Origin: Escherichia coli
GTDB lineage: Bacteria; Pseudomonadota; Gammaproteobacteria; Enterobacterales; Enterobacteriaceae
Length of the DNA: 64,000 nt
Assembly: GCF_050920415.1 (NCBI RefSeq)
Contig: NZ_CP169309.1
Reading direction: 5' to 3' (one strand)
Under the pieces are notes generated by a model. The model was given only the letters and a program-made list of their open reading frames with translations. It ran no database searches and had not been told where the DNA came from. A program made the translations under genes and the position numbers. The number at the start of each line of letters is the position of its first letter. Positions within the stretch are counted from its first letter, which is position 1. This document shows positions 1 through 64,000 of this stretch, piece after piece.

Positions 1-527
1 TTCAAACGACCATATACACCATCACCGCTAATTTTGGCGATGATCTCTTTATAGCCACCATGTTCACCCTCGCTGGCGCTCATGATTTCTACACGCCAGC
101 GGCGGGCTTCGGCGTAACGGCTGTACATACGGAACAGATCGCCAGCGAAGAGCGCCGCTTCGTCGCCGCCGGTTCCGGCACGGACTTCGAGGAAGGCGTT
201 ACGTTCGTCATCAGGATCTTTTGGTAGTAACAGAACCTGTAATTGCTGTTCCAGTTGCTCGCTTTTTTCTTTAGCTTCGCGCAGTTCATCCTGCGCCATC
301 TCACGCATTTCAGGATCGTCGAGCATCATCTGTGCGGTTTCGATATCTTCCTGAACCTGTTGCCAGTCGGTAAAACAGCGCGAAACATCACTTAACTGCG
401 CATATTCGCGTGATAATGCGCGAAAACGTTCCTGGTCGGCGATAGTTTGCGCCTCACCCAGCAATGCCTGAACTTCTTCATGGCGTTCATGCAGGGCTTC
501 CAGTTTGGCAACGATAGAAGGCTTCAT
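1..527 (-). CDS. prfA: Peptide chain release factor 1 (partial; start codon at 527, C-terminal part lies beyond the window start)
   Basis: Reverse complement of 498-527 reads ATGAAGCCTTCTATCGTTGCCAAACTGGAAG = [10 protein letters not shown], matching the RF1 N-terminus; frame stays open to position 1; 41 bp downstream of hemA as in K-12. Confidence 0.9.
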
Positions 528-568
528 AGGCGTAAATGCACCCTGTAAAAAAAGAAAATGATGTACTG

Positions 569-1825
569 CTACTCCAGCCCGAGGCTGTCGCGCAGAATAT
601 TCAGGCGTTCGTTATCCCCGTCACGGGCGGCCTGTTGAAGTGATTTCGTTGGCACATGGATCAGGCGGTTAGTCAGTTTCCATGCCAGATCCTGCATAAT
701 GGCTTGAGCGTCGCCGCCCTGCTCAAGGGCCGCTAACGCTTTGGCGGTTAACTCATCGCGAACTTGCTCTGCCTGGCTGCGATACTCGCGAATGGTTTCG
801 CTGGCGCTTTGTGCACGCAGCCACGCCATAAATTCGCTGGTTTCCTGGGCGACGATAGTCTCCGCCTCAACTGCGGCAGCTTTACGTTGCGCCAGGTTGT
901 GCGAAATAATGCTTTGTAGATCGTCAACACTATAAAGGTAAGCATTCGCCAGTTTGCCAACTTCCGGCTCAACATCGCGCGGAACGGCAATATCTACCAA
1001 CAGCATCGGTTGGTTGCGACGGCTTTTTAATGCGCGCTCCACCATGCCTTTTCCGATAATCGGTAACGGGCTGGCGGTGGAACTGATGATGATATCGGCT
1101 TCGCGCAGACGTTCGTCAATATCGCTCAAGGCAATCACTTCTGCGCCGACTTCATCTGCCAGAATTTGGGCGCGTTCGCGAGTACGGTTGGCGATAATCA
1201 TCTTCTGTACTTTGTGTTCACGTAGATGACGCGCCACCAGCTCGATGGTTTCGCCCGCACCCACCAGCAGTACCGTCACCGTAGAGAGCGATTCAAAGAT
1301 CTGACGCGCCAGCGTACAAGCCGCAAAAGCGACAGACACAGCGCTGGCACCGATATCGGTTTCAGTACGAACGCGTTTTGCGACAGAGAAAGATTTCTGG
1401 AACATGCGTTCCAGTTCGCTGGCCTTCATATGGCCTTTTTGCGAATCGGCAAACGCCTTTTTAACCTGACCGAGGATCTGCGGTTCCCCCAGAACCAGTG
1501 AATCCAGGCCGCTGGCAACACGCATTAAATGGCTAACTGCATCGTTATCCTGATGCCAGTAGAGGCTTTTACGCAGATCGTCTTCATTGAGATTATGGTA
1601 ATCGCAAAGCCAACGAATTAACGCCTCTTGCAGGTTATCCTGCTCTTCAACGCTAAGATAAAGTTCTGTGCGGTTACACGTCGACAGTACCACGCCGCCC
1701 TGCACCATCGGCTGCGCAAGCAGGCTGTCAAGCGCCTGATCGAGCTTATCCGGCGAAAACGATACACGTTCTCGCAGCGATACAGGAGCCGTTTTATGGT
1801 TGATACCGAGTGCTAAAAGGGTCAT
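569..1825 (-). CDS. hemA: Glutamyl-tRNA reductase
   Basis: ORF 569..2023 contains [21 protein letters not shown]... (HemA N-terminus); start trimmed to the ATG at 1825, giving 418 aa. Confidence 0.93.
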
Positions 1826-1969
1826 GTCTGCGGGAAATAATACCAACGTTGATAGGGTTAGTCTGCTCGCATCATACAGGATGCGCGAGATCAATAAAAG
1901 AGAGTGCCCCCTTTTGGAGTAATTGCCGAAAGCCGTTAGATTCTGGCAATTAAGACAACTTGAACATAG

Positions 1970-2661
<692 letters not shown>

Positions 2662-2662
<1 letters not shown>

Positions 2663-3513
2663 TGCGGACACAGTGGCCCTCTCCAGCAAAACTTAATCTG
2701 TTTTTATACATTACCGGTCAGCGTTCGGACGGTTACCACACGCTGCAAACGCTGTTTCAGTTTCTTGATTACGGCGACACCATCAGCATTGAGCTTCGTG
2801 ACGATGGGGATATTCGTCTGTTAACCCCCGTTGAAGGCGTGGAACATGAAGATAACCTGATCGTTCGCGCAGCACGGTTGCTGATGAAAACAGCAGCCGC
2901 CAGCGGGCGTCTTCCTACGGGAAGCGGTGCAGAAATCAGTATTGACAAGCGTTTGCCGATGGGCGGCGGTCTAGGTGGTGGTTCATCCAATGCCGCGACG
3001 GTGCTGGTGGCATTAAACCATCTCTGGCAATGCGGGCTAAGCATTGATGAACTGGCGGAAATGGGGCTGACGCTGGGCGCAGATGTTCCTGTCTTTGTTC
3101 GGGGGCATGCCGCGTTTGCCGAAGGCGTTGGTGAAATACTAACGCCGGTGGATCCGCCAGAGAAGTGGTACTTGGTGGCGCACCCTGGTGTAAGTATTCC
3201 GACACCGGTGATTTTTAAAGATCCTGAACTCCCGCGCAATACGCCAAAAAGGTCAATAGAAACGTTGCTAAAATGTGAATTCAGCAATGATTGCGAGGTT
3301 ATCGCAAGAAAACGTTTTCGCGAGGTTGATGCGGTGCTTTCCTGGCTGTTAGAATACGCCCCGTCGCGCCTGACTGGGACAGGGGCCTGTGTCTTTGCTG
3401 AATTTGATACAGAGTCTGAAGCCCGCCAGGTGCTAGAGCAAGCCCCGGAATGGCTCAATGGCTTTGTGGCGAAAGGCGTTAATCTTTCCCCATTGCACAG
3501 AGCCATGCTTTAA
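2662..3513 (+). CDS. ispE: 4-diphosphocytidyl-2-C-methyl-D-erythritol kinase
   Basis: 283-aa ORF with GHMP-kinase glycine-rich motif ([14 protein letters not shown]); start overlaps lolB stop by 1 nt. Confidence 0.93.
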
Positions 3514-3537
3514 GCCGGGCAAGCTGAGTTTCGGTGA

Positions 3538-4611
<1,074 letters not shown>

Positions 4612-4629
4612 TCGAACCCGGCTCAAAGA

Positions 4630-4650
4630 CCCGCTGCGGCGGGTTTTTTT
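4630..4650 (+). terminator. Intrinsic terminator downstream of prs
   Basis: cccgc-tgcg-gcggg stem-loop followed by a run of 7 T. Confidence 0.7.
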
Positions 4651-4735
4651 GTCTGTAATATCCATTTGTATGACCTATGCCTCCTTCACCTGCCATTTAG
4701 TTGACAGATGATGCGCTCACGGATGAAACATTATT

Positions 4736-6415
4736 GTGAACAAAATATTTTCCTCACATGTGATGCCTTTCCGCGCTCTGATCGACGCTTGCTGGAAAGA
4801 AAAATATACTGCCGCACGGTTTACCCGTGACCTGATTGCCGGGATAACCGTCGGGATTATTGCTATCCCGCTGGCGATGGCGTTGGCTATTGGTAGTGGT
4901 GTGGCACCCCAGTACGGTTTATATACCGCAGCTGTTGCGGGGATTGTCATTGCTCTGACGGGGGGGTCACGCTTTAGCGTTTCCGGTCCGACTGCGGCAT
5001 TTGTGGTAATTCTCTATCCCGTTTCGCAACAGTTTGGACTGGCAGGACTGCTGGTCGCGACCTTGCTGTCGGGGATCTTTTTGATTCTGATGGGGCTGGC
5101 ACGCTTTGGTCGCCTGATTGAGTATATTCCGGTTTCCGTCACCTTAGGTTTCACCTCGGGTATCGGGATCACCATCGGTACCATGCAGATTAAAGATTTT
5201 CTCGGTCTGCAAATGGCCCATGTCCCGGAACATTATCTACAAAAAGTCGGCGCATTATTTATGGCGCTGCCGACCATTAATGTGGGTGATGCTGCCATTG
5301 GCATTGTGACGCTTGGCATTCTGGTTTTCTGGCCGCGTCTGGGCATTCGTTTGCCTGGTCACCTTCCGGCCTTACTCGCTGGTTGCGCGGTGATGGGGGT
5401 TGTTAACCTGCTCGGCGGACATGTTGCTACCATCGGTTCGCAATTCCACTACGTTCTGGCCGATGGTTCTCAGGGTAACGGTATTCCGCAATTGCTGCCA
5501 CAACTGGTGCTGCCATGGGATCTACCTGATTCAGAATTCACGCTAACCTGGGATTCTATTCGCACACTGCTGCCTGCGGCATTCTCAATGGCAATGCTCG
5601 GCGCAATCGAATCTCTGCTCTGCGCCGTGGTACTGGATGGTATGACCGGAACGAAACACAAAGCGAACAGCGAACTGGTTGGACAGGGACTGGGGAATAT
5701 CATCGCCCCGTTCTTTGGTGGTATTACCGCTACAGCTGCCATCGCGCGTTCTGCCGCTAACGTCCGTGCCGGGGCAACTTCCCCTATCTCGGCGGTGATC
5801 CACTCTATTCTGGTTATTCTTGCCCTGCTGGTACTGGCACCGCTGCTCTCCTGGCTGCCGCTTTCCGCCATGGCGGCCCTGCTGTTGATGGTAGCGTGGA
5901 ACATGAGTGAAGCGCACAAAGTGGTCGACTTGCTGCGTCATGCGCCGAAAGATGACATCATCGTCATGCTACTGTGTATGTCATTGACTGTGCTGTTTGA
6001 TATGGTTATTGCCATCAGTGTGGGGATCGTGTTGGCATCGCTGCTGTTTATGCGTCGTATCGCGCGTATGACTCGCCTGGCACCAGTAGTCGTAGACGTT
6101 CCAGACGATGTCCTGGTTCTGCGCGTTATTGGCCCGCTGTTCTTTGCTGCGGCTGAAGGCCTGTTCACGGACCTCGAGTCACGCCTCGAAGGCAAGCGGA
6201 TTGTCATTCTGAAGTGGGATGCCGTTCCGGTGCTTGATGCTGGTGGCCTTGATGCATTCCAGCGTTTTGTGAAGCGTCTGCCCGAAGGATGTGAACTCCG
6301 CGTGTGTAACGTGGAATTCCAGCCGCTGCGCACTATGGCTCGCGCAGGGATTCAACCGATCCCGGGACGCCTGGCGTTCTTCCCGAATCGTCGCGCGGCG
6401 ATGGCGGATTTATAA
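4736..6415 (+). CDS. dauA: SulP-family C4-dicarboxylate transporter DauA (YchM)
   Basis: 559-aa polytopic membrane ORF with C-terminal STAS-like region; GTG start. Confidence 0.9.
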
Positions 6416-6469
6416 GTACGAAATTGACCAGTCAGCGCAAACTGACTGGTCAGCAAACGGCATTATTTG

Positions 6470-6748
6470 TTAGCTATGACGGCGATTATCGCTACGGCGG
6501 CAACGTTTGTCATAGTGGCGAACCCACCAGTAACGGTCGCACACCTGTTCATGCCCGCCAACACGGGCACCCGCCAGCCAGAGAATGGCACCGACGAAAA
6601 TACTTAGCACTGCACCATGTGCGAAATACTGGGGCATATTAAACTGTGGTAACTGGTTGAGGATTGAATACCCCACGCCGACCACCATTACCACCAGACC
6701 CAACCCCATGAGCACGTTACCGAGTAACGAAGCGTTTTTGCGTTTCAT
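6470..6748 (-). CDS. ychH: Small inner-membrane stress-induced protein YchH
   Basis: 92-aa ORF with hydrophobic core and basic C-terminus, matching YchH as remembered. Confidence 0.85.
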   Translation of the reverse strand: MKRKNASLLGNVLMGLGLVVMVVGVGYSILNQLPQFNMPQYFAHGAVLSIFVGAILWLAGARVGGHEQVCDRYWWVRHYDKRCRRSDNRRHS

Positions 6749-7025
6749 ATGTCACCTCCGGAACTTTCTGGGTTGTAACAGGGAATACCCCTCTTCCTTA
6801 TGTGTAAAGTATAGACAACACCCTGTGGGTTATGTGCGGGCGTGATCACAATTACAACCCTTATTTCAACAAAACTTTACAAATAAACGCCTGAACACCT
6901 TGACTTTCTAATAGTCCACTTAGGCAATTATTGCGTTATCTGCATTTGATACGCAGTTTTTTGTCAAGCGGGGCCGCAACCAGTAAACTACGCGCCAGTT
7001 ATGTACACACTCAGGACAAAAAAAC

Positions 7026-7610
7026 GTGACGATTAAATTGATTGTCGGCCTGGCGAACCCCGGCGCTGAATACGCCGCAACGCGACATAATGCTGGTGCC
7101 TGGTTCGTTGACTTACTGGCAGAGCGTTTGCGTGCTCCGCTGCGCGAAGAGGCTAAATTCTTTGGTTATACTTCGCGAGTCACCCTTGGAGGCGAAGATG
7201 TCCGCCTGTTAGTCCCGACTACATTTATGAATCTCAGCGGCAAAGCCGTTGCGGCGATGGCCAGTTTTTTCCGCATTAATCCGGACGAAATTCTGGTTGC
7301 CCACGACGAACTGGATCTGCCACCTGGCGTCGCCAAATTTAAGTTGGGCGGTGGCCATGGTGGTCACAATGGACTGAAAGACATCATCAGTAAATTGGGT
7401 AATAACCCTAACTTTCACCGTTTACGCATCGGAATCGGTCATCCAGGCGATAAAAATAAAGTTGTCGGTTTTGTGTTAGGCAAACCGCCTGTTAGTGAAC
7501 AGAAGTTAATTGATGAAGCCATCGACGAAGCGGCACGTTGTACTGAAATGTGGTTTACAGAGGGCTTGACCAAAGCAACGAACCGATTGCACGCCTTTAA
7601 AGCGCAATAA
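7026..7610 (+). CDS. pth: Peptidyl-tRNA hydrolase
   Basis: 194-aa ORF ([27 protein letters not shown]...) with GTG start. Confidence 0.93.
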
Positions 7611-7726
7611 GTCGTTGTCTGCGGCATTTTTGCCGAGTGCCGTGTATAATAGGCAAAGTTATTTCCATTTCTGCAATCTGTTAGCAATAACAGGTTGATT
7701 ATTAAGATATTAAGGTGATTTAAATC

Positions 7727-8818
7727 ATGGGATTCAAATGCGGTATCGTCGGTTTGCCCAACGTCGGGAAATCTACCCTGTTCAACGCGCTGACCAAAGC
7801 CGGTATTGAAGCGGCCAACTTTCCATTCTGCACCATCGAGCCGAACACAGGCGTCGTACCAATGCCTGACCCTCGCCTGGATCAACTGGCTGAAATCGTA
7901 AAACCGCAGCGTACGCTTCCCACGACCATGGAATTTGTCGATATCGCCGGTCTGGTAAAAGGCGCATCGAAAGGCGAAGGTCTGGGTAACCAGTTCCTGA
8001 CCAACATCCGTGAAACCGAAGCGATCGGTCACGTTGTTCGCTGCTTTGAAAACGACAACATCATTCACGTTTCCGGCAAAGTTAACCCGGCGGATGATAT
8101 TGAAGTTATCAACACAGAACTGGCGCTGGCAGACCTCGACACCTGCGAACGTGCGATTCATCGCGTACAGAAGAAAGCCAAAGGCGGCGATAAAGACGCG
8201 AAAGCCGAGCTGGCGGTACTGGAAAAATGCCTGCCACAGCTGGAAAACGCAGGTATGCTGCGCGCGCTGGATTTAAGCGCTGAAGAGAAAGCGGCTATTC
8301 GTTACCTGAGCTTCCTGACGCTGAAACCAACAATGTACATCGCCAACGTCAACGAAGACGGTTTTGAAAACAACCCGTATCTTGACCAGGTGCGTGAAAT
8401 CGCGGCGAAAGAAGGTTCTGTTGTGGTTCCGGTTTGTGCTGCTGTTGAAGCAGACATTGCCGAACTGGACGACGAAGAACGTGACGAGTTTATGCAGGAG
8501 CTTGGGCTGGAAGAGCCGGGCCTAAACCGCGTGATCCGTGCCGGTTATAAGCTGCTGAACCTGCAAACTTACTTCACCGCTGGGGTGAAAGAAGTGCGTG
8601 CATGGACCATTCCGGTTGGTGCAACCGCGCCGCAGGCCGCTGGCAAAATCCATACTGATTTTGAAAAAGGCTTTATCCGTGCACAAACTATTTCGTTCGA
8701 AGATTTCATCACTTACAAAGGTGAACAAGGCGCGAAAGAAGCGGGCAAAATGCGTGCAGAAGGTAAAGATTACATCGTTAAAGATGGCGATGTAATGAAC
8801 TTCCTGTTCAATGTCTAA
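7727..8818 (+). CDS. ychF: Ribosome-binding ATPase YchF (Obg-family GTPase-like)
   Basis: 363-aa ORF with P-loop GLPNVGKST and C-terminal TGS domain. Confidence 0.93.
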
Positions 8819-8876
8819 TTAATTTGTTGTCTCATGAGGTTTCGCTAAATCTCATGAAGAGCGCAAAAGTATATAA

Positions 8877-8902
8877 AATCCACGCAATTGCGTGGATTTT
8901 TT
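8877..8902 (+). terminator. Intrinsic terminator downstream of ychF
   Basis: Perfect 11-bp inverted repeat aatccacgcaa/ttgcgtggatt followed by TTTTTT. Confidence 0.7.
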
Positions 8903-9663
8903 CATTTCACCGAGTCCTAACCATTCTTATAACATCCTACACTTTTGTGCTTATTGCCTATAGTGAACCACGAGAATAATTAAAGACATAAGTGTTCAGA
9001 TGAGGGATATCTCATTAGCAATGAGATCACGTAAGTTTGTGTTCCACTGCACATCAGACACCTTTTACAGCTGATCAATATTGATCACGTTCCAATATGC
9101 TGGCGAGAAAAGGACTTGCCTGAAGAGCAATATCCAGCAGATAAAGCCCCCGAATAACGTGATTACGTGCGATCCTGGCAAGATGAAAATGATAACCAGT
9201 ATCACGATAATAACGATATGCCAGAAAATCCATTGATCAAAAATGAATATCGATGTTTTTTGCTTTTTCTTATTAGTAATGCAAAAATGGCTCATATTGT
9301 TTTTGTTATGCAGTTACATCAAGCGAAAATCCCATAACTAATTAGGATTATTACCAAAAATATTCACCAAATTATTTAACCGCTGTTTGTTGTAATGTTT
9401 TTGTCATATTCATAGTAACGAATTGGAATAAGTAACGACAACTTAGGGAATAACTCGATCTAAACTCACCTTTGTAAAGGGGATGTTAAATATATATTAA
9501 TTCCTGTGTTCCTGATTTTGCCCGGTAATAGAGAATTATTCTCAGAGCAGCTCATCATGATTGCACCATACAAATATCATGATGATAAGAGGATATTATT
9601 CATTGACTTAAACAAAATGACAAAATCCATAGACCCATAGCTTGGGTACTATATAGGAGTGGT

Positions 9664-12531
9664 ATGGGCATCAAACAACACAATGGGAATACCAAAGCCG
9701 ATCGTCTCGCTGAATTAAAAATCCGTTCGCCCTCCATTCAACTGATAAAATATGGCGCTATTGGTTTGAATGCAATTATCTTTTCCCCCCTGCTGATAGC
9801 TGCTGATTTAGGAAGTCAAAATGGCACCAATATTACTATTAATGATGGTGACAGAATTACAGGAGATACCGCCGATCCATCAGGAAACCTCTATGGTGTA
9901 ATGACCCCAGCAGGAAACACGCCTGGCAATATCAACCTGGGTGATGATGTCACCGTCAATGTCAACGACGCCTCTGGATATGCAAAGGGAATCATTATTC
10001 AGGGCAAGAACAGCTCTCTGACAGCTAACCGACTTACAGTAGATGTTGTTGGTCAAACCTCTGCCATCGGCATTAATTTAATTGGTGACTATACACATGC
10101 TGACTTAGGCACAGGCAGCACCATTAAGAGTAACGATGACGGCATCATTATTGGGCATAGCTCAACACTAACAGCCTCTCAATTCACCATTGAAAACTCG
10201 AACGGTATAGGCCTAACCATCAATGACTATGGCACCAGTGTCGATCTTGGAAGCGGTAGTAAAATCAAGACCGATGGAAGTACAGGTGTTTATATCGGTG
10301 GTCTCAACGGCAATAACGCCAACGGTGCTGCGCGTTTTACGGCGACAGACCTGACAATCGATGTTCAGGGCTACAGCGCCATGGGAATAAACGTACAGAA
10401 AAACTCTGTTGTCGATCTCGGAACAAACAGTACCATTAAAACCAATGGCGATAATGCACACGGCCTCTGGAGCTTTGGCCAGGTGAGCGCGAATGCACTC
10501 ACTGTTGATGTAACTGGAGCCGCTGCCAATGGCGTCGAAGTTCGTGGTGGTACAACCACTATCGGTGCTGATAGCCATATTTCTTCCGCGCAGGGCGGTG
10601 GCCTCGTAACCAGTGGTTCAGACGCGACAATCAATTTTTCTGGCACGGCAGCGCAACGAAACAGCATCTTTTCCAGCGGTTCTTATGGTGCCTCAGCCCA
10701 GACGGCAACGGCTGTTATCAACATGCAAAATACCGATATTACGGTTGATCGTAATGGCAGTCTGGCGCTGGGTTTGTGGGCGCTCAGCGGCGGTAGAATA
10801 ACCGGAGACAGTTTGGCTATCACCGGCGCGGCAGGAGCCAGGGGGATTTATGCCATGACCAACAGCCAGATCGATCTCACGAGCGATCTGGTCATTGATA
10901 TGAGTACACCCGACCAGATGGCCATCGCAACGCAACATGACGATGGTTATGCCGCCAGCCGCATCAACGCCTCGGGTCGTATGCTTATCAACGGTAGCGT
11001 TCTTTCTAAAGGTGGGCTAATCAATCTGGATATGCACCCTGGGTCGGTTTGGACAGGTTCTTCCCTCAGCGATAATGTCAATGGCGGAAAACTGGACGTT
11101 GCAATGAATAACAGCGTCTGGAACGTAACAAGTAATTCTAATCTCGACACGCTGGCGCTGAGCCATTCAACTGTCGATTTTGCCAGCCACGCGTCAACTG
11201 CCGGCACATTTACCACATTAAACGTAGAGAACCTTAGCGGTAACAGTACCTTTATTATGCGTGCTGATGTTGTTGGCGAGGGTAATGGCGTTAATAATAA
11301 AGGAGATTTATTGAATATCTGCGGGAGTAGTGCTGGTAATCACGTATTGGCTATCCGTAACCAGGGCAGCGAGGCCACAACGGGAAATGAAGTTCTGACA
11401 GTGGTAAAAACCACTGACGGCGCGGCCTCGTTCAGCGCGTCTTCTCAGGTTGAGTTGGGGGGATATCTGTATGATGTGCGTAAAAATGGCACTAACTGGG
11501 AGCTTTATGCTTCCGGGACAATTCCGGAGCCGACTCCTAATCCAGAGCCCACACCAGCTCCCGCTCAGCCCCCCATAGTCAACCCCGATCCTACGCCTGC
11601 CCCCGCTCCCACGCCTAAACCCACCACGACCGCAGATGCTGGCGGCAATTATCTCAATGTCGGTTACTTATTGAACTATGTTGAAAACCGTACGCTGATG
11701 CAACGGATGGGTGACCTGCGAAATCAGGGTAAAGACGGTAATATCTGGTTGCGCAGTTATGGGGGAAGCCTGGACTCCTTTGCCAGTGGCAAACTGAGCG
11801 GCTTTGACATGGGTTACAGCGGTATCCAGTTTGGTGGGGATAAACGTCTCTCTGATGAAATGCCGTTGTATGTCGGTCTGTATATTGGCTCAACACATGC
11901 ATCGCCGGACTATAGCGGAGGCGACGGTACCGCACGTTCAGACTACATGGGAATGTACGCCAGTTACATGGCACACAACGGTTTTTACAGCGATCTCGTT
12001 GTAAAAGCATCGCACCAGAAAAATAGTTTCCACGTACTGGACAGTCAGAACAACGGCGTTAACGCCAACGGCACTGCGAATGGATTGAGCATCTCCCTGG
12101 AAGCCGGGCAGAGGTTCAACCTGACCCCTACTGGTTATGGGTTCTATATAGAGCCGCAAACCCAGCTCACATACAGCCACCAGAATGGGATGGCTATGAA
12201 GGCGAGTAATGGTCTCAATATACATCTGAATCACTACGAATCGCTGCTGGGGCGTGCCAGCATGATACTGGGATATGACATCACCGCAGGCAACAGCCAG
12301 CTGAATGTCTATGTGAAGACTGGCGCTATCCGCGAGTTTTCAGGGGATACCGAATATCTGTTGAACAACTCCCGGGAGAAGTACAGTTTCAAAGGTAATG
12401 GCTGGAATAACGGCGTGGGAGTCAGTGCACAGTATAACAAACAGCACACATTCTATCTCGAAGCGGATTACACGCAGGGTAACCTCTTTGATCAGAAGCA
12501 AGTCAACGGAGGATATCGCTTCAGCTTTTAA
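9664..12531 (+). CDS. ycgV: AIDA/pertactin-type autotransporter (putative adhesin YcgV)
   Basis: 955-aa ORF: extended signal region, Gly/Thr/Asn-rich beta-helix-like repeats, Pro-rich linker (PEPTPNPEPTPAPAQPP...), C-terminal beta-barrel ending ...YRFSF. Confidence 0.85.
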   Translation: MGIKQHNGNTKADRLAELKIRSPSIQLIKYGAIGLNAIIFSPLLIAADLGSQNGTNITINDGDRITGDTADPSGNLYGVMTPAGNTPGNINLGDDVTVNVNDASGYAKGIIIQGKNSSLTANRLTVDVVGQTSAIGINLIGDYTHADLGTGSTIKSNDDGIIIGHSSTLTASQFTIENSNGIGLTINDYGTSVDLGSGSKIKTDGSTGVYIGGLNGNNANGAARFTATDLTIDVQGYSAMGINVQKNSVVDLGTNSTIKTNGDNAHGLWSFGQVSANALTVDVTGAAANGVEVRGGTTTIGADSHISSAQGGGLVTSGSDATINFSGTAAQRNSIFSSGSYGASAQTATAVINMQNTDITVDRNGSLALGLWALSGGRITGDSLAITGAAGARGIYAMTNSQIDLTSDLVIDMSTPDQMAIATQHDDGYAASRINASGRMLINGSVLSKGGLINLDMHPGSVWTGSSLSDNVNGGKLDVAMNNSVWNVTSNSNLDTLALSHSTVDFASHASTAGTFTTLNVENLSGNSTFIMRADVVGEGNGVNNKGDLLNICGSSAGNHVLAIRNQGSEATTGNEVLTVVKTTDGAASFSASSQVELGGYLYDVRKNGTNWELYASGTIPEPTPNPEPTPAPAQPPIVNPDPTPAPAPTPKPTTTADAGGNYLNVGYLLNYVENRTLMQRMGDLRNQGKDGNIWLRSYGGSLDSFASGKLSGFDMGYSGIQFGGDKRLSDEMPLYVGLYIGSTHASPDYSGGDGTARSDYMGMYASYMAHNGFYSDLVVKASHQKNSFHVLDSQNNGVNANGTANGLSISLEAGQRFNLTPTGYGFYIEPQTQLTYSHQNGMAMKASNGLNIHLNHYESLLGRASMILGYDITAGNSQLNVYVKTGAIREFSGDTEYLLNNSREKYSFKGNGWNNGVGVSAQYNKQHTFYLEADYTQGNLFDQKQVNGGYRFSF

Positions 12532-12630
12532 GTGCGGGATAGACAAGCCCTTAAACGATGCTGAAAATTTTTAGCGTGCGCCGGAATGAAATACAGATCA
12601 CTCTGATGTATCAGAAATCGTCTCTGTCTT

Positions 12631-14550
12631 TCATACCCGGCGCTTAAACTGCCCTGCATCAATGCCATGTTGCTTCATTTTCCGCCACAGCGTAGTGCGG
12701 CCGATTCCAAGTAAAGCCGACATTTCCTGAATGCGACCGCCTGTGACCTGGGCTGCGTTAATAATTGCCTCTTTTTCAACTTCCGCAAATGACAGACTGG
12801 TGGAAAGGCGAGTGGCGCTGACATCATCTGTCGCCTGCTCGGTAAACAGATGTTCAGGTAAATCACTGACGCGAATGCGCCCGTTATCACTACTCAGAGC
12901 AAGATTCTCGATGACGCTGTAAAGTTCAAAATCGTTGCCTGGCCATGCACAAGAAACCAGGCGAGCGAGGGCATCGTCATCAATTTTCAGACGCGTAGAG
13001 AAGCGTTTTTCAAGACTGCGTAATTTGTTATTCACCAGCGCCGGAATGCTGCCACGCCGCATACGCAGAGGCGGGATGGTAATTTCAAATGCATGCAGCG
13101 CGTAATACAGCTGGCGACTAAAGCGATTTTGTTCCACCAGCATTGCCAGGTCCGCGGTCGTTGTGGCAATCACTTTGACATCAATTGGTATTAAACGCCG
13201 CGCATCCAGTCGCGTGATAACACCCTGCTTGATAACCTGAAGCAAAGCAGACTGTAACTCCACCGCCAGATATTCAATCTTTTCAAGAAACAGCGTGCCG
13301 CCGTGCGCCAGTTCCAGTCGACTCAGACGACCATTTTCATTGTCCGTGCGATCGCCGCCAATAAATTCTTCCGCCAGCGCCGCATCACCATATAACTCAC
13401 AATTGACGGCGATATAAGGCCCCGCTGCACGCTCACTTTCATTATGAATTGCCTGACTTAGCAGTGCCTTGCCCACGCCCTCTTCTCCACAAAGCAGGAC
13501 AGGAAAGCTACTGCGCGCCGCCTGGCGACCAAAATGAATCAAGCGGCGGGTTTGCGGATCGTCCTGTGGCATATGAGCGAAAGTATGGCTGACTTTTCCT
13601 AATTGACTGGTCATTAACTGCCGCATCTGTTCCACAGGATGGAGCAACAAAATAAAGCTGGTTCCCTGCGTTTCTATTATCGGTTTAAGGGTTATCACCG
13701 CATCAATAAACTGGTGCTGACTTTCAAAGGTTGCTTCTACGTGTTTGAGCGGATGTGCCTGTTTTATTGCTTGTTGCAATACGGCGGGTAACGTTAAGAG
13801 TTCAGTGATCGCCCTTCCCTGACTTGCCGTCGCGTCAAGGCGCAAGGCCCGCGCCGCCTGGGCATTGATAAATTGCAAATTACCCTGCTCGTCCCAGCTA
13901 ATCACGCCATCATCCATACTTTCTAACAGGGCATTAAGTTGATTTAAATGACGGTTAGTTTCAGCGAGCAAACTGTCCGTCAGCAGTAAATTTCCGACCT
14001 CGCGTGCGATTGCCAACGTCAACGGCAAATCAGCTGCGGTAGTTTGCTCAACCGGACACGCCAGCGCTATTGTTCCCGTCAATCGGCCCTTGCTGTCAAA
14101 CAACGGTGTTGCACAAAAGGCCCAGTTCCAGAGTGCCTGTTTGAAATGTTGATCGGCCATCGTTTTCACGGCCTGACCAGAGATAGCCGCTAACGATAGC
14201 GCACAGGTACCAATAATTCCCTCTGCGCAATACGTGCCGTCATTGAATCCCAGGACACTAAGCTGGTGCAGCGTTTGTGGATCACCAAAACGACTAAGGA
14301 TGCAGGCGGTTTCATCAAGGATGAACAGTCCGCACGCCCGCGATTCCATATATTCCCAGGCATCTTCCAGCGCAGCCTGCCCGAGCGTCAGCATCGCTTT
14401 CTTACGCCGATAGATAGTAGCAAATGTCACGCCCTGGGCCTGGTGCGGTACGCTCCATGTCTCCCGTTTCATCAGTTTATTGCATCGCTCCCAGGAGGCT
14501 GCAATTAAGGGAGATATGCCCCGTTCATCGTTGTTAAAAGCGCCACTCAT
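12631..14550 (-). CDS. dhaR: Sigma-54-type transcriptional activator of the dha operon, DhaR
   Basis: ORF 12631..14631; start trimmed to the ATG at 14550 (MSGAFNNDERGISPL...), giving 639 aa; AAA+ motif (GEEGVGK) and C-terminal HTH. Confidence 0.88.
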   Translation of the reverse strand: MSGAFNNDERGISPLIAASWERCNKLMKRETWSVPHQAQGVTFATIYRRKKAMLTLGQAALEDAWEYMESRACGLFILDETACILSRFGDPQTLHQLSVLGFNDGTYCAEGIIGTCALSLAAISGQAVKTMADQHFKQALWNWAFCATPLFDSKGRLTGTIALACPVEQTTAADLPLTLAIAREVGNLLLTDSLLAETNRHLNQLNALLESMDDGVISWDEQGNLQFINAQAARALRLDATASQGRAITELLTLPAVLQQAIKQAHPLKHVEATFESQHQFIDAVITLKPIIETQGTSFILLLHPVEQMRQLMTSQLGKVSHTFAHMPQDDPQTRRLIHFGRQAARSSFPVLLCGEEGVGKALLSQAIHNESERAAGPYIAVNCELYGDAALAEEFIGGDRTDNENGRLSRLELAHGGTLFLEKIEYLAVELQSALLQVIKQGVITRLDARRLIPIDVKVIATTTADLAMLVEQNRFSRQLYYALHAFEITIPPLRMRRGSIPALVNNKLRSLEKRFSTRLKIDDDALARLVSCAWPGNDFELYSVIENLALSSDNGRIRVSDLPEHLFTEQATDDVSATRLSTSLSFAEVEKEAIINAAQVTGGRIQEMSALLGIGRTTLWRKMKQHGIDAGQFKRRV

Positions 14551-14615
14551 ATCCCGCATCCTTTGTGACAAAAGGTGTTCCGGCTCGCAATTTTTAGTAT
14601 TAAAACGCGTAAAAG

Positions 14616-14660
14616 TTTCAATATGGAACATTCATTAAAACATATGTTTCACCATGAAAC
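14616..14660. promoter_or_regulatory. Inverted-repeat candidate operator motifs in the divergent dhaR-dhaK intergenic region
   Basis: Perfect palindrome aaacatatgttt (14638-14649) overlapping gtttca-N3-tgaaac (14646-14660), plus related gtttca-ata-tggaac (14616-14630); role assigned by position only. Confidence 0.35.
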
Positions 14661-14777
14661 ATAATTTGGGCTAATTTTCTTTTCCCTTACCTGATGCACA
14701 ATGGATTTATCGGCAGTCAGTGGTCGCCGTGTCGTTGAACATCATCCATGCCCTACCGTAATTGCTGGAGCAAGATA

Positions 14778-15848
14778 ATGAAAAAATTGATCAATGATGT
14801 GCAAGACGTTCTGGACGAACAACTGGCGGGTCTGGCGAAAGCACATTCATCGCTGACACTGCATCAGGATCCGGTGTATGTCACCCGAGCTGATGCCCCC
14901 GTTGCAGGAAAAGTCGCCCTGCTGTCGGGCGGCGGCAGCGGACACGAACCGATGCACTGCGGTTATATCGGTCAGGGGATGCTTTCGGGGGCCTGTCCGG
15001 GCGAAATATTCACCTCACCGACGCCCGATAAAATTTTTGAATGCGCCATGCAAGTTGATGGCGGCGAAGGTGTACTGCTGATTATCAAAAATTACACCGG
15101 CGATATTCTTAACTTTGAAACAGCAACAGAATTACTGCACGATAGCGGCGTAAAAGTGACCACCGTGGTCATTGATGACGACGTTGCAGTAAAAGACAGT
15201 CTTTATACCGCTGGGCGGCGCGGCGTTGCCAACACCGTATTAATCGAAAAACTCGTAGGCGCAGCGGCAGAACGTGGCGACTCGCTGGAGGCTTGTGCAC
15301 AACTGGGGCGTAAGTTGAACAATCAGGGCCATTCTATTGGTATCGCCCTCAATGCCTGTACCGTTCCTGCCGCGGGAAAACCTTCTTTTACGCTGGCAGA
15401 TAATGAGATGGAGTTTGGCGTCGGCATTCATGGTGAGCCGGGTATTGACCGCCGCCCCTTCTCCTCCCTTGACCAAACCGTCGATGAAATGTTCGACACC
15501 CTGCTGGAAAATGGCACATACCACCGCACGCTCCGCTTCTGGGATTATCGACAAGGTAGCTGGCAGGAAGAGACGCAAACTAAACAACCGCTTCAGTCTG
15601 GCGATCGAGTAATTGCACTCGTCAACAATCTTGGTGCAACTCCGCTTTCTGAACTGTATGGCGTCTATAACCGCCTGGCCACGCGTTGCCAGCAAGCGGG
15701 CTTGACTATCGAGCGCAATTTAATCGGCGCGTATTGTACCTCACTGGACATGACCGGTTTTTCCATCACCTTACTGAAAGTTGATGACGAAACGCTGGCG
15801 TTATGGGACGCCCCGGTCCACACCCCGGCGCTTAACTGGGGTAAATAA
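14778..15848 (+). CDS. dhaK: PTS-dependent dihydroxyacetone kinase, DHA-binding subunit DhaK
   Basis: ORF 14748..15848; start trimmed to MKKLINDVQDV... at 14778, giving 356 aa. Confidence 0.9.
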   Translation: MKKLINDVQDVLDEQLAGLAKAHSSLTLHQDPVYVTRADAPVAGKVALLSGGGSGHEPMHCGYIGQGMLSGACPGEIFTSPTPDKIFECAMQVDGGEGVLLIIKNYTGDILNFETATELLHDSGVKVTTVVIDDDVAVKDSLYTAGRRGVANTVLIEKLVGAAAERGDSLEACAQLGRKLNNQGHSIGIALNACTVPAAGKPSFTLADNEMEFGVGIHGEPGIDRRPFSSLDQTVDEMFDTLLENGTYHRTLRFWDYRQGSWQEETQTKQPLQSGDRVIALVNNLGATPLSELYGVYNRLATRCQQAGLTIERNLIGAYCTSLDMTGFSITLLKVDDETLALWDAPVHTPALNWGK

Positions 15849-15858
15849 GGAGATAACC

Positions 15859-16491
15859 ATGTCACTGAGCAGAACTCAAATTGTTAACTGGCTCACTCGC
15901 TGTGGAGAAATTTTCAGCAAAGAGAGCGAGTATCTTACCGGACTGGATCGCGAAATTGGCGACGCTGACCACGGGCTAAATATGAACCGTGGCTTTAGCA
16001 AGGTGGTAGAAAAACTCCCTGCTATCGCAGATAAAGATATCGGTTTCATTCTCAAGAATACCGGCATGACGCTGCTTTCCAGCGTCGGTGGTGCCAGTGG
16101 TCCGCTGTTCGGTACTTTCTTTATCCGCGCCGCACAGGCGACACAGGCACGGCAAAGCCTGACGCTGGAAGAACTGTATCAGATGTTCCGCGATGGTGTA
16201 GACGGCGTAATCAGCCGCGGGAAAGCCGAACCTGGCGATAAAACTATGTGTGATGTCTGGGTGCCGGTGGTGGAATCGTTACGTCAGTCCAGCGAGCAAA
16301 ATCTCTCTGTTCCGGTGGCGCTCGAAGCCGCCAGTAGCGTCGCTGAATCCGCTGCACAAAGTACGATTACGATGCAAGCCCGCAAAGGCCGCGCCAGTTA
16401 TCTCGGTGAACGCAGTATTGGTCACCAGGATCCCGGCGCGACCTCCGTGATGTTTATGATGCAAATGCTGGCGTTAGCCGCAAAAGAGTAA
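15859..16491 (+). CDS. dhaL: Dihydroxyacetone kinase ADP-binding subunit DhaL
   Basis: ORF 15781..16491; start trimmed to MSLSRTQIVNWL... at 15859 (RBS aggaga upstream), giving 210 aa. Confidence 0.9.
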   Translation: MSLSRTQIVNWLTRCGEIFSKESEYLTGLDREIGDADHGLNMNRGFSKVVEKLPAIADKDIGFILKNTGMTLLSSVGGASGPLFGTFFIRAAQATQARQSLTLEELYQMFRDGVDGVISRGKAEPGDKTMCDVWVPVVESLRQSSEQNLSVPVALEAASSVAESAAQSTITMQARKGRASYLGERSIGHQDPGATSVMFMMQMLALAAKE

Positions 16492-16501
16492 GGAAATGGT
16501 G

Positions 16502-17920
16502 ATGGTAAACCTGGTCATAGTTTCACATAGCGCCCGACTGGGAGAAGGTGTCGGTGAATTAGCCCGTCAGATGTTAATGAGTGATAGCTGTAAAATCGCC
16601 ATTGCCGCGGGAATTGACGATCCCCAAAATCCCATTGGTACCGATGCCGTCAAAGTGATGGAGGCCATCGAGTCCGTTGCCGATGCCGACCATGTGCTGG
16701 TGATGATGGATATGGGTAGCGCATTATTGAGTGCTGAAACTGCACTGGAGTTGCTGGCCCCCGAGATCGCCGCAAAAGTACGTTTGTGTGCGGCACCGTT
16801 AGTCGAAGGTACACTGGCAGCAACAGTCAGCGCGGCCTCGGGAGCAGATATCGACAAAGTTATCTATGACGCCATGCATGCGCTGGAAGCCAAACGTGAA
16901 CAACTGGGTTTACCGTCCTCCGACACCGAAATCGCTGACACATGTCCTCCGTACGATGAAGAAGCCCATTCTCTGGCCGTGGTCATTAAAAACCGTAACG
17001 GCCTTCATGTACGTCCGGCCTCCCGGCTGGTTTATACCTTATCGACATTTAATGCCGATATGTTGCTGGAGAAAAACGGTAAATGCGTCACGCCGGAGAG
17101 TATTAACCAGATCGCGCTACTACAAGTCCGCTATAACGATACGCTGCGCCTGATTGCGAAAGGGCCAGAAGCTGAAGAGGCGCTGGTTGCTTTCCGTCAG
17201 CTGGCTGAAGATAACTTTGGTGAAACGGAAGAAGTTGCTCCGCCTACTCAGCGGCCCATTCCGCCTGTTTCGGGTAAAGCCTTTTATTATCAACCAGTTT
17301 TATGTACGGTACAGGCAAAATCAACTCTGACCGTGGAAGAAGAACAAGAACGATTACGTCAGGCAATTGACTTCACGTTATTAGATCTGATGACGTTAAC
17401 AGCGAAAGCAGAAGCGAGCGGGCTTGACGATATTGCCGCAATCTTTTCTGGTCACCATACACTGTTAGATGATCCAGAACTGCTGGCGGCGGCAAACGAA
17501 TTTCTTCAGCATGAGCATTGCACAGCAGAATATGCCTGGCAGCACGTTCTTAAAGAACTAAGCCAGCAATACCAACAACTGGATGATGAATATTTACAGG
17601 CTCGCTATATCGATGTGGACGATCTTCTACATCGCACCCTAATCCACCTGACGCAAACGAAAGAAGAACTCCCGCAATTTAACTCGCCAACCATTTTACT
17701 GGCGGAGAACATTTATCCGTCTACGGTTCTGCAACTGGATCCGGCGGTTGTAAAAGGGATCTGCCTTAGCGCCGGAAGTCCGGTATCCCACAGCGCCCTA
17801 ATCGCCCACGAACTGGGGATTGGCTGGATTTGCCAGCAGGGTGAGAAACTGTATGCGATACAACCTGAAGAAACGTTAACGCTGGACGTTAAAACGCAAC
17901 GTTTCAGCCATCAGGGATAA
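16502..17920 (+). CDS. dhaM: Dihydroxyacetone kinase phosphotransferase subunit DhaM (EIIA-HPr-EI-like fusion)
   Basis: ORF 16496..17920; start at MVNLVIVSHSARLG..., about 472 aa. Confidence 0.88.
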   Translation: MVNLVIVSHSARLGEGVGELARQMLMSDSCKIAIAAGIDDPQNPIGTDAVKVMEAIESVADADHVLVMMDMGSALLSAETALELLAPEIAAKVRLCAAPLVEGTLAATVSAASGADIDKVIYDAMHALEAKREQLGLPSSDTEIADTCPPYDEEAHSLAVVIKNRNGLHVRPASRLVYTLSTFNADMLLEKNGKCVTPESINQIALLQVRYNDTLRLIAKGPEAEEALVAFRQLAEDNFGETEEVAPPTQRPIPPVSGKAFYYQPVLCTVQAKSTLTVEEEQERLRQAIDFTLLDLMTLTAKAEASGLDDIAAIFSGHHTLLDDPELLAAANEFLQHEHCTAEYAWQHVLKELSQQYQQLDDEYLQARYIDVDDLLHRTLIHLTQTKEELPQFNSPTILLAENIYPSTVLQLDPAVVKGICLSAGSPVSHSALIAHELGIGWICQQGEKLYAIQPEETLTLDVKTQRFSHQG

Positions 17921-17928
17921 ACCACCGT

Positions 17929-17957
17929 TCGGATGGCATCGTTCTGATGCCATCCGG
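17929..17957 (+). repeat. REP-like palindromic hairpin downstream of dhaM (possible terminator)
   Basis: ccggatggcatc-gttct-gatgccatccgg, a perfect 12-bp stem directly after the dhaM stop; no strong T-run. Confidence 0.5.
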
Positions 17958-18240
17958 CAATTTACTCTGCTCTGATATTTTTTAACTACCTGTTATATTT
18001 TTTACCAAATCATGATGATTTTTTCTGCGCTAATCGCAAACCAAACGTCGCTGGCTGGCTAATAAACAGACTTTATTTAATTACTCTATTTCACCCTTAT
18101 TTATCCCTTTAATCTCCTTTTCCAAAATGCCTGACAGTTCGCAGAATGAGATTTCGATCATGCAGTTAGTGCGATCCTGAACTAAGGTTTTCTGATACTT
18201 GAATACCGTTTTGTTCGGTTTCGCCCAAGGAGAATGATTG

Positions 18241-19938
18241 ATGAAAGCCACCGCCCCTCCTCGCCCGCAAAAAATAGCGTTAATTCCCGCCTGCGTTTTG
18301 TTGTGTTTCGCTGCGCTAGCGGTGCAGGCAGAAGAAACGCCAGTAACGCCACAGCCGCCTGATATTTTGTTAGGGCCGCTGTTTAACGATGTGCAAAACG
18401 CCAAACTTTTTCCGGACCAAAAGACCTTTGCTGATGCCGTGCCGAACAGCGATCCGCTAATGATCCTTGCAGATTATCGAATGCAGCAAAACCAGAGCGG
18501 CTTTGATCTGCGCCATTTCGTTAACGTCAATTTCACTCTGCCGAAAGAGGGAGAGAAATATGTTCCGCCAGAAGGGCAGTCGCTGCGCGAACATATTGAC
18601 GGACTTTGGCCTGTATTAACGCGTTCTACCGAAAACACCGAAAAATGGGATTCTCTGTTACCGCTGCCGGAACCTTATGTCGTGCCGGGCGGACGTTTTC
18701 GCGAGGTATATTACTGGGACAGTTACTTCACCATGTTAGGGCTTGCCGAAAGCGGTCACTGGGATAAAGTCGCGGATATGGTGGCCAATTTTGCTCATGA
18801 AATAGACACTTACGGGCATATTCCCAACGGCAACCGCAGTTACTATTTAAGCCGCTCGCAACCGCCATTCTTTGCCCTGATGGTAGAGTTACTGGCGCAG
18901 CATGAAGGCGATGCCGCGTTGAAGCAATACCTGCCGCAAATGCAAAAAGAATATGCTTACTGGATGGACGGTGTTGAAAACCTGCAAGCCGGACAACAGG
19001 AAAAACGCGTTGTAAAACTTCAGGATGGTACCCTTCTCAACCGCTACTGGGACGATCGCGATACGCCACGACCAGAGTCATGGGTGGAAGATATTGCCAC
19101 CGCCAAAAGCAACCCGAACCGGCCTGCCACTGAAATTTACCGCGACCTGCGCTCTGCCGCTGCGTCTGGCTGGGATTTCAGCTCGCGCTGGATGGACAAT
19201 CCGCAGCAGTTAAATACCTTACGCACCACCAGCATCGTACCGGTCGATCTGAACAGCCTGATGTTCAAAATGGAAAAAATCCTCGCCCGCGCCAGCAAAG
19301 CTGCCGGAGATAACGCGATGGCAAACCAGTACGAAACGCTGGCGAATGCCCGTCAAAAAGGGATCGAAAAATATCTGTGGAACGATCAACAAGGCTGGTA
19401 TGCCGATTACGATCTGAAAAGTCATAAAGTGCGCAATCAGTTAACCGCTGCCGCCCTGTTCCCGCTGTACGTCAATGCGGCAGCGAAAGATCGCGCCAAC
19501 AAAATGGCGACGGCGACGAAAACACATCTGCTGCAACCAGGCGGCCTGAACACCACGTCGGTGAAAAGTGGGCAACAATGGGATGCGCCAAACGGCTGGG
19601 CACCGTTGCAGTGGGTCGCGACAGAAGGATTACAAAACTACGGGCAAAAAGAGGTGGCGATGGACATTAGCTGGCACTTCCTTACCAATGTTCAGCACAC
19701 CTATGACCGGGAGAAAAAGCTGGTGGAAAAATATGATGTCAGCACCACCGGAACAGGGGGCGGCGGTGGCGAATATCCATTACAGGATGGCTTTGGCTGG
19801 ACCAATGGCGTGACGCTGAAAATGCTGGATTTGATCTGCCCGAAAGAGCAACCGTGTGACAATGTTCCGGCGACGCGTCCACTCAGTGAATCAACAACAC
19901 AGCCGCTAAAACAAAAAGAGGCGGAACCTACGCCTTAA
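18241..19938 (+). CDS. treA: Periplasmic trehalase
   Basis: 566-aa ORF (565 aa from the second Met) with signal peptide and glycoside hydrolase family 37 body; the N-terminus and extreme C-terminus differ slightly from the K-12 sequence as I remember it. Confidence 0.9.
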
Positions 19939-19952
19939 CTTTACTGTATATC

Positions 19953-19996
19953 GAGCAATGCCATTACGTGCATAAAATTGGCATTGCTCTTTCTTC
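19953..19996 (+). terminator. Possible terminator downstream of treA
   Basis: gagcaatgcc ... ggcattgctc 10-bp stem with a long 17-nt loop, followed by tttcttc. Confidence 0.4.
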
Positions 19997-20267
19997 ATCA
20001 CGAAATACCACTCTTTCTACAGTCTATGCCTTTATTTTCTTTTATTAGGGAAGATTTTAATTTTATTTTATCAACTTATTAATCATTACACCTCTATTTA
20101 TATTTTTCCCCACTCCCCATTCTCCCTGACAATTTTCTTGTGGAACAAAGTGTTATTTAAGAAACAAGCAAATCATTCTGTCTCTTTAGACAAATTTTGA
20201 CATCAAACATGATCTTTTTCGCTATATATGTAAGTATATATCGGTTTTAATTATCAGGATATTACTT

Positions 20268-21290
20268 ATGTCACTAACCAGACGGAGGTTTACACAGATT
20301 CTTGCGTCGACATTGTTCCTGCATCATCTGCCGTCCTTTGCACAATCAGTCAAATTCTGGGCCTCACTGACGCTTCCCGAAGCCCAAAACATTACACGCA
20401 TCGTCAGCGCAGGCGCGCCCGCCGATTTACTATTGCTGGCTGTCGCGCCAGAAAAAATGGTCGGTTTTTCCTCTTTTGATTTTGCCCGTCAGGCATTAAT
20501 TCCATTGCCAGAGCACATTCGCCAGTTCCCCAGGCTGGGACGACTCGCCGGGCGCGCCAGCACACTCTCGCTGGAAGGGCTTATGGCATTACATCCCGAT
20601 TTGGTCGTTGATTGCGGCAATACGGATGAAACCTGGATCTCCCAGGCACGGCAGGTTAGCGAACAGACACAAATACCCTGGTTATTGCTTAACGGGAAAC
20701 TGGAACAATCAGCAGAACAGTTAACAACGCTTGGCAAAACGTTAGGCGAAGAGCACCGCGCCGCAGAACAAGCCAATCTCGCCAGCCGCTTCGTTGGTGA
20801 AGCTAAGGCATTCGCCACCTCACCCGCCGCTAACCTCAGCTTTTATGCTGCGCGCGGTCCTCGAGGGCTGGAAACGGGCTTACAGGGTTCGTTGCATACC
20901 GAGGCGGCGGAATTATTAGGTTTGCACAACGTCGCGCAAATAGCCGATCGCCACGGTCTGACACAGGTTTCCATGGAAAATCTCCTGCGCTGGCAGCCGG
21001 ATATTATTCTGGTTCAGGAGGCCGTTACTGCAGATTTTATTCGTCGTGATCCTCTCTGGCAGGGCGTGAAAGCGGTTGCGGAACAACGCATCTTATTTTT
21101 AAGTGGCCTGCCCTTTGGCTGGCTGGGTGCCCCGCCGGGAATCAACCGTCTTCTGGGATTACGCAGACTTCACGCCTGGCTGGATCCCGCCATCAATCGC
21201 CAGTTTAAAAGTGACATGCAGCATTACGCCCAACTGTTCTGGCATTGCCCATTAAGTGACGCTGACTATCAAAAATTGGTGGCGAGCTAA
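20268..21290 (+). CDS. Periplasmic substrate-binding protein of a metal-chelate ABC importer (FecB/BtuF/TroA-like fold)
   Basis: 340-aa ORF; N-terminus MSLTRRRFTQILASTLFLHHLPSFAQ resembles a signal peptide with a twin-arginine-like motif; first gene of a tightly packed six-gene operon. Confidence 0.7.
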   Translation: MSLTRRRFTQILASTLFLHHLPSFAQSVKFWASLTLPEAQNITRIVSAGAPADLLLLAVAPEKMVGFSSFDFARQALIPLPEHIRQFPRLGRLAGRASTLSLEGLMALHPDLVVDCGNTDETWISQARQVSEQTQIPWLLLNGKLEQSAEQLTTLGKTLGEEHRAAEQANLASRFVGEAKAFATSPAANLSFYAARGPRGLETGLQGSLHTEAAELLGLHNVAQIADRHGLTQVSMENLLRWQPDIILVQEAVTADFIRRDPLWQGVKAVAEQRILFLSGLPFGWLGAPPGINRLLGLRRLHAWLDPAINRQFKSDMQHYAQLFWHCPLSDADYQKLVAS

Positions 21291-22270
21291 TGAGAACCGT
21301 AAACGGATGTATTTTGCTGCTGGCAGCTATCAGTATCACTTTTGCCGCCGTAAGTGGGGCTTATCATCTCGATATACAGCAACTGCTGGCGCTCATTCTG
21401 CGTCAAGAAAATGTTCCTGTGCAGGAACAAATTGTCTTCTGGCAAATCCGCGTGCCGCGTATTCTTGCTGCGCTGTTTCTGGGCGCGGCGCTGGCAGGGG
21501 CCGGAACCACCTATCAGGGAATGTTCCGTAATCCCTTAGTGTCACCGGATATTTTAGGCGTCTCCGCCGGTGCCGGACTTGGTGCCTGCGCGGCAATCCT
21601 GTGGGGATTATCCATTGTTTACATCCAGCTGTACGCATTTTGCGGCGGGCTGATGGTGGTCGCGGGCGTCTGGTTGATTACGCGTCGGGTGACCCGCCAC
21701 GATCCGATCTTAACCCTGGTGCTGGTAGGCATTGCGTTAGGAACGTTGTGCGGAGCGGGGATATCGCTAATAAAAACGCTGGCCGATCCTTACACCCAGT
21801 TACCGTCAATTACCTTCTGGTTGCTGGGGGGGCTGTCCACCGTGACCTTACGCGATCTCTGCTATGCTGCACCGATCATTCTCATAGGCTCCTTGCCCCT
21901 GTTTTTTCTCCGCTGGCGCATGAATTTACTCACGCTTTCCGACGACGAAGCCCATTCGCTGGGACTGAACGTGACACGTCTGCGCTTTGGATTGATTGTC
22001 TGCGCCACACTCATCACCGCCAGCACGGTAGCAATAGCGGGCATAATTGGTTGGGTCGGCCTGGTCGTTCCGCACATTGCCCGCTTGTTGACCGGTCATA
22101 ACCATCAGCAGCTATTGCCCATGGCAATGTGTACTGGCGCGATTCTGCTCCTGCTTACCGATACGCTGGCACGCAGCATTGGAACAACAGAAATCCCACT
22201 TGGCATTCTGACCGCTTTTGTTGGTGCACCGTTTTTCCTGTTTTTGTTGTTACGCGGAGGTCGCCAGTGA
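21290..22270 (+). CDS. FecCD-family ABC permease
   Basis: 326-aa polytopic membrane ORF; start overlaps upstream stop (TAATG). Confidence 0.75.
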   Translation: MRTVNGCILLLAAISITFAAVSGAYHLDIQQLLALILRQENVPVQEQIVFWQIRVPRILAALFLGAALAGAGTTYQGMFRNPLVSPDILGVSAGAGLGACAAILWGLSIVYIQLYAFCGGLMVVAGVWLITRRVTRHDPILTLVLVGIALGTLCGAGISLIKTLADPYTQLPSITFWLLGGLSTVTLRDLCYAAPIILIGSLPLFFLRWRMNLLTLSDDEAHSLGLNVTRLRFGLIVCATLITASTVAIAGIIGWVGLVVPHIARLLTGHNHQQLLPMAMCTGAILLLLTDTLARSIGTTEIPLGILTAFVGAPFFLFLLLRGGRQ

Positions 22271-23025
22271 CTTTGCTTGCCGTCCGTCATGCGTCTCTGG
22301 GTTACTCCCGCCATCCGATGCTACGCGACGTGTCCTTCACCCTGTCGCAAGGAACAATTTGTTGTCTGTTAGGAGCCAATGGTTGCGGCAAAACCACACT
22401 CATGCGCTCCATTCTTGGCGTTATACCGTTATTAAAAGGCGAGATCTTACTGGATAGCCTCCCTGTGCAGACACTCAGCCATCGCCAGCGCGCGCAGGCT
22501 ATTGCCTGGGTGCCGCAGGCGCACGACGGCATTTTTGCTTTTAGTGTGCTGGATATGGTGTTGATGGGCCTGGCCCCCACCATAGGCGCTTTTTCCGTTC
22601 CCGGTAAGCAAGAACGCCTGAAAGCAACGGAGCAACTGGAAAAGCTGGGCATTTTGCATCTGGCGACACGACGCTGGAATACACTTAGCGGCGGTGAACG
22701 TCAGCTGGCTTTAATCGCCCGTGCACTCGTCCAGCAACCGCGCTTGTTATTACTGGATGAGCCTGCCTCCAGCCTCGATTTCGGTCATCAGATCCAACTA
22801 CTGGACACGCTGGCGCAGCTCAAAAATAACGGCATGACAATGCTAATGTCGACTCATCATCCGCTCCATGCCAACGCCATTGCCGACAGCATTATCCAGG
22901 TAGAGCCAGATGGACGAGTAACACAAGGCTTACCGACCGAACAGTTAACAACGAACAAACTGGCTGCCCTGTATCGGGTTTCTGCCGACCAGATTCATCA
23001 TCACCTCTCTGCAATTAGCCACTAA
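22267..23025 (+). CDS. ABC transporter ATP-binding protein
   Basis: Walker A GANGCGKTT, signature LSGGERQ, Walker B LLLLDEPASSLD; start placed at the GTG at 22267 overlapping the permease stop (GTGA), giving about 252 aa; the track ORF from 22129 would overlap the permease by about 140 nt. Confidence 0.75.
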   Translation: MTLLAVRHASLGYSRHPMLRDVSFTLSQGTICCLLGANGCGKTTLMRSILGVIPLLKGEILLDSLPVQTLSHRQRAQAIAWVPQAHDGIFAFSVLDMVLMGLAPTIGAFSVPGKQERLKATEQLEKLGILHLATRRWNTLSGGERQLALIARALVQQPRLLLLDEPASSLDFGHQIQLLDTLAQLKNNGMTMLMSTHHPLHANAIADSIIQVEPDGRVTQGLPTEQLTTNKLAALYRVSADQIHHHLSAISH

Positions 23026-23034
23026 GGAACAATC

Positions 23035-48292: not shown

Positions 48293-49105
48293 ATGGCACG
48301 CATTATTGTTGTTACTTCGGGCAAAGGGGGTGTTGGTAAGACAACCTCCAGCGCGGCCATCGCCACTGGTTTGGCCCAGAAGGGAAAGAAAACTGTCGTG
48401 ATAGATTTTGATATCGGCCTGCGTAATCTCGACCTGATTATGGGTTGTGAACGCCGGGTCGTTTACGATTTCGTCAACGTCATTCAGGGCGATGCAACGC
48501 TAAATCAGGCGTTAATTAAAGATAAGCGTACTGAAAATCTCTATATTCTTCCGGCATCGCAAACACGCGATAAAGATGCCCTTACCCGTGAAGGGGTCGC
48601 CAAAGTTCTTGATGATCTGAAAGCGATGGACTTTGAATTTATCGTTTGTGACTCCCCGGCAGGGATTGAAACCGGTGCGTTAATGGCACTCTATTTTGCA
48701 GACGAAGCCATTATTACCACCAACCCGGAAGTCTCCTCAGTACGCGACTCTGACCGTATTTTAGGCATTCTGGCGTCGAAATCACGCCGCGCAGAAAATG
48801 GCGAAGAGCCTATTAAAGAGCATCTGCTGTTAACGCGCTATAACCCAGGCCGCGTGAGCAGAGGTGACATGTTGAGCATGGAAGATGTGCTGGAGATCCT
48901 GCGCATCAAACTCGTCGGCGTGATTCCTGAGGATCAATCAGTATTGCGCGCCTCTAACCAGGGTGAACCGGTCATTCTCGACATTAACGCCGATGCGGGT
49001 AAAGCCTACGCAGATACCGTAGAACGTCTGTTGGGAGAAGAACGTCCTTTCCGCTTCATTGAAGAAGAGAAGAAAGGCTTCCTCAAACGCTTGTTCGGAG
49101 GATAA
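48293..49105 (+). CDS. minD: Septum site-determining ATPase MinD
   Basis: 270-aa ORF with deviant Walker A GKGGVGKTT. Confidence 0.95.
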   Translation: MARIIVVTSGKGGVGKTTSSAAIATGLAQKGKKTVVIDFDIGLRNLDLIMGCERRVVYDFVNVIQGDATLNQALIKDKRTENLYILPASQTRDKDALTREGVAKVLDDLKAMDFEFIVCDSPAGIETGALMALYFADEAIITTNPEVSSVRDSDRILGILASKSRRAENGEEPIKEHLLLTRYNPGRVSRGDMLSMEDVLEILRIKLVGVIPEDQSVLRASNQGEPVILDINADAGKAYADTVERLLGEERPFRFIEEEKKGFLKRLFGG

Positions 49106-49108
49106 GTT

Positions 49109-49375
49109 ATGGCATTACTCGATTTCTTTCTCTCGCGGAAGAAAAACACGGCCAACATTGCAAAAGAACGGCTGCAGATTATTGTTGCTGAACGCCGTCG
49201 CAGCGATGCTGAACCGCATTATCTACCGCAGTTGCGTAAAGATATTCTTGAGGTCATTTGTAAATACGTACAAATTGATCCTGAGATGGTAACCGTACAG
49301 CTTGAGCAAAAAGATGGCGATATTTCTATTCTTGAGCTGAACGTGACTTTACCGGAAGCTGAAGAGCTGAAATAA
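49109..49375 (+). CDS. minE: Cell division topological specificity factor MinE
   Basis: 88-aa ORF ([31 protein letters not shown]...). Confidence 0.95.
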
Positions 49376-49401
49376 GCCCGCTGTAAAAGCGCATTTATCT
49401 T

Positions 49402-49433
49402 CAAGGCAGAGTCATCTCTGCCTTGAGTTTTTC
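49402..49433 (+). terminator. Intrinsic terminator downstream of minE
   Basis: caaggcagag-tcat-ctctgccttg stem-loop followed by agTTTTTc. Confidence 0.75.
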
Positions 49434-49746
49434 ATTCCTCTCATCCACGTTTAGTAAGCGCGGCGAGCATTCTTGCTGATGCGACGCATTGCTATTTCTC
49501 CCTCCCCCTTTACACCTTAATGCTGTTCCCATATACAGAACAAAATGTTTATGCCTGGTTGAGTAGATAACCTTATTGTTAGCATGGGTATACTGGGCGA
49601 TGATAACCCCGCAATTTCATTATTCATTGTTCTCCCATAGGATGAGGTTTCCCGCCGTAACTGGCGGGCTTTTTTTGCCTCAGCATTTTCCCTTGTAACA
49701 CCCTGTAAATGAAAACTGCGCCGAAGCGCAGTTTAATTACTGATTG

Positions 49747-52700
49747 TCAGAACGACCAGTTCACACCAGCCACCGCGTTCCACGGGGATTCCACACTGGC
49801 ACCATGGCTATACCCCACCCCGAGATGCCCGCTTAACGAACTGCTGAATGAGGCTTTAATACCTGCCTGGTATATTCCACGTCTGCCCGACAAATCATTG
49901 ACAAAATTACCGTCATTATTCACTTTCACCCGGTTATCATCGACAAATTCTTTGCGCACAGCCGCCTTCAGCCACGGCTCTACTTCCATGCCGTTCCCCA
50001 GACGCATGTTGTAACTCAGCGTTGCGCCCAGTTCACGATATATACTGCGGGTATCGACTGATTTCGATTCCATACCATTGGATAAATGATATTCGGGGTT
50101 GTCAGCGGTTAACCCCGTTAACGATGCATACGGCGTCAGGTTCCAGTTACCATCGGTAAATCGCATCCCGGTTTCAATGTGACCGCCCAGCCCGTTGCTG
50201 CGATAACTGCCGTTGGCGGCTCCACCGCTGCTCATTTTACCGGCTACGTTACTTTCAAAGCGGTTCAGCTTCACGATACCGTCCAGATAGAAACCACTTT
50301 CATGTTCCCAGCTGACATAGCCCCCCAGAGAATAACTGCCCACACTGCCATGTCCTCCACGATCAAAACCGATATGTGAATGGGAATAACCCATAAAAGC
50401 GCCCAGCGTCGCAATCCCCTCAGGAATATCATTACGGCTATCGATCCCCACCGTCATTCCGGTCAGCGTCTGCTCAAACCCGGCACCCGCATCGGTGGTG
50501 ACATTATTACGGGTGTTATACGTCGTCCCCCAGACATTATTGTTGTGTGGACTCGCTTTCATTATGTTCAACCGCTCGCGAATACTGTTTAGCTCAGCAT
50601 CAAAGACCAACGGTAATGTTGCTGCCATATTGAGTACGGCTGCCGTAGAAGGCGTGATGCGTTTCTCCGGGACGGGTGTCGGCGTTGGATCGGGAGTCGG
50701 GTCTGGTTTCGGATCCGGTTTTGGGTCTGGTTTTGGATCCGGTTTCGGATTTGGGTTGGGGTCCGGGTTGGGTTTGACATCATTGGTCAGGTTCCAGTTG
50801 CTGTTGCCGTCGCTTTTCAGGACATACTCATAGGTCCCAAGATCAACGAAACCGCCGGTATTACCCAGCGTAAACGAAGCATCCCCTCCCCCTGTTTTCA
50901 CCAGCGTCATCGCGTCGTCAGACTGAGGGCTGACGCCGGTATCCTGAACAAAGATTTTAAAATTGCCAGTGGCGTTGTTGTTGACGACCAGTTGATCGCC
51001 CCGGGAGCCTGCAACGTTGGTATGCAGGTAGAAATTACCGCTGCCGGAAAGTTCACTGGTGGTCAGCGTATTGTAGATACCGTTAGTTGTGGCAGGCGCT
51101 GCTGTTTGTGCTGATAAATAAACATCACCGTCGTTGAGGAGCAAACTGTTTACTCTATATTCGCAGTTGCTGGTGCCTGCACAGGAATTATTGCTGTTAA
51201 GCCAGACACTGCCCCGGCTGGCAGCCGTCAGGTCGGCAAGCGTCGTATCGACGCCATTTCCGATAGTTAATGTCGCGCTATCGGTAATCCGGACCACCCC
51301 TTCAAGTTTAACTGGCGTAACATTATCCCGTGGCGTCATTAACGACAGGCTTCCTGTCGCGCCACTGACCGATGCATCCGCCAGCGTACCTGCGTAGACG
51401 ATTGCCGTCCCGCCAGCGACCTGTAGATCTTCTGCCCGGGCCAGAGCCTGAAACTCATCTTTTGACCGACCAAGGGTATATTGCCCACCGGAATTAACCT
51501 TTGTGGCGAAGTCCTGACCCAGGTTTTGCATTGCCCCACCGTTGCCAACCGTGGAATCGCGAGCTTCGGTACCTGCTAATACCAATAAATTACCGCCATT
51601 TTCCAGCAGCACATTGGTCGCTAAATTTCCGGCAATGGAAAAGGTGCCGTACTGGTGAGTACCGCTGATTTCAATACCGTTAGCCGTGCTCGTCTGGAGA
51701 GCGGCACCGCTGTTCTGGATGATATCTGTCGCTTTGCCATTATCGTTGACTGTCAGCGTACCGCCTTCATTAATCGTTGTTTTTACTGCCTCACCGTTAG
51801 CCGAAACTGTTTGTATTCCGCCGTCGTTAATCGTTGTCTCAGTCGCCACACCCTCGACGATTTGTTCACCGCCGGTAAGCATCGTGCCAGTCGCAGTGGC
51901 TTTTGTTTTGACGATCTCCCGTCCGCCCGCATTGACCTGTGTTTTGGCGGAAGTGGTGTCTGACTCCACGGTTAACACGCCGCCATTTGCCAGCAGGATA
52001 TTGTTCGCCGCATCCTGCTCGATGCTGAACGCGACGCCATCAGCGCGTGTCCCTGTGACCCGCGTCGCCCTGGTGGTTGCCACCAACGCGCCCTGGCTAC
52101 TCTGCTGTATCCCCGTAGCGCTGCCTTTCTCCCGCACATCGAGTGTGCCGCCGTCATTAAGTACCGAGTTTTCAGCCAGACCGCCCTCATTAACTACCTG
52201 TGAACCGCCATTAATAATGGAACCTTCCGTTGTCCCGTTTGCCATAATTTGTTGTAGGCCAGAGACGATATCGGTATTGATCGCCTTACCATAATTCTGA
52301 ACGGTTTGCGTGCCGCCTTTGATGTGCGTTTTATCTGTTGACCCACCATCAACAATTTGTTCACCACTTTCGATATTTGCCTCAGTGGCTAAACCATATA
52401 CCGTTTGCTTGCCACCTTTGATATTTGCTTTATCAGAAGTGGCACTGGCATATATTGTTTGGGTGCCCGCACTATTGAGTACAGTGCCAACATCTTTTCC
52501 ATAAACATCCATTTTGCCGTTGGCATTAATAATCGTATCAACTGCCCGGGAACCAGTAACGACTGTTAATGAGCCAGCGTTTTCCAGCACTACATTTTTA
52601 GCTTCTGAATTCCTGATGTAGAAAGCATCACCATAACTGTTGGTTCCTTCGATAAGTGTTCCGGAAGTCGTGGAAGCAATTAATGCGCCGCCGGATTGTT

Positions 52701-54429
52701 GCTCAACATGCTTAGCCTCACCACCGTCCTGAACCTCCAGAACGCCACCATTATTAAGTCTGGTGGTATCTGTTTTAGCCTCCTTCTGGACAATCAGCTT
52801 ACCGCCAGCATCAACGGTAGTATTTTTCGCCGTGGTTTTAGCCACTACCGTCAGTTCGCCGGTATTTTCCAGCACAACATAATTAGCCTCCCCTCCGGTA
52901 ATAGTGAAGTGAGAGAGCTTGTTGTATCCTTCAATATCAGTCCCTGCGCCCGTGTTGGCAACTAAAGCACTGCCCGTCTCCTGGTTAACCCCATGTGCGA
53001 TACCACCGGTATAGACAATCAGCGAGCCTCCGGCGCTAATATTGCTGCCAGTTGCCGTACCATCTTTCTCAACAACCTGCCGGCTCCCGGAGGAGATATT
53101 TGTCGTGTCAGCTTTCCCGCCGCTCTTGATATTTTGTGTTCCGCTGTTGATATTGGTTCCCGTGGCAATACCATGATTATTAATATTCTGTGTGCCACCA
53201 TTAATTATGGTATTTGTCGCGTTTCCGGCAACATCCATAACCCCGCCATTATCTATTCGGGTCGCATCAGCTTTAGCATTCGTTAAAACTGACATTGTTC
53301 CTTTATCTTTAATAACCGTCTTGTTTGCCGAACCATATGCGTTTATGTCTAAATGGCCACCGTTTTCCAGCAACACATTGTCTGCCACGTGATTGTGGAT
53401 GGAGAATGCCCCTTCACTATTCGTACCGCTCACCGTCGACCTGTCAGTCATTGCTTTTAAAGCCGCGCCATCGTGCTGGGTAACATTCGTTGCCGTACCC
53501 TCTCTAACATCAAGCACGCCACCGGAATATATTTCAATAACATTCGAGGTGCTCCTGCTATCAACAATTTGCGTCCCACCAGAATAGATCGTGGTAGTGT
53601 GCGCCGTTGACGTGTTTTGCAGCGTCTGCATTCCTCCATTTTTAATGGTGGTTATTTGTGCAGTGCTTGAATCAACATCCTGTCGACCACCATCTATTGT
53701 GGTGTCCAGCGCATGGCTCTTAATTGTTCTTTGGTCACCTCCATTTTTAATGATAGTGTTTTCTACAATACTCGAATCTACATACTGTCGGCCCCCATCT
53801 ATTGTTGTGTTCGTTGCCAGACTTCCTTGTGTGATGTTCTGAGAACCAGATGTATTTATCGTCGTACCGTCAACATGCCCCTGAGCTGTTACTGTTTGTT
53901 TACCACCATCAATGACAGTCCCGTTTGCTCTCCCTCCTTCGACGTATGAATTACCATTCTTAATTATCGTGCCATTGCTGGTACCATCCTTATAAATGTA
54001 CTGATTGCCACTCTCGATTAACGTGCCATTGCTGGTACCACCGTTATAAACTTGCTGATTGCCACTCGCGATTATCGTACCGCTAGAATTCCCACCATTA
54101 TAAATTACCTGTGTACCCCCATGAAGGATTGTATTATTAGCTTGCCCCTGATAATTGTTATGGTTTGCTACATCTTGTTGTCCACCCATTTCAATAATAC
54201 TTCCATTAGACACCCCACCAAATACAGTCTGGTGGCCGTGATTAATGATATGAGTATCATTAGTTGTCCCCCGTTCATCTACTATTTGCTCGCCATCCAC
54301 AGTTTCACCATTTACGATACCAGTAACGATTGATGTGAAAGCAGCCTCTCCAGGCTGGGCATATATCAAGGCAGATATCAATAAGGAAAGTACTGAACGG
54401 CGAAAATAATAGCGACTGGTCCTGTTCAT
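49747..54429 (-). CDS. Large AIDA-type autotransporter adhesin, apparently intact (corresponds to the locus I recall as an autotransporter pseudogene in K-12)
   Basis: ORF 49747..54558; start placed at the ATG at 54429 (MNRTSRYYFRRSVLSLLISALIYA, RBS agga 9 nt upstream; alternative ATG at 54438), giving about 1560 aa; long Gly/Thr/Asn-rich repetitive passenger, Pro-rich linker (PNPDPNPNPKPDPKPDPKPDP...), C-terminal beta-barrel ending ...GVNWSF. Confidence 0.8.
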   Translation of the reverse strand: MNRTSRYYFRRSVLSLLISALIYAQPGEAAFTSIVTGIVNGETVDGEQIVDERGTTNDTHIINHGHQTVFGGVSNGSIIEMGGQQDVANHNNYQGQANNTILHGGTQVIYNGGNSSGTIIASGNQQVYNGGTSNGTLIESGNQYIYKDGTSNGTIIKNGNSYVEGGRANGTVIDGGKQTVTAQGHVDGTTINTSGSQNITQGSLATNTTIDGGRQYVDSSIVENTIIKNGGDQRTIKSHALDTTIDGGRQDVDSSTAQITTIKNGGMQTLQNTSTAHTTTIYSGGTQIVDSRSTSNVIEIYSGGVLDVREGTATNVTQHDGAALKAMTDRSTVSGTNSEGAFSIHNHVADNVLLENGGHLDINAYGSANKTVIKDKGTMSVLTNAKADATRIDNGGVMDVAGNATNTIINGGTQNINNHGIATGTNINSGTQNIKSGGKADTTNISSGSRQVVEKDGTATGSNISAGGSLIVYTGGIAHGVNQETGSALVANTGAGTDIEGYNKLSHFTITGGEANYVVLENTGELTVVAKTTAKNTTVDAGGKLIVQKEAKTDTTRLNNGGVLEVQDGGEAKHVEQQSGGALIASTTSGTLIEGTNSYGDAFYIRNSEAKNVVLENAGSLTVVTGSRAVDTIINANGKMDVYGKDVGTVLNSAGTQTIYASATSDKANIKGGKQTVYGLATEANIESGEQIVDGGSTDKTHIKGGTQTVQNYGKAINTDIVSGLQQIMANGTTEGSIINGGSQVVNEGGLAENSVLNDGGTLDVREKGSATGIQQSSQGALVATTRATRVTGTRADGVAFSIEQDAANNILLANGGVLTVESDTTSAKTQVNAGGREIVKTKATATGTMLTGGEQIVEGVATETTINDGGIQTVSANGEAVKTTINEGGTLTVNDNGKATDIIQNSGAALQTSTANGIEISGTHQYGTFSIAGNLATNVLLENGGNLLVLAGTEARDSTVGNGGAMQNLGQDFATKVNSGGQYTLGRSKDEFQALARAEDLQVAGGTAIVYAGTLADASVSGATGSLSLMTPRDNVTPVKLEGVVRITDSATLTIGNGVDTTLADLTAASRGSVWLNSNNSCAGTSNCEYRVNSLLLNDGDVYLSAQTAAPATTNGIYNTLTTSELSGSGNFYLHTNVAGSRGDQLVVNNNATGNFKIFVQDTGVSPQSDDAMTLVKTGGGDASFTLGNTGGFVDLGTYEYVLKSDGNSNWNLTNDVKPNPDPNPNPKPDPKPDPKPDPKPDPTPDPTPTPVPEKRITPSTAAVLNMAATLPLVFDAELNSIRERLNIMKASPHNNNVWGTTYNTRNNVTTDAGAGFEQTLTGMTVGIDSRNDIPEGIATLGAFMGYSHSHIGFDRGGHGSVGSYSLGGYVSWEHESGFYLDGIVKLNRFESNVAGKMSSGGAANGSYRSNGLGGHIETGMRFTDGNWNLTPYASLTGLTADNPEYHLSNGMESKSVDTRSIYRELGATLSYNMRLGNGMEVEPWLKAAVRKEFVDDNRVKVNNDGNFVNDLSGRRGIYQAGIKASFSSSLSGHLGVGYSHGASVESPWNAVAGVNWSF

Positions 54430-55032
54430 AAATTTCATCCTCTGAAAAGTGAATACTGAGTAGCGGGTAAGCGACCTTAGCTCTGCTGCAACATCGGCCC
54501 ACAGGCACCAGACCAGGGGATTCATCCTTAAGAGACAGCGCAAGTGTATTGTGTTCACCGCTCATCAAAGACATCATGATGAAATGATGATATTCCGCAT
54601 AAGAAAGAGGCATTTTTAGACGCATCGCGCTGAAGTGTGGTTGAATAAAAATCAATCTTTTCAGATAAGACTGTCGTACTCTTATTTTGCGGAAATAAGG
54701 CCGTCGGCAAAGTAAAATGACTCACATAATTGTTTCTGATGAATATCTTCTACTCACATGAATATTACACAATAATATTGATGCATCAGATTATCTTACC
54801 TTTACAACATCACGTTAACAGCCAATGACACTTCTTGAATAAAAATATTGTCAATCAAAGAGTTATTTTTTATTTAAGATTATTCTCATTCAAGTAAAAG
54901 ACATAATTCCTATCATCACAGCCACGCTCATTTTGAATTATCTGAATAATAGCGAGCGTTCTTTAGTTAAGCAGGTCTTAATTGAAGACGAAATTATTGT
55001 GTGTGCAACTTACTTAATACCGGACATCTAAG

Positions 55033-55377
55033 TTGAAGAAAAAAATACTCGCCTTCGGGCTTATCTCAGCATTGCTCTGCTCCGCGCCAGCGATGGCGGA
55101 TATGAATCGCACCACAAAAGGTGCACTACTTGGTGCAGGCGTTGGTTTACTTACTGGCAATGGCGTTAATGGCGTACTGAAAGGTGCAGCTGTTGGCGCT
55201 GGCGTTGGTGCAGTAACAGAAAAAGGCCGCGACGGCAAAAATGCGCGCAAAGGTGCAAAAGTGGGTGCCGCCGTTGGTGCTGTCACTGGCGTTCTGACCG
55301 GCAATGGCCTTGAAGGGGCGATTAAAGGTGCCGTAATTGGCGGTACGGGTGGTGCAATTCTGGGTAAAATGAAATAA
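55033..55377 (+). CDS. ymgG: Glycine-zipper small protein YmgG
   Basis: 114-aa ORF with signal peptide and repeated GxxxG/GAxVG motifs; apparent TTG start. Confidence 0.8.
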
Positions 55378-55386
55378 GGAATGATG

Positions 55387-55716
55387 ATGAAAAAATTTGC
55401 TTTACTGGCGGGTCTGTTTGTTTTCGCACCAATGACCTGGGCGCAGGACTACAATATTAAGAACGGTTTGCCGTCAGAAACCTATATTACTTGCGCAGAA
55501 GCCAACGAAATGGCAAAAACTGACAGCGCACAGGTTGCAGAAATTGTTGCGGTAATGGGTAATGCCAGCGTTGCCAGCCGTGATTTAAAAATTGAGCAAT
55601 CTCCGGAACTGAGCGCCAAAGTGGTAGAAAAACTGAACCAGGTTTGCGCTAAAGACCCGCAAATGCTGTTGATCACGGCAATTGATGACACCATGCGTGC
55701 TATCGGCAAAAAATAA
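55387..55716 (+). CDS. ymgD: Periplasmic protein YmgD
   Basis: ORF 55381..55716; start at MKKFALLAGLFVFAPMTWA (signal peptide), giving about 109 aa. Confidence 0.85.
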   Translation: MKKFALLAGLFVFAPMTWAQDYNIKNGLPSETYITCAEANEMAKTDSAQVAEIVAVMGNASVASRDLKIEQSPELSAKVVEKLNQVCAKDPQMLLITAIDDTMRAIGKK

Positions 55717-55891
55717 TATTTCGTCTGTTACCGCGTCGATTGATTCGACGCGGTGGTTGTATATAGTTCTACAATGAAACATCACACCCGCCAATACGCC
55801 CTCACAACAACAAGCAAAGCAATTTAATCGGCATTAAACCACAAGTACAACAATACTTATTACTATATAGCGGCTATAGCATAAAGAAAGA

Positions 55892-56110
55892 TTAGTGCTG
55901 ATCCCTGTGGCTAACGAGTTTTTCCCTTACTCGATTAACCAGATTGATCGCCAGCCAAACAAGGGCATTCAGCAAATTTATCGTCACAAGCACTTCTCCA
56001 AGCCCAGTACTGGGTTTTGCGATAAGGATGACCAGCAAGGTGATCAGCATAAATGCAATGGAAAAGATGATATAGAGAGTGAAATAATCCAGATTATTAC
56101 TATTGTTCAT
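55892..56110 (-). CDS. ymgF: Small inner-membrane protein YmgF
   Basis: ORF 55892..56146; start at MNNSNNLDYFTLYIIF..., giving 72 aa with two hydrophobic helices. Confidence 0.75.
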   Translation of the reverse strand: MNNSNNLDYFTLYIIFSIAFMLITLLVILIAKPSTGLGEVLVTINLLNALVWLAINLVNRVREKLVSHRDQH

Positions 56111-56241
56111 GCTACTAATGGCAATCCTGTCAAAACTTTCAAACAATTATAGCAAACAAAATAATGAACAATAGTAACAAGACGCAACGAGCTAATTAGC
56201 TGTCTATAATTACACCGCACCATGGTCTTAATGATCAATTT

Positions 56242-57765
56242 TTACTCAATCATAACCTTCACCTTCGGTTTAGAAAGGATAATTTTAACCAGGTCGATGT
56301 AGGTTACCGGTTTATAGAAATAATAACCCTGCTGAAATGTGATGTTGTTTTGATTCAGATAATCAAGCTGTTCTTTTGTTTCGACACCTTCAGCGACGAT
56401 ACTGATCGAAAGTTTACGCGCCAGATCCAGTACACAATCCAGAATCCTGGTTGATTCTGGGTCTGCATTGACACGACCAACAAAACTGTGATCAATTTTA
56501 ATATAATCAATATGCAGATCATGCAGATAAGAAAGCCCTGAATAGCCAGTACCAAAATCATCCAGTGCGATGACAAAACCATTTTCATGCAGAATGTTCA
56601 ACCGCTGAACCAGACTTTCATCAACATCTAATGATTCACGCTCGGTCACTTCCAGAACGAGGTTTAAATCGCGGCGGGTAAAACTGTCACGGAAAATTAA
56701 GCACTCGTCGACAAACGTCGGCGAAATAATATGCGAGGCACTAAAATTAATTCCGATATGAAAACCTTCCGGCAATTTACTCGCGATAGTGTTCATCTGT
56801 GTGACAACCTGATTCATCAGACTTTGTGTAAGCGGAACAATTAATCCAGATTTTTCAGCAAGTGGAATAAATGCCGCGGGTGAGATATATTTGCCGTGAG
56901 GTTGTTTCCAGCGGGCTAATACCTCAACTCCCCGCAATGACCCTTCCCGACCATTTACCACAGGTTGGTAAAAAGGGACAATCTCACCATTACTTATGGC
57001 CCGTCGCAGGACCTCTTCAGGCGTTGCGCTTTTATTAAAATACTTATCAAGCAGGTAGGCTGCGGCGCAGGCAATTAACAGAATGAATATCAAAACCCCT
57101 ACGCCATTATCGATAAGTCTGTAGAAGCTAAAGAATGGTGGTGGGTTAAAGATAATAGTGAAATGATATCTTGTGGAGTGAACCTTCTCAGTATAAGGAT
57201 AGTGTCCATTAAGCGTCATCACGTCACCGGTAGGTCCAATAATGTCATCCGCTACGCGTAATGCATACCTTACCCCTTTCAAGGGCACATTAAGCGCTCC
57301 ACGAATATGCTGATCACTTATCGTGACCAAAATACGCGTGTCTGCAAATTGGCTCTGATAGAGCAGGATAGGCAATCTATTGACGGTGTCGATTGCCGGA
57401 GCCAACAGTAAATTACTGTCAGGGAAAGCAGGAATACGAGACAGCAGGACTCGATTCCCCGGCAAGGATGTACACCAGACCATTCCGCGTTTGAGAATGA
57501 TGATTGTGCGCAAGTGAGGTTTCAGAGCTGCTTCAGTGCCAAGCTGATATTGCTCCTCGAGGTCGCATTCCTTCCCGGCAATGTTAACCGCCGCTTGAGT
57601 CGCCTGTGACGCTTCTTCAAGTATGTGATTGATATTGTTGACAGCATATCTCGCTCCCGCCGTATATGCTGCTTTTGCGGAATACCAAAGCTGGATATTC
57701 AAAATAGCGACACCGGTTATAAACAAGCATATCGCAACGAGGATGGGTATGAGTGTATTGCGCAT
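56242..57765 (-). CDS. pdeG: c-di-GMP phosphodiesterase PdeG (YcgG; CSS-motif sensor domain plus EAL domain)
   Basis: 507-aa ORF with N-terminal TM and periplasmic domain, C-terminal EAL domain (EVLARW..., DDFGTGYS). Confidence 0.88.
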   Translation of the reverse strand: MRNTLIPILVAICLFITGVAILNIQLWYSAKAAYTAGARYAVNNINHILEEASQATQAAVNIAGKECDLEEQYQLGTEAALKPHLRTIIILKRGMVWCTSLPGNRVLLSRIPAFPDSNLLLAPAIDTVNRLPILLYQSQFADTRILVTISDQHIRGALNVPLKGVRYALRVADDIIGPTGDVMTLNGHYPYTEKVHSTRYHFTIIFNPPPFFSFYRLIDNGVGVLIFILLIACAAAYLLDKYFNKSATPEEVLRRAISNGEIVPFYQPVVNGREGSLRGVEVLARWKQPHGKYISPAAFIPLAEKSGLIVPLTQSLMNQVVTQMNTIASKLPEGFHIGINFSASHIISPTFVDECLIFRDSFTRRDLNLVLEVTERESLDVDESLVQRLNILHENGFVIALDDFGTGYSGLSYLHDLHIDYIKIDHSFVGRVNADPESTRILDCVLDLARKLSISIVAEGVETKEQLDYLNQNNITFQQGYYFYKPVTYIDLVKIILSKPKVKVMIE

Positions 57766-58097
57766 TCGCTTGTCCCGGACTAAGGATTTTAATACATAAA
57801 ATGATGTTCATTCGCTCGTGCTGGCGTCTAAAGAGAGCATGGTAGAGAGCATAAGAAATATCCACGCCGAAGATAAAATTTTCTCCATCGTCATCTAACC
57901 TATTAATTATTGTGCTTAATGTGGGTAAAATTAAGCAAATCTGGCAGGATGTCAGACGTCAAGAATGGAGAACAATAGTTCTCCATTCTTGTTTAAACCC
58001 TGATATTCCGGATATATTAAGAAACATAACGACTTAAATTATTACTTTGCAACAGAATATGATACAGCTGATGGTAATTTTAAAACCTTACTCAGTT

Positions 58098-58346
58098 CTA
58101 AGAGAGCTCGGCTTCCCTGTCATTAATAATGACATCCGTTAGTGTTGTCTTATGCAATTCAATGTACTGCAAAATTTGCAGGTAGAGATCAGAAAGAATC
58201 ACACTCGTTTCATCTTTTAAACGCAAGCGTAAAGCCTGATCAATAATATGACTATTAACATACCCATGCGCCATGAACACCTCCCTCTCGAGATTTTTAA
58301 ATAAAGCACATTGAAAAATAAATCTCTCGGGAATTGAATTATTCAT
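58098..58346 (-). CDS. ymgC: Small protein YmgC
   Basis: 82-aa ORF, last gene of the ycgZ-ymgA-ariR-ymgC cluster. Confidence 0.85.
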   Translation of the reverse strand: MNNSIPERFIFQCALFKNLEREVFMAHGYVNSHIIDQALRLRLKDETSVILSDLYLQILQYIELHKTTLTDVIINDREAELS

Positions 58347-58466
58347 GTCAGCCTCGTAAAAATATCAATCCAATAGAATTATGCTGTGTATAGTCTAAGC
58401 GACAGACAAAAATAAGATGAATGAGTTTTCTATAAACTTATGCTAGTTATACTAAACAATAAAAAG

Positions 58467-58733
58467 TCACATATCATCAGCTGTGTATCGCAACACGATT
58501 TCCAGTGTTTTTCTAATCACATCAGCTTTGAGAATATCATTCGTTGTTTCCAGGGAGTGTATCAGACTTAAGATAATATTTTTATTATTAACATTATCTC
58601 CTGAAAGCATTAAATTGGTCACCGCCTGCCCTAATACAGCAGACTCTTCTTCTAACAAATTCCCCGAACTGCGAAAGTAACTTGATAACGCCTTATCAGT
58701 TATTGCGTTATGAATAGTAGTATCTTCAAGCAT
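58467..58733 (-). CDS. ariR: Acid-resistance/biofilm regulator AriR (YmgB)
   Basis: 88-aa ORF ([41 protein letters not shown]...). Confidence 0.9.
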
Positions 58734-58761
58734 GGTAACCTCTCATCTTACTTATGAAATT

Positions 58762-59034
58762 TTAATGTATTCTGTTTATTTTCTTACCATTGAATATACT
58801 TTTATTGTCAGCTATTGCTGCTCTTCTGTTAGGCCCTCCTGTATCACAGTTGCTAAAATCACGAATTATGCTATCAATTAAATCTCGTCGGAAGGCATTT
58901 TGTTCAACAGATTTCATTACGAGTAATTGCTTAATAAGAGTCTGCAACGAAAAATTTATCTTCATGCGTAATATCTGGAGCACCGCCTGGCCAGTAATTT
59001 CATGTTTTATACTTTCATTATCAGATGTCTTCAT
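58762..59034 (-). CDS. ymgA: Rcs-connector small protein YmgA
   Basis: 90-aa ORF matching YmgA as remembered. Confidence 0.88.
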   Translation of the reverse strand: MKTSDNESIKHEITGQAVLQILRMKINFSLQTLIKQLLVMKSVEQNAFRRDLIDSIIRDFSNCDTGGPNRRAAIADNKSIFNGKKINRIH

Positions 59035-59076
59035 AACGACTTCATAGTTAATCTGTCAAATAATCAGGCTGTCACA

Positions 59077-64000: not shown

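Follow-up and report, generated by a model that had tools for sequence, protein, structure and literature searches.

The 845-bp spacer between ychF and ycgV, analyzed here in a 64,000-nucleotide stretch of Escherichia coli DNA (contig NZ_CP169309.1; "the window"), is silenced DNA of an accessory segment with a regulatory role ahead of ycgV, a cryptic adhesin gene; this status was largely known already. A small hydrophobic ORF on the minus strand of this spacer is probably, with a likelihood that we put at roughly 60%, the remnant of an orphan 84-codon gene for a small membrane protein that is no longer maintained by selection. We infer both the former coding and the present non-function of this ORF. 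The anatomy of the spacer, the allele census, the neutral substitution pattern, the lack of homologues and the local periodicity were computed in this study; H-NS and YbdO binding were taken from the literature and pertain to K-12 and APEC only.

Anatomy of the ychF-ycgV spacer

The local gene order is pth, ychF, spacer, ycgV and dhaR. The gap spans positions 8819..9663, between the end of ychF at 8818 and the start of ycgV at 9664. Its GC content is 0.349, whereas the window as a whole has 0.483, ychF 0.514 and ycgV 0.497. Its sub-segments range from 0.31 to 0.39, and the spacer ranks in the lowest 1.8% of the 845-bp windows of this stretch, bearing out the original prediction of a long and strongly AT-rich intergenic region. 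Two other parts of the window, at approximately 57,700-59,700 and 62,400-64,000, are as AT-rich as the spacer or more so (845-bp GC down to 0.335 and 0.311, respectively). The spacer is 77 nt longer than that of K-12, mostly through a 75-bp segment deleted in K-12, and no feature is placed in 8819..9663 by the RefSeq/PGAP records or the curated MG1655 record. Read from left to right, it starts with the terminator of ychF, enters a 3.7-kb accessory segment at the left end of the latter, continues with a promoter island that is AT-rich and H-NS-bound in K-12, and finishes with a conserved ycgV-proximal promoter segment that includes the YbdO site (Table 1). Taken as a whole, it probably serves as the silenced upstream regulatory region of ycgV, an accessory and often cryptic autotransporter gene.

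Table 1. Features of the ychF-ycgV region and their positions in the window
Feature	Position	Strand	Basis or description
ychF terminator hairpin, bidirectional, intrinsic	8875..8900		11-bp stem, 4-nt loop, U-run on the + strand; terminator scan of both strands
ycgV islet, accessory (variable part of the spacer plus ycgV), 3.7 kb	8909..12637		Strain Ecol_743 is homologous up to 8908 and again from 12638
76-aa ORF, Met9 to the stop of the ancestral frame	9065..9295	-	ORF list; 100% match to protein P0001
Full 84-codon frame, MYLHNKNNM...	9065..9319	-	Longest E. coli allele; 84-aa alleles; periodicity and GC3 excess along the entire length
Segment missing from K-12-type alleles, 75 bp	9100..9174		In-frame deletion between 5-bp CTGGC direct repeats at 9100-9104 and 9175-9179
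Codon 68	9116..9118	-	CAA in the present strain, TAA in the commonest undeleted haplotype (67-aa product); allele comparison
Orthologue of K-12 promoter island 1255333_301 (ycgV/ychF)	9206..9506		PMC3661553 Table 1, mapped via K-12 alignment and MG1655 coordinates
Invariant block, 54 nt	9238..9291		No variation among 17 E. coli alleles at any codon position; ranks second in length among the invariant runs (permutation p ~0.01)
Codon 2 nonsense, TAT>TAA	9314..9316	-	Private to the present lineage
Conserved ycgV-proximal promoter and 5'UTR region, 126 bp	9538..9663	+	SNP density 0.048
ycgV, AIDA-type autotransporter adhesin gene, regulated by the spacer	9664..12531	+	ORF list; pN/pS 0.25

The best-conserved stretch of the spacer is 8819-8908, which contains the ychF 3' end and terminator and has an SNP density of 0.033. 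As RNA, the terminator hairpin folds with -15.9 kcal/mol (z = -4.5). An Rfam search at a relaxed threshold returned leader-like matches that were all sub-threshold and correspond to this hairpin itself, and it identified no small RNA or riboswitch above threshold in or near the spacer ORF. At the opposite end, the conserved ycgV-proximal region contains two invariant runs (9549-9606 and 9608-9640), and the ycgV Shine-Dalgarno sequence, AGGAG, is located at 9655-9659.

The central part of the spacer corresponds to a known promoter island of K-12. The K-12 alignment is gapless over columns 357-845, equal to window positions 9175-9663, and the mapping of the island includes an inferred offset of approximately 777 nt between U00096.2 and U00096.3. 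The island orthologue covers the 5' third of the ORF together with the stretch upstream of it. In K-12, the island is one of 78 promoter islands, is tied to a predicted foreign gene, and is H-NS-bound in all ChIP studies compared (class "A") (PMC3661553). On these K-12 data, the expectation that the spacer is likely H-NS-bound is supported. In addition, genomic SELEX revealed a binding peak of minor-sigma RNA polymerase in the ychF-ycgV spacer (PMC5493296). In an avian pathogenic strain, ycgV is under the control of the repressor YbdO, which binds a 126-bp probe in EMSA (PMC11681634); when the primers of that study are mapped, the probe equals window positions 9538-9663.

The high-affinity H-NS motif tCGATAAATT has a single two-mismatch site in the spacer (8842-8851), and its window-wide count of 87 against 78 expected indicates no enrichment. 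A simple sigma-70 consensus scan of the spacer found 2 sites, compared to 4.6 +/- 1.8 in shuffled sequences, the published islands having been defined by PlatProm. Because neither the motif scan nor the sigma-70 scan gave support, the H-NS label rests on AT content, orthology and published ChIP.

By alignment, the spacer is the same locus as one of the K-12 promoter islands of Shavkunov, Ozoline and co-workers, and it is likewise AT-rich and situated beside a gene flagged as foreign. It differs from these islands in that the spacer of the present strain is longer and shows no excess of promoter-like sites in a simple scan, with H-NS occupancy known from K-12. The arrangement also resembles the H-NS-silenced upstream regions of cryptic adhesin genes (e.g., the yfaL/ypaB, ecp, fim and yad loci in the table of PMC3661553): a long AT-rich spacer precedes an adhesin gene with low expression under laboratory conditions, and this gene has a dedicated repressor, YbdO, which binds the proximal 126 bp. 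For ycgV, the binding data suggest that silencing acts via the spacer.

The region is also variable in its presence. Window homology to strain Ecol_743 ends exactly past the ychF terminator, at 8908. In that strain (L011 and L026; NZ_CP015069.1, 46.6-73.1 kb), an island of approximately 26 kb takes the place of the ycgV segment, with a cargo of two tyrosine recombinases, IS elements, a retron Ec67-family reverse transcriptase and an ABC-three-component system. In strain HH45, erosion has left only scattered pieces of the spacer and of ycgV. Judged from these sequence comparisons, the ychF-dhaR interval appears to be an integration hot spot. Damage to the ycgV gene itself includes a truncation in two O157:H7-type strains, a frameshift in UTAK-6 and an internal stop in strain 19-7; the loci with ycgV damage are L006, L010, L012, L016 and L017.

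The minus-strand reading frame and its alleles

The original prediction described a 76-aa minus-strand ORF with two hydrophobic helices. The quoted peptide is indeed present, and it contains two transmembrane (TM)-like 19-residue windows on the Kyte-Doolittle scale, with a top mean hydropathy of 3.01. The ORF lies within an 84-codon frame with its ATG at 9319-9317; the present strain has a TAA at codon 2, so the ORF restarts at Met9. Its orientation is divergent from ycgV, and it is located at the left end of the 3.7-kb accessory segment. Upstream of Met9, a Shine-Dalgarno sequence is absent, and upstream of the ancestral ATG there is GGGA alone, 10 nt away. The translation start signal of the ORF is weak or absent.

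To survey the frame across the species, 54- to 55-nt allele-specific queries were run against 5,426 complete E. coli genomes. Approximately 4,077 of these carry most of the spacer, and approximately 780 are without any match to the region. The codon-2 TAA allele, which gives rise to the 76-aa ORF, occurs in just 2 of the 5,426 genomes. The undeleted version, with all haplotypes pooled, is present in approximately 2,108 genomes; 1,786 (~44% of carriers) have the exact TAA-68 haplotype that encodes 67 aa, as in O157:H7. The CAA-68 haplotype, which is 84-aa-capable, yields 261 exact matches and at most ~277 genomes, meaning that the 84-codon haplotype is retained in at most ~7% of the genomes with the region.

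The K-12-type allele, in which 75 bp are deleted, accounts for a further ~1,950-1,990 genomes (~48% of carriers), K-12 among them. Its product is 59 aa long from the ATG and 60 aa from a TTG codon directly upstream. Flanked by CTGGC repeats, the deletion is as expected for replication slippage. It also takes away the site of the common codon-68 stop. Other recorded variants include frameshifted C-termini and IS junctions. As a result of these many stop, deletion and frameshift alleles, ~94% of the strains with the region have a frame that is broken or reduced in length. The ORF had been put forward as a possible functional small membrane protein, with disruption in close relatives named as a refuting observation, and the degree of disruption seen here argues against that suggestion.

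One part of the frame is shared more widely. The N-terminal ~47 codons, which specify a basic stretch and the first hydrophobic helix, are common to the three major alleles (84, 67 and 59 aa) and are open in 17 of 17 sampled alleles. Two alleles (L005 and L015) combine the window-type N-terminal haplotype (codons 1-57) with a K-12/O157-type C-terminal part (codons 58-84; D58, G62 and a stop at 68), which indicates recombination within the ORF region.

Substitution pattern, coding signature and competing explanations

Selection on the frame was assessed in 17 alleles, consisting of this window and 16 loci. These contain 23 nonsynonymous or nonsense changes and 6 synonymous changes, compared to a neutral expectation of 23.2 and 5.8. 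The changes are distributed over the three codon positions as 14:9:7, with the third position varying least. The mean pN/pS of the ORF is 0.8-1.3 depending on the codon range; the corresponding values in these genomes are 0.01 (ychF) and 0.25 (ycgV). An omega of 0.25 or less is rejected for the ORF (p = 0.001), while an omega of 0.5 is compatible with the data (p = 0.10), with 29 changes only. Moreover, SNPs are as dense in the ORF (0.110) as in the non-coding DNA next to it (9320-9537; 0.115). The surviving ORF sequence drifts at the neutral rate, with no upkeep by selection. Two alternative frames with a low pN/pS (~0.2-0.3), namely minus frame +1 and one plus frame, were rejected as small-sample noise because they contain 1-4 stops.

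The invariant block at 9238-9291 stands out within this neutral background. Since its 17 codons are invariant at synonymous sites too, the constraint is placed on the DNA: the pattern points to selection on the nucleotide sequence and not on the protein. The block could act at the DNA level, in the regulation of ycgV or in the nucleation of H-NS.

These data also bear on the idea that the ORF is a real, strain-variable small inner-membrane protein. According to this explanation, the core would be the N-terminal ~47 residues (KKKQK plus one TM helix), transcribed divergently once H-NS silencing is lifted, with a free tail that gives products of 84, 67 or 59 aa. Consistent with such a protein, none of the sampled alleles closes the N-terminal part, the K-12 deletion preserves the frame, prediction gives one to two TM segments, the periodicity described below is coding-like, and the bidirectional terminator downstream could end the transcript; the ORF is also annotated in some GenBank records. 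However, codons 1-47 have a pN/pS of 1.3, with H, L, P and S all found at one helix position and just 2 synonymous changes, and the 17 invariant codons are equally invariant at their synonymous sites. In addition, the present strain carries the codon-2 stop, the translation start signal is weak or absent, and the ORF is absent from the searchable lists of translated ORFs for K-12, EDL933 and Sakai, a weak argument given that the locus is silenced in the laboratory. We therefore regard a maintained protein as quite unlikely.

The composition of the ORF was compared with that of shuffled DNA to establish how gene-like it is. Dinucleotide shuffling of the spacer yields an ORF of 76 aa or more in 20% of cases with any start and in 13% with an ATG start, so the ORF length is within chance (p 0.13-0.20). 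Against the longest ORFs of the shuffles, in contrast, its three-base periodicity (p ~0.004), GC3 excess (p ~0.003), peak hydrophobicity (p ~0.001) and two TM-like segments (p ~0.01) are unusual. The p-values for periodicity are post hoc, as the ORF was picked for its hydrophobicity, and periodicity and hydrophobicity count as one signal, caused by T at codon position 2. The base-by-codon-position chi-square of the ORF is 22-25, and its GC1/2/3 values are 0.32/0.24/0.54. In a sliding scan, strong periodicity in ychF gives way to low values in the spacer flanks (chi-square 2-10), with a return to ychF-like values over the ORF (20-26) and a further rise in ycgV. The GC3 excess is found in all three parts of the frame (codons 1-28, 29-48 and 49-84), and thus extends past the common stop. 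Tandem repeats were considered as a source of the periodicity, and none occur in the ORF. The E. coli codon-usage log-likelihood of the ORF is ~0, under the 5th percentile of chunks of real genes, and is uninformative.

A pure chance ORF would never have coded; it would be an accidental stop-free run in AT-rich DNA that owes its hydrophobic appearance to T-rich codons. The length distribution of the shuffles agrees with this, as do the pN/pS of ~1, the low variability of the third codon position, the codon-usage score of ~0, the missing Shine-Dalgarno sequence and the lack of homologues. Yet the coding-like periodicity is limited to the ORF and the signal recurs in all three sub-segments, while shuffle ORFs equal the periodicity or GC3 in just 0.3-0.4% of cases and the peak hydrophobicity in 0.1%. 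Because the ORF has coding-like periodicity and its flanks do not, the data are in better agreement with a decayed former gene than with a random ORF, and we consider a chance origin unlikely. The original prediction had offered a chance ORF in AT-rich regulatory DNA as its second option; this option is largely borne out, though the word chance is probably not fully accurate, given the confinement of the periodicity to the ORF.

Composition alone suggests that the frame formerly coded and that 84 codons are likely the older state. Read as a relic, the ORF would have no parent gene to point to, as no intact homologue is known elsewhere. Under the decayed-gene reading, an orphan gene for a small membrane protein of 84 codons would once have been encoded divergently from ycgV. 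Separate E. coli lineages would then have disabled or shortened the frame, by the codon-68 stop, the 75-bp slippage deletion, frameshifts and, in the present strain, the codon-2 stop. What remains of the ORF sequence would drift neutrally.

Relatives, annotation records and significance

Homologues of the ORF were sought in several collections. Among 5.8 billion proteins searched, 74 relatives were found, and every one that has an organism name belongs to Escherichia or Shigella. The commonest full-length relative is 84 aa long and starts with MYLHNKNNM. When 1.84 billion cluster representatives were searched with a profile, nothing emerged beyond variants, chimeras and IS junctions of the same locus. 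A scan of one representative genome per bacterial species with two exact peptide patterns, which diverged copies could escape, matched only two contigs, JAEWQO010000123.1 (an "Actinomycetes bacterium" MAG) and a 400-nt node of Streptomyces sp. DH24 with a coverage of 0.84. In both, the match covers 177 nt with an identity of 56-57%, the values of the deletion-type 59-aa allele, and these copies most likely reflect E. coli contamination of the assemblies. A tblastn search of a phage collection gave zero matches to the ORF. Plasmid matches were all to E. coli records of 0.09-4.9 Mb typed as non-mobilizable, and were set aside as probably mislabelled chromosome. When the 76-, 84-, 67- and 59-aa forms were compared to Pfam, NCBIfam, PHROGs and PDB sequences, only compositional TM noise was obtained (E >=0.01), and none of the databases searched contains an intact conserved parent or orthologue of the ORF.

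The possibility that the ORF travels with ycgV-like genes was also considered and rejected: homologues of 50-55% identity in Escherichia alba, Cedecea sp. and one Logan assembly contig are situated at other loci, with no similar ORF upstream. Another YcgV homologue is recorded in Morganella sp. The proposal of a real gene had raised the question of whether the reading frame is conserved across Enterobacteriaceae; homologues outside Escherichia/Shigella were not found in these searches, which speaks against it.

A small hydrophobic intergenic peptide could also be the toxic component of a module resembling type I toxin-antitoxin systems, with an antisense or divergent small RNA to restrain it, and this general look, which the ORF shares with Hok, Ldr, Ibs, TisB, ShoB and Zor, is all that recommends the comparison. 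The known type I toxins of E. coli are shorter than 84 aa. The ORF also differs from them in being single-copy (a median of 1 place per genome) and mostly truncated. Neither the ORF nor its surroundings have an above-threshold Rfam match, the Pfam and NCBIfam searches gave no toxin, and nonsense and deletion alleles dominate with no sign of a conserved partner RNA. A module of this kind is highly improbable.

The ORF is not entirely new to the databases. It was described in the original prediction as unannotated, which is accurate for RefSeq and MG1655; some GenBank records do name it as a hypothetical or membrane protein, e.g., EDL933_1906, which is the 67-aa allele of the spacer ORF. EDL933_1906 is classed by PredictProtein as a single-TM protein of the inner membrane (Neuhaus et al. 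2016, PMC4765031). In the same study, it served as a randomly drawn annotated control and is outside the 72 ORFs with ribosome footprints (PMC4765031). The searchable supplements of Stringer 2021, Hücker 2017 and Fesenko 2024 have no entry for the locus, and the ORF is absent from the published lists of translated novel ORFs of K-12, EDL933 and Sakai, as far as these are searchable. Because the locus is silenced in the laboratory, this absence is a weak negative. Like the taxonomically restricted orphan small genes of Neuhaus et al. (2016), the spacer ORF is short and restricted to E. coli/Shigella. It differs from them in being outside the footprinted set, in evolving neutrally and in its widespread truncation.

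The significance of these results is small outside annotation hygiene. They explain why annotation pipelines disagree on this ORF, which some GenBank records list while RefSeq and MG1655 omit it, and they illustrate the limits of single-genome signals, as a small ORF that is hydrophobic, periodic and gene-like proves dispensable in population data. A more ambitious view, to which we give low odds, is that the ORF is an H-NS-silenced inner-membrane protein of the ycgV islet, with a conserved, single-pass core at the N terminus and a tail of lineage-specific length, or an orphan gene caught in parallel loss via different lesions. As the probable remnant of an orphan gene, the locus offers a modest test case for orphan-gene birth and death, and it bears on the evolution of the H-NS-silenced spacers that precede cryptic adhesin genes.

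Follow-up and report, generated by a model that had tools for sequence, protein, structure and literature searches.

Two copies of a dyad-symmetric box, GTTYC-N5-GRAAC, lie 31 bp apart in the spacer between the divergent dhaR and dhaK genes of Escherichia coli. We propose, with a probability of about 85% that is drawn from sequence comparison, that they form a paired DhaR operator which would activate the sigma-70 promoter of dhaK and possibly autorepress dhaR. What is directly observed is the presence of the boxes, the distance between them, their conservation and the constant interval that separates them from a -10-like hexamer. A first-pass annotation of this DNA had put forward three motifs as plausible operator sites for DhaR or another regulator; comparative evidence favours a DhaR operator for two of them, and not for the third, a 12-bp palindrome.

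The dhaR-dhaK control region

The window, i.e. the whole stretch of 64,000 nucleotides analysed, was identical over positions 14400-14900 (100%) to record NZ_CP169399, and this region had matches in 5,383 of the 5,426 complete E. coli genomes; the window is E. coli chromosome. The annotation of the identical record (Table 1) bore out the earlier description of the region as a dhaR-dhaK divergent control region: the two genes are separated by a spacer of 227 bp (14551-14777), with the proposed motifs (14616-14660) inside it. The G+C content of the spacer is 39%, compared with 48% for the window. The corresponding spacer in K-12 (NC_000913.3) is 1250839-1251065; the spacer region of the window is 94-97% identical to that of K-12, and the half-sites of both boxes are identical. 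K-12 has the same genes, spacer and regulator as the window; the window strain differs from it by a rare A at 14640 and by CCA, not CTA, in the spacer of box 2.

Table 1. Position of the genes and sequence elements in the window
Feature	Position	Strand	Basis
dhaR	12631..14550	-	annotation of identical record NZ_CP169399
Element CCGGCTCGCAATTTTT, conserved, flanking box 1	14580..14595	.	about 20-35 nt from box 1, towards dhaR
Box 1, the distal box, nearer to dhaR than to dhaK: AAGTTTCAATATGGAACAT	14613..14631, core 14615-14629	.	exact GTTYC-N5-GRAAC match
Perfect 12-bp palindrome AAACATATGTTT	14638-14649	.	rare SNP (A at 14640) next to the left arm of box 2
Box 2, proximal to dhaK promoter: TATGTTTCA-CCA-TGAAACATA	14643..14663, core 14646-14660	.	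perfect 9-N3-9 inverted repeat
T-tract ATTTTCTTTT, conserved, at -35 position of inferred dhaK promoter	14674..14683	+	cross-genus conservation
Inferred -10 hexamer CACAAT of DhaR-dependent dhaK promoter	14697..14702	+	conserved distance from proximal box
dhaKLM operon, regulated target	14778..17920	+	annotation of identical record
dhaK	14778-15848	+	annotation of identical record; Dak1 domain by Pfam
dhaL	15859-16491	+	annotation of identical record
dhaM	16502-17920	+	annotation of identical record

The region is variable within the species. The exact spacer sequence of the window was found in only 18-19 of the 5,426 complete genomes, and the 500-bp region was 90-95% identical in 1,860 records, which is an unusually high divergence for E. 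coli core DNA. Comparison of the dhaR-proximal third of the spacer (14551-14615) with loci L005, L006 and L008 (2923-3000) revealed two strongly diverged haplotypes within Escherichia. Twelve spacer matches among the complete E. coli genomes were plasmid-borne, and some genomes had up to three copies. In Escherichia albertii NBRC 107761, the DhaR match was limited to residues 528-638 and the locus contained no dhaK; the dha locus of this strain appears truncated or deleted.

Two copies of one box

An inverted repeat, GTTTCA-N3-TGAAAC, overlapping the 12-bp palindrome had been noted previously; it was found, as the core of a perfect 9-N3-9 repeat (TATGTTTCA/TGAAACATA) that we call box 2. The related sequence upstream, previously read as a pair of half-sites, is also present but is a full second box equivalent to the first (box 1, GTTTCA-N3-TGGAAC); its right arm is imperfect, and it begins 1 nt before the start of the region first delimited. 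The symmetry of box 1 is 5-N5-5 with a Y/R wobble and that of box 2 is 9-N3-9; both are dyad-symmetric and suited to a dimeric HTH_8 reader. In a repeat search the two boxes form a 17-nt direct repeat with a spacing of 31 bp, their centres being at 14622 and 14653.

The 64-kb window contains two exact matches to GTTYC-N5-GRAAC (0.32 expected), and these are the two boxes of the spacer. When one mismatch was allowed, eight matches were found, the two boxes included, compared with 6.8 expected, which is the chance rate. Perfect inverted repeats with 8-bp arms and spacers of 0-10 nt are also common (53 in the window, three of them with a 3-nt spacer). None of the single motifs goes beyond chance; the repetition of one box does.

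Across Escherichia the arms of box 2 are kept while its spacer reads CCA, CTA, TTG or TTA. Similarly, the half-sites of box 1 are kept in other Escherichia clades while its spacer and flanks have diverged (GTTTCAATATGGAAC, compared with GTTCCGTTATGGAAC). The sequence at the 31-bp register to the left of box 1, GCTCGCAATTTTTAG, was read by eye and is not a third box. A GTTCC half-site at 14577-14581, picked up by the repeat search, was discarded as part of a box, as it is not conserved outside Escherichia.

The 12-bp palindrome

The perfect 12-bp palindrome was present as reported, but its status as an element did not stand. In the window, 13 perfect palindromes of this length were observed for about 15.6 expected (64000 x 4^-6). 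In K-12 MG1655 the sequence at this position is AAGCATATGTTT, in which the symmetry is broken. Of the 5,426 E. coli genomes, 19 contain a 30-mer that spans the A at 14640 and not the second SNP, compared with 4,308 that have the G allele of K-12; other Escherichia lineages carry AAGAATATGTTT or AAGCATACGTTT, and the palindrome was not found in any other Escherichia lineage or genus examined. The palindrome is very probably an incidental and strain-specific by-product of the left arm of box 2 and a rare SNP, with no separate role.

The box pair is conserved in other genera

Orthologous loci were collected by scanning a genome collection with DhaR and from the contigs of DhaR homologues. They came from four Escherichia lineages, Pluralibacter, two Pantoea species, an enterobacterium of the MGYG collection, Citrobacter koseri, Klebsiella, Serratia and Rahnella; the Serratia upstream region was taken from a longer contig (L039), and four loci (L009, L011-L013) lacked the relevant upstream region. 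Gene order differs among these bacteria. In E. coli and Rahnella, dhaKLM is divergent from dhaR, and in Klebsiella, Pluralibacter and Pantoea it is divergent from gldA(dhaD)-dhaR, with a spacer of about 535-600 bp. In C. koseri a gene for a single-chain Dak1-Dak2 kinase replaces dhaKLM, and in Serratia there is one gldA-dhaKLM operon, convergent with dhaR.

We found 33 boxes in 10 genomes, always paired, 31-33 bp from centre to centre and placed before dha operons: they precede dhaK, the gldA(dhaD)-dhaR operon or the gene for the ATP-dependent Dak1-Dak2 kinase. Every genus examined had an orthologue of the distal box, and where the spacer is long, a further box pair faces gldA-dhaR. Sequences between and around the boxes are not conserved across genera. 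The consensus of the 33 boxes is yGTTyCAtnATGrAACr, with GTTYC-N5-GRAAC as its core. The invariant core columns are partly circular, because the degenerate pattern was tuned with the orthologues already in view, using the loci described here; independent evidence comes only from positions that were not used in finding the sites, where CA/TG inside the spacer was found in 70% and flanking Y/R in 85%. A search for perfect 5-N(0-12)-5 dyads common to eight spacers returned as top dyads mostly registers of the same box (ATGTT-N9, TTCCA-N3, GTTCC-N5 and GTTTC-N5), each in only two or three regions and tied with two unrelated dyads; owing to the T/C wobble in the box, a search for perfect dyads is too strict.

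In the 144 kb of orthologous loci, all exact matches but one were in dha control regions. The sole exception is a lone C. koseri box, GTTTCATACTGAAAC (locus L037, 7355-7369), with dhaR on one side and a DUF1889 gene on the other; it may mark an additional DhaR target. Two other elements were observed in the non-E. coli loci and are absent from E. coli. A palindrome-like sequence, TTGCGATC(C/G)CGATC, lies between the two box pairs of the dhaK-gldA spacer in Klebsiella, Citrobacter, Pluralibacter and Pantoea (L037, L038 at about 3570-3600, L007, L010 and L016), and a CCTCCGACGGAG dyad lies just upstream of the dhaK ribosome-binding site in the same loci.

An open-ended scan of a metagenome collection was made with the paired pattern and a 16-nt gap. 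Among the 80 matches listed, 47 paired-box loci had dhaK, dhaL, dhaM, dhaR or gldA homologues directly downstream; the remainder seem for the most part to be tandem repeats, CRISPR-like repeats or matches by chance. Among the dha loci, four are distant (L068, L080, L100 and L041). They have the order dhaR-[boxes]-glpF-dhaK-dhaL-glpK, with identities of 51-53% for DhaK and 25-31% for the N-domain of DhaR, and consensus TTGACA-16-TA(C/G)AAT promoters follow their boxes after 16-17 nt. In L068 the first of the two boxes extends into the 3' end of dhaR. Three low-GC metagenomic contigs (L076, L098 and L108) carry near-identical paired boxes away from dha genes, GTTCCAGAATGGAAC-N16-GTTTCAAAATGAAAC, which may be the site of a different regulator with a similar half-site.

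Position of the boxes relative to the promoters

A scan of the spacer for a consensus sigma-70 promoter and for terminators gave no match, which is the expected result for an activator-dependent promoter, and the dhaK promoter was therefore inferred from conservation. In 11 of 12 enterobacterial sequences a -10-like hexamer follows the proximal box at a distance of exactly 36 nt, and in the twelfth at 37 nt; E. coli has CACAAT, Serratia TATAGT and the other genera CAGAAT, GAGAAT or AAGAAT. Klebsiella, Citrobacter, Pluralibacter, Pantoea and the MGYG enterobacterium have a counterpart of the T-tract at the presumed -35 position: an ATTTTYTTTT tract equally far from the proximal box. As box 2 ends 36 nt upstream of CACAAT, the box centres would be at about -56 and -87 of the dhaKLM promoter, if transcription starts about 7 nt after the hexamer. 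The dhaK promoter predicted in an RpoD SELEX study differs from this one (TTGAAC-16-CGTAAT, closer to the ATG; PMC3946193).

The same study predicts a dhaR promoter, TTGCGA-17-CATAAG, at the flanking element CCGGCTCGCAATTTTT (PMC3946193). Klebsiella, C. koseri and Serratia keep this element, as GGCTCGCA(T)TTT, about as far from the distal box, and Pluralibacter and Pantoea have a degenerate form of it; in Klebsiella and C. koseri it stands in the middle of the spacer (about 595 bp). It may be part of the leftward promoter of dhaR (with TTGCGA as -35, or TAAAAT as -10 in K-12) or the site of another factor.

DhaR and the sigma factor

Pfam assigns to DhaR the domains GAF, PAS, Sigma54_activat, AAA_lid_14 and HTH_8, the last at residues 588-627. 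The N-terminal 318 amino acids match the structures PDB 4LRX, 4LRY and 4LRZ (Shi et al., 2014). The recognition helix of HTH_8, GIGRTTLWRK, is invariant in eight genera, whereas 41% of DhaR columns are invariant overall; in DhaR of the distant loci the helix reads G(I/V)(S/G)RTTVWR(K/R). The GAFTGA motif is absent from DhaR of all eight genera, and no sigma-54 -24/-12 promoter was found in the spacer, where the best match has three mismatches and lacks the GC. Both results agree with the literature, which describes DhaR as a protein without the sigma-54 motif that works at a sigma-70 promoter, with DhaL as coactivator and DhaK as corepressor.

Published occupancy data

In the papers covered by a full-text search, which included the literal box sequences, no DhaR footprint was described. 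ChIP-exo peaks for four other tagged proteins have been published at this promoter (Gao et al., 2021; PMC8464067, supplement file 5): YgaV at 1250946-1250978, YdcN at 1250169-1250198, YdhB at 1250169-1250200 and YfiE at 1250168-1250203. The peak lists of PMC8464067 appear to mix two K-12 coordinate versions. After conversion, the four peaks, of 30-35 bp, fall at spacer positions 88-120 (14638-14670 of the window) and are centred on box 2. For YdcN, YdhB and YfiE this mapping uses an inferred offset of +777 between K-12 versions, which was adopted because these rows name dhaK or dhaR as nearest and because the start positions then coincide exactly (1250169 + 777 = 1250946). The offset rests in part on what we take to be the gene coordinates of an older K-12 version.

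The proteins with this common peak are structurally unrelated (Xre-type YdcN, LysR-type YdhB and YfiE, and YgaV). Its recurrence with four unrelated proteins suggests that the signal is independent of the tagged factor and stems from a complex stably resident there, for which DhaR is the simplest candidate; the peaks look like one such complex or a hyper-ChIPable spot and not like four specific interactions. As other tagged proteins were used, they indicate occupancy and not the occupant.

A YgfI (DhfA) ChIP-exo peak has been reported upstream of dhaK at 1250068-1250108. By the same conversion it corresponds to 14731-14771, and the predicted motif GATGCACAATGGATTC to 14693-14708; neither overlaps the boxes, and YgfI was rejected as the protein that binds them. 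It was observed that the predicted motif lies outside the YgfI peak and coincides with the conserved -10-like CACAAT; the 'DhfA motif' may be promoter sequence.

Alternative readings

Two readings question the boxes themselves. Their symmetry could be a functionless accident of a spacer richer in A+T than the window, as the window has many single palindromes and inverted repeats of this size. This is extremely improbable: the genera share the box, its arrangement in pairs 31-33 bp apart and the interval of 36 nt to the -10 hexamer, but not the surrounding sequence, and the paired pattern stands beside dha genes in 47 of the 80 metagenomic loci among the matches listed. Alternatively, the palindrome AAACATATGTTT could itself be the functional operator overlapping box 2, since it is perfect, lies inside the control region and has halves, AAACAT and ATGTTT, which resemble outward-facing flanks of DhaR half-sites. 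We consider this very improbable in view of the few E. coli genomes that have it, the K-12 allele that breaks it in most others, its loss in all other Escherichia lineages and genera examined, and the chance rate of same-length palindromes in the window.

Two further readings accept the boxes and change the protein or the mechanism. That they are the upstream activating sequences of a classical sigma-54 enhancer system is suggested by the Sigma54_activat and HTH_8 domains of DhaR and by an 8-N3-8 geometry resembling NtrC-type sites; it has almost no likelihood, given a DhaR family devoid of GAFTGA in eight genera, a spacer devoid of a -24/-12 element, the published sigma-70 dependence, and the distant loci in which consensus sigma-70 -35 and -10 sequences directly follow the boxes. 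The boxes could also be operators of a regulator other than DhaR, such as a LysR-type protein (YgfI/DhfA, YneJ/PtrR, YdhB or YfiE), NtrC or Mlc. Box 2 formally contains a LysR-type T-N11-A dyad (TTTCACCATGAAA), the peaks of the LysR-type proteins YdhB and YfiE are centred on it, YgfI and YneJ are reported to bind upstream of dhaK, a genomic-SELEX peak of NtrC lies within the spacer, and one iModulon groups DhaR-regulated with Mlc-regulated genes. Nevertheless, four structurally unrelated proteins give the same peak, as would be expected of a signal that does not depend on the factor, and the YgfI peak and motif are off the boxes. The consensus matches for sigma-54, TyrR, NtrC, CRP and Mlc-like sites in the spacer were all poor (3-5 mismatches at best for NtrC, TyrR, CRP and Mlc-like sites), and these sites were rejected. 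The boxes follow dhaR across genera and gene orders, very distant DhaR proteins included. Another regulator is therefore unlikely, if less so than the other three readings, and DhaR is preferred.

Discussion

From these comparisons we infer that DhaR occupies the bases of the boxes. A DhaR dimer would contact each box through its two C-terminal HTH_8 domains, which are of the Fis type, and the pair, three helical turns apart, would keep a DhaR tetramer, or an AAA+ oligomer of higher order, bound to the same face of the helix. From these sites, near -56 and -87, DhaR would activate the dhaKLM promoter, a weak one of the sigma-70 class, once DhaL::ADP has taken the place of DhaK on its sensor domain. 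Box 1 faces dhaR and probably overlaps or abuts its promoter, where bound DhaR would limit dhaR transcription; autorepression of dhaR has reportedly been described.

DhaR is classed in the TyrR family, and TyrR is the other sigma-70-acting member of the enhancer-binding-protein-like group in E. coli. TyrR boxes are dyads read by the C-terminal HTH of a PAS-AAA+ protein; they occur as adjacent pairs at sigma-70 promoters and serve activation as well as repression. The DhaR boxes are likewise paired dyads, and would resemble those of TyrR in their position upstream of, or overlapping, sigma-70 promoters. The two differ in geometry, the TyrR box TGTAAA-N6-TTTACA being 6-N6-6 and the core of the DhaR box 5-N5-5 (the best match to the TyrR consensus in the spacer has four mismatches in 12), and in input, which is amino acids for TyrR and protein-protein contact with DhaK or DhaL for DhaR. 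NtrC sites, TGCACCA-N3-TGGTGCA, have the arm-N3-arm layout of the extended box 2 (ATGTTTCA-N3-TGAAACAT), as expected for a Fis-type HTH_8 dimer, and in NtrC-type enhancers, as proposed for the DhaR boxes, tandem sites hold an oligomer. The NtrC half-site is different (five mismatches in the best spacer match), and the DhaR system, unlike that of NtrC, has no sigma-54 promoter, no GAFTGA, and boxes predicted at about -56 and -87 in place of -100 to -140.

The divergent dhaK and dhaD-dhaR operons of Klebsiella and Citrobacter have the same box, pairing, spacing and 36-nt distance to a -10-like hexamer. Their spacer, of about 595 bp, contains two box pairs, one for each divergent operon, whereas E. 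coli lacks an adjacent gldA/dhaD and has a single box pair, in a 227-bp spacer that is common to dhaK and dhaR.

The control by DhaR of dhaKLM, the dihydroxyacetone kinase genes, has already been characterised in K-12 (Bächler et al., 2005, EMBO J 24:283), and to find an operator in this spacer is no surprise; for these reasons the site has little discovery value in itself. Two things could be new, at a likelihood that we put somewhat short of even: a rigid, deeply conserved grammar of DhaR promoters, and the reading of the four ChIP-exo peaks as a DhaR complex on box 2. The grammar may consist of two GTTYC-N5-GRAAC boxes three turns apart, a distance of 36-39 nt to the -10 hexamer and, in enterobacteria, a T-tract in the place of a -35. 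For annotation, a spurious palindrome is replaced by a two-box unit. If the YdcN, YdhB, YfiE and YgaV peaks are the footprint of DhaR, regulatory assignments based on them would be false; several high-throughput ChIP-exo assignments at the dhaK promoter probably report one resident complex and not the tagged factors. If true, the grammar could make it possible to test how an AAA+ protein of the enhancer-binding type that lacks GAFTGA activates sigma-70 RNA polymerase, and the consensus and spacing rule is usable for annotating DhaR regulons in Enterobacterales and beyond.

Follow-up and report, generated by a model that had tools for sequence, protein, structure and literature searches.

For a member of the FhuD family of binding proteins, a Tat-type signal already has a precedent in Escherichia coli FhuD, which is listed as a Tat substrate (PMC1182353, PMC7549933, PMC8262268). 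Cofactor-containing redox proteins are frequent among the substrates of this pathway (PMC1182353). AmiA, AmiC and SufI are Tat substrates with no predicted requirement for a cofactor absent from the periplasm, and some pathway flexibility has been reported for all three (PMC8262268). Tery_3377 (IdiA/FutA), a cyanobacterial iron-binding protein of an ABC transporter that belongs to another binding-protein family, was shown to depend on Tat for export when its RR pair was changed to KK (PMC6254336). A redox cofactor is therefore not a prerequisite for binding proteins to use Tat. Here we analyse the presequence and the operon of a binding protein encoded in a 64 kb stretch of E. coli DNA (contig NZ_CP169309.1, hereafter the window), to which all positions refer.

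The binding-protein gene and its locus

The ORF at 20268-21290 on the plus strand encodes a periplasmic substrate-binding protein (SBP) of family PF01497, which it matches at 63.2 bits (cut-off 27.5). Its operon is accessory in E. coli, where it is flanked by treA and ymgE and carried by 2149 of 5426 complete genomes. The AlphaFold model of SBP (pLDDT 91) has an ordinary two-lobe binding-protein fold, and every top PDB match found with this model by Foldseek is a binding protein of the PF01497-type class. RefSeq names the product 'iron ABC transporter substrate-binding protein'. It belongs to none of the named iron-siderophore equivalogs, as the FecB, FepB and IsdE models reach 21-32 bits against cut-offs of 205-320.

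From position 20268 the DNA reads ATG TCA CTA ACC AGA CGG AGG TTT ACA CAG, giving the protein sequence MSLTRRRFTQILASTLFLHHLPSFAQSVKF; the whole N-terminal stretch up to the predicted cleavage site is MSLTRRRFTQILASTLFLHHLPSFA, followed by Q. An alternative start is ruled out, since the ORF has no start codon ahead of 20268, and the RefSeq start is identical. Lipoprotein status is likewise ruled out by a presequence without Cys. The features of the gene are as follows.

20256..20259, plus strand: Shine-Dalgarno sequence AGGA, 8 nt before the ATG, read from the sequence
20268..20342, plus strand: predicted signal peptide of 25 codons, with MSLT as n-region, the TRRRFTQ motif, ILASTLFL(HH)LP as h-region and S-F-A as c-region; predicted cleavage before Q26
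20277..20297, plus strand: twin-arginine motif T4 R5 R6 R7 F8 T9 Q10, in which R5 and R6 are the twin arginines and R7 the variable x
20277-79 (T4), 20280-82 (R5), 20283-85 (R6), 20286-88 (R7), 20289-91 (F8), 20292-94 (T9) and 20295-97 (Q10), plus strand: codons of the motif
20343..21290, plus strand: predicted mature SBP including the stop codon, PF01497 (fold class of FhuD, BtuF, FecB and MolA)

The presequence as a candidate Tat signal

The first-pass annotation of this DNA had pointed to T-R-R-R-F followed by a hydrophobic stretch, and both are present in the sequence of the ORF. The span that it assigned to them, 20268-20350, begins correctly at the ATG but overshoots the predicted end of the signal at 20342 by about 8 nt. 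By the -3/-1 rule, cleavage is likely to occur after A25 (S-F-A before Q here; A-L-A or A-F-A before Q in orthologues), and small residues at -3 and -1 are kept across the 83 distinct orthologue presequences that we compared, which come from Escherichia, Citrobacter, Salmonella, Klebsiella, Serratia, Yersinia and Shewanella. With cleavage at this point, the predicted signal peptide has 25 residues rather than 26. The AlphaFold model places a helix over residues 5-18, with pLDDT below 50 for residues 22-25.

The T-R-R-x-F of the query agrees with the Tat consensus S/T-R-R-x-F-L-K, and the presequence fits the default TatP pattern RR.[FGAVML][LITMVF] (PMC1182353). The uncharged run following the arginines is 21 residues long, where our criterion was at least 13. 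We screened the six frames of the window for ORFs with [ST]RRx[FL] in the N-terminal 35 residues and then an uncharged run of 13 residues or more; among the 227 ORFs of 60 aa or longer, SBP was the only match. Such features could nevertheless belong to a plain Sec signal, in which the arginines supply n-region charge only and the Tat likeness has no function. Consistent with that reading, the core of the presequence is rich in Leu and Phe, its predicted cleavage site is of the standard A-x-A type and its length is 25 aa, against an average of 37 for Tat signals (PMC1182353); moreover, 7% of the Sec signals of Gram-negative bacteria fit the TatP pattern by itself (PMC1182353).

The conservation of the motif argues against this explanation, which we consider improbable. 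Lysine and arginine are interchangeable in Sec n-regions, yet RR is kept across genera in 82 of the 83 orthologue presequences, with Arg at each position and K appearing once. The flanking residues are kept too: S or T precedes the pair in 80 of 83, and the +3 residue is F or L in 82 of 83. The alignment columns of the arginines have an entropy of 0.09 bit, compared with 1.7-3 bits across most of the h-region, and the x position is occupied by M, R, T, L or V. The codons of the twin arginines are synonymous and vary by genus at the seven loci compared (AGA CGG, CGT CGT, CGT CGC, CGT AGA, CGT CGA and AGA CGT), indicating that the constraint acts on the protein and not on the DNA. Also at odds with a plain Sec signal, more distant orthologues (~40-45% identity) carry the full RRxFLK in its textbook forms NRRQFLK or NRRSFLK; RRDFL is another form found in distant orthologues.

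Across the wider family, the share of Tat-like motifs falls with identity to SBP. Counting representatives of 50%-identity clusters, such a motif is present in 23 of 29 at 38% identity or more, in 9 of 27 at 33-38% and in 6 of 58 below 33%. FhuD, a member of the same Pfam family, is a listed Tat substrate and 23 of 29 close relatives are Tat-like, so that the earlier view of Tat export as exceptional among FecB/BtuF-type binding proteins is not supported. Relatives in the MolA clade do carry ordinary Sec signals (for example MKINNKLFLLLIFLLSLSFTTQA), a point in favor of the plain Sec reading.

Hydrophobicity bears on the choice of pathway in both directions. We compared the query with 24 Sec control peptides, entered by hand, for both the hydrophobicity and the matrix scores. 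Its best 10-residue Kyte-Doolittle window (1.48) lies under all 24 of these controls and near the bottom of the range spanned by 25 E. coli Tat peptides, and its best 12-residue window (1.23) is again under all 24, whereas its best 8-residue window (2.38) falls within the Sec range. Within the family, the RR motif is coupled to low hydrophobicity: h-region means are 2.13 for RR-type and 2.71 for non-RR members (p = 3.6e-7), with close orthologues at 1.83 and the query at the low end. This coupling is a further argument against arginines that act as charge only. In a crude RR-anchored scoring matrix, the query (anchored at R5) scores 14.8, close to TorA (14.7) and FhuD (15.7), and the top Sec control 11.1.

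By contrast, the curated Tat models do not recognize this peptide. Neither TIGR01409 (cut-off 16.7 bits) nor PF10518 (22.7 bits) matches the query even at E <= 10, which favors a plain Sec signal at face value; among 40 family members, they match 1 and 3, respectively, at E <= 0.1. However, TIGR01409 passes only 5 and PF10518 only 2 of 9 positive controls, and FhuD and EfeO are missed by both. These controls show that the curated Tat HMMs have a low sensitivity for peptides of the query's kind. The proposal of a Tat-like signal is thus borne out for the resemblance itself, by the motif, the conserved arginines and the low hydrophobicity, while the curated Tat models do not endorse it. Overall, the Tat reading of the SBP presequence is supported in silico.

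SBP does not appear on the three published lists of Tat substrates that we consulted (PMC1182353, PMC7549933, PMC8262268). For strain PCN033, whose presequence is identical to the query's, it is missing from a list of 25 TatP-predicted substrates (PMC7549933), again in keeping with plain Sec export. The list has the look of a curated one: it contains FhuD, a protein that TatP misses according to the TatP authors. The same paper contains a "ΔmodD" that might suggest a link to the operon described below; the likeliest explanation is a misprint of mdoD, since Tables 2 and 3 give MdoD.

A second alternative is a promiscuous signal, one that engages Tat while Sec also works, such that either route suffices and a tat mutant would have little or no transport defect. 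We regard this as unlikely, though it deserves more weight than a plain Sec signal. The FhuD signal, from the same family and organism, is described as a user of both Tat and Sec in a passage of PMC4039329 that cites Tullman-Ercek 2007, and the flexibility of AmiA, AmiC and SufI (PMC8262268) offers parallels. The 8-residue core of the query within the Sec range is compatible with dual use, as are the curated Tat models, which fail on the query and likewise on FhuD. The query is also as short as a Sec signal. A basic residue in the c-region, six positions before the cleavage site, is known to discourage Sec export and is a frequent though not general trait of Tat signals. Arg is found there (the equivalent of position 19) in 32 of the 83 orthologue presequences, a point in favor of Tat; the E. 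coli SBP has H19-H20 and, close to its predicted cleavage site, neither Arg nor Lys. On the other side, twin arginines so strictly conserved, with a single K among 83 sequences, suggest that recognition by Tat matters for fitness, and hydrophobicity over 10-12 residues lies under every Sec control. In addition, K29 is at +4 of the predicted mature SBP, where Lys would be mildly unfavorable for Sec.

Operon context and regulation

Downstream of the SBP gene lie five further genes on the same strand, and a putative operator for ModE, the molybdate-responsive regulator, precedes it.

20218..20245, no strand assigned: putative ModE operator TTCGCTATATA-tgtaag-TATATATCGGT, 23-50 nt upstream of the start codon
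21290..22270, plus strand: FecCD/BtuC-type ABC permease (RefSeq), its start overlapping the SBP stop by 1 nt; NCBIfam BtuC/FecD-type matches are below equivalog cut-offs
22267..23025, plus strand: ABC transporter ATP-binding protein (RefSeq annotation; NCBIfam)
23035..23847, plus strand: class I SAM-dependent methyltransferase (RefSeq), in the cassette at 6 of 6 orthologous loci examined
23844..24698, plus strand: ModD, a paralogue of quinolinate phosphoribosyltransferase (NadC); TIGR01334 502 bits (cut-off 178.85), RefSeq modD
24724..26694, plus strand: TonB-dependent outer-membrane receptor (RefSeq), with Plug and beta-barrel in orthologues; below every equivalog cut-off

The putative operator agrees with the E. 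coli ModE consensus ATCGNTATATA-N6-TATATANCGAT (PMC545781) at 18 of 20 specified positions, while the runner-up elsewhere in the 64 kb scores 14/20. Its core, CGNTATATA-N6-TATATANCG, is a perfect match and the sole one in the window, where 0.01 would be expected even with 2 mismatches. A near-consensus box recurs at 6 of 7 orthologous loci. Besides the 18/20 of the window, scores are 18/20 in Citrobacter, Serratia, Shewanella and locus L008 and 17/20 at L007, these boxes being located 40-78 nt ahead of the counterpart of the SBP gene, and 14/20 at L002. At L008, the cassette includes a ModE-like gene.

We found no convincing Fur box upstream of the SBP gene: the best match, 13/19, is AT-rich and overlaps the ModE box, and scores at orthologous loci are no higher (11-13/19; 13/19 at L002, 11/19 at L003 and L005), leaving iron regulation of the operon unsupported. 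An Rfam scan of 17000-28000 (E <= 1) contained neither a cobalamin nor a Moco riboswitch, and riboswitch control was rejected, the scan returning only a chance-level Chlorobi-1 match (E = 0.69) far from the SBP gene. A sigma-70 scan of 19850-20350 yielded zero plus-strand promoters; a TTGACA at 20197-20202 is not accompanied by a good -10 hexamer at 16-18 nt.

Given the putative ModE operator, the presence of modD and the lack of a convincing Fur box, the operon looks controlled by molybdate rather than iron. In all probability, its "iron" label is mistaken and the system is a TonB/ABC importer repressed by molybdate. Taken alone, the narrower proposition that this is a ModE-controlled TonB/ABC system for the uptake of molybdenum or tungsten seems to us plausible at a little short of even chances. 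Our search of the literature found nothing that ties ModD or ModE to TonB.

The two cytoplasmic enzymes conserved in the cassette give circumstantial backing to another account of the signal, in which Tat is needed since SBP leaves the cell interior already loaded with a cofactor or ligand, perhaps a ligand supplied by ModD and the methyltransferase. The frequency of cofactor-containing redox proteins among Tat substrates (PMC1182353) fits this account as well. However, the operon contains no gene for a Tat proofreading or maturation chaperone, and the SBP model is that of an ordinary two-lobe binding protein. AmiA, AmiC and SufI travel by Tat with no predicted need for a cofactor that the periplasm lacks (PMC8262268). 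Furthermore, the RR signal is kept where ModD is missing, in Shewanella and at two other orthologous loci. Loading before export, which the first-pass annotation had derived from the Tat-like motif, is therefore not upheld, and we think it very improbable. The same low credence goes to its most elaborate version, in which a hitherto undescribed ModE-repressed TonB system for molybdenum starvation would import a molybdenum or tungsten complex instead of free molybdate or an iron siderophore, with SBP loaded in the cytoplasm with a small chelator that ModD and the methyltransferase make or modify and with Tat exporting that chelator.

The explanation that we favor as a whole, with a confidence somewhat above even, combines a functional Tat signal, export of a folded, cofactor-less protein and a ModE-repressed six-gene uptake cassette. 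In this model, TatBC would bind R5-R6 within T-R-R-R-F-T-Q, while the short and weakly hydrophobic core (ILASTLFL, broken by HH) would disfavor Sec. SBP would most likely be exported pre-folded and free of cofactor, by analogy with AmiA, AmiC and SufI, possibly with partial leakage through Sec, and signal peptidase I would cleave behind S-F-A. The mature protein would then serve as the periplasmic binding component of the six-gene cassette. Molybdate-bound ModE probably represses the cassette, so that SBP would be made under molybdenum shortage.

If Tat dependence is true, SBP would be an accessory-genome addition to the list of E. coli Tat substrates and the second FhuD-family binding protein in this species to use Tat without an obvious cofactor, and it would help with the question of why such binding proteins avoid Sec. 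In practice, the context of the gene carries more weight: it is annotated as an iron transporter, and its regulatory signal and neighbors point to molybdenum. A molybdenum reading would alter how the operon is interpreted, both in metal-limitation studies and in the genomics of pathogens.

Comparison with known systems

The best match to SBP in both sequence and structure is PDB 4pag, an ABC solute-binding protein of Sulfurospirillum deleyianum (3.3e-25 with the single sequence, 2.6e-60 with the family profile, TM 0.77/0.81), although its identity to the query is 26%. Among solved structures whose ligand is known, the nearest is MolA (HI_1472), from the MolBC-A molybdate/tungstate importer of Haemophilus influenzae (family profile against 3psa, 4.8e-22; Foldseek TM 0.67/0.70). 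Both proteins serve an ABC importer of the BtuCD/FecCD type, and modD and the ModE box of the query fit the molybdenum link. However, identity between the two is only ~20%, too low for SBP to count as an orthologue of HI_1472. MolA also belongs to a separate clade with ordinary Sec signals, as read from the N-termini of relatives with 52-65% identity to the MolA fragment, E. coli proteins among them.

With respect to the signal alone, SufI (FtsP), the model cofactor-less Tat substrate, is similar. Its MSLSRRQFIQ (PMC7549933) is identical at 7 of 10 positions to MSLTRRRFTQ of the query, the signals have 27 and 25 residues, and both end in an A-x-A-type cleavage site. They differ in the core, which is Gly/Ala-rich in SufI and recognized by TIGR01409 (24.8 bits) but Leu/Phe/His-rich and unrecognized in the query, and the mature proteins are unrelated.

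FhuD differs from SBP in several respects. The two are distant, in that the FhuD NCBIfam model weakly matches 14 of 40 family members and not the query. FhuD binds hydroxamate siderophores, whereas the query gene has a ModE box and lacks a convincing Fur box. The FhuD signal is also reported on both pathways in the PMC4039329 passage citing Tullman-Ercek 2007, while that of the query is a candidate Tat signal. Nonetheless, both are E. coli proteins of PF01497 with the same role, each being the binding protein for a BtuCD-type ABC importer that a TonB-dependent receptor supplies. FhuD likewise presents its motif, S-R-R-R-L-L, in a short signal (MSGLPLISRRRLLTAMALSPLLWQMNTAQA, strain PCN033), and it shares with the query the property of being overlooked by both TIGR01409 and PF10518.

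The binding-protein gene and its cassette

The substrate-binding protein under study (340 aa) is encoded by the first of six cassette genes, which in the RefSeq annotation follow dhaR-dhaKLM-treA and precede ymgE-ycgR-emtA:

20268-21290, + strand: binding protein, RefSeq "iron ABC transporter substrate-binding protein" (WP_000060132)
Second cassette gene: FecCD-family permease (RefSeq)
Third cassette gene: ABC ATPase (RefSeq)
Fourth cassette gene: class I SAM methyltransferase (RefSeq)
Fifth cassette gene: ModD, a NadC paralogue (RefSeq; TIGR01334 at 502 bits)
Sixth cassette gene: TonB-dependent receptor (RefSeq)

Positions 19900-21400 of this E. coli chromosome are 100% identical to NZ_CP169399.1. 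Of 5426 complete E. coli genomes, 2149 carry the segment, and we therefore regard it as accessory. The protein matches Pfam PF01497 (Peripla_BP_2) at 63.2 bits (cut-off 27.5), and reached no equivalog cut-off in an NCBIfam search. Its ATG at 20268 is the earliest possible start codon in the ORF, coincides with the RefSeq start, and is preceded by AGGA 8 nt upstream. Overlaps of 1-4 nt between binding protein and permease (21290), permease and ATPase (22267-22270), and methyltransferase and ModD (23844-23847) suggest translational coupling and a single transcript.

The cassette, which spans 20268-26694 in the window, is conserved across gamma-proteobacteria. It is complete in Citrobacter (at the same treA-ymgE site), Serratia fonticola, and a locus at 45% identity. 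The methyltransferase is present in all orthologous loci compared, and ModD is absent from three of six (Shewanella and two others). At one locus, L008, whose cassette is 40% identical, a 271-aa protein with HTH and TOBE domains (10622-11437) stands in place of ModD; this is the domain layout of the molybdate-responsive regulator ModE, and the protein is ModE-like.

Conservation of the twin-arginine motif

The first-pass annotation had proposed a Tat-like T-R-R-R-F motif within 20268-20350. The N-terminus reads M-S-L-T-R-R-R-F-T-Q-I-L-A-S-T-L-F-L-H-H-L-P-S-F-A-Q-S-V-K-F. R5 and R6 are invariant in orthologues and position 7 varies (M, R, T, L or V), which sets the register as T(-1)-R-R-x-F-T-Q, in agreement with the S/T-R-R-x-F-L-K consensus. 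Seven of the first ten residues are identical to those of the SufI signal peptide (PMC7549933 Table 2). The presequence also matches the default TatP pattern RR.[FGAVML][LITMVF], which by itself fits 7% of Gram-negative Sec signals as well (PMC1182353). As a chance control, we searched the 227 ORFs of 60 aa or longer that the window contains in its six frames; none but this one combines [ST]RRx[FL] in the first 35 residues with 13 or more uncharged residues directly after it. Given this uniqueness and the conserved arginine pair, the motif is real and non-random. Conserved small residues at -3/-1 (S-F-A here, A-L-A or A-F-A in orthologues) suggest that signal peptidase I cuts after A25, and hence the predicted signal probably spans 25 residues (20268-20342), with the start as first annotated and a slightly earlier end.

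We then considered 83 distinct presequences of homologues at least 49% identical to the query, from Escherichia, Citrobacter, Salmonella, Klebsiella, Serratia, Yersinia, and Shewanella. Arginine occupies each twin position in 82 of these; 80 have S/T at -1, 82 have F/L at +3, and 68 have Q at +5. The arginine columns have an entropy of 0.09 bit, versus ~1.7-3 bits across most of the h-region. Lysine is tolerated in a Sec n-region, and only one K-containing sequence occurs among the 83. Over seven loci the arginines are encoded by AGA CGG (common to the window and Citrobacter), CGT CGT, CGT CGC, CGT AGA, CGT CGA, and AGA CGT, synonymous variation that indicates selection on the amino acids. Orthologues at 39-47% identity carry the textbook N-R-R-Q-F-L-K or N-R-R-S-F-L-K. 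Among 50%-cluster representatives, a Tat-like motif is found in 23/29 at 38% identity or above, 9/27 at 33-38%, and 6/58 below 33%, where lipoprotein boxes (25/58) and plain Sec signals prevail.

Export route of the binding protein

From these sequence features, we read the presequence as most likely a working twin-arginine signal, and we lean slightly towards Tat as the main export route. Tat and Sec signals classically differ in hydrophobicity. The best Kyte-Doolittle windows of the query (1.48 over 10 residues, 1.23 over 12) lie below those of all 24 Sec controls, though these control sequences were entered by hand, a weakness of the comparison, and at the low end among 25 E. coli Tat peptides. 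A control built solely from tool-derived data gave the same answer: within the query's family, RR-type presequences average 2.13 +/- 0.33 (n=32) versus 2.71 +/- 0.47 for non-RR ones (n=51; p = 3.6e-7), with means of 2.92 for lipobox presequences and 1.83 for close orthologues. This co-occurrence of RR motif and weak hydrophobic core is the pattern expected of working Tat signals. A plain Sec signal is an improbable reading by comparison. The query's 8-residue core, ILASTLFL (2.38), falls inside the Sec range, and the signal is short, which limits the Tat reading. Sec export is known to be disfavoured by a basic residue close to the cleavage site; arginine lies six residues before the site in 32/83 presequences, and the E. 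coli query has His-His there.

Neither curated Tat HMM, TIGR01409 or PF10518, matched the query presequence even at E <= 10. With identical settings, TIGR01409 placed SufI, TorA, EfeB, CueO, and NapA above its cut-off, left WcaM sub-threshold, and missed FhuD, AmiC, and EfeO; PF10518 recovered CueO and NapA only. The two models match just 1 and 3 of 40 family members, respectively (E <= 0.1), despite many perfect RRxFLK motifs, so they apparently need an h-region unlike that of this clade. The negative result counts, yet is not decisive. The protein is also missing from 25 "TatP-predicted" substrates published for the ExPEC strain PCN033 (PMC7549933), which has the operon and an identical presequence (PPECC33_RS06365). 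FhuD is on that list though missed by TatP according to TatP's authors (PMC1182353), so curation has probably biased the list towards known substrates, making the omission weak evidence. A 'ΔmodD' Tat-substrate mutant in the same paper's strain table is probably a misprint rather than this operon's modD, as Tables 2 and 3 have MdoD/mdoD. In PCN033 the annotation marks the permease gene (L009 26472-27452, PPECC33_RS06360), which has an internal stop, as a pseudogene, and the binding-protein gene is intact; decay of the uptake system may be under way in some lineages.

FhuD shares the query's Pfam family and species, has the motif S-R-R-R-L-L, and appears on published Tat substrate lists (PMC1182353, PMC7549933, PMC8262268). 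According to PMC4039329, which cites Tullman-Ercek 2007, FhuD's signal peptide can direct export through either Tat or Sec. A dual signal of this kind is a lesser possibility for the query, though a better one than plain Sec. For another binding protein, Tery_3377, an RR-to-KK change demonstrated dependence on Tat (PMC6254336). With Tat-type signals also common in the query's own clade, Tat use is not unusual for such proteins, contrary to the initial suggestion. Nor does a cofactor, first raised as a possibility, appear to lie behind it: the operon encodes no maturation chaperone, and orthologous loci without ModD keep the RR signal. Unusual biology is thus not supported; if Tat-exported, the protein would add an accessory-genome member of the FhuD family to the cofactor-less Tat substrates.

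A putative ModE operator and the relation to MolA

One further feature lies upstream of the gene:

20218-20245: putative ModE operator, TTCGCTATATA-tgtaag-TATATATCGGT, 23-50 nt upstream of the start codon

Compared with the E. coli ModE consensus, ATCGNTATATA-N6-TATATANCGAT (PMC545781), this site agrees at 18/20 specified positions. Its core is a perfect match and the sole match in the window (0.01 expected even allowing 2 mismatches), and the runner-up consensus score elsewhere in the 64 kb is 14/20. Boxes scoring 17-18/20 precede the orthologous gene in 5/6 loci: 18/20 in Citrobacter (-52), Serratia (-46), Shewanella (-40), and L008 (-77), and 17/20 in L007 (-78); L002 reaches 14/20 only. 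L008 has a second box (17/20, ~11517) at the annotated receptor gene start. We found no convincing Fur box upstream (best 13/19 in the window, 11-13/19 in orthologous loci) and no riboswitch around the gene.

Molybdate-bound ModE represses modABC, and the operator's position makes similar repression by molybdate-bound ModE the natural inference here. The operon has the appearance of a TonB/ABC uptake system repressed by molybdate, and its "iron" label is probably wrong. No description of it was found in the searchable literature, which did not cover the Studholme and Pau 2003 ModE survey. This context, probably molybdate rather than iron, is a more useful result than the Tat signal.

A 40-sequence profile searched against the PDB ranked 4pag (2.6e-60), 4ovk, 4hn9, and then H. 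influenzae MolA (HI_1472; 3psa, 4.8e-22) above haem, B12, and siderophore binding proteins. Structural superposition of the AlphaFold model (pLDDT 91, pTM 0.86) likewise puts 4pag first (TM 0.77/0.81), followed by MolA (0.67/0.70). We rejected the query as a MolA orthologue, since identity is ~20% and a group closer to MolA exists. Members of that group, some from E. coli, are 52-65% identical to a MolA fragment and carry ordinary Sec signals. Five database proteins (P0349, P0355, P0333, P0311, and P0317, with P0311 named as E. coli) share 57-59% identity with this fragment, and the two with a complete N-terminus, P0349 and P0355, begin with the Sec-type signal MKINNKLFLLLIFLLSLSFTTQA. These MolA-like proteins belong to a system separate from the one in the window.

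What the first reader, a model, noticed from the sequence alone, without database searches (positions are those of the whole stretch)
49747..54429. Intact ~1560-aa autotransporter where K-12 is recalled to carry a pseudogene
One uninterrupted reading frame runs from a signal peptide through a highly repetitive passenger (many copies of motifs such as TIINGGTQ, DGG.Q.V) to a beta-barrel. If my recollection of the K-12 locus is right, this strain retains a functional adhesin that K-12 has lost. An AT-rich 470-bp region upstream (54559-55032) may be an H-NS-silenced promoter.
Basis: partly seen in the sequence, partly recalled or inferred. Interest (0 to 1): 0.45.

Follow-up and report, generated by a model that had tools for sequence, protein, structure and literature searches.

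The report
Intact YpjA-like autotransporter beside minE
This is an intact 1560-residue surface adhesin gene of a well-known type, kept full-length only in a rare deep branch of E. coli; K-12 retains just its last 345 bases but carries a close sister copy elsewhere, so the finding is correct but ordinary.

Summary
Window 49747-54429 (- strand) is one uninterrupted 1560-codon ORF. It has a Sec-type signal peptide, an AIDA-repeat beta-helix passenger, a pertactin-type junction, a Pro-rich linker and a C-terminal autotransporter barrel.

K-12 MG1655 has a clean 4,367-bp deletion at this site (window 50092-54458). Only the last 345 bp survive, annotated as pseudogene ycgI.

Three qualifications apply:
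- The gene is a paralogue of ypjA/ehaD (89% aa identity to K-12 YpjA). K-12 still carries ypjA intact elsewhere, so it lost a copy, not the family.
- Only the N-terminal ~300 residues are distinctive (about 70-76% nt identity to ypjA alleles). The remainder is nearly identical to the ypjA of the same lineage, which points to gene conversion.
- The full-length allele occurs in 18 of 5,426 complete E. coli genomes. These form one deep lineage, and two of them are published as cryptic clade I. 4,533 genomes share the K-12 deletion. Others carry an in-frame 1124-aa allele or an IS truncation (O157:H7).

E. albertii has an autotransporter at the same position, so the locus is ancestral.

Adhesin function and H-NS silencing remain untested. 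This is a new member of a known kind and of low interest.

The parts
49747..54429 (-). Complete CDS of a 1560-aa classical (type Va) AIDA-I-type autotransporter. It is the full-length form of K-12 pseudogene ycgI and a paralogue of ypjA/ehaD.
   Evidence: ORF and translation; identical RefSeq CDS WP_332832721.1 'AIDA repeat-containing protein'; Pfam and NCBIfam hits.
54343..54429 (-). Signal peptide, about aa 1-29 (cleavage after GEA inferred by eye).
   Evidence: Sequence and hydropathy; no signal-peptide predictor was available.
53440..54339 (-). Locus-specific N-terminal 'head' of the passenger (aa ~31-330). It consists of AIDA-I/Ag43-like 19-residue rungs and is strongly diverged from every ypjA allele.
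   Evidence: About 76% nt identity to K-12 ypjA. Only 18 genomes match at >=99% and ypjA alleles at ~70%. dS 0.55-0.61 and dN 0.18-0.20 against ypjA. AlphaFold model pLDDT 95.3, all-beta, with best fold matches Ag43 and TibA.
51160..53439 (-). Remainder of the beta-helix passenger (aa ~331-1090), with five ~130-190-aa modules each containing a strong AIDA domain.
   Evidence: Pfam AIDA hits with E-values from 1e-19 to 1e-24; module anchors; dS 0.013 against the ypjA of the same lineage.
50785..51153 (-). Pertactin-type junction or autochaperone domain (aa 1093-1215).
   Evidence: Pfam PF03212, E = 2.4e-45; PDB sequence matches to pertactin 1DAB.
50608..50781 (-). Pro-rich (PNPxPKPDP) linker encoded by a 12/24-nt tandem repeat; its length varies between alleles.
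   Evidence: Tandem Repeats Finder array at 50685-50773; linker sequence; expanded (NP)n in the AST240 allele.
49750..50535 (-). C-terminal autotransporter beta-barrel (aa ~1299-1560), ending in NWSF.
   Evidence: Pfam PF03797, E = 5.8e-46; TIGR01414 at 324 bits against a cut-off of 16; BrkA and Vag8 barrel matches.
49747..50091 (-). The only part of the gene that survives in K-12 (ycgI, b4521, K-12 1223564-1223907).
   Evidence: blastn of the window against NC_000913; K-12 annotation.
50092..54458 (.). The 4,367-bp segment deleted in K-12 and in 4,533 of 5,426 complete genomes. It removes the Shine-Dalgarno sequence, the ATG and 1446 codons, with 1 bp of junction microhomology.
49741..54810 (.). 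Extent of paralogy with the ypjA locus (K-12 2778140-2783110): the gene, 381 bp upstream and 6 bp downstream.
   Evidence: blastn; three-way identity profile.
54430..54878 (.). AT-rich (37% GC) divergent intergenic region between the autotransporter gene and the ymgI-ymgG-ymgD genes. It is the presumed promoter and leader; H-NS binding is plausible but untested.
   Evidence: Composition. One sigma-70-like match at 54818-54790 (-), with a total count equal to the shuffle mean. K-12's ymgJ ORF is not conserved here.
49715..49730 (-). Probable intrinsic terminator of the autotransporter gene (CTGCGC-TTCG-GCGCAG followed by TTTTCATTT). It lies outside the segment shared with ypjA.
   Evidence: Read from the sequence; the consensus scan did not list it.

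Best explanation
The ORF encodes a classical (type Va) AIDA-I/Ag43-type autotransporter. It is the full-length ancestral form of the gene whose last 345 bp persist in K-12 as pseudogene ycgI, and it is the sister copy of ypjA/ehaD.

Inferred mechanism, from established knowledge of the family:
- The signal peptide takes the protein through Sec.
- The C-terminal 12-stranded barrel is inserted into the outer membrane.
- The passenger is threaded out and folds from the pertactin-type junction into a long right-handed beta-helix that stays on the surface.
- There it promotes adhesion, cell-cell aggregation and biofilm, as reported for YpjA/EhaD when over-expressed.

Shown here:
- The ORF is intact and has the full domain architecture.
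- K-12 and 83.5% of complete E. coli genomes share one illegitimate 4.37-kb deletion.
- The full-length allele is confined to 18 genomes of one deep lineage, identified through two of its members as cryptic clade I. Those checked also carry ypjA.
- From residue ~331 onward the two paralogues of that lineage are almost identical (gene conversion), while the first ~300 passenger residues are strongly diverged.
- E. albertii has an autotransporter at the same position.

Inferred only: expression, surface display, adhesive function, and which of the two loci was the source of the duplication.
For: - Intact ORF and architecture.
- Sequence homology to solved Ag43, TibA, AidA-I-family, BrkA/Vag8 and pertactin structures.
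- Confident beta-helix model of the head (pLDDT 95.3) with Ag43 and TibA as top fold matches.
- K-12 deletion and ycgI.
- Paralogy with ypjA.
- Population states.
- The same 18 genomes are the nearest relatives in a core flank (97.8-100% identity; all others <=97.5%). Two of them, EC42405 and 2013C-4282, are named clade I in PMC10100065.
- ypjA is also present and intact in clade I strains.
- The orthologue is intact (1558 aa) in 3 further clade I genomes.
- dN/dS is 0.32-0.43 (15 synonymous to 15 nonsynonymous changes, p = 0.002 against neutrality).
- Gene-conversion signature: dS 0.013 against the same-lineage ypjA, compared with 0.11 against K-12 ypjA, and identical tracts in strain 100117.
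- E. albertii locus.
- YpjA/EhaD biofilm and adhesion literature: PMC9289746, PMC3796261, PMC4076661.
Against: - There is no expression, localisation or adhesion data for this protein.
- One clade I strain (EC42405) carries a real 43-bp frameshifting deletion. The gene was lost or truncated independently at least twice elsewhere (K-12-type deletion, IS truncation in O157:H7). So it is dispensable.
- Because most of the gene is being homogenised with ypjA, the purifying-selection signal may partly reflect selection on ypjA. The head alone shows only 4 variable sites among the four intact alleles compared (2 synonymous, 2 nonsynonymous).
- The E. albertii gene runs into a contig end with stop codons in its first 6 codons, so its intactness is unknown.
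- The window is 100% identical to an assembly whose ypjA copy shows homopolymer and GATC-type changes typical of nanopore error, so single-base accuracy of the window is not guaranteed. Independent assemblies do agree on the intact ORF.
Confidence: 0.85

Rival explanations
1. The ORF is intact but is a cryptic, decaying gene. It would be silent and on its way to loss, as has already happened in most of the species, and its open frame would be maintained only passively by gene conversion from ypjA.
For: - The gene was lost or truncated independently at least twice elsewhere in the species, and one clade I strain is frameshifted.
- Residues 331 to the end are near-identical to the same-lineage ypjA.
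- The upstream region is AT-rich, which is compatible with silencing.
- From my own knowledge of Roux et al. 2005, which is not held in the library, K-12 ypjA shows a phenotype only when expressed artificially.
Against: - The divergent head, which conversion cannot repair, is open and nearly invariant in the four intact alleles I compared. The head matches at >=99% identity in all 18 genomes, though that alone does not establish an open frame in the 13 not inspected.
- Overall dN/dS is 0.32-0.43, significantly below 1.
Confidence: 0.25
2. The full-length gene is not an ancestral retention. It would be a secondary repair of a K-12-type deletion, copied from ypjA through the ~350-bp homologies that flank the deletion on each side.
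For: - Both edges of the K-12 deletion lie inside sequence shared with the ypjA locus.
- The C-terminal four fifths of the gene matches the same-lineage ypjA almost exactly.
Against: - The first ~900 nt of the passenger match no ypjA allele in 5,426 genomes better than ~70-73%; six unexamined records match at 80-90%.
- This head lies inside the deleted segment, so a ypjA template could not have supplied it.
- E. albertii has a gene at this position.
- All 18 genomes of the lineage carry the full-length gene.
Confidence: 0.05
3. The open frame is an assembly artefact: a chimera of two ~95% identical paralogues collapsed or mis-joined in a long-read assembly.
For: - The matching assembly shows error-like changes in its ypjA copy.
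- Several of its prophage genes are annotated as frameshifted.
Against: - The same gene, with the same flanks and head, occurs in 18 independent assemblies from different laboratories and platforms.
- It is intact at 1558 aa in three of these that I inspected.
Confidence: 0.02

Closest known systems
YpjA / EhaD (E. coli K-12 b2647; EHEC EhaD), an AIDA-I-type autotransporter
   Same: - 89% aa identity over the full length.
- The same domain order.
- 95-99% nt identity over most of the region from residue ~331 to the end.
- A shared 381-bp upstream region.
- PGAP names the shorter alleles at this same minE locus 'ypjA: adhesin-like autotransporter YpjA/EhaD'.
   Different: - A different chromosomal locus: minE-ymgG rather than ileY-ssrA.
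- The first ~300 passenger residues are strongly diverged (dN ~0.19, dS ~0.6; ~70% nt identity to ypjA alleles).
- PGAP does not give the window-type protein the YpjA/EhaD name, only 'AIDA repeat-containing protein'.
- The two genes coexist in clade I genomes.
ycgI (b4521), K-12 pseudogene
   Same: It is the orthologous locus. ycgI aligns with the last 345 bp of this gene at 94-97% identity, with the same flanks on both sides.
   Different: ycgI lacks the promoter-proximal leader, the start codon and 1446 codons because of a 4,367-bp deletion.
Antigen 43, TibA and AIDA-I (self-associating autotransporters)
   Same: - 19-residue beta-helix rungs (TIGR04415 and Pfam AIDA).
- A pertactin-type junction and the same barrel family.
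- Best sequence and fold matches among solved structures.
   Different: - Only 25-30% identity in the head.
- Scores are far below the NCBIfam equivalog cut-offs (333 and 277 bits against 1200).
- The protein is much longer (1560 aa).
- No adjacent heptosyltransferase gene, unlike aah-aidA and tibC-tibA.
- Self-association is untested.
ycgH (b4491), the other autotransporter pseudogene of this K-12 neighbourhood
   Same: It is also an autotransporter, and it lies within 2 kb of ymgD/ymgG. It is the gene a reader is most likely to recall as 'the K-12 pseudogene here'.
   Different: - It is an unrelated sequence: no blastn match to the window gene at 1e-10.
- It lies between ymgF and ymgD.
- It is absent from the window (55754-55886).
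- It is intact in strains such as AST240 and M114.

Membership tests
Classical (type Va) autotransporter | N-terminal Sec signal peptide | tested here: met
   A basic n-region, a hydrophobic core and a GEA|AF motif, judged by inspection and hydropathy. No dedicated predictor was run.
Classical (type Va) autotransporter | C-terminal autotransporter beta-barrel domain with a terminal aromatic residue | tested here: met
   PF03797, E = 5.8e-46; TIGR01414 at 324 bits against a cut-off of 16; the protein ends in NWSF.
Classical (type Va) autotransporter | Passenger and barrel in a single polypeptide, with a junction or autochaperone region | tested here: met
   A single ORF, with a Pertactin domain at aa 1093-1215 immediately before the linker and barrel.
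Classical (type Va) autotransporter | Passenger is actually translocated to the cell surface | not testable with these tools
   This needs fractionation, protease shaving or immunofluorescence.
AIDA-I-type / self-associating autotransporters (Ag43, AIDA-I, TibA) | Beta-helix passenger built of ~19-residue AIDA repeats | tested here: met
   At least 13 Pfam AIDA hits; TIGR04415 at 225.6 bits against a cut-off of 30; 18-19-residue periodicity; AlphaFold model and Foldseek matches to Ag43 and TibA.
AIDA-I-type / self-associating autotransporters (Ag43, AIDA-I, TibA) | Equivalog-level similarity to Ag43 or AIDA-I | tested here: not met
   NF033177 scores 333 bits and NF033176 scores 277 bits; both cut-offs are 1200.
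AIDA-I-type / self-associating autotransporters (Ag43, AIDA-I, TibA) | Self-association that causes aggregation | not testable with these tools
   This needs a settling or aggregation assay.
AIDA-I-type / self-associating autotransporters (Ag43, AIDA-I, TibA) | Cognate heptosyltransferase gene next to the adhesin gene (as in aah-aidA and tibC-tibA) | tested here: not met
   The neighbours are minE on one side and ymgI/ymgG/ymgD on the other, with no glycosyltransferase. The rest of the genome was not searched.
YpjA/EhaD | High full-length identity to K-12 YpjA | tested here: met
   89% aa identity over 1560/1526 residues.
YpjA/EhaD | Orthologous position (ileY-ssrA region, next to CP4-57) | tested here: not met
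   The window gene lies between minE and ymgG. The same lineage has a separate ypjA at the ileY-ssrA locus.
YpjA/EhaD | Given the YpjA/EhaD name by NCBI's annotation rules | tested here: not met
   RefSeq calls the window-type protein 'AIDA repeat-containing protein', although the 1124-aa alleles at this locus do receive the ypjA name.
YpjA/EhaD | Promotes adhesion or biofilm when expressed | not testable with these tools
   There is literature only for YpjA/EhaD itself (PMC9289746, PMC3796261, PMC4076661).

The most novel reading that the evidence does not exclude
In cryptic clade I the minE-locus gene and ypjA would form a two-copy adhesin system. Gene conversion keeps stalk, junction, linker and barrel identical, while each copy keeps its own ~300-residue head, giving two binding specificities on one secretion scaffold.

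The minE-locus gene, not ypjA, would be the progenitor. ypjA/ehaD of K-12 and EHEC would then be a duplicate that outlived its parent in most of the species.
Probability: 0.4. Interest if true: 0.35.

Novelty: new member of a known kind. Interest (0 to 1): 0.2.

Why it matters
The finding gives the K-12 pseudogene ycgI a concrete full-length counterpart and a history:
- one ancient illegitimate deletion shared by about five sixths of sequenced E. coli;
- an independent truncation in O157:H7;
- an in-frame shortened allele in other lineages.

It also shows that the known adhesin YpjA/EhaD has a sister gene with a different head. That sister gene is a near-diagnostic trait of cryptic clade I, a lineage recently flagged as a source of STEC- and ETEC-type pathogens (PMC10100065). 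This is useful for adhesin-typing schemes, which at present would score either copy as 'ypjA'.

It does not change how autotransporters are understood. Variable presence and decay of such genes in E. coli is well established.

Tried and rejected
- **Large protein collection, head as query.** The search returned only short fragments. One cluster matched at 98% identity over 54% of the query and the rest at <=71%. No full-length proteins were returned, so it gave no useful picture of distribution.
- **Exact look-up of the protein.** The protein is not in that collection.
- **GTDB species scan with the C-terminal 461 aa.** It returned only E. albertii and one contaminated MAG contig. Other Escherichia species could therefore not be assessed. 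The exact-peptide seeding probably missed diverged copies.
- **Rfam scan of 49000-56500.** Nothing relevant; there was one sub-threshold CrcZ hit, which is chance.
- **Promoter scan.** 9 sites found against 9.0 expected, so there is no support for a specific promoter.
- **Literature.** 'ycgI' plus autotransporter gave one irrelevant review. ypjA plus H-NS and ymgI/ymgJ plus H-NS gave nothing on regulation. Roux et al. 2005 is not held. The 2025 'Eaa' adhesin (PMC12399667) is a different 733-aa protein at a tRNA-Thr island.
- **Reciprocal paralogue loss, rejected.** I considered that the window strain had lost ypjA while keeping this gene, the mirror image of K-12. The two 1-nt deletions in its ypjA lie in G-runs and sit beside GATC-to-GATT-type changes, which are typical long-read errors. 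ypjA is intact in related strains.
- **Repair of a deletion from ypjA.** Considered and rejected; see the rival explanations.
Full report
**1. The observation**

The - strand carries one ORF from 54558 (first GTG) to the stop at 49747. The ATG at 54429, preceded by GAGGA, gives 1560 codons without a stop. This is exactly the CDS that RefSeq annotates in NZ_CP169399.1 (E. coli MFDS1022581, 100% identical over 5.5 kb) as WP_332832721.1, 'AIDA repeat-containing protein'.

The architecture is as follows:
- The N-terminus is a typical Sec signal.
- Pfam finds at least 13 AIDA repeats over aa 65-982.
- A Pertactin domain lies at aa 1093-1215, followed by a Pro-rich linker.
- The Autotransporter beta-domain lies at aa 1299-1538.
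- NCBIfam gives the autotransporter barrel (324 bits, cut-off 16) and the 19-residue strand-loop-strand repeat (225.6 bits, cut-off 30). Ag43 and AIDA-I equivalogs score far below their cut-offs.
- The passenger shows an 18-19-residue periodicity and five larger modules, and the protein ends in NWSF.
- At the DNA level the repeats are only 60-80% alike. The one true tandem array encodes the linker.

**2. The K-12 comparison**

In MG1655, window 47000-50091 and 54459-55754 align on either side of one junction at K-12 position 1223564 (96.3% and 94.5% identity). K-12 therefore lacks window 50092-54458, a span of 4,367 bp. The junction has 1 bp of microhomology. The deletion removes the ribosome-binding site, the start codon and 1446 codons. 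What remains, the last 345 bp, is annotated pseudogene ycgI, b4521.

K-12's other autotransporter pseudogene nearby, ycgH (b4491, between ymgF and ymgD), is an unrelated sequence and is simply absent from the window (55754-55886).

**3. What the gene is**

Nearly every other E. coli genome matches the query best not at this locus but at ypjA ('adhesin-like autotransporter YpjA/EhaD'). Against K-12 ypjA (b2647, beside the CP4-57 prophage) the homology runs from 6 bp past the stop to 381 bp upstream of the ATG (window 49741-54810). Identity is 89% at the protein level over the full length.

The identity is uneven:
- about 76% nt over the first ~900 nt of the passenger;
- 95-99% over most of the rest.

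A search with that first part finds 18 genomes at >=99% identity, six at 80-90%, and all ypjA alleles at ~70-73%. The gene is thus a paralogue of ypjA with its own N-terminal head.

An AlphaFold model of aa 31-420 is confident (pLDDT 95.3) and all-beta. Its best structural matches are the Ag43 passengers (7KOB, 7KOH, 4KH3) and TibA (4Q1Q), at 25-30% identity. Sequence search of the PDB gives the same relatives, plus the BrkA/Vag8 barrels and pertactin.

**4. Population context (5,426 complete E. coli genomes)**

- **K-12-type deletion.** A 301-bp probe across the K-12 junction is contiguous in 4,533 genomes of diverse types, including BL21, B1 STEC and O4:H5. The deletion is therefore old and shared.
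- **Gene extending past the junction.** A probe joining the minE-side flank to sequence beyond the junction is contiguous in 712 genomes. These fall into three states.
- **Full-length window type.** 18 genomes.
- **In-frame shortened allele.** This allele is 1124 aa long (for example AST240 and M114; WP_125069696.1) and PGAP names it ypjA. I estimate roughly 350-450 genomes from evenly spaced result rows; this was not counted.
- **O157:H7-type truncation.** IS1203 cuts the gene and leaves a 753-bp barrel remnant.

**5. Which lineage**

In a core flank 10-15 kb away (nhaB-dadX) the 18 nearest genomes, at 97.8-100% identity, are exactly the same 18. Every other genome is at <=97.5%. The whole window is only ~96-97% identical to K-12.

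Two of the 18, EC42405 and 2013C-4282, are listed as complete-genome representatives of Escherichia cryptic clade I in PMC10100065. The window therefore comes from that lineage, and the full-length gene is a clade trait.

The orthologue is intact (1558 aa) in 2013C-4282, 100117 and WL297. In EC42405 it is frameshifted by a 43-bp deletion. Pairwise dN/dS among the intact orthologues is 0.32-0.43. For the window against 2013C-4282 there are 15 synonymous and 15 nonsynonymous changes, p = 0.002 against neutrality.

**6. The two paralogues together**

Clade I genomes also carry ypjA at the usual ileY-ssrA position. It is intact in 100117 (1557 aa) and 2013C-4282 (1522 aa).

In MFDS1022581 the ypjA copy has two 1-nt deletions in G-runs, next to GATC-to-GATT-type changes. 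I take these to be long-read errors rather than real decay.

Comparing the window gene with ypjA:

| Region | Versus same-lineage ypjA | Versus K-12 ypjA |
|---|---|---|
| aa 31-330 | dS 0.61, dN 0.18 | dS 0.55, dN 0.20 |
| aa 331-1090 | dS 0.013 | dS 0.11 |
| aa 1091-1290 | no differences | – |

In strain 100117 the two copies are identical over gene nt 2500-3660. This is the signature of gene conversion that homogenises stalk, junction, linker and barrel while the heads stay distinct.

Alleles are also exchanged between lineages. AST240's ypjA is ~1% from the clade I alleles but 4-5% from both K-12 ypjA and AST240's own minE-locus allele.

**7. Ancestry**

E. albertii NBRC 107761 has an autotransporter gene convergent with minE at the same position, with 79% nt identity over window 47439-51898 and 70% aa identity. 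Its contig ends inside the gene. No second E. albertii locus was returned.

Together with the near-universal presence of the remnant in E. coli, this makes the minE locus ancestral and the K-12 state derived. The idea that ypjA arose by duplication from this locus is an inference.

**8. Upstream region and regulation**

54559-55032 is 33% GC. Its distal 153 bp is a conserved ymgI-like ORF on the + strand, leading into ymgG-ymgD. The real divergent intergenic region is 54430-54878 (37% GC).

K-12's small ORF ymgJ, which lies in the corresponding leader, is broken by a stop and a frameshift here. Sigma-70-like matches are no more frequent than in shuffles. Rfam finds nothing, and I found no literature on H-NS at ypjA, ycgI or ymgIJ. 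H-NS silencing remains a reasonable but untested idea.

A hairpin followed by a T-run at 49715-49730 (- strand) is a likely terminator.

**9. Function**

YpjA/EhaD is reported to promote adhesion and biofilm formation and is grouped with the self-associating autotransporters (PMC9289746, PMC3796261, PMC4076661). By homology the window protein most likely does the same, possibly with a different specificity conferred by its head. None of this is shown for this protein.

The passenger carries the repeat type that Aah/TibC heptosyltransferases modify, but no such gene is adjacent.

**10. Verdict**

The gene is nonetheless an annotated member of a well-characterised family, K-12 retains a close paralogue, and presence/absence and decay of autotransporter genes across E. 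coli is well known.

The modest new points are these:
- The gene is the full-length counterpart of ycgI.
- The full-length allele is restricted to cryptic clade I.
- The pattern relative to ypjA is a conserved scaffold with a divergent head.

Novelty: new member of a known kind. Interest: 0.2.

Noticed in passing
window 19939-26671: A 6.7-kb segment absent from K-12, where it replaces the ycgY region. It encodes a FecCD/BtuC-type permease, an ABC ATPase, a methyltransferase-like protein, ModD (502 bits) and a 663-aa TonB-dependent receptor, which together look like a metal or siderophore-type uptake cluster.
   Followed up: partly
window 31448-33426 (ORF 32090-33499, +): A 2-kb segment absent from K-12, which has only an IS1414 fragment there. 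It encodes a 469-aa protein with leucine-rich-repeat similarity to the T3SS effectors SlrP and SspH2 (78 bits, far below the cut-offs), and no ligase domain was detected.
   Followed up: partly
window 9664-12531 (+): A second autotransporter in the window: an intact 955-aa ORF at the position of K-12 ycgV.
   Followed up: no
window 55754-55886; L001 5602-8249; L006 3173-5836: K-12's autotransporter pseudogene ycgH sits in a ~3-kb segment between ymgF and ymgD. That segment is absent from the window but holds an intact 887-aa ycgH in strains AST240 and M114.
   Followed up: partly
window 55886-62630: The pdeG-ymgC-ariR-ymgA-ycgZ-bluF-bluR side is only 91.7% identical to K-12, against 96-97% for the rest of the window. 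Beyond 62630 identity falls to 74-82%.
   Followed up: no
L011 33765-38436 (NZ_CP169399.1 1173764-1178435): The ypjA copy of the assembly identical to the window is annotated as frameshifted. The two 1-nt deletions lie in G5/G6 runs beside GATC-to-GATT-type substitutions, and several prophage genes in the same record are also annotated as frameshifted. This suggests residual long-read errors in that assembly.
   Followed up: yes
window 54574-54757 (-): The K-12 small protein gene ymgJ lies in the leader of the ancestral autotransporter gene. In the window its frame is broken by a stop and a frameshift, whereas ymgI (54879-55031, +) is conserved at 91% aa identity.
   Followed up: partly
E. coli genome search: Six records match the N-terminal head at 80-90% identity. 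They are neither window type nor ordinary ypjA, so they may represent a further head allele. They were not examined.
   Followed up: no
L015 (JAIJJM010000485.1): A 2.5-kb contig of a 'Collinsella sp.' MAG encodes 116 residues that are 100% identical to part of this E. coli autotransporter's C-terminal region (residues 1-116 of the 461-aa query, about aa 1100-1215 of the protein). This is almost certainly binning contamination.
   Followed up: no

Follow-up and report, generated by a model that had tools for sequence, protein, structure and literature searches.

Very probably (we estimate a probability of roughly 0.85), a short tandem repeat in Escherichia coli encodes an unstructured proline-rich spacer in an autotransporter, which changes its length in frame and by whole units, would act as a stand-off, and is present here as a comparatively stable allele that does not work as a switch. 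The repeat lies in a stretch of 64,000 nucleotides from contig NZ_CP169309.1, to which we refer as the window. It repeats at the level of the peptide, evolves as units are gained or lost from time to time, and is no hypermutable switch.

Host gene and position of the spacer

The autotransporter gene adjoins minE. Its parts, and the spacer itself, are located as follows:

49747-54429, minus strand: coding sequence of a YpjA/EhaD-like AIDA-type (type Va) autotransporter of 1560 aa, stop codon included (list of open reading frames, RefSeq, Pfam)
50785-51153, minus strand: pertactin-like C-terminal passenger (autochaperone) domain, whose final beta-helix rungs adjoin the spacer on its N-terminal side (Pfam PF03212; ORF residues 1136-1258, converted to coordinates of the coding sequence and the window)
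50665-50775, minus strand: proline-rich (P-X)n spacer KPNPDPNPNPKPDPKPDPKPDPKPDPTPDPTPTPVPE, residues 1219-1255, 37 codons (translation, codon parse, AlphaFold2)
50548-50646, minus strand: alpha-helical segment directly C-terminal of the spacer (AlphaFold2 helix, model residues 180-212; the BrkA and Vag8 alignments start here)
49816-50535, minus strand: C-terminal outer-membrane beta-barrel domain (Pfam PF03797; AlphaFold2 strands at high pLDDT)

The mechanical open reading frame of the autotransporter extends further, to position 54558. RefSeq has the gene as coding sequence WP_332832721.1 in record NZ_CP169399.1 (100% identical to the window), under the label 'AIDA repeat-containing protein'. 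Pfam matches comprise eight AIDA repeats (PF16168, E=4e-141), the Pertactin domain (PF03212, E=5.6e-45) and the Autotransporter domain (PF03797, E=1.6e-45; 156 bits against a cut-off of 26). The passenger aligns to residues 430-534 of pertactin (PDB 1DAB), whereas the barrel matches the beta-domain of BrkA (3QQ2) from query residue 198 and Vag8 (7AKV) from residue 172. The features of a classical (type Va) AIDA-I/pertactin-like protein are found, namely a C-terminal 12-stranded barrel, an alpha-helix before it and a beta-helical passenger of AIDA repeats with a pertactin-like end. By eye the N-terminus of the annotated protein (MNRTSRYYFRRSVLSLLISALIYAQPGEA) looks like a signal peptide. Genes of this kind are frequently not expressed under laboratory conditions.

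The initial annotation had described near-tandem short repeats at 50676-50776 of the plus strand that encode the proline-rich linker of an autotransporter. Reading the sequence bears out this repeat text, and both Pfam and RefSeq agree on an autotransporter as host, with the segment placed between passenger and barrel. The minus-strand translation reads ...NDVKPNPDPNPNPKPDPKPDPKPDPKPDPTPDPTPTPVPEKRITPS... and includes the peptide quoted at the time (PDPKPDPKPDPKP). No fewer than 18 of the 31 prolines of the whole protein are in the spacer, which follows the last beta-helix rung of the pertactin-like domain and precedes the alpha-helix lodged in the beta-barrel; the position of the equivalent helix in the barrel pore is seen in solved relatives. 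The pertactin-like match stops at query residue 136, one residue short of the spacer. In the AlphaFold2 model (mean pLDDT 83) beta strands run up to residue 135, residues 142-173 are coil with pLDDT below 50, and residues 180-212 form the helix. The model predicts that the spacer is an unstructured coil; the spacer is probably extended.

Matches to the C-terminal 480 aa in a database of 5.8 billion proteins were for the most part fragments or belonged to remoter relatives (YejO, Citrobacter, Salmonella), not to full-length YpjA orthologs. Many relatives have a proline-rich segment of 13-53 aa some 300 residues before the C-terminus; others lack one.

Comparison with other proline-rich spacers

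The closest parallel is R2 of Bordetella pertactin, a proline-rich short repeat that directly follows the C-terminal beta-helix domain and thus takes the position of the spacer in the window. The repeat peptide differs, with no sequence homology within the repeat; that of R2 is PQP. The pertactin passenger is cleaved. R2 is not resolved in the crystal, and pertactin alleles vary in the number of repeats in R1 and R2 (PMC8931430). Like R2, the spacer in the window is located after a beta-helix domain and occurs in alleles of different unit number (31, 37, 39 and 41 aa); it is modelled as coil with pLDDT below 50.

This parallel also lends itself to another reading, according to which immune or phage pressure drives the variation. 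The spacer would then be an exposed epitope or receptor loop that varies, an idea put forward for R1 and R2. Both the shared position and the varying repeat number of pertactin would fit such pressure, and so would the point substitutions seen between spacer alleles (D to A, D to G, N to I). In the pertactin study, however, no antibodies bound R1 or R2 (PMC8931430), and we consider this reading unlikely. It is compatible with a spacer that sets distance.

In composition the spacer resembles two further proteins. TonB has a (Glu-Pro)n(Lys-Pro)n spacer of alternating X-Pro dipeptides with charged residues, which is a rigid extended connector linking two functional parts of an envelope protein. 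It is periplasmic rather than extracellular and unrelated in sequence, and it is not known as a length-polymorphic locus. The EP repeats of trypanosome procyclin (PARP) are likewise alternating dipeptides of proline and an acidic residue on a cell surface. The Pfam match to this family (PF05887, Trypan_PARP) is nonetheless compositional, being due to low complexity (30.9 bits against a Pfam cut-off of 100), and was rejected as a sign of homology.

Length variation of PDPK-type spacers

The spacer of the window contains a run of the tetrapeptide PDPK. Alleles of this type have lengths of 31, 37, 39 and 41 aa, so the expectation of the initial annotation that the linker changes in length across strains is upheld, and an identical length in all relatives is not observed. 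Insertions and deletions comprise whole units of 6, 12 or 24 nt within the array and are always in frame. Two such changes relative to the window fall within the array, one adding 12 nt after 50746 and the other removing 6 nt at 50714-50719; the 31-aa allele equals the K-12 type minus exactly one 24-nt KPDPKPDP unit. All 26 sequenced alleles, of either spacer type, differ by multiples of 6 nt and remain in frame, and accordingly no on/off switching by frameshift was found among them.

The number of lengths is small. Match spans in an even sample of 2,503 PDPK-type genomes are 321, 327 and 333 nt, plus one of 303 nt, which makes four lengths only. These spans are a proxy for linker length wherever the locus was not sequenced, as indels in intergenic sequence contribute as much as about 8 nt, and allele frequencies here and below come from samples of 38-60 matches plus the 26 sequenced loci rather than from all 5,426 complete E. 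coli genomes. The alleles of the window and of two other genomes (L018 and L019) are all 37 aa long despite 16-36 SNPs between their flanks of 1,520 nt; a 6-nt difference in the span of L019 falls entirely outside the linker. In another 15 genomes whose min-locus gene is of the window's type, the span is at most 6 nt off that of the window.

The same type of spacer is found in YpjA/EhaD of E. coli K-12 and O157:H7, which shares the architecture of the window protein and is nearly identical to it in the C-terminal third. YpjA has been classed with the biofilm-forming AIDA-I/Ag43-like adhesins (PMC9289746). The YpjA/EhaD gene is located at the ssrA-linked ypjA locus, whereas the gene of the window adjoins minE. 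Linkers measure 39 aa in K-12 YpjA and 41 aa in ypjA of O145:H28, against 37 aa in the window; genomes of O157:H7 show the 333-nt span of O145:H28 ypjA, 12 nt over that of the window. Over 901 nt around the linker K-12 ypjA is 95.3% identical to the window. For ypjA of strain XH992 identity is as high as 99.4% over the same 901 nt (97.1% over 3.87 kb), and its linker, also of PDPK type, is one synonymous base off that of the window. Judged from these sequences, the whole linker allele appears to have moved between the ypjA and min loci by recombination between paralogs. Record NZ_CP169399.1 has two matching places for the 901-nt region, with the best place per record alone being listed.

An allelic Pro-Asn spacer at the same locus

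At the min locus, most other strains whose gene is intact carry an allelic (PN)n spacer, which is present there in roughly 400 of the 5,426 complete genomes. The autotransporter concerned, at the minE-ymgJ locus (RefSeq label ypjA-like), has the same flanking peptides as that of the window (NWNLTN.. before the spacer and TPDPTPTPVPEKRITPS after it) and a barrel that is 94-95% identical. It differs by a shorter passenger (the whole protein measures 1,126-1,146 aa in the four genes of which the full length was seen) and by a linker of pure Pro-Asn with hypervariable length instead of PDPK.

Here the DNA itself is repetitive: the spacer is encoded by pure tracts of the hexanucleotide AAYCCR, with exact period-6 tracts of up to 93 nt. 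Among the 13 (PN)n alleles that were sequenced, 12 lengths occur, from 29 aa to 87 aa, the latter in strain ETEC4068 with an (AATCCA)15 tract. Every length is a multiple of 6 nt and every one of these genes carries an intact annotation, and about 20 distinct match spans occur among 41 genomes. Pairs of genomes with 0-4 SNPs in the flanks differ by 4-34 aa in the spacer; the length shifts faster than the flanking sequence gains SNPs. Even so, when a (PN)n allele was used as the query, the genomes among the best matches listed were all 99.9-100% identical, at least 53 of them at 100%, without diversity in length. These genomes, at least 53 in number, share an identical 59-aa allele inside an identical stretch of 1,571 nt, which indicates that even pure tracts are stable within a clone.

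Periodicity of the array at the DNA level

In the window the array is called by Tandem Repeats Finder in two rows:

50685-50773, no strand assigned: array of period 24, 3.8 copies, score 87
50697-50750, no strand assigned: nested array of period 12, 4.5 copies, 80% matches, score 66, consensus TCGGATCCGGTT

We ran the same program on 30 dinucleotide-preserving shuffles of the 64-kb window. Best scores per shuffle were 37-64, with one row alone reaching 60; the array thus beats random DNA clearly at period 24 (87) and marginally at period 12 (66 against 64). Different results are obtained when synonymous codons are permuted within the linker: matches at lag 12 are equalled or exceeded in 93% of the permutations (p=0.93) and those at lag 24 in 66% (p=0.66). 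Since permuted linkers so often match or beat the real one, the DNA is no more periodic than the peptide demands, and there is no excess of synonymous identity between the repeat units of the window allele. Exact periodicity extends over no more than 10, 20 and 35 nt (periods 6, 12 and 24), each below two units. The allele is codon-scrambled: its units use different synonymous codons, and for this reason a perfect tandem tract of two units is lacking.

These data bear on the possibility that the array is an active hypermutable simple-sequence contingency locus, with several linker lengths always present in the population. What speaks for it comes from the (PN)n alleles, in which several identical tandem DNA units occur, in tracts of up to 93 nt, and in which lengths differ between very close relatives (0-4 SNPs in the flanks). 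Neither property is seen in alleles of the window type: the window allele is without a perfect two-unit tract or excess synonymous identity, the length of 37 aa is kept in three genomes despite 16-36 SNPs in the flanks, and the even sample of PDPK-type genomes has four lengths only. Moreover, every unit is a multiple of 3 nt long, which excludes on/off switching of the gene by frameshift. A contingency locus is therefore very unlikely, and we return to the reading as a stable peptide-level spacer. The allele of the window is a comparatively stable member of the series and no on/off switch.

Finally, a chance or compositional artefact, or a part of the plus-strand open reading frame at 50495-50833 (112 aa, ...GSGFGSGFGSGFG...) that spans the array, can be dismissed with near certainty, as the array scores above all 30 shuffles (at period 12 marginally), the minus-strand frame runs unbroken into Pfam domains on both sides and is kept in every sequenced allele, and RefSeq has the autotransporter as one coding sequence; the plus-strand frame is a mirror image of the P-X repeat, without support of its own, and was rejected.

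A regulatory cluster of GATC (Dam) sites was also considered, given three sites exactly 24 nt apart (50688, 50712, 50736). It was rejected: the sites are explained by GAT-CC (Asp-Pro) codon pairs, and GATC has the same density elsewhere in the window.

Proposed origin and role of the length differences

In the reading that we prefer, a spacer of P-X dipeptides with a run of PDPK tetrapeptides joins the beta-helical passenger to the alpha-helix of the barrel. Changes in unit number may arise by replication slippage, as suggested by the confinement of rapid change to pure tracts. With units as short as these, slippage is a likelier process than homologous recombination. The initial annotation had noted that such arrays can expand or contract by recombination: the change by whole units stands, but slippage is the better candidate for the process. 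In addition, the window's own array is comparatively stable and its DNA units are degenerate, which makes it a weak substrate for further change.

The spacer may act as a stand-off, and would then determine the distance by which the adhesive beta-helix stands out from the membrane. Assuming a fully extended polyproline-II conformation (3.1 Angstrom per residue), 37 aa would reach at most about 11 nm, and the (PN)n alleles would span about 9-27 nm under the same assumption. Surface polysaccharides can mask short adhesins such as autotransporters (PMC8286834); as a stand-off, the spacer could by its length affect exposure through the layer of O-antigen or capsule. A rather doubtful extension of this idea is that one E. 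coli locus holds two spacer designs, a codon-scrambled and length-stable PDPK design versus a fast-changing (PN)n design of pure tracts, and that the latter is a heritable, quickly adjustable dial of reach, provided that length sets reach.

Taken by itself the repeat of the window is of little import. It is an ordinary spacer in an annotated YpjA-like adhesin, and variable proline-rich repeats are familiar from pertactin. The literature that we searched on ypjA, ycgH, ycgV and ycgI (K-12 pseudogene name) yielded no description of the YpjA-like linker or its polymorphism, nor did we find the (PN)n length series described. The comparison of both spacer types is of more use, as codon scrambling and pure tracts here yield stable and unstable versions of the same kind of peptide. 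In addition, the (PN)n alleles offer a natural length series on the question whether spacer length governs the exposure of short adhesins through polysaccharide.

We also compared the repeat with the generic E. coli MLVA loci, of which CVN014, CVN015, CVN016 and CVN017 have 6-bp units. Identity with one of them was rejected since no primer maps: with up to 2 mismatches, 0 of the 20 primers of the GECM-10 scheme (CVN001-017, CCR001; taken from PMC8143711) match the window or any fetched locus. Because it lies outside the standard MLVA loci, the (PN)n tract could serve as an unexploited typing marker of high resolution.

The window contains a second proline-rich spacer, in a separate autotransporter, ycgV (annotated at 9664-12531):

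11524-11625, plus strand: proline-rich spacer of ycgV PEPTPNPEPTPAPAQPPIVNPDPTPAPAPTPKPT, non-repetitive (translation, annotation)

It had been described as similar to the first but less regular, and this description holds; Tandem Repeats Finder calls no array there.

Position of the spacer in the host protein

The Pro-rich repeat lies in an autotransporter gene that directly follows minCDE. The features concerned are:

49747-54558, minus strand: autotransporter open reading frame (ORF list)
49747-54429, minus strand: coding sequence, RefSeq 'AIDA repeat-containing protein', 1560 aa
50665-50775, minus strand: Pro-rich spacer KPNPDPNPNPKPDPKPDPKPDPKPDPTPDPTPTPVPE, 37 residues (1219-1255 of the annotated protein)
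50697-50750: period-12 array, 4.5 copies, 80% matches, score 66, consensus TCGGATCCGGTT (Tandem Repeats Finder)
50685-50773: period-24 array, 3.8 copies, score 87, overlapping the former (Tandem Repeats Finder)

In every defining feature tested, the host gene agrees with a classical autotransporter of the AIDA/pertactin type. Pfam finds eight AIDA repeats, a Pertactin domain ending just N-terminal of the spacer and an Autotransporter beta-domain beyond it. The sole Pfam match on the spacer itself, to trypanosome procyclin, is compositional (30.9 bits against a cut-off of 100) and was rejected. In a search against solved structures, the region just ahead of the spacer aligns to pertactin residues 430-534 (1DAB), and the region past it to the barrel domains of Vag8 (7AKV) and BrkA (3QQ2). 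The spacer, flanked by the peptides NWNLTNDV (before) and KRITPS (after), holds 18 of the 31 prolines of the whole protein.

An AlphaFold2 model of the C-terminal 480 residues (27-sequence alignment, mean pLDDT 83) places beta-helix strands up to residue 135, coil with pLDDT <50 at 142-173 and, ahead of the barrel, a helix at 180-212; the spacer corresponds to model residues 137-173. From this model and the domain placement, the spacer is predicted to be an unstructured connector between the last passenger rung and the pre-barrel helix, which passes through the pore of the barrel in relatives of known structure. Proline-rich region 2 (R2) of pertactin has the same position, and shares with the spacer a lack of structure and a repeat number that differs between alleles.

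No tandem repeat in the window scores higher than one in the N-terminal passenger of the same protein (53963-54078, period 54, 2.1 copies, 87% matches, score 183), which presumably reflects duplicated beta-helix rungs.

Nature of the repeat array

The initial annotation described near-tandem 12-nt repeats on the plus strand at 50676-50776. The sequence there agrees with this wording, and the peptide and coordinates are correct to about 10 bases (the true coding span is 50665-50775); the annotation was right, and the feature itself is ordinary. It also called the linker of ycgV (annotated at 9664-12531) less regular, which is borne out: its Pro-rich segment (11524-11625) is non-repetitive and contains no Tandem Repeats Finder array.

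Compared to random DNA the array stands out, though narrowly for the shorter, period-12 array: the best scores in 30 dinucleotide-preserving shuffles of the window were 37-64, with only one row at >=60, against the observed 66 and 87. Synonymous codons were also permuted among spacer positions that carry an identical residue; the observed number of nucleotide matches was equalled or exceeded in 93% of these permutations for lag 12 and in 66% for lag 24, so at these lags there is no DNA periodicity beyond what the peptide gives. The longest exact periodic stretches are 10 nt (period 6), 20 nt (period 12) and 35 nt (period 24), and at none of these periods are two full exact units reached. The periodicity of the DNA is therefore a by-product of repetition in the peptide, the units being written in differing synonymous codons.

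Three GATC (Dam) sites within the repeat (50688, 50712 and 50736) are spaced exactly 24 nt apart and stem from GAT-CC (Asp-Pro) codon pairs; they are probably incidental, as three per 100 nt are also found elsewhere in the window. An antisense ORF (50495-50833, plus strand, 112 aa, ...GSGVGSGFGSGFGSGFG...) mirrors the P-X repeat and has no support as a gene. The repeat is not among the standard generic E. coli MLVA loci, and no paper on this linker was found in the literature.

Length variation of the PDPK-type spacer

Comparison of strain genomes confirms the earlier proposal that linker length varies between strains. Allele frequencies are based on row samples and 26 sequenced loci.

Lengths of the PDPK-type spacer (spacers with a PDPK tetrapeptide run, as in the window)
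31 aa: KMi029
37 aa: window, XH992, GF47, RMDEC465, EC42405
39 aa: K-12 type
41 aa: O145:H28, UCPROB-001

Strain MFDS1022581 (chromosome NZ_CP169399.1) matches the 901 nt around the repeat at 100% identity. In the 901-nt alignment, indels within the array comprise a 12-nt insertion after 50746 and a 6-nt deletion at 50714-50719; the sole indels beyond the array are a pseudogene frameshift of 1 nt and a 12-nt deletion (51098-51109). The latter belongs to the ypjA allele of UCPROB-001, where it lies in-frame in the pertactin-like domain and exactly cancels a 12-nt longer linker. The overall match span appeared unchanged, and match spans alone can therefore mislead. The 31-aa allele equals the K-12 type minus exactly one 24-nt KPDPKPDP unit.

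In an evenly spaced sample from 2,503 genomes matching a 321-nt query, spans were 321 (or 320) nt in 19 rows, 327 nt in 30, 333 nt in eight and 303 nt in one, the span of unsequenced rows being a proxy for length with an error of up to about 8 nt (intergenic indels). The PDPK length is thus polymorphic, yet falls into few classes. Among window-type pairs the flanks (1,520 nt) differ by 16-36 SNPs and all spacers are 37 aa. Considering this constancy, the codon permutations and the lack of a two-unit tract, the window's allele fails as a hypermutable simple-sequence locus.

The allelic Pro-Asn spacer

In the usual min-locus gene of other strains a Pro-Asn repeat, (PN)n, replaces the PDPK run between unchanged flanking peptides. 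This series is a more interesting by-product than the window's own spacer. The 13 sequenced alleles have 12 distinct lengths (29, 33, 33, 37, 41, 45, 53, 59, 61, 65, 69, 75 and 87 aa), all multiples of 6 nt, and every gene is annotated intact; in another 41 genomes, about 20 different match spans occur. Their sequences include exact period-6 tracts, for example (AATCCA)15, of at most 93 nt, and related alleles differ by how many copies these pure tracts hold. Pairs with 0-4 SNPs in the 1,520-nt flanks are 4-34 aa apart (37 against 33 aa and 69 against 53 aa with 0 SNPs, 87 against 53 aa with three). Still, the tract is not wildly unstable: the 59-aa allele lies within an identical 1,571-nt stretch common to at least 53 genomes from several countries and hosts. 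The scrambled, stable allele of the window contrasts with these variable alleles with pure tracts.

Locus and paralogs

RefSeq labels the relatives 'ypjA/EhaD-like', yet they come from two loci. The true ypjA locus adjoins ssrA or islands inserted there. Directly beside minE, most genomes retain only a remnant of the barrel end of the gene, ending at window 50091, and an intact gene is found in about 420 of 5,426 complete genomes. In O157:H7 (H2495, L006 4698-6705) an IS1203 element interrupts the min-locus gene about 160 nt before the linker is reached, and the match to the window accordingly ends at 50501.

We compared the two gene forms using window 49747-54429 and the fetched loci L002-L005 and L014-L024. 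The long, ypjA-like form of the window (1560 aa) occurs in only 18 genomes, including the window, among the matches listed. It is 97% identical to ypjA of strain XH992 over 3.9 kb; across its 3' 1.26 kb, identity is 99% with the ypjA genes of other strains, against only 94-95% with the usual gene at the min locus. The usual form (1,126-1,146 aa, judged by four complete genes from other genomes with an intact locus) lacks two AIDA-repeat blocks (~565 and ~750 nt) relative to the long form. Because the 3' identity favours ypjA and the forms differ greatly, the sequences suggest that exchange took place between the ypjA and min-locus paralogs.

Upstream neighbours also differ between the forms: in place of ymgJ and ymgI there is a short hypothetical gene together with an ATPase fragment. 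Another autotransporter gene, ycgH, follows ymgD in strains D8, RIVM_C037134, GPEC856 and B19429; the window strain lacks it and has ymgF and pdeG directly after ymgD (window about 55000-57200; L001 10580-12901).

Possible mechanism and function

The data establish the position of the spacer, its predicted disorder and its in-frame, unit-wise change in length. Judging from established knowledge of short tandem repeats, replication slippage would be the source of the length changes. Since this process depends on how pure and how long a tract is, it would account for the stability of the window's allele. A role in on/off phase variation is excluded because every length change keeps the frame. 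Given the chemistry of X-Pro repeats and the discussion of pertactin in PMC8931430, the spacer may form an extended stand-off, which at 3.1 Angstrom per residue would reach no more than about 11 nm in the window's allele, or about 9-27 nm across the (PN)n alleles. Short adhesins, autotransporters among them, can be masked by the capsule and by other polymers of the cell surface (PMC8286834); we therefore hypothesize that spacer length could affect adhesin exposure.

Other loci in the window

A 469-aa 'hypothetical protein' (32090-33499, plus strand) is encoded between a C-terminally truncated cvrA pseudogene (29655-31325) and dadX. It contains leucine-rich repeats (Pfam LRR_4 and LRR_8, scores just under the cut-offs) and two arrays: 32399-32522 (period 12, 10.3 copies) and 33230-33345 (period 9/27), the latter encoding an acidic LEDLE-type tail. 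The gene looks like an insertion, because cvrA presumably abuts dadX in K-12. Between treA and ymgE lies a seven-gene cluster (20268-26694, plus strand), which we take not to be part of the K-12 gene order there; its genes encode an iron ABC transporter substrate-binding protein, permease and ATPase, a SAM-dependent methyltransferase, ModD and a TonB-dependent receptor.
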